In this document: in pieces, positions 1 through 64,000 of the stretch
Position numbering within the stretch: position 1 is the first letter of the stretch
How the letters are laid out: the number at the start of each line of letters is the position of its first letter
Assembly (NCBI GenBank): GCA_951406725.2
Contig: OX597833.1
Span: 11,346,001 to 11,410,000 of the forward strand
Length of the DNA: 64,000 nucleotides
Reading direction: 5' to 3'
Source: Octopus vulgaris
Taxonomy: Eukaryota
Position numbers and translations under genes: made by a program
The notes under the pieces: model-generated
Told to the model about the DNA's origin: nothing
What the model saw: the letters and a program-made list of their open reading frames with translations, nothing else
The model's database searches: none

Positions 1-1000
1 CCAGGGCCGCCGAGAGCGCACCGGACGCCGCCCGAGACGCGGCGCTCTACAGGTACCATATCTGTATCTCCGGACAAACCGATTCCACGGACGCGGTCCT
101 TTGCGAAGAAGAGAGAACTCTTCCCGGGGCTCCCGGCAACGTCTCCGGGCTCGCTTGCGTTGCCGCTGCTTCGCCCGGCCGCCGACTTCGATGATGGACG
201 CGCTGCTAGGAAGAGCACGCCGCGTTCCTGCCGACGGACGGGCACTCTCCGAGTTTGGGTTCGGGAATATTAACCCGATTCCCTTTCGATGCGAGGCCCG
301 CCGCGTACTACGATGAACTGGAAGTTCTTTGTTTACAACGACGGATCCGGCGCCTTTCGTGGAAGCTTTCGCCCGCTTCTTAGGACCGACTGACCCGTGC
401 TCGACCGCCGTTGGCACGGAACCCTTCTCCACTTCGGTCTTCGAAGGTCTCGTTCGAATATTTGCTACTACCAACGAGATCTGCACCCGCGGTTGGCTTC
501 ACCCGGGCTCGCGCCCGCGGCTTCCATGCACGCCGCGGCGCCCTCCTACTCGACCGGGAATCGGAAAGTCGCCTCGCCGGCGTTCGCGCAACCTGTCGCC
601 CGGCCGGTCCGGCATCGGTCGCTCGCTCCAGCGCCATCCATTTTCGGGGCCGGTCGATTCGGCAGGTAAGTTGTTACACACTCCTGAGCGGATTCCGACT
701 TCCGTGGCCACCGTCCTGCTGTCTATATCGACCGACACCCTTTCGGGGATCTAATGGGCGAAGCGTAGGGCACCTTAGCCGGACGTTCGGTTCATCCCAC
801 ATCACCAGTTCTGCTTACCAAAAGTGGCCCACTTGGCACCGTGCATTCGTCGTCGCATAACGGCGGCGGCCTCCGATCGGGAGAGGAGCGGCCCGTTTCG
901 CCCGTTCCGAGTTCGAGAGTAGATCGAGGCCGTCAACGTCCCCGGGGCCTCCAGTCGTTCGCTTTACCGGACGGAATTGCGTGTCGTTCACCCGCTGGCG

Positions 1001-1043
<43 letters not shown>

Positions 1044-1527
1044 CGGCTCGATTGGTCTTTCGCCCCTACACCCGGTTCCGACGATCGATTTGCACGTCAG
1101 AGGCGCTTCGGACTTCCACCAGAGTTTCCTCTGGCTTCGTCCCGACCGGGCGTGGATCGCCATCTTTCGGGTCCCCGGCCGCCTGCTACACCTGAGTCGG
1201 AGCGGGAACGCGCGGACCCGACCCGGGAACGATGCTTCGAAGCGCCGTCCCACCAGAAGCGAGACGGCGACGTCGTGTCACGTTCTCGCTTTCGCTGTGC
1301 CGTCGGAGTTCGCGAAGTGAAAGGCTCCAACGACTCGCAGTCGACTGGGACTCCTCGGTCCGTGTTTCAAGACGGGTCGGGCAGGTTGCCGATGCTCGTC
1401 GCTGACCGGGGGCACCGGGCGGCTTTTCGGGCGGGGTGTCCCGCGACCGCAACGCGCGTCGCCCCCTTGCGAGGGATCAGCGCGGTCGCGGCGCGCGGGC
1501 GGCCGCGTCGCTCGCAGTCTCGGAAGC
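1..1527 (-). rRNA. 28S (LSU) rRNA fragment, roughly D2 to D7 region; 5'-truncated, probably a dispersed copy
   Basis: Reverse complements of universal LSU motifs: GCTATCCTGAGGGAAACTTCGG (~1004-1025), GGTCCGTGTTTCAAGACGGG (~1357-1376), GGGAATATTAACCCGATTCCCTTTCG. GC-rich sequence stops abruptly at ~1527 with no 5' 28S, ITS2 or 5.8S. Confidence 0.9.
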
Positions 1528-1854
1528 TGACAAATCGAGAACAATGTAATAATTTATGCGGTTTTAATCTCACAATTCGGATTCATAAAAGGACAGAAAG
1601 TGCATGAGGGCTTTACCGACAACAACAACAGCAACAACAAAAATAACTTCTATATGCACCATTGCGTTGGCCCTGAATGCGCATCAACAGTTTCCTATCT
1701 AGATTCAGTTCTCGTCTTATAAAAGGTATTAATCATCTACTTCAGAAATATCACAAAATGCACACCACCCAACTAACTATCTGTAGGTAATCATTCATGC
1801 ATGTTGGTGCGTGTGGAGTATTTCTCAGATAAATGACTAAGATATCGGTACGAA

Positions 1855-1910
<56 letters not shown>

Positions 1911-1958
1911 TATATATATATATATTCAAATATATCCATATGCATATACATATTATAT

Positions 1959-2098
1959 AGGCGCAGGAGTGGCTGTGTGGTAAGTAGCATGGTTCCGGGT
2001 TCAGTCCCCACTGCGTGGCATCTGGGGCAGGTGTCTTCTGGGCCGACCAAAGCTTTGTGAGTGGATTTGGTAGACGGAAACTGAAAGAAGCCTGTCGT

Positions 2099-2161
<63 letters not shown>

Positions 2162-2381
2162 ATGTATATGTTTGTTTGTCTGTGTTTGTCCCTCTAGCAT
2201 TGCTTGACAACAGATGCTGGTGTGTTTAAGTCCCCGTCACTTAGCGGTTAGGCAAAAAGAGACTGATAGAATAAGTATTGGGCTTCCAAAGAATAAGTCC
2301 CAGGGTCTAGTTGTTCGACTAAAGGTGGTGCTCCAGCATGGCCGCAGTCAAATGACTGAAACAAGTAAAAGAGTAAAAAAA
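1959..2381 (+). mobile_element. tRNA-derived SINE (octopus-type family) with internal (TA)n
   Basis: Head AGGCGCAGGAGTGGCTGTGTGGTAAG...GGGTTCAGTCCC with Pol III A/B-box-like motifs and a GTAAAAGA-type tail; same family at 3305-3734 and 28535-28700. Confidence 0.85.
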
Positions 2382-3175
2382 TGAGTATATACTTATATAT
2401 ATATATATACGGGTGCGGGCGTATCGGTGTTTCCGCCAGCACCGTTTCACCATCGGTGTTGTTATGTTTACATCCCCGTAACTTAGTGGCCCTGCGTAAG
2501 AAAATGATACAGTAAATACCAGGCTTACAACGAAAATAGACCTTGAGGGAGTTTAGTTCCCTTAAAAACTGGTCCAGGCGGCAGTCTAATGAATGAAACA
2601 GACAAAAAGAAATCTATCTGTCTATGTATGTATGTATATAAGTATGTATGTATGTATGTAATCATCTATCTATCAATACATATATATATATATAAACACA
2701 CACATGCATGAATGCATGCATCCATGCATACATAAATATATATATTCATACATTCATACATACGAAGATACACATACATACATGTGCGTGTATATACGTA
2801 TATATGCAAGTATTCATCTATCTATTAATACACACACGCACACATATACATATATACATGCATACCTACATTTATACATTCATACATGTAAAGATACACT
2901 CACACAAACATATGCTTGCACGTATGTACGTTTGTACATATGTATGTATGTATGTAAGTATATATGTATGTATGTATATATATGTGTGTGTGTGTATATA
3001 TGTGTGTGTGTGTATATATGTGTGTGTATATATGTGTGGGTGGGTGGGAATTGGTAGGTTTTGATTTTCATATTCACATAAAACTTTTCTAATCAGATTA
3101 ACGCTTCTTGTGAAGAATCCAAACCGAACATTAGACTTCATTAGATTAAGTCTTGCGATTACTGTGTATGTGTGC

Positions 3176-3274
<99 letters not shown>

Positions 3275-3304
3275 TGTGTATTTGTTGGTTGAACGAAATA
3301 TTCT

Positions 3305-3734
3305 CACTCTTTTACTCTTTACTCTTTTACTTGTTGCAGTCATTTGACTGCGGCCATGCTAGAGCACCGCCTTTACTCGAGCATATCGACCCCGGGACTT
3401 ATTCCTTGTAAGCCCTGTACTTATTCTATCGATCTCTTATTGCCGAACGGCTAAGTGACGGGGACGTAAACACACAAGCATCGGTTGTCAAGCGATGGTG
3501 GGGGGGACAAACACTGACACACAAACATATGCCCACACATACATATATATATATATATACATATATACATATATTCGACAGGCTTCTTTCAGTTACCGTC
3601 TACCAACTCCACTCAAAAGTCATTGGTCGGCCCGAGGCTACAGCAGAAGACACATGCCCAAGATGCCGAGCAGTGAGACAGAACCCGGAACCATGTGGTT
3701 GGTAAGCAAGCTACTTACCACACAGCCACTCCTG
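3305..3734 (-). mobile_element. tRNA-derived SINE, same family, inserted upstream of exon 1 of gene A
   Basis: Reverse complement of 1959-2381; absent from the paralogous flank at 36143-36186. Confidence 0.85.
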
Positions 3735-4119
3735 AATATTAAAACAGCTTCCCAAGAATAACAAAGAAAATTAAATAACAACATTAGTAAATAAATATAT
3801 CATAATATATCCAGAAACAGGAATCATTTCACTTTACACGTGTCTCTCATTCATCAAAATATTTTGCTAATTATTGTGTGACAATATCAAACCATCTCTT
3901 TCCAATAATTAAACCTGTCAGACAAGTTCACACCCACTTTTACAGTTCCACCAATCGCATTGGTTCTTAAATTTACGATAAGATCTATGCCAGAGCTGGG
4001 TTGTTGTGCGCTCAATAAATACGTGGAATTCAGTTACAGGTCTTCAGCTTAAACCTCGCATCTCGATCTTTTGTTGAAGCCACACGAAGTATCACTTACG
4101 ACCGACAACTGTCACCAGA

Positions 4120-4263
4120 ATGGATTTCGCACAACAGTTCAGGAATATTTCGCAGCGTTATTCCATTTCTTCTCTCATAACTTTTGGGGTTCTTCTCGTT
4201 CTGACGATCGTCAATCTTCATCAAGATTCAAGAATAGGAAAAATGGAAGAGAAATCGAAAACG
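4120..4263 (+). CDS. Gene A exon 1 (48 aa, hydrophobic signal/anchor) of a short-chain-collagen-C4-like protein
   Basis: ATG at 4120, MDFAQQ...FGVLLVLTIV...EEKSKT, then GTAAGT donor at 4264 (phase 0). Near-identical paralog at 36553; phase fits exon 2. Confidence 0.75.
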
Positions 4264-4509
4264 GTAAGTCATGGATTTTGTGTTAATATATGTATGTCTT
4301 TATGTATTTATATATGCATGTATGTATGTATGCATTTACGTATGTATGTATTAATATGTGGATGTATGTACGTACCGATGGATGGATGGATGGATGTAAG
4401 GATGTATGCATGAACCATGTACATATGTTCCTATACAGCACACACACACGTACGATCCATCACACACGTATACACATAAAATAACACAGGCGCACACACC
4501 TAAACATAC

Positions 4510-4558
<49 letters not shown>

Positions 4559-4704
4559 GTTTAAATATTTGTTGTGCAAGATTTTTTATGTGAAGTCGTG
4601 TGTTGAAACAGATATTGTTATATTTCGGAATGGTCATATTGACATATTTGGTGTTATTTTGCTTCAGTGTTATTTATTTTTTACATTAATCTTAATCTTA
4701 TTTC

Positions 4705-4749
4705 GGCCAGAGTTCTTTCGTCACACTCCTGTGACCGCATCAGTGGTCC
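4705..4749 (-). ncRNA. Minimal type I hammerhead-like motif (probable Penelope terminal repeat)
   Basis: Minus strand CCA-CUGAUGCG-GUCACA-GGAG-UGUGAC-GAAA-GAAC-UC-UGG: stem I CCA/UGG, 6-bp stem II, one core deviation (A9 to C). Confidence 0.55.
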
Positions 4750-5159
4750 TTTGATTTCTTCTTTCTTATTTGTGTCTCTCCTTACTAACCGTAAGCCTTT
4801 TTGTATTTCTATTGTATGTCTTCATTTGCGCATGCTTATATCTCTATGTGCGTCTATGTTTATATAGTGTGTGTATGTGGGGGGATGCCTGTAATATTTC
4901 TATCTTCTGTTTATATACGTTCATGTAATTTGTATTTTGTTTTGTTGTTGTTGTTTTTGTTTATTCTTATTTTGTTCATGTGTTTACATCTACTTATTAT
5001 TATCATTACATATGCTTGTATGTATGTATGTATGTATAACAACAATACTAGTAATAACAATAATAAATCGAATTGAAAAAAAAATATATATATACATATA
5101 TATACACACACATATATATATACATACATATATATATATACATTTATATATATATATAT

Positions 5160-6958
5160 ATAGTTATTTATTTATATTTGTTTATTTATCTGTGTATTTA
5201 TTATGTTTTCTGGATCCTCTATCGTCACATGTTGTGGTGTGTTAGTGCTCCATTCTAGTTTTCTATTCAGGCTACGTTTATTTTCTATTATGTGTGTAGC
5301 TTCTGTAATTTGTCTAATTGTTGCATCTGTTCTATGTGTGGACAATATTTTAATTTGTATGTTATTGATTGATCCCCCGTGTTTCTGTTCGGCGTGTTGG
5401 TACAGAATCGATGAGCTTTTACCTTCCTTGAGTTGTCTCCAATGTCCATTTACCCGCTCTCCTATGCTTCTTGCCGTTTCCCCTACGTATGTCGTCTTGT
5501 TACTGCATCGTCCCTCTATACATCTTATACTATAGACTACATTCCTGGCTTTACAGTTTGTTTGTGGGCTAAATCTACATACAGTACAGTACTTATCCGT
5601 ACTGGGGGTTCTACTAAAAGGATAGGTTCTACCAATTATAGATTTGATAGGGTTGCCTGGCTTTTCAACAACGTTAATTCTTAGCTTCAGTTTGTCTAGG
5701 GTCCTTCTAAAGCGGTACGCCAGTTCACCTCCAGGGGTGGTGTCAACGAACATGACACTCTGGTATTTATGGTTATCATACCATAAGTTGGCCTTCCCTA
5801 TTTTCTTTTTGTCCTTTCTATAGTGTTCCATGACTTGTTCCTATAGAGTGGGCAAATCCCATTCCTATCATTACATAATATATTATCAAATTTCTTCATG
5901 GCTCCTTTGTATACTCTGATCCTTTCTTTATGGATGTAACCTGAGAACTGCATGCGGTGAATGAAATATCGTATGTGTTTCTTTAACTCTGTGGGCTCGC
6001 ACATGCGTGACACATTTCTCATTATTCTGAAGAGGTCTGCCATCAAAATATTGAATTTGGCATTGTCCGCAATGGCTGAGTTCCGGTGGATCAAGTATTT
6101 TGAGGCCATAGGTTTGGCATAGTATGAATGAAGGATTTGGGTTTTATTATTCACAATTTCTAGCCAGAGTTCAGTGTCTAGCACTGGTAGTCTATGGTTG
6201 GGGTGTTTAGTGGGGTAGTCTATTGTAACCTTAATACTCTGGAGGATGGAGTTATGTATTTGCTGGATACTCTCCATAGTATTAGTTTCTATTTCTCTTT
6301 CAAGAGTACTCTCTTGTGGAGGTGCCTTTACCACTATGTTGATATCATCAACATAGCGAGAGTACATGTTTACGAGTATGGAGTTCTGTGTTAGGCGTTC
6401 TTTAAGCCTTCTGTCCCACCATACCATGGAAAGGTTAGCCACATCACCAGCGATACTAACGCCGATAGCTGCCCCCTCGTCCTAGGCATATATTTTATTA
6501 TTAAACTTAAACGTGTGGCCTTTTAGGGTAACTCTTATACTAGCTCCTAGTGCATGTGCGATCATTTTCTTTACCTGTTGGACATTTGCGGGGCTCCGTA
6601 TGGCTCTGGTCCATCCGCGCCATCTTTCTATATGTGTCTTCCTAGCCATAGACGTAATTGTGGGCGGTCTACCTCTTAAACATCTACTGGGGCAGAAACT
6701 ACTAAGATTATGCTTATCTAAGTATTCATTATTACATGTCAGTCTAAGTAGGAGGCCCAGTTCTTCTGTGTTGACATTACGGAACTCCACCTGGCTCTCG
6801 TTGATCATCTCCACGCACTTCTCCACCGCAAAATCTACGTCGATCGATGGGTATAGGGATACCACATCCATGCTACCCACCATACATCCTGTCAGGTCAT
6901 AAGTGTTGTTACAGTCATTGATCCTGCTGAGGAGATCTTATGTGCTGTCACAAACATC
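5160..6958 (-). mobile_element. Penelope-like element (RT + GIY-YIG endonuclease), 5'-truncated and degenerate
   Basis: ORFs 6482-6883 (SMDVVSLYPSI), 5798-6442 (RYVDDI), 5172-5831 (VVYSIRC...YVGETARSIGERVNGH...EATHI...LN); interrupted by stops and a frameshift. Confidence 0.9.
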
Positions 6959-8705
6959 AATTTTATATTTACCTGGTAACTTCGAATTATCAATCGCTGA
7001 TAACCCAGCCTCGGCCTGTTTCATAATTTCAATCCCACGACTTCTGTCTGACAATGTTCCAGCGTATACTCGTCCCAAGCTCTTGACGGGCTCTTCCTTG
7101 ACTGTTGGAATGCTTTCTTCAGATATTCGAAACTTAAATTCTTTCTGCACTCCCTTAACAAATGTCAGACTACGCGACTTTTTTGCTCTAAATCGCATCC
7201 TTGACCACCTTACAAGTTCGTCTAATCTCAAGAGGGCATTCTGCATGATTTTTTCATCTGTAGCTAGAAGTGTCACGTCATCCATGAAGGCTTTCTTAGG
7301 CGATTGTACCTGGGCGATTTGTTCCGAAAAATCTACACCTTCCGAAATCAACTCCATGACTAAGATAAACCACGTGACAGATATCGTACAGCCAGCAGCA
7401 ATGCCAACTTCCAATCGGTGCCAATTTGTTGTAAAATTTCCAGTCGTAAACCTCATTTCGAAACTGTCATAGTACATCCTCATTATTTTGATCACTTTGT
7501 CAGGAATGTGGAAGTGGTCCATGGCTGTTATTAGTAATTTGTGTAAATATGCCACTGTTCTCCTCGACAGAATTCCCATAAAGATCTTGCCTTGTAGGTA
7601 TCCTTGATATGAGCATCCAATTCTTCTTTAGTGCACGATAAAGTGCCACTCTTCGGTTCAGTGAATAGCTTCTTAGTAAACCCGTACGGGTCCTTCAGAA
7701 ACTGCCCCCGAGTCCTTTTACTTTCTTTTCGACGCTCATATCGGCGGATATGTCGTTGCACATAACGACATTTCCTCTTCAAATCGTTATACAGCAGCGC
7801 AAGGCCAGGTTTCTCATCTAGTGCAGCACATCTCCATCGCTTTCTTAAGTCGGACTTTTCCTTCCTCAACTGCTGCATTTTTCTGATCCTCCTGCTTGGT
7901 CCACACTTTCCTTTCTCTAGCCGGATATTCTCTTTTATTCCAAATAAATCTTTTCCTATATCGTATACTGAGCTTGATAATTTGCCCAGTTTCTCCACTG
8001 TAGAGTCTGTCATTTTATAAAGAGCCCGACAAACCTTGTTTTCAAACTCTTTATATTTCACTTTCTCATTAGCAGCAGGCCACAAAACCCTCGGTTTCCT
8101 CTGAGTATTATCCGATGCACCAGTTTCATGACTTGTAGTTTCATCACGCGAAGAGGTCTCTGCTGTAGCATTTATCGATCCGCTGTGGTTTGAGTCCGGG
8201 GATGATTTACCACGTGTTTTACGATCTGACGATCCACACTGCTCTGTCCTCTTCTCACAAGTCTTTCCCTGATGTATCTTCAAGCTTCTCACAGTTGCAA
8301 AGGTTCTACAGCACAGCTTGCATCCAAAGTTGTTTGCATTTCGTTCGCTGTTCGAATGAATAACCGCACTCATTTCCAAGGTCATTTCCGTGCTGACTGG
8401 GTTTGATTGATTCTCGATTCTCCCCTCTCGGTCGATCGTGGGGCTGTCATATCCATTCATATCTGTTACAATATATTACAAAGGCGAGGATCGTAAGTCG
8501 CAGCCTCCACCAGTCTTTCCTGGTGTCGATAGTCTTTCCTATTGTCCGCTCGTCTTTCCGAGCAGTCCTCTTGTCTTTCCAAGATGCCTAACCGTCTTTC
8601 CGGTTTGTCAGTGGTTCCCTACCACAAGGTCTTAGATGTCTTGCAAACAACTTGCACATGCAAGTGCTACCAGTTAAAAGCTCCGTATACCGGAAGCTAG
8701 CAAGT
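6959..8705 (-). mobile_element. HERO-like (RLE-class) non-LTR retrotransposon, copy 2: 5' UTR, zinc finger and internally deleted RT; 3'-truncated
   Basis: CKLCCRTF...LKIHQGKTC finger, WPAAN and FLKDPYGFTKKL motifs, GIAAGCTIS...AFMDDVT...FRAKKSRSL RT motifs; internal deletions near 7594 and 7543. Confidence 0.8.
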
Positions 8706-8998
8706 GTATGGGGTCATCAGGAGAGATTGCGCGCCGTTTCGGGGCCTACCTCTCGACGGCATCAATGCGCACCGGCCCGCCTCACTGATATGAGGCCCCG
8801 CTTGCTAGATCAGCTGGTTATGAAGAACTCAATATACTTCTAGCCATCACTCATCGTCTCTTTTTAACCAAATCCAGTGGCTAGCCTTCTCCACTGTAGA
8901 TTGGATATCAGTCATGATGGTATTGACTTTACGATGAGTTAGGCCTAGCGATAACAACAGTCGTCTCACGCTGTGTCCAACAAACCCTCTACATCCAA
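8706..8998 (-). mobile_element. HERO-like copy 1, C-terminal end of the RLE ORF plus 3' UTR
   Basis: Minus strand from 8996 translates GCRGFVGHSVRRLLLSLGL...EKASHWIWLKR, continuing the PIEVG motif at ~14095. Confidence 0.8.
8714..8799 (-). ncRNA. Rearranged (non-circularly permuted) hammerhead ribozyme candidate
   Basis: GCCGUC/GAAACGGC (stem III with GUC site), GAGAGGU/AUCUCUC-CUGAUGA (stem I with core), GGGGCCU/AGGCCCC-GAAA (stem II); all core nucleotides present, in non-canonical order. Confidence 0.6.
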
Positions 8999-11900
8999 TT
9001 TCTTTATTAGCCACATGGGCCCAAACATAGAGGGGGACAATACAGCCTGATTGGGGTCAGACACTCAATGATTATATGACTTTTAAAATTTTACAAAATA
9101 TAATGAAATCGAATGAAATCGAATGAGATACAAAAAGGACGAAATACACACATGAGATGAAGCAGAGAGATGGCTTACGCTCCGACCCCACGAGCCCCAT
9201 TCTCCTACTGAAACATTTGTATGCAGACTTATGACATGTTCATGAGGAATCTTTCATTCCCAGCACCCTCGCAACATGCAACCATCTTTCTTTGAACATT
9301 TTCTTTGACAGGCATCTTCTTTCCAGCCTCACCTTCCTTTTAAGGAGGAAGATAAAATATCTCACCAACCCGAGACCGGAGATGAGGTTGCCTGTCGCCA
9401 AACCTTTCATTCGCGACTTCCATACCACCTCTTTCGCTATTGCTACTACTGCGAGAAAACATTGCTTATCTTCTTTCGTGAGGAAATCCGGCGGGTCAAT
9501 TTTTACAATTGACTCAGACGACAGCTGTACTCTTCCCGAACCTGACAGCAGATGTTCTGCATAAACCCACACTTCAGACACTCCCGAACACTGAACAATA
9601 GCGTGCAGGCCAGTTTCCCTATCCCGTCCGCATCTTGGACAGTCGGCAGTGGTGGTTCGACCGTGTCCTGCGAGCTTATCCCGAACGGGTAAGGCTCCTC
9701 GGTAACATTGCCAGGCCAGGGATTTTTGGAAATTATCCAAACACCCCGGCCCAAACGTCCTTCGGAACAGACTGTCTAACTAGTTATCTCCGAGACTTAG
9801 GGTTTCCTCTAGGGTATCGTCGTTCCCAGCCTCTACCAACCTGCTATAGAAAAATGTGGTGGTACCAAAACCGCTAGCATTACCCGAGCGATGGAACTGT
9901 AGGAGTGCTTTACGGCACTCCGTAAACCATGTACCCAACCTCGTTCTACGAAGGAACCAGCTTTCTTGTCCACTAAAACTTGTGAACCTGGGAAACATCC
10001 GTTTCGCGAGCGGAGACCACACCTGTTAACCATTCAGGAGTAGCCAGAGATACCTGAACCTCAGCGCATGTTTGCACATCAACAGCCAAGGCATCCCCAG
10101 TCCCCCATTCAACGGCTTTTGGCAGCAGATAGAACGCCTCACTAGAGGAGTGGTGCCCTTCCACAAAAAGCGGAAGATCTGCTTCTCCAGCTTGCTCAAC
10201 CACGAACCGGGACAGGGCACGACGGTTAGGCGGTAAATGATGACCGATGCGATAAACACATTGGCCACCTCCGCCCTCCCTTTCAAGGATAGCCACCGCC
10301 AAGACCAGGTCTTGACTATGCAGGTCACCTTGCTCAATACCTCTGCCCAGTTCTTTTCTACCTGGAGGTATGGTCTAAACCATACCCCTAGCAGCTTAAC
10401 CGGGCCCTCCGTCCAACGTCCCACGACGCTATCCAAAGGCATCGACTTGCCCCTCCAGGTGCCGAGTTGCAAGCCGACTGACTTTTCCCGGTTAATCTTT
10501 GCTCCTGCCACCGTCTCGTAAACCTTAATTGTTTCACGTACCCTCTGTAGGTGTTCCATCTTGGTTACAAGAATGGTGATGTCATCCGCATATGCTGAAA
10601 CCGACTCTCCAACAGCCGGCCCCCTCGGGATGCCGCTCAACTTTTGCAGTAACGGCTCTAGGGCCATCACATACAAAAGTGGCGAAAGCGGACATCCTTG
10701 GCGAACCGAGCGCTTCATAGAGAACGGCCTAGAAAGAAATCCGTTCACCCGAACGATCGAATCGATGTTGTCGTATAATTGGATTATCCACCTAAAGAAG
10801 CCAAGACCCAGCCCGAACTGTGCTAACACGGACACCAGGTATCGTTAGTCAACCCTACCGAATGCTTTTGACTGGTCTAAATGGACCAAAATCACTACCA
10901 GAATCACTACCAAACCCTTCTAAGGTATAGCGTATAAGATGGAGATTGTCCTGAATGCTTCTGCCGGGGACGGCACAGGTTTTTGCCTTGCCGATCAGAG
11001 TATTCGCGACCTGCCCCAATCTTTTTGCTAGTACCTTGGCCAAAATCTTCACCTCTGCGTTTAACAGAGTGATGGGCCTAAAGTTGTCTATCTTATCTCC
11101 CTTGTTTGGGTCCTTCCTGACCACAGTCACCACTCCCCTGCGTACAGATCTGGGAATCGACCCATTCTACTGCCAGTTATCGTAAACCCCGGCCAGAATT
11201 TGCCCATACAAGTCTGGCATACTTTTGTACATTTCATAAGGCAAACCACCAAGTCCCGGCGCCCTACCAGCTTTACAGTTCGTTATAGCCTCTCTCACCT
11301 CCTGAGGTGTTATCGGACCCTCACAGCACTCAGCATCCTGCCCCGAGAGACGCGGCAGCCCGGCAAGGAAGTCCGAAAGGTCCAACCTACCATCCGGTCC
11401 ATTGCCCCTCCCGAAAAGCTGTACAAAGTGCTCCTGAAAAGCCTGACACATCTCATCGGGTTCGTTCACAATCTCGCCTTGTAGATTCTCCACAGATCGA
11501 ATTGTAGAATCATTTCCACGTTGGGTTTCCATCACCCGAGCCCATCCAGCGGCATTGATCCCCTCACTCCCCATTGCACGAAGTCTAGCCCTGATAATGC
11601 ATCCCATGTGTTTGGCCTCGAGGTGCTGGTTTAATTCCAGTCTCTTAGCCTTCGCCTGAGCAGCACTACCAGTCAACCCTGCTTCCTCTAATTCCTTAAC
11701 CAGTTCTAGTTCCCTCTTACGCTCTCTAGCCACTAAACCTATGCTATATCTAACAGACTCAAATTTAATGGCTCTTTTGAGGGCGTACCACCATTTATTA
11801 TTAATGATGGTACCAGTTAAAGCCCTCTGTATCAGTAACTTAATCCGGCTTCTGTACTCTTCGTTCGCCAAATGGGACTTATTGAGTTTCTAGTAACCGG

Positions 11901-14084
11901 ATCCTCTACTCTGTAACTTATCTAGGTTCAGCTTACAAGTGACCAATTTATGATCACTGTAGCTGACCAAGTGGAACTGTGGACACTTAGCTATGGATCT
12001 ATCTGTTTCTCTAATTAGAATCCTATTTTAATAGGACTTAAAAGACCCGTCACCACTTAACCATGTCCACATTGGGGTGTTCGGGAATTCAAGTCTGTAT
12101 GGATCTACTAGCTGAAAGCGACTTAGTAGATCCCGGAAACCTGCATTAGGTATTCTATTTGGGTTCGAGCCAACATTATCCACGCGCGCATCTTGAATAA
12201 CATTAAAGTCCCCTAACAAAACTAATGGGTACGCCGTACCAAGAAACTTCTCTAGGTCTCGGAAATACTCAGACTGACCATTGTAGGGGGCGTAAATTGC
12301 CACCAGCCTGATTTTCTTACCGCAACTTAAAGTCAGGTCGAAGACGACCAGCCTACCCTCTGGGTCACAAAAAATTAACTTCTTCTCTGAAACCCGGTTT
12401 CTTTTTAGTAGGACCAACACCCCCACACCCACCCGCCGGTGGACTGGAGAAATAAATTTCTCGTATCCGTCCAGGAGTGGGAGCAGTCCTCTTGATCCCT
12501 TTAACCGGGTTTCAGTAGCAACAATGACATCCAAATTATGTGACATGACGTCGTTTAAGAAGCGGCCTCGCTTCCATCCCGTCGTCAGGCCACGCACATT
12601 TAAACATCCAACGTGAACTGCCATAAGTCTTACCTCAATTTCTTGTGTCTTCGCTAAAAGGCGGAGGTGGGTCCGCCTCTTTTTCTTTTTCTCGGGCTCG
12701 TGGAGTCGTTTTAATTAAGCCAACATCACTCCGATGGTCATTTGCTAGAACGTTGTAAGACGTTCTGTCTCCGTGGTAGACTTCGAAACCGTCTTTAACG
12801 TTTTTGCATCCAGTTCTTTTTAGTTTTTTAATTTGTATTTGGCTCATTAATCTCGAGTTTGAGGTTCGAACCGCCATATATAGAACTTCTTTCTCTCGTA
12901 TTTCTTTTGTTTTTGATTTTTTGGCTTTTTCTTGCCTTCTTTGAGTTTGCATTTTTGCCAATGATTTAACATTTCTCTTTAATTTCCTTTGGCTACCAGT
13001 TCTCTTCCATTCCGTCTCTTCTTTATTTCCGCTCTCATTTTCTTCTTCTGTGCTTTCTTCTTCTGTTTTCCCATTCTCTGTAGTTTCATCTTCCGAGTCT
13101 TCTTCAATGTTGTTCTCCTCTTTTTCTTTTTCTTCACCACTCTTGCATTCGGACCTAACATGGCCCTTCTTTCCACATTTAAAACATCTGGGTTTTCTAC
13201 ATTCCACCATGACTACTAACTTCGTACCCATTGTATCTATGACCTCTGGAATTTTTTCTAGGGTCATAGGCTCTGCTTGGATCAGCATTTTTATTGTTTG
13301 GCCAAGCCAGACTTTGTCTTCTGTTACTTCCGCAGAAAGCAGTGTGATTTCTTCCTCTAGGTCATACAGTACTGCCGCTACTAGCCATTCGGCGTCCGCC
13401 TCCGGTGGTACACAGCTTATCTTTATTCGGGAGGTTCTCCTCCCCATATAAAATGGCAACAGTACTACCTCATCCGTTCGCAGAGGCTCCACAGAATACT
13501 TTTGCGCCTGTTCCACTGTTGACATCCTCACTTCAACAGCTGCATATCTTTTTCCTCTGGCCAAATATGTGATGTTATTCCAAATTGGCCTTAAATATTT
13601 TTCTACACTTCTGTCATTGACATTTCTTTTCAACATTATATGTTTTGAAAATTACAGTCCTTTCGAGTGCATCTTTAATGATGCTATGAGTAGGGACCAC
13701 CTTTATTTCGGTCCCTTCTTTTGTTAACAGCTCTCGGTTTGCCTTCAAATTGGTTGTATCAATTTTCCTTGAGTTTCCTCCGGCGGCAGCCGCAAAGCTC
13801 CTTATTGGCTCTTCTAATATCCTTCTGCTCACTACAGAATCCTTACTGGTACTTGGCACTGGAGATACACTCTCCCTACGCGCGACAGTACCTTCCATTG
13901 TGTAAAAACACTAATAAAGAAAGTAAAACGTTTCCCCGCAAGGGGGAATTAAAACAAATTTTGCTTCAAAACAAGCAATAAATAGTCCCTTTTTTCAAAT
14001 TATAATAATCGAATTTAACTGTAACAGACACAAAATTTTAACATTGTACACTGCATAATAAGCGACATTATTAAGAAACCTGCG
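8999..14084 (-). mobile_element. Near full-length Tx1/L1-group LINE, degenerate (ORF1 with CCHC knuckle; ORF2 APE-RT-zf)
   Basis: ORF1 13898-12635 (CFKCGKKGHVRSEC). ORF2: CLNVRGL, LLGDFN, FRPITLLN, VRQGCPLSPLLY, SAYADD, CPRC...ETGLHAIVQC. Several stops/frameshifts; imperfect 11-bp TSD at 8988-8998 and 14085-14095. Confidence 0.9.
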
Positions 14085-14612
14085 TCTCCATCCGACTTCG
14101 ATAGGAAAATGTTCCACTTTCCAGCCTGCGTCTTCACATTCCTCAAGGTTTTCATAACGGTTCAATTTTCGAGCCCGAGCGGCGTCCATATTATCTTCAT
14201 GAGGAACTGTTAGCTCGACTATATTTACAACTTTTTTCACACCACATCAAAATATCTGTATTTTTCGAAACTGGGATGGGAAAGAAAACCTGGCACCCAG
14301 GTAAATCTGCAGTTACCTCTCAATAGCCGTTCCACTTTTCATTTCTCTCAGGATGTTTCTTGATCTTTTTCTTGAAACGGATCCGCTGACCTGGTCGCAC
14401 GATGGTAATGAAATCTCTTGATGGTACTTTTAACGGTTTTTCCTCAGTGTTGTTGAGGTGAATTTGGTTCTTTATAGCATTGAAGATAACCTTAAGGACC
14501 AAGTTGTGCCTCCATGTGTACCTGTTCAATGCTAATGAACAGTTGGAAAGAATACGTGTTAGTGTACCGACCTTTCTACATTTGCAGATGTCAATCTCTA
14601 AGACGTTCCATC
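14085..14612 (-). mobile_element. HERO-like copy 1, CCHC plus restriction-like endonuclease region (5'-truncated)
   Basis: C..C.KVGTL.RILSNC..AL.RYTWRHNLVL and IVELTVPHEDN...K..RY..L...GWKV...PIEVG. Confidence 0.85.
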
Positions 14613-15142
14613 TTTGAAACAGGTGATATGGGAAAGTGCAACATTGACAACAAAACATTTGTAGAGTAAATGCAGGGCTAATTCGACTAAGCAACATGCT
14701 ATGCGTCCGTTTGGAGTGTTTCAGGCCCTAACCTGTCATGCAAAATTGAATGTGGGGTTTGTGTGTTTTTTGAACGCACGGAAAATCTGTCAGTGGATAT
14801 ACTCTCCTTTGCTGCAGTGTGCGCTGTGTCTAACACGACCCATCATCGGAAATTTTGACACCTCACGTCGGGTTTTTTGTCCTACATCACTCATAGAGTA
14901 AATTTGGAGGAACTGTGGTTGTTCATTCGCGGGTACCAGAGAGCCAATGAGGGTATAGACTTGCCCTTGAACTTTGACGTCGGCGTAAATTCATGTTTAT
15001 CTATCTTCTTAGATTCACCAAACGATGTCATTTGAAATGCAGAGTTGTATTGTCTGATATTGTTCAGAAAATCCTTTGACTGGATTGAAGTGCATTCTAG
15101 AAGATTCCTATGGGGTTGAGATGGTAGTGTTGGCAATGATAC
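14613..15142 (-). mobile_element. Helitron relic (Rep N-terminal region); 3' end lost
   Basis: FLNNIRQYNSAFQMTSFG motif; paralog of 58162-58745, which keeps the hairpin-CTAG end. Confidence 0.75.
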
Positions 15143-15243
15143 CTGTCCGAAAATGTTGTCATCTATTGCATTGTTTTAAGTTCTAAACGATAATAAATAC
15201 CCTGAAGTTCTATTTATATGATGCTATTTCTATTTTTTCACAG

Positions 15244-15295
15244 AACCGTTTCATCTCCAAGAAATCTCTCGACGATAAACCTGATGACACACCAA
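15244..15295 (+). CDS. Gene A exon 2a (52 nt, NRFISKKSLDDKPDDTP)
   Basis: TTTTTTCACAG acceptor, GTAAG donor, phase 0 to 1; identical to gene B exon 2. Confidence 0.7.
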
Positions 15296-15479
15296 GTAAG
15301 AACTAATTTTATAGCTAAAGTCATTAACCCGTGTCTCCTTAAGTCATGGTTTATAATTTCACCAACTTTGAATTAGTTCCACATTACTATCCACATGTCC
15401 ACAATAGTATATACTAAGACACTTGCCTGAATTTATTTCGAAATATATTCTACTTTACAATAATTCCCTTAATAAAATC

Positions 15480-17135
15480 TTACTCTAATATACAATGCCA
15501 TTTATTGTGTATATGAGTATATATGCGGTGCTATACATGTCGTCTACAAATAACAGTCGACCGATCACGTAGAGATGAATTGGGATACCTCTACCACAAT
15601 GGCTGAGCATATTCAACCAGATCACAAAAAAGAATGTGAGAAGGGGCACTAACAATGCACACTTCAACTAAGTGAAACCTTCAAGTTGAAAAATTTCGAC
15701 TTTTACATAAATACAATCATTTCAACCTCCATATGGCAACCAGTATTTGCCCATTAAACTCACCTTCCTGGTAAACCATCCACAACATTCCCCAGGACAC
15801 ATGATCGTGTGCCTTTTCGTGGTTTACAGCGTCTAAACCTTGGAAATGCATCAAATTTTGCTGGAAGATCTATCTTTGAACGACTATCTGGTCAGGTGTA
15901 CCGCGTGGCGGACGGTAATCTTGGGCGCGACAATTTCCCTACATATCTTTTCCTGACATCAAGTGTAGACTTTTCTATAATTAGAACACACTCTTTGATC
16001 TTTGTTTTAAAAAATTGTGATTGTCACTCCATATTACCATTGCCTTGGTGTTTTTTCCAGAGGTCCCATCCACCTAGCATACATGGGTCACTCAGAGAAT
16101 ACCATCTGTATTTAAGGTTTCTAAAATATCAAGCCGAACGTGCTTATCACCAGCAGCTTTATCACTTTTAAGTGATTTTAGCTCAAATAAGCGTTCAACC
16201 GAAGAAGAACCTGCTGAATAAAATAATACAATCACGAATCCATTTCGAGGTCCAACTTCATTCAGGCGGGTCACTCTCAATTTGGATGCAAAAGTCTCCA
16301 CATTTTTGTTTCTGATCCCAGCATCCACTGCGGCTTCCAACTGTATTCTGTAAGTCGAATTGGACTTACCAATTTCAAGTGTTCGGTAAACTGTAGGAAT
16401 TTTCAGGGTTTTAGACATTTAGGTAGTGACGAGTTGATAACTCCACCCTTCCTCTTACACAAACGTTCAGCAAAGAGTGAAAGAGGACCGAACTCAATCA
16501 GAAACCTCTGTCACCAAGTATTTCTATGCCAGGCACCCTTATAAATATCCCTGTCTTAAAATAATATCTATACCATAGAGTGGAGAGTGTGTATCCTGCA
16601 CAGAAGGCTGCTATGATCTCTCCATTAAGTTCACTGACGACATTCCTTCCAATCAATCCTTCTCACGGTTATCAGTACCAAGGTGTGCACTGAAGTCTCC
16701 TTGCAGGACAAATGACTTTACCCCAAATATATCTAAAGCTGAGGTGAATTTGCTTAGGAAGGATTTGTATTTGACCTCGCTGTTTGCTGCATATACTTAC
16801 AGCAGCCACAGTGGTCCTTCATATTCAGCCCTAGCTTCAAGAAGCGAACCCTCACACCTAGTAGGTTTCACTCAATAATACAATCGGAAAGCTGGGGATT
16901 GAGAGTATCCTAATCCCACCTGTGCAGACATTGCTGGCACCACAGTTGCGTAGTGGAGATTCAAGCCTATATCCAAGTGTACGCTATCGGAGAAAGGAAA
17001 TTTTGTAGAGGAGACACCGATTATATCTTACAGGCAGATTATATCTAACAATTTTGACGTTTTAATTCTCAATTATTAAAGGTTGTTCCCTTCTTGATCT
17101 GCTTTGTCGTCCTGAGACCGTCAATATTGTGCTCC
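15480..17135 (-). mobile_element. Old RTE-like LINE relic in intron 2 (copy a)
   Basis: Degenerate APE (GDF.AH.G-like) and RT (LLFVDD) motifs; close paralog of 56045-57880. Confidence 0.6.
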
Positions 17136-17200
17136 CATCAAAAACGGTAAGTCATGGATTTTGTGTTAACATATGTATGTCTGTATGCATGTATTTATTT
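17136..17200 (+). pseudogene. Remnant of a third exon 1 (last ~11 nt plus splice donor and intron start)
   Basis: ATCAAAAACG|GTAAGTCATGGATTTTGTGTTAA matches 4254-4286. Confidence 0.75.
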
Positions 17201-17359
17201 AGGTATGTATGTGTGCGTGTGTGTAAATATGTGTGTGTGCGTGTGTGTAAATATGTGTGTATGTATTATGTATGTGTGAGTGTGTGTAAATATGTGTGTA
17301 TGTATTATGTATGTGTGCGTGTGTGTAAATATGTGTGTGTGTATGGATTGATAGATTTG

Positions 17360-18388
<1,029 letters not shown>

Positions 18389-18409
18389 GCAAGATAAGAA
18401 AGTTTATTT

Positions 18410-18775
18410 TCGGCACTTGATGCTTTGGGAACCAGACAAAAATTGCTGCAGCTCGGCTGGCATGTGTTACTCCATCCCTCCATATTTGCAAGATATTGCA
18501 CCTTCGGATTTCCACTTATTCAGGCCTATGTAGAATAGTGTCAATGGTAAAAATTTCAATTCCTTGAATGACGTAAAAAGATACCTCGATGAATTCTTTG
18601 CCATGAAACCACCTCAATTCTGAAAAGAGGGTATTTTCAAGTTAAAGGAAAGATGGAGAAGCATAGTGCAACAAAATGTTTCATATTTGGTTGATTAGAA
18701 ATGCAATGGCAAGTATTTATTGACCCTTTATTTTCCTTTAAAAATCGGCACGAACTTTCCAGGCAACCCAAAATA
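18410..18775 (+). mobile_element. Mariner transposon 3' fragment with terminal inverted repeat
   Basis: Degenerate [14 protein letters not shown] motif (~18481-18523), transposase C-terminus and GCACGAACTTTCCAGGCAACCCAAAATA end. Confidence 0.75.
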
Positions 18776-18831
18776 AATACATATAAATATATGTATATAT
18801 GTATACATATATATATATATATATATATATC

Positions 18832-20325
18832 TCTTATTATAAAAGGCAGATTTTATCTGCCTCCCTTTGGGAGTTATACAAATCTACAATATAGGATTTC
18901 TTCAATTACAATTTACCTAGCAGTTTTGAGAGTACAATGCATCGCGTCATGCCAGGTCCAGTTTTTAAAATTTAAACTCCAATTAAGCAAAATTTACAGA
19001 AAACTCACATTCTGGTGTGTGTGTCAAATGCTTTTCTTAGTCTGGTTTACAGCACACGCAAACGCACACACACAGTGGGCAAGGAATAAAATGAAAGTAA
19101 TTCACTTACTGTAGTGAGTGATTCTTTCACTCTGCCTCCCACTTCCTTGTATACACACATAGAAAAAACTTTTATTTTTTTACATAAGTAATGAGAGCGA
19201 AAGAGACTAAGAGAAAGCGATTGTATGACGAGGGAAGTTCCTTTGAAGTTACCGTGCATGGGACTCATTGATGTACATGTGTGTGTGTGTGTGTTTGATG
19301 GAGTGTGGGAGACAGACAGTATGTTGTGTAAGTGAAGTGCTTCTGTTAGTGTGTGTGAAGAGACAGAGAGAGTAATGTGTGAAAGAGAGAGATAACTGAA
19401 ATTTTTTACTCGGTTTATGTGTATATGTATGTATGCATGTATGTGTGTGTGTGTGTATGTATGTGTGTGTGTATGTATGTATTTATATATAAAAGAAAGG
19501 TTGTGTGTCAGTCTACTCCGATTTAGATTCCTAACTACTCCCACATTTTGCGATGCAGTTTAACCAAAACCGGGTATCTTATAGTCGTGATTCATATCGA
19601 GCCCTTCTGGGTATTAGCGCGCGTCTACGATGAGTCTATGATTTTACAAATAATTTACCATCATTTTTTTCCATTTTAATGCATATTTTTTAAAATAAAC
19701 GGAAGTAACTCTCAAACTTCACACCAATATGCGTGCTCATATGCGACGTAATATCACATCACCAGCATTTCCTCACACCCTCCTTGCACTTGGCGAAGGC
19801 AAAATACCAGGGGATGAAAATGGTAATATTGCCATCGATTCCATTTGTACCATTGTTAAGACGCCTTCTGATCTCAGAGATGCAGTGTTCCCAGATTTAC
19901 AAGCTAATTATCAGAATATGGATTGGATTGGCAAAAAGGCTATACTGGCCCCGAGGAATAAAACTGTTCACCATATTAATGATGAAATGCTAAAACTCAT
20001 TCCTGGGGAAGTCGATGTATATCAGTCTATCGATACAACTCCTGACCCAGAGGACGTCATCAACTATCCAATAGAGGTACTCAATTGCTTTGAGCACCCC
20101 GGACTACCACCACACTTTCTCAAACTTAAAGTTAGTGCCCCTATAATGCTCATCAGAAATTTGGTTCCCCCAAAACAATGCAATGGCACACGTTTGGCGT
20201 TAAGTCCTTATCTCCCACCGTAAGCTTATTTCAATATTTGCCTGAATAATCATCATAATTCAGTGCAATCATTAACAGTACTTTCAAGCAATTCAGCCCC
20301 GAGCAACGCCGGGCAATTCTGCTAG
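18832..20325 (+). mobile_element. Composite non-autonomous Helitron carrying a Pif1 helicase fragment
   Basis: 5' TC start, second 5'-end module at ~19481, ORF 19729-20223 (AILAPRN...[19 protein letters not shown]...CNGTRL), 3' CCCGAGCAACGCCGGG hairpin + CTAG. Confidence 0.85.
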
Positions 20326-20760
20326 TCTTATTATAAAAGGCAGATTTTATCTGCCTCCCTTTGGGAGTTATAGAAATCTACAATATAGAATTTCTTCAAT
20401 TACAATTTACCTAGCATTCTTAAGAGTACAATGCATCGCGTCATGCCAGGTCCAGAATTTAAAATTTAAACTCCAATTAAGCAAAATTTACAGAAAACTC
20501 ACATTCTGGTGTGTGTGTGTCAAATGCTTTTCTTAGTCTGGTTTACACCACACGCAAACGCACACACACAGTGTGCAACGAATAAAATGAAAGTAAATAG
20601 CGACAGAGTGATTTGAGGAAGACTAAACTGAAAGTATTCTGTCTATGACGCTGATAGATACATGAGTAAAATGTATGGGAAGCTAAGAGCTAAGAGTGAG
20701 TGAAAATGTTCTTGGAAGAGAGTAAATAGCGAGAGAGAGAGTGATTTGAGGAAGACTTTA
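20326..20760 (+). mobile_element. Helitron 5' module in head-to-tail tandem with the preceding copy
   Basis: CTAG|TCTTATTATAAAAGGCAG repeats 18832-19100. Confidence 0.75.
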
Positions 20761-21224
20761 CATTAAATAACCGTAGTGGCTTGTGTTAGTAATAAAGTAA
20801 ACATACACTCATACATACATACATACATACATACATACATACATACATACACACACACATACACACACACATACATACACACACACATACATACATACAC
20901 ACATACATACATACATACATATACATACATACATGCATATACATACATACATACACACACACATACACGCACACAGTATTGAAGCTTGAGAACAATCAGA
21001 TACATTTGCAACACATCTGTTGAAAATATTATTGTTCACACACATACATATACATATATACATACAGACAGACAGACAGATAGACACACACACACACACA
21101 CACACATGATCCAGCATGGCCACAACCTCAAGGCTGAAACATATAAAAGAATAACAGAATATAAATGTGTGCAAAGTACAAGATATATTAATGCAGTAAT
21201 GGGGATTGGACAATAAGCGTAAGG

Positions 21225-21525
21225 CAGTGTCAATGGTGGTTCCAGAAATCCCGAGCCATAAACTACAGCCTAGAAGACGAGCCTCATCCTGAAAGATCTG
21301 CAGAACTCGACAAGGACATCCTGAAAACCCTGGTGGAACAACATCTCATCGTAACTGTTGAGGAACTAGCAGAGAAGCTTGGATTTGGTCATTCAACCAT
21401 TCATTGAGACCTGTGTGCTATCGGAAAAGTCAGCAAATTGGGTCAATTGGTTCCTCACGAACTTTCCGAGTCTAATTGCATGCAGAGAGTGAATGTATGC
21501 TTTTCTTTGCTGTCACATCTCACCA
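21225..21525 (+). mobile_element. Mariner transposase N-terminal (HTH) fragment
   Basis: SLEDEPH...TVEELAEKLGFGHSTIH...GKVSKLGQLVPHELS (WVPHEL-like motif). Confidence 0.75.
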
Positions 21526-21542
21526 CTACTGCGCTATGTATA

Positions 21543-22179
21543 TCTATATATATAAAACTGTAGTTGTGTGAGTGTCTGTCCCCTTCGATTTAGATTCCTA
21601 ACTACTCCCACATTTTGCGGTGCAGTTTAACCAAATTCGGGTAGCTTATAGTCGTGATTCATATCGAGCCCGTCTGAGTATTAGCGCGCGTCTACAATGA
21701 GTCTACGATTTTAAAAATAATTTAACATCATTTTTTATTCCATTTTAATGCATAATTTTTCGTGTGTCGATGGCGGCGGAGTTGGCGTCCACGCTCACAC
21801 CTGCACCTGTGGGGAAGGGAGTGTAAGGAAATCAACGTCGTAATGCGTTGTCAAGGAGACCAGTGTTCTTTTAGAACAACGACTTCATGGCTTGAAGACA
21901 CCAAAACAGAAATGGCTAAGAAAGCGTCAACATGAGTCTACGATTAAAAAAAAAATTTACCATCGTTTTTTTTCCATTTTAATGCATTTTTTCGCTATTA
22001 TATAAGGGAAGTAACTCTCTAAAAATGTCTACGATGAGTCAACGATTTTTATAAAAATTTACCATCATATTTTTTCCATTTTTAATGCATTTTTTGCTAT
22101 TTTTTGGCTATAACTCTCTAAAAATGCTTATATAGTTATTTCCCTTACAAACTCGAGCAACGCCGGGCGATACTGCTAG
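21543..22179 (+). mobile_element. Short non-autonomous Helitron
   Basis: TC start, GAGCAACGCCGGGCGATACTGCTAG end; 5' module shared with 19481 and 24000. Confidence 0.8.
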
Positions 22180-22225
<46 letters not shown>

Positions 22226-22226
<1 letters not shown>

Positions 22227-22836
22227 CTCTTTTTATAAAAGGCAGATTTTATCTGCCTCCCTTTGTCTCTTATAGAAATCTACAATATAGGATTTCTTCA
22301 ATTACAATTTAGCTAGCATTTTTAAGAGTAGAATGCATCGGGTCTTGCCAGGTCCGGTTTTTAAAATTTCAACCCCAATTAAGCAAAATTTAGAGAAAAC
22401 TCACATTGTGGTGTCTGAGTCAAGTACTTTTCTTAGTGTGGGCTATAGCATACGCACACACACACACACAAAGGGAGCGATCTGATTCACTCACGCTATC
22501 ACTCTAATTTCTACGACTTTGTCTTTGCAAGTCTACCTTACAGCACTACTCAAAAAAAAAGCAGCAAACAAAAACAAATAAATACATAACGATTTACTCC
22601 TCACACAATTTCTTCAATTAGACTTTACCTATGATTTTTCAAAGTACTTCCATTGGGTCATGCCATAAAAAATTTCTTTCAATTTCACCCCCAATTAAGA
22701 CAAAATTCGAGAAGACTCAATATTTTAACATTTCACTTTGAAGCCTTTACTCTGCCTATTACTCCAACTTCCTCTTTAGACACATAGACACGCTAATATA
22801 TACGACAGTGTCAATTGTTGACAGACATTGTAAGCT

Positions 22837-22897
<61 letters not shown>

Positions 22898-24844
22898 GTG
22901 TCTGTGTGTGTGTGTGTGTGTGTGCGTGTGTGTGAAGGTGCGCGTGTATGTGTGTGTGTGTGACAGGGATGACCCATTCAGACTGGTCATCCTTTTTGCT
23001 AGAAGATCACCTAAGCTACACCACTGGTTTTCAGTTCATATTAATCAAATTAATATTCACAAGAAGAAGGACTATTCATTATAATACATCAGTTCCATCG
23101 GACAACTGCACAAACATTTGCCATTTTACACATGTATGTAAACAAATTCCTTTCTTAAATTCATTTTCTTTTTCAATTCATACAAAGTTATTTAGGACGA
23201 ATATAACATCTAAAGTTATCTCTAAGAAACAGAAAGATCGCCCAAAAGTGTATATAGATATTTAAATGTATTTATATATTCATCTATGCACACATGTATG
23301 TATAACGTGTGTGTATATATTTCCAAAGAGGTAACCATTCACTCCGCACAAAGTTTTTTAGGACGAAAATAACATCTAAAGTTATCTCTAAGTAGCAGTC
23401 GCCCAAATGTGTATATAGACACACACATGTATGTATAACGTGTGTGTATATATTTCCAAAGAGGTAACCATTCACTCCATACAAAGTTATTTAGGACGAA
23501 TATAACATCTAAAGTTATCTCTAAGAAACAGAAAGATCGCCCAAAAGTTTATATAGATATTTAAATGTATTTATATATTCATCTATACACACATGTATGT
23601 ATAATGTGTGTGTATATATTTCCATAGAGGTAACCATTCACTCCGCACAAAGTTTTTTAGGACGAAAATAACATCTAAAGTTATCTCTAAGAAGCAGAAA
23701 GATCGCCCAAAAGTGTATATAGATATTTAAATGTATTTATATATTTATCTATGCACACATGTATGTATAACGTGTGTGTATATATTTCCATAGAGGTAAC
23801 CATTCACTCCATACAAAGTTTTTTAGGACGAAAATAAGATCTAAAGTTATCTCTAAGAAGCAGAAAGATCGTCCAAAAGTGTATATATATATTTAAATGT
23901 ATTTATATATTCATCTATACACACATGTATGTATAATGTGTGTGTATATATTCCATAGAGGTAACCATTCACTCCATACAAAGTTTTTTAGGACGAAAAT
24001 CTTTATATATAAAAGAAAGGTTGTGTGTCTGTCTACTCCGATTTAGATTCCTAACTACTCCCACATTTTGCGATGCAGTTTAACCAAAACCGAGTATCTT
24101 ATAGTCGTGATTCATATCGAGCCCTTCTGGGTATTAGCGCGCGTCTACGATGAGGCTACGATTTTACAAATAATTTACCATCATTTTTTCCCATTTTAAT
24201 GCATTTTTTTTAAAGAAAGGGAAGTAACTCTCAAACTTCACACCAATATGCGTGCTCATATGCGACGTAATATCACATCAGCAGCATTTCCTCACACCCT
24301 CATTGCACTTGGCGAAGGCAAAATACCAGGAGATGAAAATGGTAATATTGCCATCGATTCCATTTGTACCATTGTTAAGACGCCTTCTGATCTCAGAGAT
24401 GCAGTGTTCCAAGATCTACAAGCTAATTATCAGAATATGGATTGGATTGGCAAAAAGGCTATACTGGCCCCAAGGAATAAAACTATTCACCATATTAATG
24501 ATGAAATGCTAAACTCATTCCTGGGGAAGTCTAATTATATCAGTCTATCGATACAACTCCTGACCCAGAGGACGTCATCAACTATCCAATAGAGGTACTC
24601 AATTCCTTTGAGCACCCCGGACTACCACCACACATTCTCAAACTTAAAGTTGGTGCCCCTATAATGCTCATCAGAAATTTGGTTCACCCAAAACAATGCA
24701 ATGGCACACGTTTGATCGTTAAATCCTTATCTCCCAGCGTAAACTTATATCAATATTTGCCTGAATAATCATCATCATTCAGTGCAATCATTAACAGTAC
24801 TTTCAAGTAATTCAGCCCCGAGCAACGCCGGGCAATTCTGCTAG
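22226..24844 (+). mobile_element. Composite Helitron with internal minisatellite and Pif1 fragment
   Basis: Same two 5' modules (22226 and 24000) and same 3' end as 18832-20325; ORF 24248-24592 is frameshifted. Confidence 0.8.
23178..24000. repeat. ~166-bp minisatellite, ~5 copies
   Basis: CAAAGTT.TTTAGGACGAA...GAGGTAACCATTCACTCC recurs near 23178, 23345, 23478, 23645, 23810 and 23975. Confidence 0.9.
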
Positions 24845-25694
24845 TATATATATAAACACGCACACACAAACATATGTATATATATATGTATAAACATATA
24901 TATATATATATAAATTTTTATCCACTTACATATATACATCTACATATACACACTATATTTAAGGAGTAAATAACCAGTTTATATAGCACCCGTGTACAAA
25001 ATATCTAATCCTCATCCCTTTCGTATGCAGTCAATTTATAACCTACTATATATGTTCCCTAACATTTTTCTTACAAACTTTTGTGATATTCCATTGAATG
25101 CCAAATAATATATCGACCTTCGAGCTTCAATTCGGAATATTATTCACCAGTGCTAGAAATGCCTGACTCTTCAGTGATCATGATGGATATCTATACTAAA
25201 CAATATCAAGGCAATAGAGCTTTTGCATCAATTCAAACTACTTTTAAATATTGCTTCATATTGCCTTGACAGTTTCTTCTAAGGACGCAGTGGAAAAGTC
25301 CTACAGCGGATTAGGACGCCGTACATGAAAGGTTGGCGTCGGGCTTTCTTGTACGTCAGCAGAATGCGCAAGTCTACGTTTCTAGTAATCATCAAACTAC
25401 CAGCGATTTTAGATAGCAAAATTAGTCTACTCTTGACAATGAACAGGGATATTAGCTGTTTATGTAATGTGTATGCTTTGCCATATACAAGCATGAAATA
25501 ATGAAATACCAGATTCACAGAAAGGCATGCAGTTACAGCAAACCTCCAAGATGTACCACGATATAAAAGATTTGGTGGAATGGACAATGTCGACATCACC
25601 CACATCTTCATAAAATGCTGTCCGAAAATGTTGTCATATATTGCATTCTTTTTTCAGTTCTAAACGATAATAAATACTCTCTATTTTTCCACAG

Positions 25695-25746
25695 AACCGT
25701 GTCATCTCCAAGAAATCTCTCGACGATAATCCTGATGACACCCCAA
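25695..25746 (+). CDS. Gene A exon 2b (52 nt, NRVISKKSLDDNPDDTP)
   Basis: TTTTTCCACAG acceptor, GTAAG donor, phase 0 to 1. Confidence 0.7.
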
Positions 25747-26069
25747 GTAAGAACTAATTTTATATTGTATAAGACAATAACTTTGAAGAAATGTTCAGGA
25801 ATGAGATTAAATATTATAAAGTATCCAGCTTCCAGTTCTACAGTGTTTAGCCAAAGTCATTCACCCGTGTCTCCTTAACGATTTATAATTTCACCAAAGT
25901 TGAATTGTCTCTACATCACTATCCATATTTCTTCAGTAATATATACTAAGACACTAGTCTAAATTTCTTTTGAAATACATTTTTCTTTACAATAATTTCC
26001 TTAATAAAATTTTACTCTGTTATACTATGACATTAATTGTGTGTATATGAGTGTGTGTGTGTGTGTGTG

Positions 26070-27850
26070 TGTGCAGCGCTACGTCGATAAGTGTACCAAC
26101 CATCGTTCGTCTGAGAATCGAATGCCCTACCTAGCGCATCAATGCGTTTATCTCTAGAATTTAGCAATCTGTTCAGTCTTGTGCTTCCAATCACTCGTGA
26201 ATAGATTCCCGAAGTAACGATGTTCCACTTTCCTGCAGAGTGTGTGTTAGTCATCCCTGCCTTGGAGCACTCGGCAGCCAACCCATTCAATGCATGTCGA
26301 AAGTGAACATGACATGAGTCAGATAGCTGCATGTCGTCCGCAAATAGCAGTCGACCGATCCCTTACAGACGAAATGAGATACTTCTACTAAAATGGCTGA
26401 GCCATGCTCAACCAGACCATAAGAAATGTGAGAAGAAGCACTAACAAAACGCTCTTCTATTGAAGTCCAAACTCCATGTTGAAAACATTCGACTTTTGCA
26501 CAAATACAAACATTTGGACATCCGTACGAGTATTTTACGGTAAAAAGTATTTGCCCAATAATCTCACCTTCCTGGTAAACCATCCGCAACATGCCCCACG
26601 GCACGTGGTCTACAGCGTATTCCCCTTGGAGATATTTCAACGTTTTCTCGAAGATCTGCTTTGAACGAAATCTGGTCGGGTGTACTGTATCCAGGACAGT
26701 AGTCCTGGGCGCGACCACTTCTCTACGTAATATTTCTAGACATGTAGTGTAGACTTTGTCTTAAAAAAATCTGTGATTATTACCCCGGATTGACATTGCC
26801 TTCGTGTTTTCCCTGATGTCCCATTCCACCTAGCATACATGGGTCACTCAAGGAATACCCTGAGTATTTAAGGGTTTTAAATTATCAAGACGAAAGTATT
26901 TCTCTCCAGCATCTTTATCACTTTTCAGTGATTTAGTTCGAAAAAAATGATACAATCACCAATCGATTTCGATGCCCAAGTTTATTCATGTGGGTCTCTC
27001 TCAATTTGGATGCAATATTATCCACAATTTTGTTTCTTATTCCATCATCCACAACTCCTTTCAACTTTATTCTGTAGGTCGCATTGAACTTACCAAGTTA
27101 CTAGGTTCTCCCAACTGTAGGCATCTTCCGGTTTCAGACATCTTGGTAGTGGTCAGTTGACAACTCTCTCCACTCCTTTTACCCGAACGTCCAGCACAGG
27201 CTCAAAGAGGACTGAGACGACAACAACATCTATCAAGAATTTCTGTCACTAAGCATTTCTATTCCAAGTACCCTTATAAACAACCCTGTCTTAAAACGAT
27301 ATCTATACCGTAGAGAGTCCGTTTCCTGCCAGAAGACTAGTATGGCCACCCCATTAAGGTGTGTGACGCCATTCCACCCAATCAATACTTCTTGCGGTTA
27401 TCAGCGCCAAAGTGTGCACGGAAGTCTCCTTGTAAGACAAATGACTTTACCCCAAATATATCCAAAGCTGCAGTGACTTTGTTAAGGAAGGATTTGTATT
27501 TGCCCTCGCTATTGGGTGCATTTACTTCCAGCAGCTACACCACTCCTTCATTCTGCTTGAGCTTCAGGAGGTATCCCTTAATACCTAGTGGGATTCACTC
27601 CATAATCCAATCCGAAAGCCAGGGATTGTGAGCATCCCACTTCCGCCTGTGCTGACATAGTTGGCACCACACCTGCACGGTGGAGTTTCCAATCTAATTC
27701 CAAGTGTGCGCCTCCGAAGCAATGAAGCTTTCTTGAAGAGACACCGATTATATATAACTGGCAGCGTTTTGTCTCGTCCGGTTTTGACAGTCAAATTCTC
27801 AATTATAAATGGTTGATCCCTTCTGGACCGGCTTCGGGGTCCTGGAACAC
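26070..27850 (-). mobile_element. Old RTE-like LINE relic in intron 2 (copy b, more diverged)
   Basis: Colinear homology with 15480-17135 and 56045-57880; LLFADD motif near 26335-26352. Confidence 0.6.
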
Positions 27851-28167
27851 GCATATTTTGTACTCCCTTCACATGCATCCCAGATTAAGATGAGTGGAGA
27901 CGGCAATATGTTTCCCGAATGGACTCCTCCACTCAAGATCCGTACGCAAATACTGTTATCCCTCTCGATGGATGACGCGGTATGGCTATTCCTTCGAGCC
28001 CTTTCCATATTGTTGCTATGATGGCCTGATTCGCGCCAAACACCAAGCTGATATTTGTAATTGACCAATCAGGTGCCAAGAATTGATAATATTGCCAACA
28101 TATCTATAAAAGAAGAACTTAATCATTTTTATTGTCACAAATATATATAAATGTATATATATATGTA

Positions 28168-28199
<32 letters not shown>

Positions 28200-28486
28200 G
28201 GATCTTTCAACCCTATTATCTCCCCTAATTTCGCTCTCGCGTCTCATGTTTGATCTTTGACTTCTGGCTGAAATCAGATCGCCATGTTGATTCGTTAGTT
28301 ACTGCACGCATTTTTTTCTCTCCTTCTTTCTGTGTTTTTTTTCTCTGTGTATCTTTCTGTTGAAGAGCGTAGGCTCGAAACGTTAAAGACTTGTTTTATT
28401 TATATTTCCTGAGCGCCATACTAATACAATTGTTTGTTTGTTTTCCACCTGCCTTCGTCTTTTGTCTATTTTCATAAAGCTTCCCG

Positions 28487-28490
<4 letters not shown>
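28200..28490 (+). mobile_element. Penelope-like terminal repeat with a minimal hammerhead-like motif (28352-28389)
   Basis: UCUUU-CUGUUGA-A-GAGC-GUAG-GCUC-GAAAC-GUU-AAAGA; related to 58870-59160. Confidence 0.55.
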
Positions 28491-28534
<44 letters not shown>

Positions 28535-28537
<3 letters not shown>

Positions 28538-28700
28538 CGCAGGAGTGGCTATGTCGTAAGTAGCTTGCTAACCAACCACATGGTTCCGGGTTCAGTCCCA
28601 CTGCGTGGCACCTTCGGCAAGTGTCTTCTACCATAGCCCCGGGCCGACCAATGCCTTGTGAGTGGATTTGGTAGACGGAAACTGAAAGAAGCCTGTCGTA
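28535..28700 (+). mobile_element. tRNA-derived SINE 5' half, ending at its internal (TA)n
   Basis: Matches 1959-2100. Confidence 0.85.
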
Positions 28701-28707
28701 TATATGT

Positions 28708-29409
28708 ATGTTTTTTAATTTTCTCCTGGTTTACGGAATTGACGTTATTTTGCGGTTAAAGCTTTTGGCTGTTATTTCTAGTGGGTGAATGGCCTATCAT
28801 GGCCGTTCCTTGATTGTGATGTTGAACTTAAAAATGGTTTATGACTATTTAATTTTTTCCCACTAGGCCGCTGGTGGCAAAAGAATTCTACAAAATTTTT
28901 TTGCCACCCTATATTGATTAATTATGAATTTTCTGGTTAGTTCCGTAATGGAATCGGCGGCTTATATTTATTTGCTGCCGATAAATTTAGCGCGAGTGCG
29001 ACGATTTGAAAATTTTAGGTCAGATATTGACGAGGTAGCAACGAGAATGCCTCGTGAAAAATATCTGTTCCGGCTTGGCTATTTCTTACTGATGAATCTA
29101 AGGGCCTATGGTAGATTGGCTTGATTTAATTTAATCAGGTTAGTTTTCCATTAAACAGTAGATGAAACGGTGCATCGTCTAAGAAATTACAGGGTAAATG
29201 TTTTTTAATATTATCTCCTGGTTTACGGAATTGACGTTATTTTGCGGTTAAAGCTTTTGGCTGTTATTTCTAGTGGGTGAATGGCCTATTATGGTCGTTC
29301 CTTGATTGTGATGTTGAACTTAAAAATGGTTTATGACTATTTAATTTTTTCCCACTAGGCCGCTGGTGGCAAAAGAATTCTACAAAATTTTTTTGCCACC
29401 CTATATTGA

Positions 29410-29417
<8 letters not shown>
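28708..29417 (+). mobile_element. Retrozyme-like element: ~1.4 units of a 490-bp repeat containing a hammerhead
   Basis: 28708-28925 repeated at 29198-29417; hammerhead in between; flanked by TA tracts; no credible ORF. Confidence 0.65.
29081..29187 (+). ncRNA. Type I hammerhead ribozyme; predicted cleavage after 29179
   Basis: AUUUCUUA-CUGAUGA-AUCUA-(58 nt)-UAGAU-GAAAC-GGUGCAUC-GUC-UAAGAAAU: perfect core, 8-bp stem I, 5-bp stem II, near-palindromic stem III. Confidence 0.85.
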
Positions 29418-29442
<25 letters not shown>

Positions 29443-29771
29443 CTCACATCCAAGTTCAACTACAAAACAAACATCCGTTCTTAAGGGAGACACATACACA
29501 TTCTGATATTCTGAGATTAATCTCTGAATTCGTTGACATCAACGTCAACAACAGGCTCAATAGACAAATGACTAATTTTCTTCGTTTAAAATTTATTCTT
29601 TGCGAATCATTTACTTCTTTCATTCTGATTCTCATTCATTCACTCATTCTTTTTCTCTTAAATTCTAAATTTCTTTCCTCTCTCTCAATTTCTTCCAAAC
29701 CAACAACATCCTTTGTATAGGATTCAAGAATTCTTTCTTTTAAACTAAATTGTTTCATTTTAATTTCACAG

Positions 29772-29846
29772 AACCCGGTCTCGGATCATTGTATACCCGG
29801 TGGGGCAGAACTACTTGTCCTCCTTATTCAAACCTTGTCTATGACG
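29772..29846 (+). CDS. Gene A exon 3 (PGLGSLYTRWGRTTCPPYSNLVYD)
   Basis: TTTCACAG acceptor, GTTAGT donor, phase 1 to 1; the YxRWGRxxCP...LVYxG motif opens C4-like domains. Confidence 0.9.
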
Positions 29847-31354
29847 GTTAGTATACTCTGTATTTCTATCCTCTCTTTCTCACACGCACACGCACGCACA
29901 CTCAAGCAAATCATGTGATATATCACGTTTGTAACGATACCTATAGACCCTATAGAGACTGCACAATACTGCTTACTCCTTTGTAGGTATTTGGTCAAAT
30001 CAGAATTTAAATGTGGTCTAATATGGACCAGGTGAAAAGGATGTTGTCTAACCTCAGAATATAGATATCTCTACGTTAAATTATAGATAGGGACTAGACT
30101 GGAATCCAGTATAGCGATCAAGGACTCCTGGCTGACTTGTATGGAGTGTAGATATCAAATACCGAGGCTGCTAACTGGTGATCAAGTGTACTGGCTACGG
30201 CTGGTGGTATTGTACGTGAGTGACCACAGCTGAAATGTGGCCACTCGACTATCATTAACTAGAATGTCTATTGCTTGTTGTTATAGACTAAATTGAACAA
30301 GGTCTAATTAGAATTGATGAATGAATGTATATGGTTAATGAAATGAACGCAGAATGTACAATATGGACTGGACAGACCACACACTGTAACTAATGGACAA
30401 AGCTAACTTAGGGTCGTATGTATTATGCAAAATGTGGAGGGATGAAGTACCACTGAGAGAACCCAAGTGAGTACATATTGCACTACTATTCTTCTCCACC
30501 TCACCAAAATCGTCCTATCCCTCAAACCTATCTCTTTTCATGCAACACCTCGCCTCATTAATTGTCCAGTATATCTTTGTAAGGTAACACCGGCACATTC
30601 AATTCAAAGCTACTGCTTTCCACATCTTCTCCAACCGACGTCGCATCCTTTGTGAATCTGCTCTCTATAAACCCTACACATATCCTTTATCGGTCGCCCA
30701 CTCCGCTGTCCATTCTTCTTAAGCACTACGCCATCAATGAGCTTCAAAATTCACCCCACCTCAGTTCATGCTTTGCATGAAATAAAATCTGTGTGATCAT
30801 AATATTATAGTATGTGGTAGGCCCGTCTCGTGGTAGGCCTGACTCGTCCGAGACAAACCGATGGATATAGCCAGCCACACCCGTATGGTCGGCTAAACAG
30901 TATTTCATCCCCTCTTACCCACCAGTTCTCTGCATCTCGCCGTCTCTCGTATTGTTCTACTCAAACCATATGCAATTCCCATCACCAACAATTTTCCCGT
31001 TCAAACGTGAACGACATCTTTTCCATTTCGGGAAATCACGACCACAAGAGTAACAAAATCCCTTTCCTTTCACCGTTTATTGACATCCACACACAAACAT
31101 CTACCCCAAGCAATACACATCACAACAACAAATATTTACCCGTACACATACACACACACACACACACAAACACAAAGACACAAATATATAACACAGCTTA
31201 CACTCATATAAACACTAAAACATACACAACAATTCGTTCACACGTGACTAAACATGACTCCTTTTAAGGGTCAAACTGTAATGAATGTTTCCGTTATTTC
31301 ATATATAATTTTGCTTAATATCTTTTTTACTTGATTTATTCTTACCAATTCTAG

Positions 31355-31854
31355 GTGTGGCTGGTGGACAATGGTACGACCACACAGGTGGCGGAAGTAA
31401 TCTCTTATGTCTACCCAACGACCCCATTTGGGCCAATTATACTACAAAAGTTGAAGAAGGTGGTCACATTTATGGCAGTGAATATCAACTACAGTATTAC
31501 GACACCAATACCATGTTTTCCTTTGCTAACGCTAAATCACTTCATGATCACAACGTTCCGTGCGCTGTCTGTTTGACACGACAACCTGCTGTTGTTATGA
31601 TGTTACCAGCCAGGACAAAGTGTTACGCTGGTTGGACAGCTGAGTATTCAGGATATTTGATGGCCAATTATCACGGGCATAAAGGCAGACATGAATATGT
31701 GTGTGTGGATTATGCACCAGAAGCTGATCCAGCAGGTTACAGAAACGAAGATGGAGCTGTTTTATATTTCGTTCAGGCTGGTTGTGGTTCGTTGCCATGT
31801 CCACCGTATGTCAATGGTCAAGAATTATCCTGCGTTGTGTGCAGTAAATATTGA
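31355..31854 (+). CDS. Gene A exon 4, short-chain collagen C4-like domain; spliced protein about 256 aa
   Basis: TTCTAG acceptor; open 165 aa GGGSNLLCLP...PCAVC...C..GW..EY.GYLM...CGSLPCPPY...CVVCSK; AATAAA at 31901. Confidence 0.92.
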
Positions 31855-33435
31855 ACAGAAATTAAATTCGGTTCCATATGAAAATATGTCTGTGAATTAC
31901 AATAAATAACATAAAATTTTAATTGTGTTACCTAATATTTTCTTTAAAGTATGTCTATCGTTACAATAAACTGTTGTACTAGTTTACAGAAGATATTCAA
32001 ACAATACAAAAGAGGCGACGTAGAATGCCAGAAATATCCTCAAAAACAAGAAAAATCTAAATCTGTCGAAATGATTCTAGAAAACATTTTGTAAGATTTC
32101 AGTTTATCAAACTTATCGTTGAAATAAAATGTTATTTTGTTTAACAGTATTTTGTCTTCTGTCTCATGATTCAACAAACCCCAAATAAAGTACCACCATA
32201 GAATTATATCAGCTTTTCATGCACAGCCTTAGAAAATCTAATCCTCGACGCTGCTATCTCAGACATCTTGGTTTTCAAATTACAACTCGGATTCTGACGA
32301 GGAGCCATGAACCGCTACATTACATAGCACAGAACTTAACTGATTCTTTCAACAACAACCAAATACTTCCACACAATCCATTCTATTTGCCGTTATTTAT
32401 CAGGAAAGCTTTGCGTTCCATTCCAACCCCATATCTTATAAAACCTATTTATCGTCTACTTTAGAAATATCACAAAATGTTCAATTTAAGCTTTCTGAGA
32501 ATGTAGAATTTACACGATCAATCCTTCAAAAGACAGTATAAATGAGTATTGGTCCTGCCAACCAAAATCTATGCCAAAAAATTCCCACCTCTCTTCAAAA
32601 TAAGATACAAAATGAAACTCGATGCACACAACATACACGTCATACACTAAACACTGATATACAAGAATAAGAAATGAAATCAACCAGAAAAATTGCCTCA
32701 TTTAAGCAGCAGAGAACATCAAATACGACGATTTCTTTCACTCATCTACGTAAACATACCAGACTCGAAGAAAGGATGGATCCTAGAAGCTGAATACATT
32801 TCATGTAAAACGAATACAACACCCATAAAAGTGAGAGTAAAGAGAGCAAATATAGTCAGGGCAAGCACGGATGCTGTGTGTAAGAAGGCTGAGATGTTGT
32901 GACCGTCACGTTATATCCAATAGGATTCATGACAGCATGTTGGAGTGTGTCGAATATTTGTTAGATAAACGAAGGGTTCGGTTAACAACATCAAGCTGCA
33001 ATAAAGATTAAAGATTATTAATGTTTACTATCCCACTATTATTAGTCTGATGGGTAAATCTGCATTCGCTTCTCTAGATTACAAATATTTTCTTGGTTGT
33101 AAATCGTAAACAATTGCAGAGAATACGGACGCTGGTAGATCTTCAAATTCATATTTTGATTCAGCGGCATAATTAGACAGTTAAAACGACCGCCAGGTGT
33201 TTAAGCTGTACAGAGCATGCGCAGCTGCATATGCAACCCGCCATTATAATAGGAAAAATTATGGGACTTTGTTGAAAACTGACATGGCTGTAAGATTTAT
33301 TTTGTAGCTTATTTCAAATTCACCTTATTTCGAGGGCCAAACAGAGAGTGTTACACACACACACACACAGACACACACACAAACAAACACACAAACACAC
33401 ACACAAATACACACACACACACACAAATACACACG

Positions 33436-33473
<38 letters not shown>

Positions 33474-33844
33474 CACACACATACATACACATATATATAC
33501 AAATATATTAAATGTGGTCAAACTATATCTGAGGGGTCTAATATGCTTCATCTAAGAATATTTTATCATAACTATGGAATTCCGTCGTACAAATGCAGTC
33601 CATACGGAAGGTGCACTTGCGAATTGAGTTTCAAATGGGAGACACTGTACCTGTATGTTTTGCTATGATTTATAAAACAAGAAGAGACGTATTCAAAGCT
33701 AGTGATAATGACTAGCTAAAAATATGTATGAATGTCATTATTCGGTTTTAATAGAATATTTCTGGCCAACAGAAAGAGAGACGGCTTCTAACTTAGTTCC
33801 AAGTATCTTTCATTGGAATTTCAACAACATGAACAGGATATTTT

Positions 33845-34365
33845 TGTATGCATGTATGTATGTATGTATGTATGTATGTATGTATGTATGTATGCATGTA
33901 TGTATGTATGTATGTATGCATGAATGTATGTATGTATGTATGTATGTATGCATGTATGTAAGTAGGTATGCATATATGTATGTATGCATGTATGTATGTA
34001 TGCATGTATGTATGTATATATGCATGAATGTATGTATGTATGCATGTATGCATGTATGTATGTATGTATGTATGTATGCATGCATGTATGTATGTATGTA
34101 TGTATGCATGTATGCATGTATGTATGTATGTATTATGTATGCATGCATGAATGTATGCTTGTATGTATGTATGCATGTATGTATGTATGCATGTATGCAT
34201 GTATGTATGCATGTATGTATGTATGTATGTATGTATGTATGTATGTATGTATGTATGTATGTATGTATGTATGTATGTATGTATGTATGTATGTATGTAT
34301 GTATGTATGTATGTATGTATGTATGTATGTATATATGTAGGTATGTATGCATGTATGTATGTATG
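33845..34365. repeat. (TATG/CATG)n microsatellite
   Basis: Direct inspection. Confidence 0.95.
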
Positions 34366-34920
34366 TCAGGTCACTTTCGAGTGCTACTGGTGACATGTAA
34401 CCCAGTACAACCTGTTGCATTGTCGGGTCGTCGGCGACTAAGCCGGCGACCCCACGAAGCTTGCTTGGTGAGGAGCGAGTCTATTGGACACCCTGTGGGA
34501 TGAAAAACAAAACCCGTCAAAGAGCGGAGGAACTCTTGAGAGTCAACGGCCATCCAATATATGTCTTAAGGCTGTATCATGCGCGGGGACATAGAAGTAA
34601 TCGGACTGAATACTCGATCGCGCGGTTAAACCATTGGGAGTGGAGGACTCCTAGCCTTTGTTAGGGCATCCTTCTAGGAGAGGGTAATTCAGGTAACTGG
34701 GATAACTCCGACATAAAACCTGCGGCTCAGTGGTTACCGATGATGTTGACTTTTTCTTCTTTTCGGATTATGGCTGCTGTTGCTTAGTGACTTGGATTGA
34801 CTCAGTGCACAGCCTTTCCTCGCTATAAAAAATAAATTTTCATGCACAGCCATTGCAAGATAACAACATTGATTAAGCTTCGTGCAATGCCCATACTCGA
34901 TAACGAGGGTGCAGCCACCA
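34366..34920 (+). other. Non-repetitive island, possibly an RTE-type 5' UTR or non-autonomous element
   Basis: GGGCATCCTTCTAGGAGAGGGTAATTC resembles RTE 5' motifs as recalled; weak support. Confidence 0.3.
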
Positions 34921-35454
34921 AGTATGTATGTATGTATGGATGGATGGATGGATGTAAGTATATATGCATGTATGTATGGATGTATGTATATATATATGTA
35001 TGTGTATATGTGTCTATCGATATATACACGCTTACATTCAAACATACATGCATGTATACATGTATACATACATATATGTATAAATATATGCATACATATG
35101 TATGTATGTATGTATGAAAGTATGTATGCATGTATGTATGTATGTGTGTGTATGTATGTATGTTTGTATGTATGTATGTGTGTATGTATGTGTGTATGTA
35201 TGTATATATATGTATATATGTGTGTGTATGTAAGTATATATGTATGGGGGTATGTATGTATGTATATATGTATGTATATACGCGAGTGTGTATGTATGCA
35301 TGTATGTATGTATGTGTGTATGTATGTATGTGTGTGTGTATGTATGTATGTATGCATGTATGTATGTATGTGTGTGTGTGTATGTATGCATGTATGTATA
35401 TATGTGTGTATGTAAGTGTGTATGTATGTATATATATATATGTATATATGTATG

Positions 35455-35635
35455 TATGGGTGGGTGGGAATTGGTAGGTTTTGATTTTGATATTCACATA
35501 AAACTTTTCTAATCAGATTAACGCTTGTTGTGAAGAATCCAATCCGAACAGCGGACTTCATTAGATTAAGTCTTGCGATTACTGTGTGGGTTGAACGAAA
35601 TACTTCCCACACTGAATATTAAAACAGTGTGTGAG

Positions 35636-35695
<60 letters not shown>

Positions 35696-35886
35696 AGTGT
35701 ATGTGTGTGTGTGTGTCAGTGTATGTGTGTGTGTGGGAGTGTGTGTGTGTCAATGTCAATGTGTGTGTGTGTGTCAGTGTATGTGTGTGTGTCAGTGTGT
35801 GTGCGTGTGTGTGTCAGCGTGTGTGTGTGTGTGTGTCAGTGTGTGTGTCTGTGTCAGTGTCTGTGTGTCAATGTGTATGTGTGTGC

Positions 35887-35922
<36 letters not shown>

Positions 35923-36074
35923 CAATGTATCTGTGTGTGTGTGTCAGTGTGTGTTGTGTCTGTGGGTGTGTGTGTTGGTGTGTGTGTATGTCAGTGTGTG
36001 TGTGTGTGTTGTGTGTGTGTGTGTGTGTGTGTGTGTGTCAGTGTGTGTGGGTGTGTGTGTGTTCGTGTTTGTGT

Positions 36075-36119
<45 letters not shown>

Positions 36120-36862
36120 CGCGTGCGTCTGTGTATTCGTCTGTTGAACGAAATACTTCCCACAATGAATATTAAAACAGTTTCCCAATAATAACAAATA
36201 AAATTAAATAAAAACATTAGTAAATAAATATATCATAATATATCCAGAAACAGGAATCATTTCACTTTACACGTGTCTCTCATTCATCAAAATATTTTGC
36301 TAATTATTGTGTGACAATATCAAACCATCTCTTTCCAATAATTAAACCTGTCAGACAAGTTCACACCCGCTTTTACAGTTCCACCAATCGCATTGGTTCA
36401 TAAATTTACGATAAGATCTATGCCAGAGCTGGGTTGTTGTGCGCTCAATAAATACGTGGAATTCAGTTACAGGTCTTCAGCTTAAACCTCGCATCTCGAT
36501 CTTTTGTTGAAGCCACACGAAGTATCACGTACGACCGACAACTGTCACCAGAATGGATTTCGCACAACTGTCCAGGAATATTTCGCAGCGTTATTCCATT
36601 TCTTCTCTCATAGCTTTTGGGGTTCTTCTCGTTCTGACGATCGTGATTCTTCATCAAGATTCAAGAATAGGAAAAATGGAAGAGAAATCGAAAACGGTAA
36701 GTCATGGATTTTGTGTTAATATATTTATGTCTTTATGTATTTATATATGCATGTATGTATGTATGCATTTACGTATGTATGTATTAAAATGTGGATGTAT
36801 GTAGGTACCGATGGATGTATGGATGGACGGATGTATGCATAAACCATGTACATATGTTCCTA
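35455..36862 (+). repeat. Segmental duplicate of ~3035-4436 (upstream region, exon 1, intron start)
   Basis: High identity by eye outside microsatellites and the SINE. Confidence 0.9.
36553..36696 (+). CDS. Second exon 1 (48 aa); no downstream exons on + strand in this window
   Basis: MDFAQLSRN...EEKSKT followed by GTAAGT donor at 36697. Confidence 0.7.
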
Positions 36863-39819
36863 TAATAATAATAATAATACTTGTGTACAGTGCTCAGGTG
36901 CACTACAACTCATCTAAAGTGTATATATAATCAGGTGTAGTTTCGGCGGATTTCGGAAAGCATGAGGGCCTTAAAAGATGCAGTGTCATGGCAGTCAACA
37001 ACTGACGCAGGCAGTTTATTCCATGCTTCAGCAAATCTGAGCGTGAAAAAATGTTTCCGAAAGTCATGGGAGCTGTATTGTTTTCTGACTTTGTAGGCAT
37101 GTCCACGTGTGTTAGACACATGGAGATCAAAAAGGTGTTCAGTGTTGTTGTTGGTGAGGTGGTTGATAACTTTGTGGGTGTTTACCAAGTCCGTCGCCAA
37201 ACGCCGGAGCTTCAGTGAATCCATGCCCAGGGAAACAAGGCGCTCAGAATATGGTAGGTGTCTGATGGAGGGTATGCGTTTGGTTGCACGTCTCTGGACA
37301 GATTCCAGGAGGTCAATGTTCTGTGCAAGATAGGGGTTCCAAACTGATGATGCGAATTCCAAGTGTGGTCGTACCATAGCTGTATACAGTTTTAAATAGA
37401 TGGCTGGAGAGCGGCTAACAAAAGACCTGCTGAGTGATGCCAAGACACCCTCGGCCTTCCTGACAATCTTAGAGATATGCTTTGACCAACGCAAATCACT
37501 GCTGACAGTGATGCCTAGGTCACGCTCACAAGAGGATTTCTTGATATCAGTGTTGTGGAGGGAGTATGTGAACGCAGGGTTTTTTCTCCCAAAATGCATG
37601 GTGGTACACTTGTCCACAGCCAGTTTCAGTTGCCAGTCTGTGATCCATTGCTGCATTGTGTCTAGGTCTGATTGCAGGAAAGAGTTGTAGACATCAGGAT
37701 CTGTCCTCTTGATTTCAAGGTACAGCTTGATGTCGTCTGCATATTTCAATACTGTGGCATTCTTTAAATTGGCATCTATGTCGTTAATGTATGCCACAAA
37801 CAAGAGGGGACCAAGGACAGATCCCTGTGGTACACCCGATGACATCTCATATGGTGTAGAGTGCTGTCCTAGAACTGTGACTACCTCCTTTCGGCTGAGG
37901 ATGAAGGATTTCAACCAGTTAAAAAGGTCATCCCCCACACCCATTGCAGAGAGTTTCACCATAAGCCTTTTGTGTGGCACAGAGTTGAAAGCCTTAGCAA
38001 AGTCAAGGTAGACAACATCCACCCATGAGCCACTGTCAGTAATCTGAGTAATGTCCTCAAGGAACTCGACAAGCTGGTCACTGCAGCTGGAGTTAGGGAC
38101 AAATCCATATTGTGAGGGTCGGATGAGACTGTGAGAGCTCCAGAAGTTCCAGAGTGTTTCTCTGACACACGATTCCATCAGTTTTGCAATACAGCTAGTG
38201 AGACTGACTGGGCGATAGTTGACAGGTGATGTGCGGTCGCCCTTTTTGAACAGAGGAATGACACTGGCAGTTTTCCACTGCTCCGGAGTAGCACCATTGT
38301 TGAGACAGTACTGGAAGAAAATAGAAAGCTGGTGTAAAAGGAAGTGCCTGCCACGTTTGAGAAGCAGGTATGTAACTCCATCGAGACCAGGGGAGGCATA
38401 GTTGCGCTTATTTTGAAGGTGACGTCGCAGCATTGCAGGTGTAAATTCCATAGTTGTTATGGAGTTTGCTGTTAGTGATGGTGAAGATGGTACATTTTGA
38501 CTTTCAACAGTGAATATGTTTGCATAGCACTCGGCAATGAGTTCTGCGCATTCCTTGGGGTCGTCAGTGATCTGGTTTGTGTGAGGGTTGCGAAGAGGGC
38601 CCACTGGAGAGTGAGGTCTCTGCTTTGAGTGCACATATTTCCAGAAAACCTTGCTGTCAGGATTGGCTGCTATGCACTGTTCAAATTCAAGCACTGCTTT
38701 TTTTGTCACTTGCTTGAGATGGTTGGAGGATTTATTCCGCTTCTTCCTGTTGGTGTCTGATTTATGCAACCTGTATTCCCGTTCAGCAGTCCGACGTTCC
38801 CTCCTGGCAAGTCGGACCGCTGAAGTTTCCCAAATTGCCCTTTTGGGGCGGTTCTTCTTTTTTTGTTTACGTGGCACTGATGCTGCACATGCTGCCCATA
38901 TTGAGTCCAGGATACTCTGGAGTATAGTATTCACATCTCCAGAGTTGTAGAATTCACGCCAGTTTGGGTGCTGTAGTTCAGTGTGGTACAGGTTCCAATC
39001 TGCTCTCTTCCAATCGAAGGAAGCAGATTGGAGATGGTTCAGGTTTTTGTTGCCCGCAAGAGCCAGATTGGCGATGATCATAGCATGATCAGAGTCACCT
39101 AGAGGTTCCTCCGTAGTGCAATTGATAACTGCTTCAGGAGTTGTGGTGAAGAGCAGGTCCAAGGTGTTGTCGCCTCTTGTTGGAGAGGTGACTACTTGTG
39201 ACCAGTTTGAGTCCAGCACAAGCTCAACAAAATCGTTTGCACTCTGTGGCCAATGGAAGGTCTCCCAATCGATCTCAGGATGATTGAAATCGCCTGCAAT
39301 AAACACATAAGTGGCTGTTTTCCTGGCAGCAGCTCGGAGGACATTGCAAAGCTGTGTGTCCCGATGGTAACTTGGGGGACGATAAACAACGCCAAGCAGG
39401 AGTGTTGACATGGTCATATGCACGTCACAGAAAAAAACTTCTTCTTGTGATTCGTTCAAATCGGCACAAGGAATTACCAAAAAATTTGAACGAACGTAGA
39501 CCATCACACCACCACCACGGCGGTTAGTGCGGTCCTTACGGAAGAGGTTGTACCCCGTAATGTTGAAAACCCCATCACAGAGTAAGGAATGCGCCCATGT
39601 TTCCGTGACAGTGATGAAGTCAGGGTCAACACTTCTGACGTAGGCGTTGAACAAATGTATTTTGTTGCATAAACTGCGAGCATTTAAGGACAACAATTTG
39701 TACCCTGCTCGCAGTTTATGATGGTGTGTAGAGGATGGCAGGTTGTTCTGGCTTAGTTTCCCTGAGTTGCTGTAGTCTTTTTAGTTATTGTGGGTAGAGA
39801 GCACTCAGACCAGCTGGTA
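36863..39819 (-). mobile_element. CR1-group LINE, young; 5' part runs into the assembly gap
   Basis: Intact ORF2, short 3' UTR with GTGC-ACCTGA-GCAC hairpin and (ATT)n tail; absent from the paralogous site at ~4436. Confidence 0.9.
36931..39696 (-). CDS. LINE ORF2: APE endonuclease + reverse transcriptase, 921 aa uninterrupted
   Basis: LNARSL, VTETW, AGDFN, SDH, NYRPVSLTS, YLDFAKAF, GVPQGSVLGPLLF, YADD, ERDLG, VRPHLEF, ESVQRRATK. Confidence 0.95.
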   Translation of the reverse strand: MLSLNARSLCNKIHLFNAYVRSVDPDFITVTETWAHSLLCDGVFNITGYNLFRKDRTNRRGGGVMVYVRSNFLVIPCADLNESQEEVFFCDVHMTMSTLLLGVVYRPPSYHRDTQLCNVLRAAARKTATYVFIAGDFNHPEIDWETFHWPQSANDFVELVLDSNWSQVVTSPTRGDNTLDLLFTTTPEAVINCTTEEPLGDSDHAMIIANLALAGNKNLNHLQSASFDWKRADWNLYHTELQHPNWREFYNSGDVNTILQSILDSIWAACAASVPRKQKKKNRPKRAIWETSAVRLARRERRTAEREYRLHKSDTNRKKRNKSSNHLKQVTKKAVLEFEQCIAANPDSKVFWKYVHSKQRPHSPVGPLRNPHTNQITDDPKECAELIAECYANIFTVESQNVPSSPSLTANSITTMEFTPAMLRRHLQNKRNYASPGLDGVTYLLLKRGRHFLLHQLSIFFQYCLNNGATPEQWKTASVIPLFKKGDRTSPVNYRPVSLTSCIAKLMESCVRETLWNFWSSHSLIRPSQYGFVPNSSCSDQLVEFLEDITQITDSGSWVDVVYLDFAKAFNSVPHKRLMVKLSAMGVGDDLFNWLKSFILSRKEVVTVLGQHSTPYEMSSGVPQGSVLGPLLFVAYINDIDANLKNATVLKYADDIKLYLEIKRTDPDVYNSFLQSDLDTMQQWITDWQLKLAVDKCTTMHFGRKNPAFTYSLHNTDIKKSSCERDLGITVSSDLRWSKHISKIVRKAEGVLASLSRSFVSRSPAIYLKLYTAMVRPHLEFASSVWNPYLAQNIDLLESVQRRATKRIPSIRHLPYSERLVSLGMDSLKLRRLATDLVNTHKVINHLTNNNTEHLFDLHVSNTRGHAYKVRKQYSSHDFRKHFFTLRFAEAWNKLPASVVDCHDTASFKALMLSEIRRNYT

Positions 39820-39919
39820 NNNNNNNNNNNNNNNNNNNNNNNNNNNNNNNNNNNNNNNNNNNNNNNNNNNNNNNNNNNNNNNNNNNNNNNNNNNNNNNNN
39901 NNNNNNNNNNNNNNNNNNN
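39820..39919. other. Assembly gap (100 N)
   Basis: Run of N. Confidence 1.
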
Positions 39920-42900
39920 CAACCAACCAACAAACCAGTCATGACAAATCGATCCACCACCAACCCAAACCAGCCAACCAGGTGACCCAGGTGACCCACC
40001 GACCAACCAGCCAGCCAGCAACCAACCAACAAACCAGTCATGACAAATCGATCCACCACCAACCGACAAACCAGCCAACCAGGTGACCCACCGACCAACC
40101 AGCCAACCAGCAACCAACCGACAAACCAGCCAACCAGGTGACCCACCGACCAACCAGCCAGCCAGCAACCAACCAACAAACCAGTCATGACCAATCGATC
40201 CACCACCAACCGACAAACCAGCAAACCAGGTGACCCACCGACCAACCAGCCAACCAGCAACCAACCGACAAACCAGCCAACTTGCAGACCCACCGACCAA
40301 CCAGCCAGCCAGCCACCAACCGACAAACCGGCCAACCTGGTGACCCACCGACCAACCAGCCAACCAGCAACCAACCAACAAACCAGTCATGACCAACCGA
40401 TCCACTACCAACCGACAAACCAGCCAACCAGGTGTCCCACCGACCAACCAGCCAGCCAGCAACCAGCCAACAAACCAGTCATGACAAATCGATCCACCAC
40501 CAACCGAAAAACCAGCCAACCTGGTGACCCTCCGACCAACCAGCCAGCCAGCAACCAACCGACAAACCAGCCAACCAGGCGACCCACCGACCAACCAGCC
40601 AGCCAGCAACCAACCGACAAAGCAGCAAACCATGTGACCCACCGACCAACCAGCCAACCAGCAACCAACCGACAAACCAGCCAACTAGGTGACCCACCGA
40701 CCAACCAGCCAACCAGCAACCAACCAACAAAGCAGCCAACCAGGTGACCCACCGACCAACCAGCCAGCCAGCAACCAACCGACAAAGCAGCCAACCAGGT
40801 GACCCACCGACCAACCAGCCAACCAGCAACCAACCAACAAACCAGTCATGACCAACCGATCCACTACCAACCGACAAACCAACCAACCAGCCAGCCAGCA
40901 ACCAGCCAACAAACCAGTCATGACAAATCGATCCACCACCAACCGACAAACCAGCCAACCAGGTGACCCACCGACCAACCAGCCAACCAGCAACCAACCG
41001 ACAAACCAGCCAACCAGGTGACCCACCGACCAACCAGCCAACCAGCAACCAACAAACAAACCAGTCATGACCAATCGATCCACTACCAACCGACAAACCA
41101 GCCAACCAGGTGACCCACCGACCAACCAGGTGACCCACCGACCAACCAGCCAACCAGCAACCAACCAACAAACCAGTCATGACCAATCGATCCACTACCA
41201 ACCGACAAACCAGCCAACCAGGTGACCCACCGACCAACCAGCCAACCAGCAACCAACCAACAAACCAGTCATGACAAATCGATCCACCACCAACCGACAA
41301 ACCAGCTAACCAGGTGTCCCACCTACCAACCAGCCAACCAGCAACCAACCGACAAACCAGCCAACCAGGTGACCCACCGACCAACCAGCCAGCCAGCCAG
41401 CAACCAACCAACAAACCAGTCATGACCAATCGATCCACCACCAACCGACAAACCAGCAAACCAAGTGAGCCACCGACCAACTAGCCAACCAGCAACCAAC
41501 CAACAAACCAGTCATGACAAATCGATCCACCACCAACCGACAAAGCAGCCAACCAGGTGACCCACCGACCAACCAGCCAACCAGCAACCAACCGACAAAC
41601 CAGCCAACCAGGTGACCCACAGACCAACCAGCCAGCCAGCAACCAACCGACAATGCAGCCAACGAGGTGACCCACCGACCAACCAGCCAACCAGAAACCA
41701 ACAAACAAACCAGTCATGACCAATCGATCCACTACCAAACGAAAAACCAGCCAACCAGGTGACCCACCGACCAACCAGCCAACCAGCAACCAACCAACAA
41801 ACCAGCCAACCAGGTGACCCACCGACCAACCAGCCAGCCAGCAACCAACCAACAAACCAGTCATGACCAATCGATCCACCACCAACCGACAAACCAGCAA
41901 ACCAGGTGACCCACCGACCAACCAGCCAGCCAGCAACCAACCGACAAAGCAGCCAACCAGGTGACCCACCGACCAACCAGCCAACCAGCAACCAACCGAC
42001 AAACCAGCCAACCTGCAGACCCACCGACCAACCAGCCAACCAGCAACCAACCAACAAACCAGTCATGACCAATCGATCCACTACCAACCGAAAAACCAGC
42101 CAACCAGGTGACCCACCGACCAACCAGCCAGCCAGCAACCAACCGACAAACCAGCCAACTAGGTGACCCACCGACCAACCAGCCAGCCAGCAACCAACCG
42201 ACAAACCAGCCAACCTGGTGACCCACCGACCAACCAGCCAACCAGCAACCAACCAACAAACCAGCCAACCTGGTGACCCACAGACCAACCAGCCAACCAG
42301 CAACCAACCGACAAACCAGCCAACTAGGTGACCCACCGACCAACCAGCCAGCAAGCAACCAACCGACAAACCAGCCAACCTGGTGACCCACCAACCAGCC
42401 AACCAACCAACAACCCAGTCATGAACAAGTCATGACCAACCGATCCACTACCAACCGACAAACCAGCCAACCAGGTGTCCCACCGACCAACCAGCCAGCC
42501 AGCAACCAGCCAACAAACCAGTCATGACAAATCGATCCACAACCAACCGACAAACCAGCCAACCTGGTGACCCTCCGACCAACCAGCCAGCCATCAACCA
42601 ACCGACAAACCAGCCAACCAGGTGACCCACCGACCAACCAGCCAGCCAGCAACCAACCGACAAAGCAGCCAACCATGTGACCCACCGACCAACCAGCCAA
42701 CCAGCAACCAACCGACAAACCAGCCAACTAGGTGACCCACCGACCAACCAGCCAGCCAGCAACCAACCGACAAACCAGCCAACCAGGTGACCCACCGACC
42801 AACCAGCCATCCAGGAACCAACCGACAAACCAGCAAACCTGGTGACCCACCGACCAACCAGCCAACCAGCAACCAACCAACAAACCAGTCATGACCAACC

Positions 42901-45900
42901 GATCCACTACCAACCGACAAACCAACCAACCAGCCAGTCAGCAACCAGCCAACAAACCAGTCATGAAAAATCGATCCACTACCAACCGACAAACCAGCCA
43001 GCCAGGTGACCCACCGACCAACCAGCCAACCAGCAACCAACCGACAAAACAGCCAACCAGGTGACCCACCGACCAACCAGCCAACCAGCAACCAACCAAC
43101 AAACCAGTCATGACCAATCGATCCACTACCAACCGACAAACCAGCCAACCATGTGACCCACCGACCAACCAGCCAGCCAGCAACCAACCGACAAACCAGT
43201 CATGACCATCGATCCACCACCAACCGACAAACCAGCCAACCAGGTGACCCACCGACCAACCAGCCAGCCAGCAACCAAACCAACAAACCAGTCATGACCA
43301 ATCGATCCACCACCAACCGACAAACCAGCCAACCAGGTGACCCACCGACCAACCAGCCAACCAGCCAACCAGCAACCAACCGACAAACCAGCCAACCAGG
43401 TGACCCACCGACCAACCAGCCAACCAGACCCACCGACCAACCAGCCAACCAGCAACCAACCAACAAACCAGTCATGACCAATCGATCCACTACCAACCGA
43501 CAAACCAGCCAACCAGGTGACCCACCGACCAACCAGCCAACCAGCAACCAACCAACAAACCAGTCATGACAAATCGATCCACCACCAACCGACAAACCAG
43601 CTAACCAGGTGTCCCACCGACCAACCAGCCAACCAGCAACCAACCGACAAACCAGCCAACCAGGTGACCCACCGACCAACCAGCCAGCCAGCCAGCAACC
43701 AACCAACAAACCAGTCATGACCAATCGATCCACCACCAACCGACAAACCAGCAAACCAAGTGAGCCACCGACCAACCAGCCAACCAGCAACCAACCAACA
43801 AACCAGTCATGACAAATCGATCCACCACCAACCGACAAACCAGCCAACCAGGTGACCCACCGACCAACCAGCCAACCAGGAACCAACCGACAAACCAGCC
43901 AACCAGGTGACCCACCGACCAACCAGCCAGCCAGCAACCAACCGACAATGCAGCCAACGAGGTGACCCACCGACCAACCAGCCAACCAGCAACCAACTAA
44001 CAAACCAGTCAAGACCAATCGATCCACTACCAAACGAAAAACCAGCCAGCCAGGTGACCCACCGACCAACCAGCCAACCAGCAACCAACCAACAAACCAG
44101 CCAACCAGGTGACCCACCGACCAACCAGCCAGCCAGCAACCAACCGACAAACCAGCCAACCAGGTGACCCACCGACCAACCAGCCAACCAGCAACCAACC
44201 GACAAACCAGCCAACCTGGTGACCCACCGACCAACCAGCCAACCAGCAACCAACCAACAAACCAGTCATGACCAACCGATCCACTACCAACCGATAAACC
44301 AACCAACCAGCCAGCCAGCAACCAGCCAACAAGCCAGTCATGACAAATCGATCCACCACCAACCGACAAACCAGCCAACCAGGTGACCCACCGACCAACC
44401 AGCCAACCAGCAACCAACCAACAAACCAGTCATGACCAATCGATCCACTACCAACCGACAAACCAGCCAACCAGGTGACCCACCGACCAACCAGCCAGCC
44501 AGCAACCAACCAACAAAACAGTCATGACAAATCGATCCACCACCAACCGACAAACCAGATAACCAGGTGACCCACCGACCAACCAGCCAGCCAGCAACCA
44601 ACCAACAAACCAGTCATGACAAATCGATCCACCACCAACCGAAAAACCAGCCAACCAGGTGACCCACCCACCAAATAGCCAACCAGCAACCAACCGACAA
44701 ACCAGCCAACCAGGTGACCCACCGACCAACCAGCCAGTCAGCAACCAACCAACAAACCAGTCATGACCAATTGATCCACCACCAACCGACAAACCAGCCA
44801 ACCTGGTGACCCATCGACCAACCAGCCAACCAGCAACCAACCAACAAACCAGTCATGACCAATCGATCCACTACCAACCGACAAACCAGCCAACCAGGTG
44901 ACCCACCAACCAACCAGCCAGCCAGCAACCAACCAACAAACCAGTCATGACAAATCGTTCCACCACCAACCGACAAACCAGCTAACCAGGTGACCCACCG
45001 ACCAACCAGCCAACCAGCAACCAACCAACAAACCAGTCATGACAAATCGATCCACCACCAACAAAACAAACCAGCCAACCAGGTGACCCACCGACCAACC
45101 AGCCAACCAGCAACCAACCGACAAACCAGCCAACCAGGTGACCCACCGACCAACCAGCCAGCCAGCAACCAACCGACAAAGCAGCCAACCAGGTGACCCA
45201 CCGACCAACCAGCCAGCCAGCAACCAACCGACAAACCAGCCAACCAGGTGACACACCGACAAACCAGCCAACCAGCAACCAACCGACAAACCAGCCAACC
45301 TGGTGTCCCACCGACCAACCAGCCAGCCAGCAACAAGCCAACAAACCAGTCATGACAACTCGATCCACCACCAACCGACAAACCAGCCAACCAGGTGACC
45401 CACCGAACAACCAGCCAACCAGCAACCAACCGACAAACCAGCCAACCAGGTGACCCACCGACCAACCAGCCAACCAGCAACCAACCAACAAACCAGTCAT
45501 GAACAATCGATCCACTACCAACCGACAAACCAGCCAACCAGGTGACCCACCGACCAACCAGCCAGCCCGCAACCAACCGACAAACCAGTCATGAACAATC
45601 GATCCACTACCAACCGACAAACCAGCCAACAAGGAACCCACCGACCAATCAGCCAACCAGCAACCAACCAACAAACCAGTCATGACAAATCGATCCACCA
45701 CCAACCGACAAACCAGCCAACCAGTTGACCCACCGACCAACCAGCCAACCAGCAACCAACCAACAAACCAGTCATGAACAATCGATCCACTACCAACCGA
45801 CAAACCAGCCAACCAGGTGACCCACCGACCAACCAGCCAGCCAGCAACCAACCAACAAACCAGTCATGACAAATCGATCCACCACCAACCGACAAACCAG

Positions 45901-48900
45901 CCAACCAGGTGACCCACCGACCAACCAGCCAGCCAGCAACCAACCAACAAACCAGTCATGAACAATCGATCCACTACCAACCGACAAACCAGCCAACCAG
46001 GTGACCCACCGACCAACCAGCCAACCAGCAACCAACCGACAAACCAGCCAACCAGGTGACCCACCGACCAACCAGCCAGCACGCAACCAACCGACAAACC
46101 AGCCAACCTGGTGACCCACCGACCAACCAGCCAGCCAGCAACCAACCAACAAACCAGTCATGACCAATCGATCCACCACTAACTGACAAACCAGCCAACC
46201 AGGTGTCCCACCGACCAACCAGCCAGCCAGCAACCAACCGACAACCAGCCAACCTGGTGACCCACCGACCAACCAGCCAACCAGCATCAACCAACAAACC
46301 ATTCATGACCAATCGATCCACCACCAACCGATAAACCAGCCAACCAGGTGACCCACCGACCAACCAGCCAGCCAGCAACCAACCGACAAACCAGCCAACC
46401 AGGTGACCCACCGAGCAACCAGCCAGCCAGCAACCAACCGACAAACCAGTCATGACCAATCGATCCACCACCAACTGACAAACCAGCCAACCAGGTGTCC
46501 CACCGACCAACCAGCCAGCCAGCAACCAACCGACAAACCAGCCAACCTGGTGACCCACCGACCAACCAGCCAACCAGCATCAACCAACAAACCATTCATG
46601 ACCAATCGATCCACCACCAACCGACAAACCAGCCAACCAGGTGACCCACCGACAAACCAGCCAGCCAGCAACCAACCGACAAACCAGCCAACCAGGTGAC
46701 CCACCGACCAACCATCCAGCCAGCAACCAACCGACAAACCAGCCAACCTGGTGACCCACCGACCAACCAGCCTACCAGCATCAACCAACAAACCATTCAT
46801 GACCAATCGATCCACCGCCAACCGACAAACCAGCCAACCAGGTGACCCACCGACCAACCAGCCAGCCAGCAACCAACCGACAAACCAGCCAACCAGGTGA
46901 CCCACCGACCAACCAGCCAACCAGCAACCAACCGACAAACCAGCCAACCTGGTGACCCACCGACCAACCAGCCAACCAGCAACCAACCAACAAACCAGAC
47001 ATGACCAATCGATCCACCACCAACCGACAAACCAGCCAACCTGGTGACCCACCGACCAACCAGCCAACCAGCAACCAACCGACAAACCAGTCATGAACAA
47101 TCGATCCACTACCAACCGACAAACCAGCCAACCAGGTGACCCACCGACCAATCAGCCAACCAGCAACCAACCAACAAACCAGTCATGACAAATCGATCCA
47201 CCACCAACCGACAAACCAGCCAACCAGTTGACCCACCGACCAACCAGCCAACCAGCAACCAACCAACAAACCAGTCATGAACAATCGATCCACTACCAAC
47301 CGACAAACCAGCCAACCAGGTGACCCACCGACCAACCAGCCAGCCAGCAACCAACAAACAAACCAGTCATGACAAATCGATCCACCACCAACCGACAAAC
47401 CAGCCAACCAGGTGACCCACTGACCAACCAGCCAGCCAGCAACCAACCAACAAACCAGTCATGAATAATCGATCCACTACCAACCGACAAACCAGCCAAC
47501 CAGGTGACCCACTGACCAACCAGCCAGCCAGCAACCAACCGACAAACCAGCCAACCAGGTGACCCACCGACCAACCAGCCAGCCAGCAACCAACAAACAA
47601 ACCAGTCATGACAAATCGATCCACCACCAACCGACAAACCAGCCAACCAGGTGACCCACCGACCAACCAGCCAGCCAGCAACCAACAAACAAACCAGTCA
47701 TGACAAATCGATCCACCACCAACCGACAAACCAGCCAACCAGGTGACCCACTGCACCAACCAGCCAGCCAGCAACCAACCAACAAACCAGTCATGAATAA
47801 TCGATCCACTACCAACCGACAAACCAGCCAACCAGGTGACCCACTGACTAACCAGCCAGCCAGCAACCAACCGACAAACCAGCCAACCAGGTGACCCACC
47901 GACCAACCAGCCAGCCAGCAACCAACAAACAAACCAGTCATGACAAATCGATCCACCACCAACCGACAAACCAGCCAACCAGGTGACCCACTGACCAACC
48001 AGCCAGCCAGCAACCAACCAACAAACCAGTCATGACCAATCGATCCACCACCAACCGACAAACCAGCCAACCTGGTGACCCACCGACCAACCAGCCAACC
48101 AGCAACCAACCAACAAACCAGTCATGACCAATCGATCCACCACCAACCGACAAACCAGCCAACCAGGTGACCCACCGACCAACCAGCCAACCAGCAACCA
48201 ACCGACAAACCAGCCAACCTGGTGACCCACCGACCAACCAGCCAACCAGCAACCAACCAACAAACCAGTCATCATGACCAATCGATCCACCACCAACCGA
48301 CAAACCAGCCAACCCACCGACCAACCAGCCAACCAGCAACCAACCGACAAACCAGCCAACCAGGTGACCCACCGACCAACCAGCCAGCCAACCAACCGAC
48401 AAACCAACAACCAGCCAACCAGACCCACCGACCAACCAGCCAACCAGCAACCAACCGACAAACCAGCTAACCTGGTGACCCACCGACCAACCAGCCAACC
48501 AGCAACCAACCAACAAACCAGAGATGACCAATCGATCCACCACCAACCGACAAACCAGCCAACCTGGTGACCCACCGACGAACGAGCCAGCCCGCAACCA
48601 ACCGACAAACCAGTCATGAACAATCGATCCACTACCAACCGACAAACCAGCCAACCAGGTGACCCACCGACCAATCAGCCAACCAGCAACCAACCAACAA
48701 ACCAGTCATGACAAATCGATCCACCACCAACCGACAAACCAGCCAACCAGTTGACCCACCGACCAACCAGCCAACCAGCAACCAACCAACAAACCAGTCA
48801 TGAACAATCGATCCACTACCAACCGACAAACCAGCCAACCAGGTGACCCACCGACCAACCAGCCAGCCAGCAACCAACAAACAAACCAGTCATGACAAAT

Positions 48901-50100
48901 CGATCCACCACCAACCGACAAACCAGCCAACCAGGTGACCCACCGACCAACCAGCCAGCCAGCAAACAACCGACAAACCAGTCATGAATAACCGATCAAC
49001 TACCAACCGACAAACCAGCCTACCAGGTGACCCACCGACCAACCAGCCAGCCAGCAACCAACCAACAAACCAGCCAACCAGGTGACCCACCGACCAACCA
49101 GCCAGCCAGCAACCAACCAAACAAACCAGTCATGACAAATCGATCCACCACCAACCGACAAACCAGCCAACCAGGTGACCCACCGACCAACCAGCCAGCC
49201 AGCAACCAACAAACAAACCAGTCATGACAAATCGATCCACCACCAACCGACAAACCAGCCAACCAGGTGACCCACCGACCAACCAGCCAGCCAGCAACCA
49301 ACCAACAAACCAGTCATGAATAATCGATCCACTACCAACCGACAAACCAGCCAACCAGGTGACCCACTGACCAAGCAGCCAGCCAGCAACCAACCGACAA
49401 ACCAGCCAACCAGGTGACCCACCGACCAACCAGCCAGCCAGCAACCAACAAACAAACCAGTCATGACAAATCGATCCACCACCAACCGACAAACCAGCCA
49501 ACCTGGTGACCCACCGACCAACCAGCCAGCCAGCAACCAACCGACAAACCAGCCAACCCAGGTGACCCACTGACCAACCAGCCAGCCAGCAACCAACCAA
49601 CAAACCAGTCATGACCAATCGATCCACCACCAACCGACAAACCAGCCAACCTGGTGACCCACCGACCAACCAGCCAACCAGCAACCAACCAACAAACCAG
49701 TCATAAACAACCGATCCACGTCCAACCAACAGACCAGCCAACCAGGCGACCCACCGACCAACCAGCCAGCCAGCAACCAACTGACAAACCAGCCAACCTG
49801 GTGACCCACCGACCAACCAGCCAACCAGCAACCAACCAACAAACCAGTCATGACCAATCGATCCACCACCAACCGAAAAACCAGCCAACCAGGTGACCCA
49901 CCGACCAACCAGCCAGCCAGCAACCAACCGACAAACCAGCCAACCAGGTGACCCACCGACCAACCAGCCAACCAGCAACCAACCAACAAACCAGACATGA
50001 CCAATCGATCCACCACCAACCGACAAACCAGCCAACCTGGTGACCCACCGACCAACCAGCCAGCCAGCAACCAACCGACAAAGCAGCCAACCAGCCAACA
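39920..50100. repeat. ~10-kb complex satellite of interspersed 55-bp and 92-bp units
   Basis: 55-mer GGTGACCCACCGACCAACCAGCCAACCAGCAACCAACCGACAAACCAGCCAACCA, with or without a 37-bp insert containing GTCATGACCAATCGATCCAC. Confidence 0.97.
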
Positions 50101-50949
50101 ATTGTTTTGGCTGTTATTTTTATATAAACGTCACTGAATAAAAGATTGGTTGGTCATGACTGGATGTCTTCGATCATAGACCTGTTCGATTAGGCTTTCA
50201 TGAGGGCTGGACAACAACCACATTAACAACAACAATAACAAAAACAATAGCAACAACAACAACAACAACAACTACAACAACGTCAACAACAACCAACACA
50301 ACAAAATACATTAAATACGACCGATTCTCTCTAGAATTAGGAACCCGGCGTTGTTTGCGTGAGTCTGGCCGAGGCATTTTGAAATAGCAGCAACATGTCG
50401 GGAAGAAGAAGGGTTTCCACTTAGATTTTAATACAGGATCTTTCGTAAACCTCAATCTCTGGTGCTGGGGTCGGGGGTGGGGTGGGGGACTTTGATATTG
50501 CTGACATGTCTTCTCTTTTACCTTCGGCAATACAATGAAGGCTTTTGTTGTTGATGTTGGTGGTGGTGGTGTTGTTGTTTGAGATAGTAGTGGTGGTGGT
50601 GGTGGCAATGGTTGTAGTTGTGGTGGTGGTCATGGTAGTGGTGGTAGTAGTGCTGGTGCTGGTAATGGTTGTGGTGGCGGTCACGGTTTTGCTGGTGGTG
50701 GCTGTGTTTACCTCCGACGTCTGCCCAATCCAAACAATTCTTTTTTTGCTGTCATTTCTCCGTTCTTTGTTTTTTCAATTTTTTTATTCTTTTTATTTTC
50801 AGACATATTGCCTCTGAGATATAACGAAGATTCGATTCATATCGAAGTCAATTTTAATATTGGATTTACAAGTGCCCAAATCAGTGGTTCCCAACAGTAG
50901 TTAATTTGACAGTTGGGGGTCCATGTAAGATTGCTTTAAAATCTATCTA

Positions 50950-51172
50950 TTTCTTTACTACCCACAAGGGGCTAAACACACAGAGGACAAACAAGGACAG
51001 ACAAGCGGATTAAGTCGGTTATATCAACCCGAGTGTTTCACTGGTACTTAATTTATCGACCGCGAAATGATGAAAGGCAAAGTCGACCTCAGCGGAATTT
51101 GAACACAGAACGTAACCGCAGACGAAATACCACTAAGCATTTCGCCCGGCGTGCTAACGTTTCTACTAGCTC
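50950..51172 (-). mobile_element. tRNA-derived SINE with a Meta-domain-like core
   Basis: Minus strand GTTCAAATTCC B box, then GGTCGACTTTGCCTTTCATC...GGTCGATAAATTAAGTACC; tail ending GTAAAGAAAT. Confidence 0.75.
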
Positions 51173-51313
51173 TTCATCAAAATTTTAAAAAACTTTTTTG
51201 AAAATTTTCATCAAAATTTTGGAAAGTTTTTTGAAAATTTTCATCAAAATTTTAAAAAACTTTTTGGAAATTTTGATCAAAATTTTTGAAAAGTTTTCTG
51301 AAAAATTTCATCA
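51172..51313. repeat. ~33-bp AT-rich tandem repeat, ~4 copies
   Basis: TTCATCAAAATTTT...TTTTTGAAAATT recurs. Confidence 0.8.
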
Positions 51314-51398
51314 GTTGTTCATGAAATACTGCAGATTTCGTTGATAGGGAATATTTTTTCTCCGGATAGTTATCCAACAAATACATACACGCACACTG

Positions 51399-51437
<39 letters not shown>

Positions 51438-53208
51438 TACACACACACACACACACAAACTGACACACACACACACTGACATACACACACAGACACAAAC
51501 ATACACACACACATCGACACACGCACACACACACACGCACACAAATATGCGGGGAAAATGCGGGCACGTACGAGCGACCGCAGTTACTGTTGGGGCACAA
51601 GGTTGAAGTCAACTCCTCTAGCGAAGTATTTATGAAAGAGAAATACCGAAGGTAGGTAACTCACGACAGACTCCAGCCTGGCGCTCTAATGGCGTCACTT
51701 ACTCGTTGTTGTTGACTATGTTTAAGTTAAAGCTATGGCTTTAAGTTTGTCCAGATATTCCCCTCTTCCGTATTTTCTTTTGGTAACGGTTGAACTGGAA
51801 CCCGATAGGGAGCACCACTCGACTGATATGCTGTTTTTGCAGCTTTTTGCACAGAATTTGCGTTTAGAGTTTAAAATATGCCATTAGCACATTTTAACGA
51901 ACCTAAAAATTGCTTATGCCTAATACTGAGTGCTAATACTGTTCACTGGAAACGCCATGTTGAATGTTTCCATATATTCATTTGTCAATTTGCATTTCGT
52001 GCGTTCATATTACTTAATTATTATTCTTTTTCTCTAGCTTTTTCACAATCGAGCATTCTTATGGCACGCAATTAATCGGACAAAAAACGTGCTGCCACCC
52101 ACAGATCCCTCTTTCCACGGATACCTTCGTTTATCTGGCAGCCATTCTACAAACTCCCACATACAAGGAGCAATCATGCTGGGTAGAGTGTGAAACACTC
52201 AACATGTTGCACTGATTCCACCTAATGTATATTTTATAAGTGGTGTTCCTTTCCTTACTAAGTCGTTTATGTGTGTTACAGTTATTGTATGCATGTATCT
52301 CGAAGCAAGTTCCTCTTCTGCGAGTTTGATAGTTTTATGTTACAGACGGAGATAATTTGTTGAACTCGATGTTTTGTGGTGTTGCTGTAGATTCGGTTGA
52401 TGCTGTTCCTGAAGTCTACTCATATTTCTCGGTGGTTTCACATTTTATTTTGGCACATCAGTTTTCAGGAATGATGAGAGGCTGCGTGTGTAATGTGACG
52501 CGAGGTTGTGTGTGTGTGATTTTTGTAGAAGAGTGGGAATATTTGAATGTAGGTTGAAAATAGTTAATCGTGGGACGTGTACTTGTACCCTTGTAGAAAG
52601 AGTTTCGTGAAACACCTGACAAGTTGTTAGGTAGTTAACATTTTGTGGTAGTTCTTCAGCGGATATCAAATATCCTTTATTTGGTAATATCCGCGATTGG
52701 ATTGCAGAGCTTTCATCGCATCGATTGTAGTTACAATGATACGTATGTGAGTTGTTTTTTATTAACCCATCATGATTTAGTGATGTTAGTTATAAGCTTT
52801 TACCGTGTTTTCTGAAGATTGATCATGAAAGGGTGATATATTTGTTCGGATGTGTTTCACTTGGGGATTGTTTTCATTTTAAAACGGAATACAACACACA
52901 TTTAAACGAATCATCATTTTATTTCAAAATTTAAATTTGATAAACTGAACCTCATACAATGTATTCTAGAATCATTCCCTGAGGATTACATCGTTCTGTT
53001 AAGCTATTTGTCACATTCTATGACGTCTCTGTTGTTTCGTTTTGAATATTTTCTGAAAACTTGTAGCAGCAATTTATTTAACGACATATATTAGTTGGAT
53101 ACAATATTGCAAAACACAATTACAAGAAACGTATATGTTGCTCTATTATATTATATTTTATGATTCGCCGACATAAATTTTCATATAGAAACGAATGTAA
53201 ATTTCTAT

Positions 53209-53708
53209 TCAATATTTACTGCACACAATGCAGGTTAATTCTCGAACATTGACATACGGTGGACATGGCAATGAACCACAAGCAGCCTGAACGAAATACA
53301 GTAGAGCTCCATCTTCGTTTCTGTAACCCGCTGGATCAGCTTCTGGTGCATAGTCCACACACACATATTCAAGTTTGCCTTTATGCCCGTAATGACCGGA
53401 CATCAAATATCCCGAATACTCAGCTGTCCAACCGTCGTAACACTTTGTCCTGGCTGGTAACATCATAACAACAGCAGGTTGTCGTGTCAAACAGACAGCG
53501 CACGGAGCGTTGTGATCATGAATTGATTCAGCGTTAGCAAAAGAAAAGAGTTTATTTGTTGGGTAGTGTTCCAGTTGATATTCACTGCCATAAATGTAAG
53601 CACTTTTTGTATCTCCTGTCGTATAATTGGCCCAAATGGGGTCGTTAGGTAGACACAAGAGATTACTTCCGCCACCAGTATGGCTATAAAGTTGTCCACC
53701 AGCCACAC
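53209..53708 (-). CDS. Gene B exon 4, short-chain collagen C4-like domain
   Basis: Paralog of 31355-31854 with the same acceptor context; open 165 aa. Confidence 0.92.
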
Positions 53709-53925
53709 CTAGAATTGGTAAGAATAAATCAAGTAAAAAAGATGTTAAGCAAAATTATATATGAAATAACGGAAATATTCATTACAAATTGACCCTTAAA
53801 AGGAGTCATGTTTAGTCGTGTGTGAACGAATTGTGGTGTATATATGTTAGTGTTTATGTAAGTGTAAGCTGTGTGTTGCTGAATGCTTGAGATCGTAGCT
53901 GTGCATTTGCCTTCTCATCATATGT

Positions 53926-53997
<72 letters not shown>

Positions 53998-55376
53998 AAG
54001 AAGCATCAATGATCTCCAGATGTAATGCGGTACGCTTGTTTCATGCAAATCCAATTATATATATAGATGGAGAAAAAGAAAGACATTTTATAACGCATGC
54101 AAGATGTTTTCGTGTGAACGGGGATATTTTGGATGGTGGAAATTGTAGGAGGTTTGAGGAGGACAATACGGGAGACGACGAGATGCAGAGAAGTGGTGGG
54201 TAACCGTCGATGAAATGTTGTTTAGTCGATCATACGAGAGTCAGTGGCTAAACCTCTCGTTTAGACTCGGACGAATCAGGCTTACATAGACGTTATGATC
54301 ACACAGACTTTGTTTCATGCAATACACAGAAACGAGGTGGGAGGAAAAATTGAGAGGTTCAGTGATGGCGTAGTGCTTAAGATGAATGGACAGTGGAGTG
54401 GACGACCGATAAAGGATACGTGTAGGGTTTATAGAGAGTAGATTCAGAGCATTTTTAGGGATTGTGAGGTTGATTGGGGAAGAGGTTTGTAGCAGCAGTT
54501 TTGAATCGCAAGTTTCGGAATTACCTTACAAAGATATACTGGATAATTAATGAGGTGATGTGGTGCATGAAAAGAGAAAGGTTTTAGCGATAGGACGATT
54601 TCGGTGAGGCGGAGAAGAATAGAAGTGCATTCTGTACTCTGTTGTGTTCTCTCACTAATATTTAGTCTCTCTCTATTTTACTTAATGAATAAAGACCTTA
54701 GCTTTTTCCATCAGTTTCAGTATGTGGCTTGTCCAGTCCTCATTGTACATTGTGCGTTCAATTCATTAATTGTTTACAGTCACTGTCATCAATTCTAATA
54801 GACTCTATTTAATTTAGCCAACACCTGCGATCATTGGGCACTCTAGTTAATGATAGTCACGTGGCCACTTTTCAGTCCTGGTCACTCATGTACAATACCA
54901 CCATCCGTAGCCAGTACAATTGATCACCAGTTAGCAGCCTCGGTATTTGATATCTACAATCCAAAGCTGGTCAGCCAGAAATTCTTGATCGCCATGGTGG
55001 TTTTTTAGTCCAGCCCCTGTCTGTAATTTATCGTAGAGATATCTATATTCTGTGGTTAGACAACATTCTTTTCATTTGTTCGGTAGTAGACAACATATAA
55101 TATTCTGATTTGACCAAATACCTACAAAGGAGTAAGCAGTCTTGTGTAGTGTCTGTATAGTCTACAGGTATAGACTTTTGAAACGTGGCATATCATAAAA
55201 GGATCTGAGAATGTTTACGTCAGACAACCCGACAAAGGGTGAGTGTGTGTGCATGTGCGTGAGAGAGAGGGTGAGAGAGAAAGAGAGGCAACAAAAAGAG
55301 AGAATGAGAGGTATAAGAAGAGACAAAGAGAAAAACAAAAAGAGGATGAGAGGTCAGAAATATAAAGTATACTAAC

Positions 55377-55451
55377 CGTCATATACAAGGTTTGAATAAG
55401 GAGGACAAGTTGTTCTGCCCCACCGGGTATACAATGATCCGAGACCGGGTT
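55377..55451 (-). CDS. Gene B exon 3
   Basis: 75 nt, same peptide as gene A exon 3 with only synonymous changes seen; CAG acceptor and GTTAGT donor. Confidence 0.9.
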
Positions 55452-56044
55452 CTGTGATATTGAAATGAAATAAAGTAGTTTAAAAGAAAGAATTGGGGGA
55501 TCATTTACAAAGTAGATTGTTGGATGGGAAGGAATTGATGGAGAAGAGAGAAATATAGAATTTAAGAAAGAACGAGTGAATGAATGAAAGTCAGAACGAA
55601 AGATGTAAATAATAAGAATAAATTGTAAAGAAAGAAAAAAGACATTTGTCTGTTGAGCCTGTTGGTGACGTTGATGTCAAAGATTTGAGAGATTAATCTC
55701 AGAATATCAGAATGTGTATCGGTCTCCGCTATGATAGGATGTATGTATGATACGTAAACTTGGGTATGAGTATATATACTTCTCAATAGAATAATGATAA
55801 AATATTCGCCAGGTACGAATATTCATCGGTCAATTACAAATATCAGTTTGGAGCTCGGCGCAAATAAGGCCATCATAACTACAATATGAAAATAACAACC
55901 ATACCGCATCATTTGTCGATTTAGTTAAAAGACATCGCATCCGGATCTCGAGTAGAGGAGTCCGTTCGATAAATGTATAGCACACCCCACCCAATACCGG
56001 TGCAACCAGCAAGAAGCCTGGAACTAAATATGGGGTACGTAGGC

Positions 56045-57880
56045 TAGGAGCACAAAATTGACGGTCTCAGGAAACCAAAGCAGATCAAGAAGGGACACCT
56101 TTAATAATTGAGAATTAAAACGTCAAAGTTGTTAGATATAATCTGCCTGTAAGATATAATCGGTGTCTCCTCTACAAAATTTCCTTTCTCCGATAGCGTA
56201 CACCTGGATATAGGCTTGAAACTCCACTACGCAACTGTGGTGCCAACAATGTCTGCACAGGTGGGATTAGGATACTCTCAATCCCCAGCTTTCGGATTGT
56301 ATTATGGAGTGAAACCTACTAGGTGTGAGGGTTCACCTCTTGAAGCTAAGGCTGAATATGAAGGACCACTGTGGCTGCTGTAAGTATATGCAGCAAACAG
56401 CGGGGTCAAATCCAAATCCTTCCTAAGCAAATTCACCTTAGATTTAGATATATTTGGGGTAAAGTCATTTGTCCTGCCAGGAGACTTCAGTGCACACCTT
56501 GGCACTGATAACCGTGAGAAGGATTGATTGGAAGGAATGTCGTCAGTGAAATTAATGGAGAGGTCATAGCAGCCTTCAGTGCAGGATACACACTTTCCTT
56601 TCTATGGTATATATATTATTTTAAGACAGGGATATTTATAAGGGTGCCTGATATAGAAATACTTGGTGACAGAGGTTTATGATAGATTTCGGTCATCTTT
56701 CACTCTTTGCTGAACGTTCGGGTAAAAGGAGGGGTGGAGTTGTCAACTCGTCACTACCTAAATGTCCAAAAACCTGAAAATTCCTACAGTCTGCCGAACA
56801 CTGGAAATTTGTAAGCCGTGGATGCTGGGATAAGAAACGAAAATGTGGACACTTTTGCACCCAAATTGTGAGTGACCATCCTGAATTAAGTTGGACATCG
56901 AAATGGATTCGTAATTGTATTATTTTATTCAGCAGGTTCTTCTTCGGTTGAACGCTTATTTGAGCTGAACTCACTTAAAAGTGTTAATGCTGCCGGTGAA
57001 AAGCGCGTTCGGCTTGATATTTTAGAAACCTTAAATACAGATGGTATTCTCTGAGTGAGCCATGTACGCTAGGTGGATGGGACCCCTGGAAAAAACACCA
57101 AGGCAATGGTAATGTGGGGTGACAATCGCAATTTTTTCAAACAGAGACCAAAGAGTGTGCTCTAATTATAGAAAAGTCTACACTATATGTCAGGAAAAGA
57201 TATGTAGGGAAATTTTCGTGGCCAAGATTACTGTCAGGGACGCAGTACACCCGACCAGATAGTCATTCAAAGACAAATCTTGCAGCAAACATTGAAATAT
57301 TTCCAAGGTTTATACGCTGTAAACCACGAAAAGGCAGACGATCACGTGCCCTGGGACATGTTGCGGTGGGTTTACGAGGAATGTGATTTTACTGGGCAAA
57401 TACTTGTTGCCATAAAGTACTTATATTTATGTTCAAATGTTTGTATTTAAGCAAATGTCGAAAGTTTCAACTGGAAGGTTTCACTTAGTTGAAGTGTGCA
57501 TTGTTAGTGTCCCTTCTCACATTCTTTTTTGTGAACTGGTTGAATATGCGCAACCATTGTGGTAGAGGTACCCCAATTCATCTCTACGTGATCGGTCGAC
57601 TGTTATTTGTAGACGACATGCTGCTACCTGATTCGTCTGATGGTCACCAACAACATGCACTGAATGGGTTGGCTGCCGAGTACCCCAAGGCAGGATTGAC
57701 AAATACGCACTGTGTAGGAAAGTGGAACATCATTATTTCGGGTCTCTATTCACGAATGATTGGAAGCACAAGAGTGGACAGAATGCAGAATTGTAGATAT
57801 AAACGCAGTGAAGCGCGGGCACGGGCATTTGATTCTCAGATGAAGAGGGCTTGGTACAATTATCGAGGTAGCACTGGATA
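56045..57880 (+). mobile_element. Old RTE-like LINE relic in gene B intron 2
   Basis: Inverted paralog of 15480-17135. Confidence 0.6.
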
Positions 57881-58010
57881 TATACTCATATACACACAAT
57901 ATTGTGGACATATGGATAGTAATGTGGAACTAATTCAAAGTTGGTGAAATTATAATTCATTAGTTAATGTTTCGCGGGTAAAATAGTTTAGCCATAAAAT
58001 TATTTCTTAC

Positions 58011-58062
58011 TTGGTGTGTCATCAGGTTTATCGTCGAGAGATTTCTTGGAGATGAAACGGTT
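58011..58062 (-). CDS. Gene B exon 2 (NRFISKKSLDDKPDDTP)
   Basis: TCTCACAG acceptor, GTAAG donor; identical to 15244-15295. Confidence 0.75.
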
Positions 58063-58161
58063 CTGTGAGAAAATAGAAATAACATCATAAAAATAGAACT
58101 TCAAGGTATTTATTATCGTTTAGAACTTAAAACAATGCAATAGATGACAACATATTCGGAC

Positions 58162-58745
58162 AGGTATCATTGCCAACAATACCATCTCAACCCCTTAGGA
58201 ATCGTCTAGAAGGCGCTTCAATCCAGTCAAACGATTTTCTGAACAATATCAGACAATACAACTCTGCATTTCAAATGACATCGTATGGTGAATGTAAGAA
58301 TTTACGCCGACGTCAAAGTTCAAGGGCAAGTCTATCCCCTCATTTGTTACCTGGTACCTGCGAATGAACAACCACACTTCCGCCAAATTTGCTCTATGAG
58401 TAATGTGGGACAAGAAATCCGACGTGAGGTGTCAAAATTTCCGATGATGAGTCGTGTTAGACACAGCACACACTGCTGCAAAGGAGAGTATATCCACTGA
58501 CAGCTTTTCGGTGCGTTCAAAAATCACTCAAACCCCACCTCCAATTTTGCATGACAGGTTAGGGCCTGAAACTCTCCAAACGGACGCATAGCATGTTGCT
58601 TAGTCGAATTAGCCCGGCATTTACTCTACAAATGTTTTGTTGTCAATGTTGCACTTTCCCATATCACCTGTTTCAAAATGACTGCAATATATTATATACC
58701 AACTTTGCCAATTTAATCCCAAGCAATGCCGGGTATGTCCGCTAG
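58162..58745 (+). mobile_element. Helitron relic with intact 3' end
   Basis: NIRQYNSAFQMTS and KVQGQVY motifs; CCCAAGCAATGCCGGG hairpin + CTAG. Confidence 0.75.
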
Positions 58746-58786
58746 TACACACACACACAATATACACACACACACACACATATTTC

Positions 58787-58860
<74 letters not shown>

Positions 58861-58869
58861 GTATATATA

Positions 58870-59160
58870 TAGTTAAATTTAATCCAAACAAGAAAGCACA
58901 AAAAACAACAACGTGAGGACGTGCAAAAAATATAGTATTATTGGACGCTCAGGAAAGAAGGAAAGAAGGAGGGTTTAACGTTTCGGGTGGAGCTCTTCGT
59001 CGAAAACATACGAGAAGGAAAGATCTAGAGGAGGGAAGACAGAGGAAAACAATCGCCAACGGAACACACGCGGTCACATTTTGAATGACCGGAAGGAAAT
59101 GGGTGAAGAAAAGTTCTTTCAAAGACAGGAGATTGGTGGAGGAAGAAGCATTCAAATGAC
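58870..59160 (-). mobile_element. Penelope-like 3' terminal fragment with a decayed hammerhead-like motif
   Basis: Minus strand GUUU-UCGACGA-AGAGCUCCACCC-GAAACGUU-AAAC and TTTCCTGAGCG, shared with 28352-28420. Confidence 0.5.
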
Positions 59161-59164
59161 GCCA

Positions 59165-59351
59165 CCCTGCTGGCTAAGTGGCAGGCCAACAGAAGAAAGG
59201 GAGATAGTTATAGCGAAAGAGTGATCACACCAACCCGCTCCCTGAGCCTCGTGGAGCTTTAAACACTCACAACACCCAGTCTGGGAATCGAAACGGCGAT
59301 CCTACAACCGTGAGACTGCTGCCCTAACCACTAGGCCATTGCGACTCCACA
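59165..59351 (-). mobile_element. tRNA-derived SINE fragment (third family)
   Basis: Minus strand TGGCCTAGTGGTTAGG A box and GTTTCGATTCCC B box followed by non-tRNA sequence. Confidence 0.7.
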
Positions 59352-59353
59352 CA

Positions 59354-59411
<58 letters not shown>

Positions 59412-59415
59412 TATG

Positions 59416-59482
<67 letters not shown>

Positions 59483-62400
59483 TGTTACGACACACACAGG
59501 GTTGGACCTCCGCGATTCGAACTGTTACGGAAATCCTCACACGCACGGGCCCGTTCGTTGCAGCGATTAAGCTACGGAAACTCGTCGGAGAAGGGAGAGA
59601 GGAAAGACACAACCGCAGCAAGGCAACAGAGACACAGAGAGGCAACCGAGAGAGACACCAAAAGAGGCAAGGCAACAGAGGCAACACTGGCTTACATTTA
59701 ACAACTAGTTTATACGACAATCAATGGTTACAACATCAAAGCATTTAAGGCAAACATTTAAAGAAGGACATGCACGTGACTACTCAATATAACAGTCCGG
59801 TAACGACACAACAAGTCATATATATTAGCAACAGATCAAAGCATTTAAACATGCAAGTAACAATATAACAGTATTTCATAGACAAACAAGTTCAGATCAA
59901 ATAATGTTCACGATACATCACAGTCCAATCAGAACAATTCGATACATTATACAATGTTCGCATCACAACAATTCACGTTACAATTCAAAGTTCATTATCG
60001 TCTACATCAGAGTCCTTCTTTTTCTCTCTTCTTTCTCTTCTTTTCTTTTACATCGTAACACGTATCAATACAAGTCAAATACCTTAATTCCTAATTAGAA
60101 TCGCCAGTGTCCCATATTGCACTCATCTCTCTCTCAATACCGCCAACTCCAGCTTGCCAAACCGCTTGCTCCTAAGACTGCACCGCTTGCTCCCAAGATT
60201 CCACCTACTTGCTCTGACTTCTAGAATCCGACTGTACCCTTCGACGACCGAATGCCAACTGCCAAAACCTCACCTCCTTGTCCTGACTTCCACTGTCCTC
60301 ATCTCCCTCTGTCTCTACCGCTCATACCCTCTCATGACAGCTCTGCCATACTCTCTGCCTGTCCTTCTTTGCCCCCTCTTCCTCTCTCACTGCTAATATC
60401 CTCTCTATCTGCTCTTAGATTCCTTACTCTATCTCTCTCACCACTTTCCTTCCTCTTCTTCAAGGGGTGTTTAGAACGACCTCTAATCGACCGCACAAGG
60501 CCAGAAAGGTCCATCCAAAACTCATTAATCTCCCAGTAAACAAAGGACTGTCTCTTTTCTTCCAGACGTGCCGGCGCCACCATTCCAAAGTGGGTCACCA
60601 AGAAATGCACTAGCTAAACTCATAACACTACCCCCTACCTAAGATTTGTCGATCCGACAAAAGCATAACAAACCCGCAGCTCCGAGGGTGAGCTCCAGCA
60701 GACGTTCTAGGAACTGGAGGTCCCCTTGCGTGTTTTCTCCTCCGGAGGTCTCACCTCCTACGGCCACCACTTCAGCACCAGCCACAGGTTGGCACCTTAC
60801 CTCTGCGGCTTGGGCAACACCTCCATCAAGGCCGCCAGGCTTCCTACTAGCCGCCAACAATAGTCGCACCGTCCGAGGAAGTTCCTCAACTCCCTCATAC
60901 AAGCAGGGTCCGGCCAATCCTTCACAGTGGCCACCTTCCTCAGGGCTCTATAACCCACGTAGCACCTCGCTGTGCCATCCCCATTCTGCACAACTAAGGC
61001 CGACGACCAGGGACCGTTGCGCCCTTTCGCTGTTCTCTGTCGTCGATATCTCCTCTTGCGCTGCTGTACTGGGACCATTCTGCGGCCTCGCTGCCTCCTC
61101 AAGCGACGACCGCCTTGGCCGACGAAGCACTCCGCCATGTTCGTGCGACCAACCTCTAACAACCTTCGCGACAAACGTCTTGCGCTCCTCACCAACGGTT
61201 GCTTCTTCCGCAACTGCATCAGCGGACCACGATCTCCTTTAACTGCATCACTGCACCGGCAGAACTGACCCCGCCGCTGGTTCACCGTCCGGCGCAGTTC
61301 CACGATTTGCCCTCTGCAAATCGCCTGCGCAGCCTTCAATAAATCGGCTGACCCAACCAGCGCTCTGTCAGCCTCTGCCTCCACCAGGGTCCAGCCAACC
61401 CTCAATTGAGCTCTCACTCCGCACTGCTTGTCGGGCTCCACCGGCCCCACGCAACCATCGAATACAGAGCCCACCCGAGTGCCAACCAAGCACCAACGAC
61501 TCCTTGCGGAACGCTTCCTCAACTGCATCAGTGGGCCACCATCTCCTTCAACTGCGTTGCCGTATCGGCAGAACTGGCCCCACCACTGGTTCGCCATCTG
61601 GCACGACTCCTCGATTTGCCTTCTATAAATCGCCTGTGTCACTTCCAAAAGATCGGCCGACCCAGCCAGCGCCCTGCCAGCTTCTGCTTCTACTAGGGTC
61701 CACCCGACCCTCAATTGAGCTTTTACTATGCACTGCCTGTCGTGCTCCACCGGCCCCAAGCAGCCATCAACCACAAAGCTCACACAACGCTGAAGCAGTC
61801 TTCCTGGTCTTGGTGAACCCACCACCGTTCGTAGCCGTCTCGCCTCGTCAACGGGCTTGGTCCTTTTCCTCACCAGCTTCCGCACCGTAGGCCTCACAAC
61901 ACGCACGCTCGGCCGCCAGTCCATCCACGCCTGTGGCCTCTCCACAGTGGGAACCATACAGTCCTCCTGGGCCCCAAGAGACAGGGGCCCAGACACCAAA
62001 GGACCCGCACACGGCACAACACCTGCCGCGACCATCACACACAGAGCCGGAACCTCGGATTCAGCGACATCCGCCCCAGACCTCACCAGCTCTTCGTCCT
62101 GAGCTCCGAGAGACAGGGGTCGAGACGCCAAGGGCTCCAGACACGGAACAACAGCATCAGCCATAACACCTTCAACAGGCCTTTTGGTTTCCTTAACATC
62201 GGGCTCAGCAACATACGCTTTAGTTTCCGCAAACACTACCGGTCCAGCATCACAAATTTCGGCGACCAACCCAGGTTCCGAAACACTTCCTTCACTATCT
62301 GTTTCTCTCGATGCCTCGTTCGACGGTCAATTTCTGCCCACAGGACCGTCGCTATCCCCGGTCCAACACCGATCCTTCAAAGCTGACCCATCCGCAACAT

Positions 62401-63820
62401 CAAACTCCTGCTGATCTGCACACCGGCCCTGTCGCCTCTCGTCCATTGTCTCCATGAACGCGTCTGTCTGCGCCATCTGGCCCCTCAACATCTCCACAAT
62501 CAGGGCAAGCGAAATCTCCCCGTCTCCGGTCCGACAACCAGACAAATCCATAGCGAAAAAAACCGATCGAAACGCAGCAATCAGGACAATCCCACTTCTG
62601 ACACCAGTTGTTACGACACACGGGTGGGACCTCCTCCGATTCGAACTGTTACGGAAATCCTCATACACACAGGCCCGTTCGATGCAGCGATCAAGCTACG
62701 GAAACTCGTCGGAGAGAGGAGAGAGGAGAGATACAACCGCAGCAAGGCAACAGAGACACAGAGAGGCAACCGAGAGAGACACCAAAAGAGGCAAGGCAAC
62801 AGAGGCAACACTGGCTTACATTTAACAACTAGTTTATACGACAATCAATGGTTACAACATCAAAGCATTTAAGGCAAACATTTAAAGGAGGACATGCACG
62901 TGACTACTCAATATAACAGTCCGGTAACGACACAACAAGTCATATATATCAGCAACAGATCAAAGCATTTAAACATGCAAGTAACAATATAACAGTATTT
63001 CATAGACAAACAAGTTCAGATCAAATAATGTTCACGATACATCACAGTCCAATCAGAACACTTCGATACATTATACAATGTTCGCATCACAACAATTCAC
63101 GTTACAATTCAAAGTTCATTATCGTCTACATCAGAGTCCTTCTTTTTCTCTCTTCTTTCTCTTCTTTTCTTTTACATCGTAACACGTATCAATACAAGTC
63201 AAATACCTTAATTCCTAATTAGAATCGCCAGTGTCCCATATTGCACTCATCTCTCTCTCAATACCGCCAACTCCAGCTTGCCAAACCGCTTGCTCCTAAG
63301 ACTGCACCGCTTGCTCCCAAGATTCCACCTACTCGCTCTGACTTCCAGAATCCGACTGTACCCTTCGACGACCGACTGCCAACTGCCAAAACCTCACCTC
63401 CTTGTCCTGACTTCCACTGTCCTCATCTCCCTCTGTCTCTACCCCTCATACCCTCTCATGACAGCTCTGCCATACTCTCTGCCTGTCCTTCCTTGCCCCC
63501 TCATCCTCTCTCACTGCTAATATCCTCTCTATCTGCTCTTAGATTCCTTACTCTATCTCTCTCACCACTTTCCTTCCTCTTCTTCAAGGGGTGTTTAGAA
63601 CGACCTCTAATCGACCGCACAAGTCCAGAAAGGTCCATCCAAAACTCATTAATCTCCCAGTAAACAAAGGACTGTCTCTTTTCTTCCAGACGTGCCGGCG
63701 CCACCATTCCAAAGTGGGTCACCAAGAAATGCACTAGCTAAACTCACTGCATCGAACGGTGTGTGAGGATTTCCGTAACAGTTCGATTCGCGGAGGTCCC
63801 ACCCTGTGTGTGTCATAACA
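59483..63820 (-). mobile_element. Non-autonomous Gypsy-type LTR retrotransposon in (TA)n, with an extra inverted terminus
   Basis: LTRs 59483-60627 and 62609-63820 (TGTTA...TAACA), PPT AGGTAGGGGGTAG next to 60627, PBS, RT remnants at the end of ORF 60797-62269, ATAT on both flanks. Confidence 0.92.
62589..62606 (-). promoter_or_regulatory. Primer binding site complementary to the 3' end of tRNA-Leu
   Basis: TGGTGTCAGAAGTGGGAT, 2 nt downstream of the 5' LTR. Confidence 0.85.
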
Positions 63821-63874
<54 letters not shown>

Positions 63875-64000
63875 AGGGCTTAGTAAAATAAATTACTTTG
63901 CCACATACTGAACTCATTAGTATACTTTTGTGAGTTAGTTTAGGCAAACACTATCTGAGAGAGATCTTCTTTAAGTATTAGAAATAGCTGAAGAAATTTC

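What the first reader, a model, noticed from the sequence alone, without database searches (positions are those of the whole stretch)
8714..8799. Rearranged hammerhead ribozyme at the tail-to-head junction of two HERO-like retrotransposons
Seen: the minus-strand 3' UTR reads GGGGCCU...UGCGC-AUUGAU-GCCGUC-GAGAGGU-AGGCCCC-GAAACGGC-GCGCA-AUCUCUC-CUGAUGA. Every conserved hammerhead element is present and pairs: stem III GCCGU/ACGGC around a GUC site (extended by UGCGC/GCGCA), stem I GAGAGGU/AUCUCUC directly before CUGAUGA, and stem II GGGGCCU/AGGCCCC directly before GAAA. The order is stem II 5' strand, GUC strand, GAAA strand, CUGAUGA strand. That is none of the type I/II/III circular permutations, and it breaks the chain between A9 and stem II, so standard descriptors would miss it. 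Established: some RLE-class elements such as R2 use self-cleaving HDV-like ribozymes to process co-transcripts. I recall non-circularly permuted hammerheads being reported, so novelty for HERO needs a literature check. Inference: cleavage between 8755 and 8754 would resolve tandem or read-through transcripts into unit-length templates.
Basis: partly seen in the sequence, partly recalled or inferred. Interest (0 to 1): 0.85.

Follow-up and report, generated by a model that had tools for sequence, protein, structure and literature searches.

The report
Split-core hammerhead ribozyme in HERO retrotransposons
HERO-like jumping genes carry near their tail a conserved RNA fold with all the core letters of a self-cutting hammerhead ribozyme, wired in an order I could not find described; it is predicted to cut (untested) and likely helps make a circular RNA template, which would explain why complete copies start with a stump of their own tail.

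Summary
The motif is real and not chance. It recurs in the 3' UTRs of diverged relatives: a descriptor hit 33 of 45 metagenome 3' segments, against 3 of 2,250 shuffles. Stems I, II and III covary. The cleavage base is never G (0 of 31), and C3-G8 swaps to U3-A8.

The family fold is Eckert's type-SGC hammerhead, circularly permuted and opened between A9 and G10.1. An extra helix and an abutting hairpin bridge the gap (28 of 31).

The window holds one insertion with a partial tandem, not two elements. Copies end 98-125 nt past the predicted cut, and none starts at it, so a linear cut-to-cut template is rejected. Copies reaching the head boundary run into tail sequence (22 of 22; one by only 6 nt), and the two repeats of a locus share private variants. 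Cut-and-ligate circular templates fit best (about 55%).

Cleavage and circles are untested. I found no report in ten searches. The scan earlier noted HERO partial tandems in another genome, without a ribozyme.

The parts
8697..8808 (-). Whole predicted ribozyme fold (outer closing helix to outer closing helix)
8796..8808 (-). 5' strand of extra helix P0 (outer part 8808-8801, inner part 8799-8796)
   Evidence: pairs with 8713-8710 and 8704-8697; equivalent helix in 31 of 31 descriptor fits, 3-15 contiguous bp, varied pair types
8780..8795 (-). Hairpin that abuts P0 on its 5' side and G10.1 on its 3' side
   Evidence: unconstrained co-folding puts it flush with P0 in 28 of 31 family sequences, within 1 nt in 2 more
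8774..8779 (-). Stem II 5' strand; 8779 is position 10.1 and is C in this copy, G in the other copies
   Evidence: pair 10.1-11.1 is G-C in 30 and G-U in 1 of 31
8767..8773 (-). 5' strand of the stem I-stem II interaction helix (pairs with 8732-8728 and flank)
   Evidence: 3-10 bp; 6 or more in 28 of 31; same place as helix I of type-SGC ribozymes
8755..8760 (-). Stem III 5' strand and GUC triplet; predicted cut between 8755 (C17) and 8754
   Evidence: triplets GUC 14, GUU 9, GUA 7, AUA 1 of 31
8748..8754 (-). Stem I 5' strand
8733..8746 (-). Block G: stem II 3' strand, GAAA, stem III 3' strand
8714..8727 (-). Stem I 3' strand and CUGAUGA core
8635..9002 (-). Tail of the element (end of ORF, 3' UTR with the motif); 3' part of the upstream partial repeat
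   Evidence: 97% identical to unit positions 3371-3738 of intact copy L055; other copies end near 8637-8631
14085..14614 (-). 5' part of the same upstream partial repeat (unit 2848-3385)
9003..14084 (-). Unrelated L1/Tx1-like LINE (clade label recalled) inserted into the upstream repeat
   Evidence: Pfam zf-CCHC, Exo_endo_phos, RVT_1, zf-RVT; unit 3371-3385 duplicated on both sides
6959..8634 (-). Head of the HERO-like element (5' UTR, zinc finger, start of RT), with internal deletions, cut off at 6959 by another retroelement
   Evidence: intact ORF of a sister copy is P0001, 1175 aa

Best explanation
The motif is a conserved, covarying hammerhead-type fold in the 3' UTR of HERO-like retrotransposons that is predicted to cut itself, and it likely works by cutting and re-joining the element's RNA into a circle that serves as the copying template. 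Shown: the fold and its covariation; copies end about 120 nt past the predicted cut; complete copies begin with a variable stump of their own tail joined at one fixed junction; both repeats of a locus share private variants. Inferred: an RNA read through a partial-tandem locus is cut at the upstream and downstream ribozymes. The 3.74-kb monomer is closed by the ribozyme or a host ligase; the four helices that span the cut would hold the ends together. The reverse transcriptase starts internally about 120 nt past the joint, copies across it, and sometimes goes round more than once, rebuilding a locus with two ribozymes. I put about 85% on self-cleavage by intact copies and about 55% on the full circle model. 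The window's own copy is likely crippled (C at 10.1) and its ORF is broken.
For: Fold: 33 of 45 related 3' segments hit against 3 of 2,250 shuffles. On a MAFFT alignment of 31 sequences, 94.5% of cells pair, 11 of 13 pairs show two-sided changes, and the covariation score is 0.727 against 0.184 shuffled and at most 0.161 slid. The 11 top corrected-MI column pairs of 435 are all proposed pairs. Catalytic signatures: H17 is C 14, U 9, A 8, G 0, though the descriptor left it free; U3-A8 replaces C3-G8 in 2 of 31, a swap reported in other hammerheads (PMC4209133). Template: 29 of 30 sampled copies end +114 to +125 and one at +98, and none starts at the site. Of 19 upstream repeats, 17 cross the site and none starts within 3 nt of it. 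All 22 copies reaching the head boundary continue into tail sequence, one by only 6 nt. There are 16 exact junction matches genome-wide and 17 locus-private variants shared by both repeats in 8 of 16 loci. In 9 of 33 motif-bearing metagenome segments an ORF start follows the motif. The same circle model was proposed for Penelope-like elements.
Against: No cleavage, ligation or circular RNA was observed; only assembled contigs were available, which cannot show RNA ends. Upstream-repeat lengths do not differ from those of ordinary truncated copies (medians 248 and 204 nt past the site, KS p = 0.85). Constant processivity on a circle would not predict that; it needs an extra assumption, such as RNase H attack or strand displacement on the second pass. 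No copy with two full units was seen (longest upstream repeat 1,975 nt). A locus's own downstream repeat ranked first or tied first in similarity in only 8 of 16 loci. I found no tested hammerhead with helices inserted between A9 and G10.1. Stem minima, U16 and the 3-8 pair were imposed by the descriptor, and the 31 sequences are related.
Confidence: 0.55

Rival explanations
1. The ribozyme cuts, but its job is mRNA processing. The upstream copy frees the element RNA from a read-through transcript and gives it an uncapped 5' end for translation, as R2's HDV-like ribozyme does. Uncut tandem RNAs, or template jumps, supply the reverse-transcription template.
For: Across the junction the predicted cut lies about 135 nt upstream of an ORF that is open from its start and has its first Met at residue 61. 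Self-cleavage can induce cap-independent translation (PMC13725137 abstract). R2 precedent (PMC6765202 passages).
Against: Linear uncut templates can only shorten the upstream repeat each generation, yet repeats of up to 1,975 nt exist in the youngest copies. The same cut in the downstream copy would remove the priming region. A jump across a nick should leave stops at the site, and none was seen.
Confidence: 0.22
2. The ribozyme is a brake. It removes the last 120 nt, where copying starts, from most transcripts, and only RNAs protected by the element's protein escape. The partial tandems arise separately, by local re-insertion or template switching.
For: The site is upstream of every observed 3' end. 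The equal length distributions fit a second independent initiation event. A 3' UTR hammerhead that removes the polyadenylation signal is known in Clec2 genes.
Against: Does not explain the exact junction, the absence of copies stopping at the head boundary, or private variants shared by both repeats without cis-targeting.
Confidence: 0.12
3. The fold no longer cuts and is kept as the binding site for the element's protein, like the structured 3' UTR of R2.
For: It sits where LINE proteins usually bind their template (general knowledge). Insertions read straight through the site. The A9-G10.1 link is broken.
Against: The NUH rule and the C3-G8/U3-A8 swap are what selection on chemistry predicts. 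Binding alone would not obviously require them.
Confidence: 0.1
4. Chance match to hammerhead words in a G+C-rich UTR.
For: Nested folding z = 0.03; no Rfam hit.
Confidence: 0.01

Closest known systems
Type-SGC non-circularly permuted hammerhead (HRIMA-1 and variant; Eckert et al. 2023, PMC10085705)
   Same: Same cyclic order of strands, short linker from stem I to stem II before GAAA, and an interaction helix between the distal ends of stems I and II. Most HRIMA-1 rows I saw already have one extra U between A9 and stem II.
   Different: The ends are moved. SGC's 5' and 3' ends are joined by a short linker, and the chain is opened between A9 and G10.1, where helix P0 and a hairpin are added. 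This splits 'block C', which that paper assumed indivisible. SGC was found in metatranscriptome contigs and not in genomes of known organisms. This one is in genomic retrotransposons and is untested.
Hammerheads in pseudo-LTRs of Penelope-like elements, and non-LTR retrozymes (PMC4209133; bioRxiv 10.64898/2026.07.22.740005)
   Same: Ribozyme inside a terminal repeat, head-to-tail partial tandems, proposed circular RNA template for more-than-unit copying.
   Different: Those are type I or minimal hammerheads with a GIY-YIG or no endonuclease. Here the fold is multiply pseudoknotted and the host is a restriction-like-endonuclease LINE.
R2 and L1Tc HDV-like ribozymes (reviewed in PMC6765202)
   Same: Self-cleaving RNA in a non-LTR element; R2 belongs to the same group as Hero.
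   Different: Different ribozyme class, placed at the 5' end. Here the motif is in the 3' UTR and neither end of any copy maps to the cut.
Pseudoknot (PK) hammerhead (Zhan et al. 2024, PMC11300833)
   Same: A natural hammerhead with an added helix and a rewired stem II region, with unchanged chemistry.
   Different: There helix II is replaced by a pseudoknot, and A9-G12 and G10.1-C11.1 still form a short stem. The added helix is not at the A9-G10.1 step.

Membership tests
Hammerhead ribozyme | Core C3-A9, G12-A15, U16, H17 | tested here: met
   CUGANGA 29, UUGACAA 2 of 31; H17 never G. The core words were part of the descriptor; H17 was free.
Hammerhead ribozyme | Stems I, II, III flanking the core, with covariation | tested here: met
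   the window copy itself has a C-C mismatch at 10.1-11.1
Hammerhead ribozyme | Site-specific self-cleavage after H17, lost with G5A | not testable with these tools
   only contigs available
Hammerhead types I/II/III | Nested three-way junction, circular order C-G-S | tested here: not met
   stems cross each other; order is II, III, I, II', III', I'
Type-SGC hammerhead | Block order S, G, C with a short stem I-stem II linker | tested here: met
   H17 to GAAA 11-17 nt
Type-SGC hammerhead | Interaction helix joining the other sides of stems I and II | tested here: met
   6 or more bp in 28 of 31; fitted, not separately controlled
Type-SGC hammerhead | Stem II strand directly after CUGANGA (intact block C) | tested here: not met
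   0 of 31; that strand forms P0 instead
R2-group (RLE) non-LTR retrotransposon | Single ORF, RT followed by CCHC and PD-(D/E)XK endonuclease | tested here: met
   P0001 1175 aa, RVT_1, best solved-structure hits are R2 proteins; CCHC and PD..E motifs read by eye; group definition
R2-group (RLE) non-LTR retrotransposon | Fixed 3' ends, variable 5' truncation | tested here: met
Hero clade | RT phylogeny with named HERO elements | tested here: inconclusive
   No Repbase HERO sequence was available. The C-terminal region is 36-38% identical to Takifugu, Branchiostoma and Cirrhinus proteins, and motif-bearing loci interleave with them in a tree without outgroup. That HERO was named from fugu and lancelet rests on element names and on recall.
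Hero clade | No specific target site | tested here: met
   unrelated flanks, some in TA repeats; HERO described as non-specific
Retroelements with circular RNA intermediates (retrozymes; proposed for Penelope-like elements) | Ribozyme in both terminal repeats of a locus | tested here: met
Retroelements with circular RNA intermediates (retrozymes; proposed for Penelope-like elements) | Unit-length circular RNA in vivo | not testable with these tools
   contigs cannot tell circle from tandem

The most novel reading that the evidence does not exclude
A whole clade of autonomous R2-group LINEs replicates through a 3.7-kb protein-coding circular RNA made by a new hammerhead topology. Its catalytic core is assembled across a backbone break by a coaxial helix pair, and it clamps both cut ends so that it works as a cutter-ligase. 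These LINEs would have no true 5' end.
Probability: 0.45. Interest if true: 0.92.

Novelty: new variant of a known kind. Interest (0 to 1): 0.82.

Why it matters
It adds a hammerhead wiring outside the six block orders thought possible. It also places a non-circularly permuted hammerhead in genomic retrotransposons, at hundreds of copies per genome (788 exact matches to one half), where standard models miss it. It gives a direct test of a long-proposed idea, circular RNA templates for autonomous retrotransposons, in a young family with intact ORFs. R2-group elements are being engineered as gene-insertion tools, so one that may prime internally on a circular template would also be of practical interest.

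Tried and rejected
Rfam: no hammerhead match in window 1-20000 or in 12 related loci.

Nested folding: uninformative for crossing stems.

Viral contigs: no relatives.

Canonical SGC pairing: rejected, 0 of 31.

Linear cut-to-cut template: rejected.

Independent insertion of random family members at heads: disfavoured by shared private variants.

Target-site duplications: no consistent one in 13 loci.

Sequencing runs: only contigs, and the RNA labels were guesses. One contig of run X9 bridges the tail-head junction, which shows neither a transcript nor a circle.

tRNA-like pieces upstream of the motif: ARAGORN 0 of 13 loci.

Papers not held: Weinberg 2015 and Hammann 2012.

Descriptor misses: of 12, 4 were found further downstream (L074, L111, L119, L135), 2 fit by eye with one mismatch (L068, L085), 4 contigs end 59-325 nt after the stop, and 2 remain without a motif (L073, L075). 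One weak minus-strand hit in L071 is probably false.

Full report
OBSERVATION. A descriptor asking for three crossing stems around a U-N site, GAAA and the CUGANGA core finds this one site in the 64-kb window. Rfam gives no hammerhead. Nested folding is uninformative (z = 0.03), because all three stems cross.

SETTING. The motif lies in the 3' UTR of a young, high-copy retrotransposon of G000 (2.8 Gb). There are 788 and 728 exact matches to the two halves flanking the predicted cut. An intact sister copy (L055) has a 3,738-nt unit and one 1,175-aa ORF with a zinc finger, RT, CCHC and a PD..E endonuclease motif (motifs read by eye). Its best solved-structure matches are R2 proteins. In the window, 14614-14085 plus 9002-8635 match the last 890 nt of the unit and are split by an unrelated APE-type LINE. 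Positions 8634-6959 match the head and are cut off by another retroelement. So this is one insertion with an upstream partial repeat, not two elements. Hero membership is likely but not proven: no named HERO sequence was available, and the tree has no outgroup.

THE FOLD. All 29 other copies aligned have G at 8779 (C in the window) and U at 8727, which changes the pairing. I fetched 73 metagenome loci of relatives and 20 more G000 loci, which revealed a second family. The descriptor hit 33 of 45 metagenome 3' segments, 3 of 2,250 shuffles and 0 of 45 reverse complements. Of the 12 misses, 4 were found further downstream, 2 fit by eye with one mismatch, 4 are cut short by contig ends and 2 remain empty. 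For statistics I kept 31 sequences: 29 of the 33 hits (dropping near-identical L100, L114, L122 and irregular L131) plus one copy of each G000 family.

On a MAFFT alignment cut at the descriptor's anchors but not fitted to structure, 94.5% of cells pair and 11 of 13 pairs change on both sides. The covariation score is 0.727, against 0.184 for shuffles and at most 0.161 for slid registers. The 11 highest corrected-MI column pairs of 435 are all proposed pairs. H17 was left free and is C 14, U 9, A 8, G 0. Two sequences carry U3-A8. Pair 10.1-11.1 is G-C in 30 and G-U in 1. The base after A9 never pairs with the base before GAAA. Instead, unconstrained co-folding pairs the strand after A9 with a strand upstream of the motif (helix P0), flush against a hairpin whose last base abuts G10.1, in 28 of 31 sequences and within one base in 2 more. 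The order is: P0, hairpin, stem II, interaction helix, stem III, cut, stem I, stem II', GAAA, stem III', interaction helix', stem I', core, P0'. Caveats: stem minima, U16 and the 3-8 pair were imposed, and the sequences are related.

COMPARISON. Eckert et al. 2023 (PMC10085705; main text parts 1-6 of 8 and one supplement part read) define six block orders, assuming CUGANGA is never separated from its flanking stem strands. Their validated type SGC has the same cyclic strand order, the same short linker and the same interaction helix. Most HRIMA-1 rows I saw have a single extra U after A9. The present motif is SGC re-opened at exactly that step, with P0 and the hairpin filling it. It therefore fails the intact-block-C test and is not an SGC member, but likely works like one. 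Their RNAs came from metatranscriptomes and metagenomes, apart from one bacterial GCS candidate; the words HERO and non-LTR do not occur in the main text. The PK hammerhead (PMC11300833, parts 1-2 of 6 read) rewires stem II differently.

WHERE COPIES START AND END. Among the first 30 exact matches on contig C1, none starts at the predicted cut; 29 end 114-125 nt after it and one at 98. The second G000 family ends about 110 nt after its site (read by eye). All 22 copies examined that reach the head boundary continue into tail sequence, one by only 6 nt; 8 others are truncated 35-93 nt inside the head and one has an inverted 5' end. The junction is exact in 16 places, and some 3' ends run a few bases into it. 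Of 19 upstream repeats, 17 extend past the cut (up to 1,855 nt) and none starts within 3 nt of it. In 8 of 16 tandem loci the two repeats share variants absent from every other copy in the panel, 17 variants in all. L187 differs from its own downstream repeat at 2 of 965 sites and from any other at 11 or more. In 9 of 33 motif-bearing metagenome segments an ORF start follows the motif, though repeat assembly can create such joins.

Against the simple circle model: upstream-repeat lengths match those of ordinary truncated copies (KS p = 0.85); no two-unit copy was seen; and a locus's own downstream repeat ranked first or tied first in only 8 of 16 loci, which later mutation of both repeats can explain but which I did not model.

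MECHANISM. A linear cut-to-cut RNA is excluded as template, because neither end maps to the cut. An uncut linear RNA from a tandem locus cannot regenerate the upstream repeat. A nicked monomer should leave stops at the cut. A ligated circle primed internally explains the fixed 3' end, the exact junction, the read-through and the shared variants. It also gives the ribozyme a reason to be conserved. Four helices span the cut and would hold the products together, which favours re-joining (inference). Cervera and de la Pena proposed this for Penelope-like elements (PMC4209133, passages). Internal priming on a template that continues downstream is known for R2 (recalled; Luan and Eickbush 1996 seen only as a reference title). 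I give about 85% to self-cleavage by intact copies and 55% to the circle model. Rivals are mRNA processing for translation (22%), a brake (12%) and a non-catalytic binding fold (10%). The window copy has a C-C mismatch at 10.1-11.1 and a broken ORF, so it is likely a dead example of a live family feature.

NOVELTY. Ten searches of the held library found no report of a ribozyme in HERO elements, or of helices inserted between A9 and G10.1; HERO, retrotransposon and hammerhead together gave 0 papers. Seen as passages only: PMC7650587, PMC3636483, PMC3088659, PMC544870, PMC6765202, PMC13580325, PMC10162972, bioRxiv 2026.07.22.740005 and 2022.07.19.500677. For PMC13725137 I saw the abstract, passages, one methods section and part of the references. 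Subscription papers, Repbase notes, Weinberg 2015 and the supplements of Fell 2025 were not seen and could hold a prior description. An earlier AI note of this scan (e1-9866375) records HERO partial tandems in another genome without mentioning a ribozyme; I saw it after reaching that result here. Verdict: new variant of a known kind, interest 0.82.

Noticed in passing
L085:2497, L130:1932, L133:1256: tRNA-like Pol III A-box and B-box pairs in the 3' segments of three relatives, upstream of the motif in L085 and L130 (the only three such pairs in 550 kb scanned). Possibly an internal promoter for the downstream tandem unit. ARAGORN and Rfam did not call them.
   Followed up: partly
L137-L144, L148, L149, L156: A second, older HERO-like family in G000 with its own version of the motif (GUA triplet) and TATA-like and E-box-like words upstream of it. 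L149 is a partial tandem.
   Followed up: partly
window 8600-8500 (-); L069, L080, L092, L100, L101, L104, L105, L130: 5' UTRs of distant relatives carry repeated GGAAAGAC-like words just past the tail-head junction; possibly protein-binding or initiation signals.
   Followed up: no
L195 (G000:C11 near 84.63 Mb): A young copy whose 5' part is an inverted fold-back of about 1.8 kb next to a second partial copy.
   Followed up: no
L063 (G000:C20 near 11.43 Mb): An inverted near-duplicate (99%) of the window's nested-element region about 80 kb away.
   Followed up: no
L158, L169, L172, L175, L177, L185: Several 3' ends run into TA microsatellites, matching the AT-rich bases at the priming site; suggests template-target pairing.
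   Followed up: no
window 6958-5200 (-): Penelope-like element (RT and GIY-YIG-like motif read by eye; no Pfam hit) inserted into the HERO-like head.
   Followed up: no
window 1-1933 (-): Fragment of eukaryotic large-subunit rRNA (Rfam RF02543).
   Followed up: no
window 40000-50000: About 10 kb with extreme strand skew (AT skew about 0.75, GC skew about -0.5), probably a simple satellite.
   Followed up: no
L131, L135: The most distant relatives have an AUA triplet and an insertion of about 25 nt between the interaction helix and stem III.
   Followed up: no

Follow-up and report, generated by a model that had tools for sequence, protein, structure and literature searches.

The window analysed here, a stretch of 64,000 nucleotides of Octopus vulgaris DNA, contains on its minus strand (59483-63820) a 4,338-bp non-autonomous Ty3/Gypsy-type element whose 5' LTR exceeds the 3' LTR by 69 bp, the additional sequence being an inverted copy of the U5 end from the opposite terminus. 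The best explanation, to which we assign a probability of roughly one half, is a template switch during the reverse transcription of this one copy, which would have inserted long ago and later undergone gene conversion between the bodies of its LTRs.

Anatomy of the element and its family

The element and its flanks comprise the following features, with strands given relative to the window.

59358-59482, no strand: left (TA)n array, including the putative ATAT target-site duplication at 59479-59482
59483-60627, minus strand: 3' LTR, 1,145 bp, with the short (canonical) U3 start at 60627 and the outer U5 end at 59483
59483-59608, minus strand: divergent U5-terminal block, with 13 difference events against 62609-62732
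59563-59574, plus strand: 12-bp imperfect inverted homology to U3 bases 6-17 (60611-60622), exactly in the register of the extension junction
60628-60640, minus strand: polypurine tract, 13 nt, directly before the 3' LTR, as read from the sequence
60800-62551, minus strand: degenerate pol-derived frame, interrupted by a stop at 62327-62329
62589-62606, minus strand: primer-binding site, 18 nt, 2 nt from the 5' LTR
62609-63746, minus strand: portion of the 5' LTR that is colinear with the 3' LTR, inner U5 end included, from self-comparison
63747-63820, minus strand: extension, 74 bp (net +69 bp), an inverted copy of the U5 end, the first 8 nt being an exact match to the U3 start
63821-63865, no strand: right (TA)n array, including the putative ATAT duplication at 63821-63824

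Self-comparison by BLAST showed that the LTRs are colinear (59483-60622 against 62609-63746, 97.8% over 1,140 bp). As in Ty3/Gypsy elements, there is a direct LTR pair with TG...CA at both outer ends of the element, a primer-binding site after the 5' LTR, which we take to be of the tRNA-Leu type, and a polypurine tract before the 3' LTR. The element is flanked by ATAT on both sides within the TA arrays, where any site would give such a duplication.

The internal region of 1,981 bp holds a single frame of 584 codons, broken by the stop listed above. In this pol relic the region preceding the reverse transcriptase (RT) is duplicated (61205-61474 and 61514-61783), the RT N-terminus is fused to the RT thumb, and the catalytic core, RNase H and integrase are missing. 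A Pfam scan of the element itself gave no significant match, RT included. A phmmer search against 1.84 billion representatives yielded 50 matches to the relic, with RT-RNase H-integrase polyproteins among them, which places the origin of the internal sequence in a Gypsy pol gene. When 29 of these matches were scanned for Pfam domains, 18 contained RVT_1 and the closest 11 had no Pfam domain at all; the 10 matches that were looked up included four Octopus gene models and three polyproteins, of lobster, pseudoscorpion and abalone. The closest full Pol matches were XP_042213279.1 (Homarus americanus) and UYV84785.1 (Cordylochernes scorpioides), and in the alignment with the lobster protein the RT N-terminus runs straight into the thumb, the catalytic core being gone. 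Judged by its sequence, the element is a non-autonomous Gypsy derivative of an ordinary class.

With other non-autonomous metazoan Ty3/Gypsy elements (LARD/TRIM-like) it shares the TG...CA LTRs, the primer site, the polypurine tract, an apparent 4-bp duplication and a pol relic resembling the Gypsy RT N-terminus plus thumb. It differs from them in the 69 bp added to the 5' LTR by the inverted U5 copy, in U5 ends that are ten times more divergent than the LTR bodies, and in a 1.75-kb pol-derived frame that was kept without catalytic domains. The LTRs of an ordinary element are of equal extent at insertion, and the longer 5' LTR is thus the anomaly of this copy. TRIM elements (Helenus/Ajax) are less than 1 kb long and non-coding, with LTRs derived from small RNAs, according to the definitions in the available part of PMC10886601; this class is ruled out by the length of 4.3 kb and the lack of any match of the element in the tRNA and Rfam searches (0 each).

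The family is a multi-copy one, with 1128, 938, 621 and 666 contigs in four sequencing runs from four organisms and 30 of 30 bins covered. Of the 24 runs listed, 20 contain part of the words of the present copy and none contains half of them (best 0.32), so that the exact copy is probably absent from these runs. No RNA run is listed among those with part of it. A 23-base motif of the LTR had 0 matches in metagenome contigs.

The inverted extension and the divergence of the ends

The extension (63747-63820) matches 59483-59563 in reverse complement, apart from 5 substitutions and a 7-bp deletion, and the local alignment scores 108, compared with a maximum of 30 in 10,000 shuffles. On the strand of the element, the 3' LTR starts with TGTTA-TGAG directly after the polypurine tract, and the 5' LTR starts with TGTTA, 69 further nucleotides and then TGAG. 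These results confirm the initial annotation, which had described colinear LTRs with a 69-bp inverted copy of the U5 end in the 5' LTR and no such insert in the 3' LTR.

An artefact of assembly or polishing has to be considered wherever a repeat adjoins a microsatellite, and here no run contains half of the words of the copy (the best of them 0.32, as above) and the window contains a gap of 100 Ns at 39820-39919. The extension, however, has substitutions of its own and a 7-bp deletion absent from both ends, and lies 4.2 kb from its mate, the two having no exact word in common of a length that could cause a misjoin in the graph, and we regard an artefact as very improbable.

At each of its borders, the insert coincides with inverted homology between the start of U3 and the end of U5, namely with 7 of the first 8 bases at one and with the 12-mer at the other. 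The extension carries the U3-type base at both borders, and these two bases need no further mutation if a double switch is assumed. It ends flush at the normal terminus with ATAT on both sides, which also counts for a slip during reverse transcription. Among approximately 1,130 positions of the outer LTR, the best inverted match of the 12-mer is the junction (shuffle p=0.013, with the window length picked post hoc). The junction is not the top match for a 14-mer nor in the inner LTR, and a homology this modest counts against a slip. In folding predictions, neither the three ends nor the short start showed structure beyond that of shuffled sequences (z from 0.14 to 1.39). We also considered, and dropped as not significant (p 0.04-0.33), the possibility that the final 41 bp of U5 duplicate the adjoining 46 bp in tandem.

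The differences between the LTRs are unevenly distributed: counted from the U5 end, the first 130 bp contain 13 events (the last at base 126) and the remaining 1,010 bp contain 10 (p=1.3e-7 by Fisher's test; p=1e-5 by any-window permutation), which bears out the earlier impression that the first ~100 bp of the LTRs are the more divergent. The divergent block of 126 bp extends 46 bp past the inverted segment and is therefore not set by it. Over 80 columns, the outer end, the inner end and the extension have three private events each, a star pattern. Variants shared by the extension with both ends, as noted in the initial annotation, are indeed seen, but in view of this 3/3/3 pattern they are not evidence for a mosaic.

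The three ends differ from one another by about 8-10%, whereas the LTR bodies differ by 1.0%. Between the extension and each of the element's own ends there are 5 events in 66 bp where the rate in the bodies predicts 0.65 (p=6e-4 each), and a recent copy of either own end is therefore unlikely. For the same reason, namely p=6e-4 at a body divergence of 1.0%, a slip model fails unless it is combined with conversion or with a foreign template. The star pattern fits an old insertion at which all three copies were the same, followed by conversion of the bodies, and foreign templates would give it as well. For plant LTR pairs, possible conversion has been predicted in 25%, mostly over tracts of 100-1,000 bp (PMC7251063, in excerpt).

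One such foreign template would be a second, inverted copy, which either lay head to head with the element in the TA array or was a further cDNA inserted by the same complex. Only its U5 end would have been left as the extension, the rest having been lost at the 12-bp homology through a deletion or through end joining. This source would account for the equal difference of the extension from both own ends, the junction does show microhomology, and inverted LTR pairs are unstable. The divergence between the inner and outer U5 ends would nevertheless be left unexplained, CpG decay would be required at both border bases, and two copies in one array are unlikely by chance since TA arrays are plentiful. 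Taken together, this origin appears quite improbable.

A probable template switch during reverse transcription

In the explanation that we prefer, the reverse transcriptase of an autonomous partner would have copied the element in trans. Starting from the polypurine tract as primer, the nascent plus strand would have made the first ~8 bases of U3 and then slipped to the U5 end of the sense strand, to which 7 of these 8 bases are complementary. Some 66 bases would have been copied backwards along U5 before the strand went back to U3 at the 12-bp imperfect homology. Since plus-strand strong-stop DNA builds the 5' LTR only, only this LTR would become longer. The resulting end would still be a normal, fully double-stranded TG...CA end for the integrase and could have integrated into a TA array, duplicating 4 bp (ATAT) there. 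A fold-back of the minus strand on the displaced U5 end would produce the same sequence, but would offer the integrase a single-stranded end.

The insertion would be old, each of the three end copies having moved ~4% from a common ancestor, and a later gene conversion between the LTRs would have evened out ~1 kb of the bodies while sparing the last 126 bp. It counts against this explanation that it needs two events, the switch and a conversion tract of ~1,010 bp that reaches the U3 edge.

The initial annotation had pointed out that canonical reverse transcription would not pass on the asymmetry, and had proposed an unorthodox strand transfer. We agree with the former, as the extension lies upstream of the transcript, and the latter is the best explanation, given that the extension borders on inverted homology between U3 and U5. 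The standard cycle, on which this lack of inheritance is based, is described in the sections available of PMC10886601. Asymmetric LTRs arising from reverse transcription are known from HIV-1, where they were found in 26 of 88 proviruses, one LTR being structurally unlike the other as a result of misalignment and template switching; in the accessible text of PMC9278108, however, these cases are deletions, mostly of the 3' LTR, and an inverted copy of the far end does not appear among them. In addition, template switching between parents has been proposed for complex elements of plants (PMC1950507, in excerpt).

If the event was sporadic, the extension would be the fossil of a slip in reverse transcription and at the same time a warning, as LTR-LTR identity may understate the age of an insertion about tenfold.

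Possible recurrence of the extension, terminal inverted repeats and TA arrays

The contigs of 4 of the 24 runs were placed on 60590-63830, the listing covering 15 of the 24 joints, 12 of the 30 inserts at joints, 40 of the 351 substitutions and 24 of the 539 loose ends. One of the joints listed, in a contig of the run X2 (depth 93.5), connects 63732 to 63813 through 12 letters that resemble the 11 of the short end. The placement at 63813 and not at 60620 suggests that TA follows, and the contig is apparently an unextended 5' end or a solo LTR against TA. This result concerns one contig in one of the four runs, a variant carrying three differences there, and the TA flank is deduced from the placement. 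Three further joints, deduced but not listed, all fall beyond 63491, so that joints at the extension may be among the unlisted ones and their absence from the listing carries no weight. Sequencing depth in the bin of the extension was 690, 289, 67 and 56 in the four runs, against 3345, 4247, 367 and 438 in the next bin; the other edge bin was low as well (1015, 568, 165 and 163), ordinary U5 ends can map to the extension, and these depths are not copy numbers, so that we base no conclusion on them.

The short-form contig bears on two explanations in which the extension is more than an accident of this copy. In the first, the family or its main subfamily would rebuild or transmit the inverted U5 copy in each cycle, with three terminal lineages and a body homogenised in each round. 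Three ends ~8-10% apart beside bodies differing by 1.0% would be expected from such a cycle, the homology is built in at both borders, and the high copy number gives room for selection. Against it stand the apparent short end against TA in X2 and the absence of such ends among 70 distant loci described below. Moreover, with the primer site intact, priming by the tRNA should replace the outer U5 by the inner one in every cycle, to judge from the cycle as outlined in the excerpt of PMC10886601. Lying outside the transcript on its upstream side, the extension would not be passed on, and each extended copy would need to remake it. We consider recurrence in this form rather unlikely.

In the second, the copy would stem from a long-LTR subfamily with terminal inverted repeats of ~90 bp and would either have lost 69 bp of the 3' LTR between two TGA repeats or be a chimera with a long 5' and a short 3' LTR that arose by intermolecular strand transfer. 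Indeed, the homology goes on for 12 bp past the junction, as expected of a longer inverted repeat in decay, the LTRs differ at both ends, and the divergence of the extension itself would be explained without great age; in addition, the available portions of two papers propose an intermolecular second transfer for the HIV-1 asymmetry (PMC9278108) and template switching between parents in plants (PMC1950507). The existence of a diverged short-form variant, however, makes the short form an established state within the family, and subfamilies 10% apart in 126 bp and 1% over 1 kb need another recombination. We consider this origin, too, rather improbable.

Metagenome loci with the same primer motif were searched by BLAST for an inverted LTR-end copy upstream. 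None was found in 70 loci, and the window itself was recovered with E=1e-18. These loci represent distant families in other hosts, and 36 of them have at least 1,000 bp upstream; the motif adjoins a Gypsy Pol in 17 of the 70, both LTR starts are visible in three and symmetric in all three, and a TA tract of at least five units is present in one of the 70. This shows only that the extension architecture is not a general property of elements with this type of primer site. A control for inverted ends that used ungapped stretches of 30 bases discriminated too poorly (20 for the window, up to 18 for the others), and the BLAST test was used instead. In viral contigs, the primer motif occurs at three unrelated loci. 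A probe consisting of the reading frame across the extension junction had 0 matches among 1 and 10 candidates.

We found no published paper on an LTR element with an inverted copy of its far end, nor on Gypsy ends specific to TA arrays in animals; Repbase, subscription journals and the O. vulgaris consensus library were outside this search and a prior description is possible. The O. vulgaris repeat paper reports nine recently active Ty3-like families, with no statement on element ends in its available part (PMC13282606), and a survey of mollusc LTR elements held, in the sections at hand, nothing relevant to inverted ends (PMC6238403).

A wider proposal would be that an octopus Gypsy lineage routinely adds an inverted U5 copy by a homology-guided switch, or transmits three terminal segments non-canonically, and thus comprises LTR elements with long terminal inverted repeats (TIRs), a living intermediate to Ginger-type DNA transposons. 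We hold this to be unlikely but worth keeping in view. If the extension does recur, it would represent a mode of LTR-end formation that has not been described, and would offer a simple path from LTRs to long TIRs, a step that is called unclear in the Ginger paper (PMC2836005, in excerpt).

It might even be supposed that the element now moves as a DNA transposon via its inverted ends of 74-81 bp, by means of an integrase-like transposase of the Ginger2 type. The accessible part of PMC2836005 gives TGTNR termini, TIRs of ~50-180 bp (45-297 in its table), 4-bp duplications and RTATAY targets for Ginger2, and the present element likewise starts with TGTTA in a TA array and has imperfect arms of 74-81 bp, within the 40-300 bp typical of Ginger1 and Ginger2. 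TGTNR ends, long TIRs, an apparent 4-bp duplication and an AT-rich target are thus common to it and to Ginger2/Tdd. According to the same source, however, Ginger elements encode an integrase-like transposase and are without LTRs, a primer site or an RT relic, whereas here LTRs and an RT relic are present and neither a transposase nor an integrase is encoded. The primer site and the polypurine tract are intact, and the two outer arms resemble each other no more closely than each of them resembles the inner end (5 versus 5 events). DNA-transposon-like mobilisation via TIRs, which had been suggested from the sequence alone, consequently finds no support and appears scarcely credible.

With DIRS elements the copy shares one trait, an additional complementary copy of a terminus. 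DIRS elements have such a copy together with a tyrosine recombinase and an internal complementary region, and without a tRNA primer site or a target-site duplication. Self-BLAST revealed no internal complementary region of the DIRS/Ngaro kind beyond the inner LTR end, there was no recombinase match, and none of the distinguishing traits of DIRS was seen.

The suggestion that the extension is linked to the targeting of TA microsatellites could not be upheld, as ATAT duplications are ordinary for Gypsy elements and the X2 contig is apparently unextended against TA. Duplications of 4 bp (ATAT/TATA) are the norm in the Drosophila 412, Idefix and gypsy clades, which the present element resembles in its apparent ATAT duplication in alternating TA; asymmetric ends were not found for these families, which belong to another lineage and another host, in the part of PMC3276498 available. 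Plant elements, too, often sit in microsatellites (PMC12477314, in excerpt). TA arrays make up 784 bases or 1.2% of the window and contain 326 of its 872 ATAT sites, so that an ordinary preference for ATAT would often hit a TA array and a special link between extension and TA is not needed.

The degenerate pol-derived frame
60800-62551, minus strand: pol-derived frame, all catalytic domains absent

The pol-derived frame contains a 270-bp pre-RT module twice, the two copies being 79% identical, and among the protein-search matches the O. sinensis gene model P0002 shows 82% identity to it over 266 residues. Its start is matched by several O. vulgaris gene models, and many gene models that look unrelated (P0001, P0005, P0008-P0012) have its 5' part spliced into them. 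The frame may have been kept for a reason, or its presence may merely reflect recent spread.

Termini and extension of the element
63652-63816, minus strand: frame across the extension

Relative to the ATG at the start of U3, the 69-bp insert keeps the reading frame open and lengthens it from 32 to 55 codons; this fit is probably due to chance. A search for protein relatives found none.

About 41 bp inward of each U5 end (59524-59530 and 62648-62654) there is a second motif resembling a terminus, which occurs in the extension too. An origin of this motif by tandem duplication was tested and was not significant.

Metagenome loci with the same primer motif
Two of these loci, L034 and L040, have a downstream LTR whose match to the end of the upstream LTR is broken into two pieces about 600 bp apart, a split which suggests an insertion in one of the two LTRs. 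Locus L027 carries a complete pol followed by the primer site, arranged as in tandem elements. In locus L060, integrase-like sequence follows immediately after the primer site (217-1050 in primer-site orientation), a layout which we take to be the Gmr1-like order.

Other repeats in the window
5172-8475, minus strand: non-LTR retrotransposon pieces
10026-13651, minus strand: broken non-LTR retrotransposon element
36931-39780, minus strand: non-LTR retrotransposon frame, 949 codons, presumably endonuclease-RT
about 39785-50113: degenerate, strand-skewed tandem repeat, 10 kb

The endonuclease-RT label was assigned from motifs, by which we also assume the broken element to be L1/Tx1-like and the pieces to be Penelope- or R2-like. 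The tandem repeat has a GC skew of about -0.5 and an AT skew of about +0.75, and includes a 100-N gap (39820-39919).
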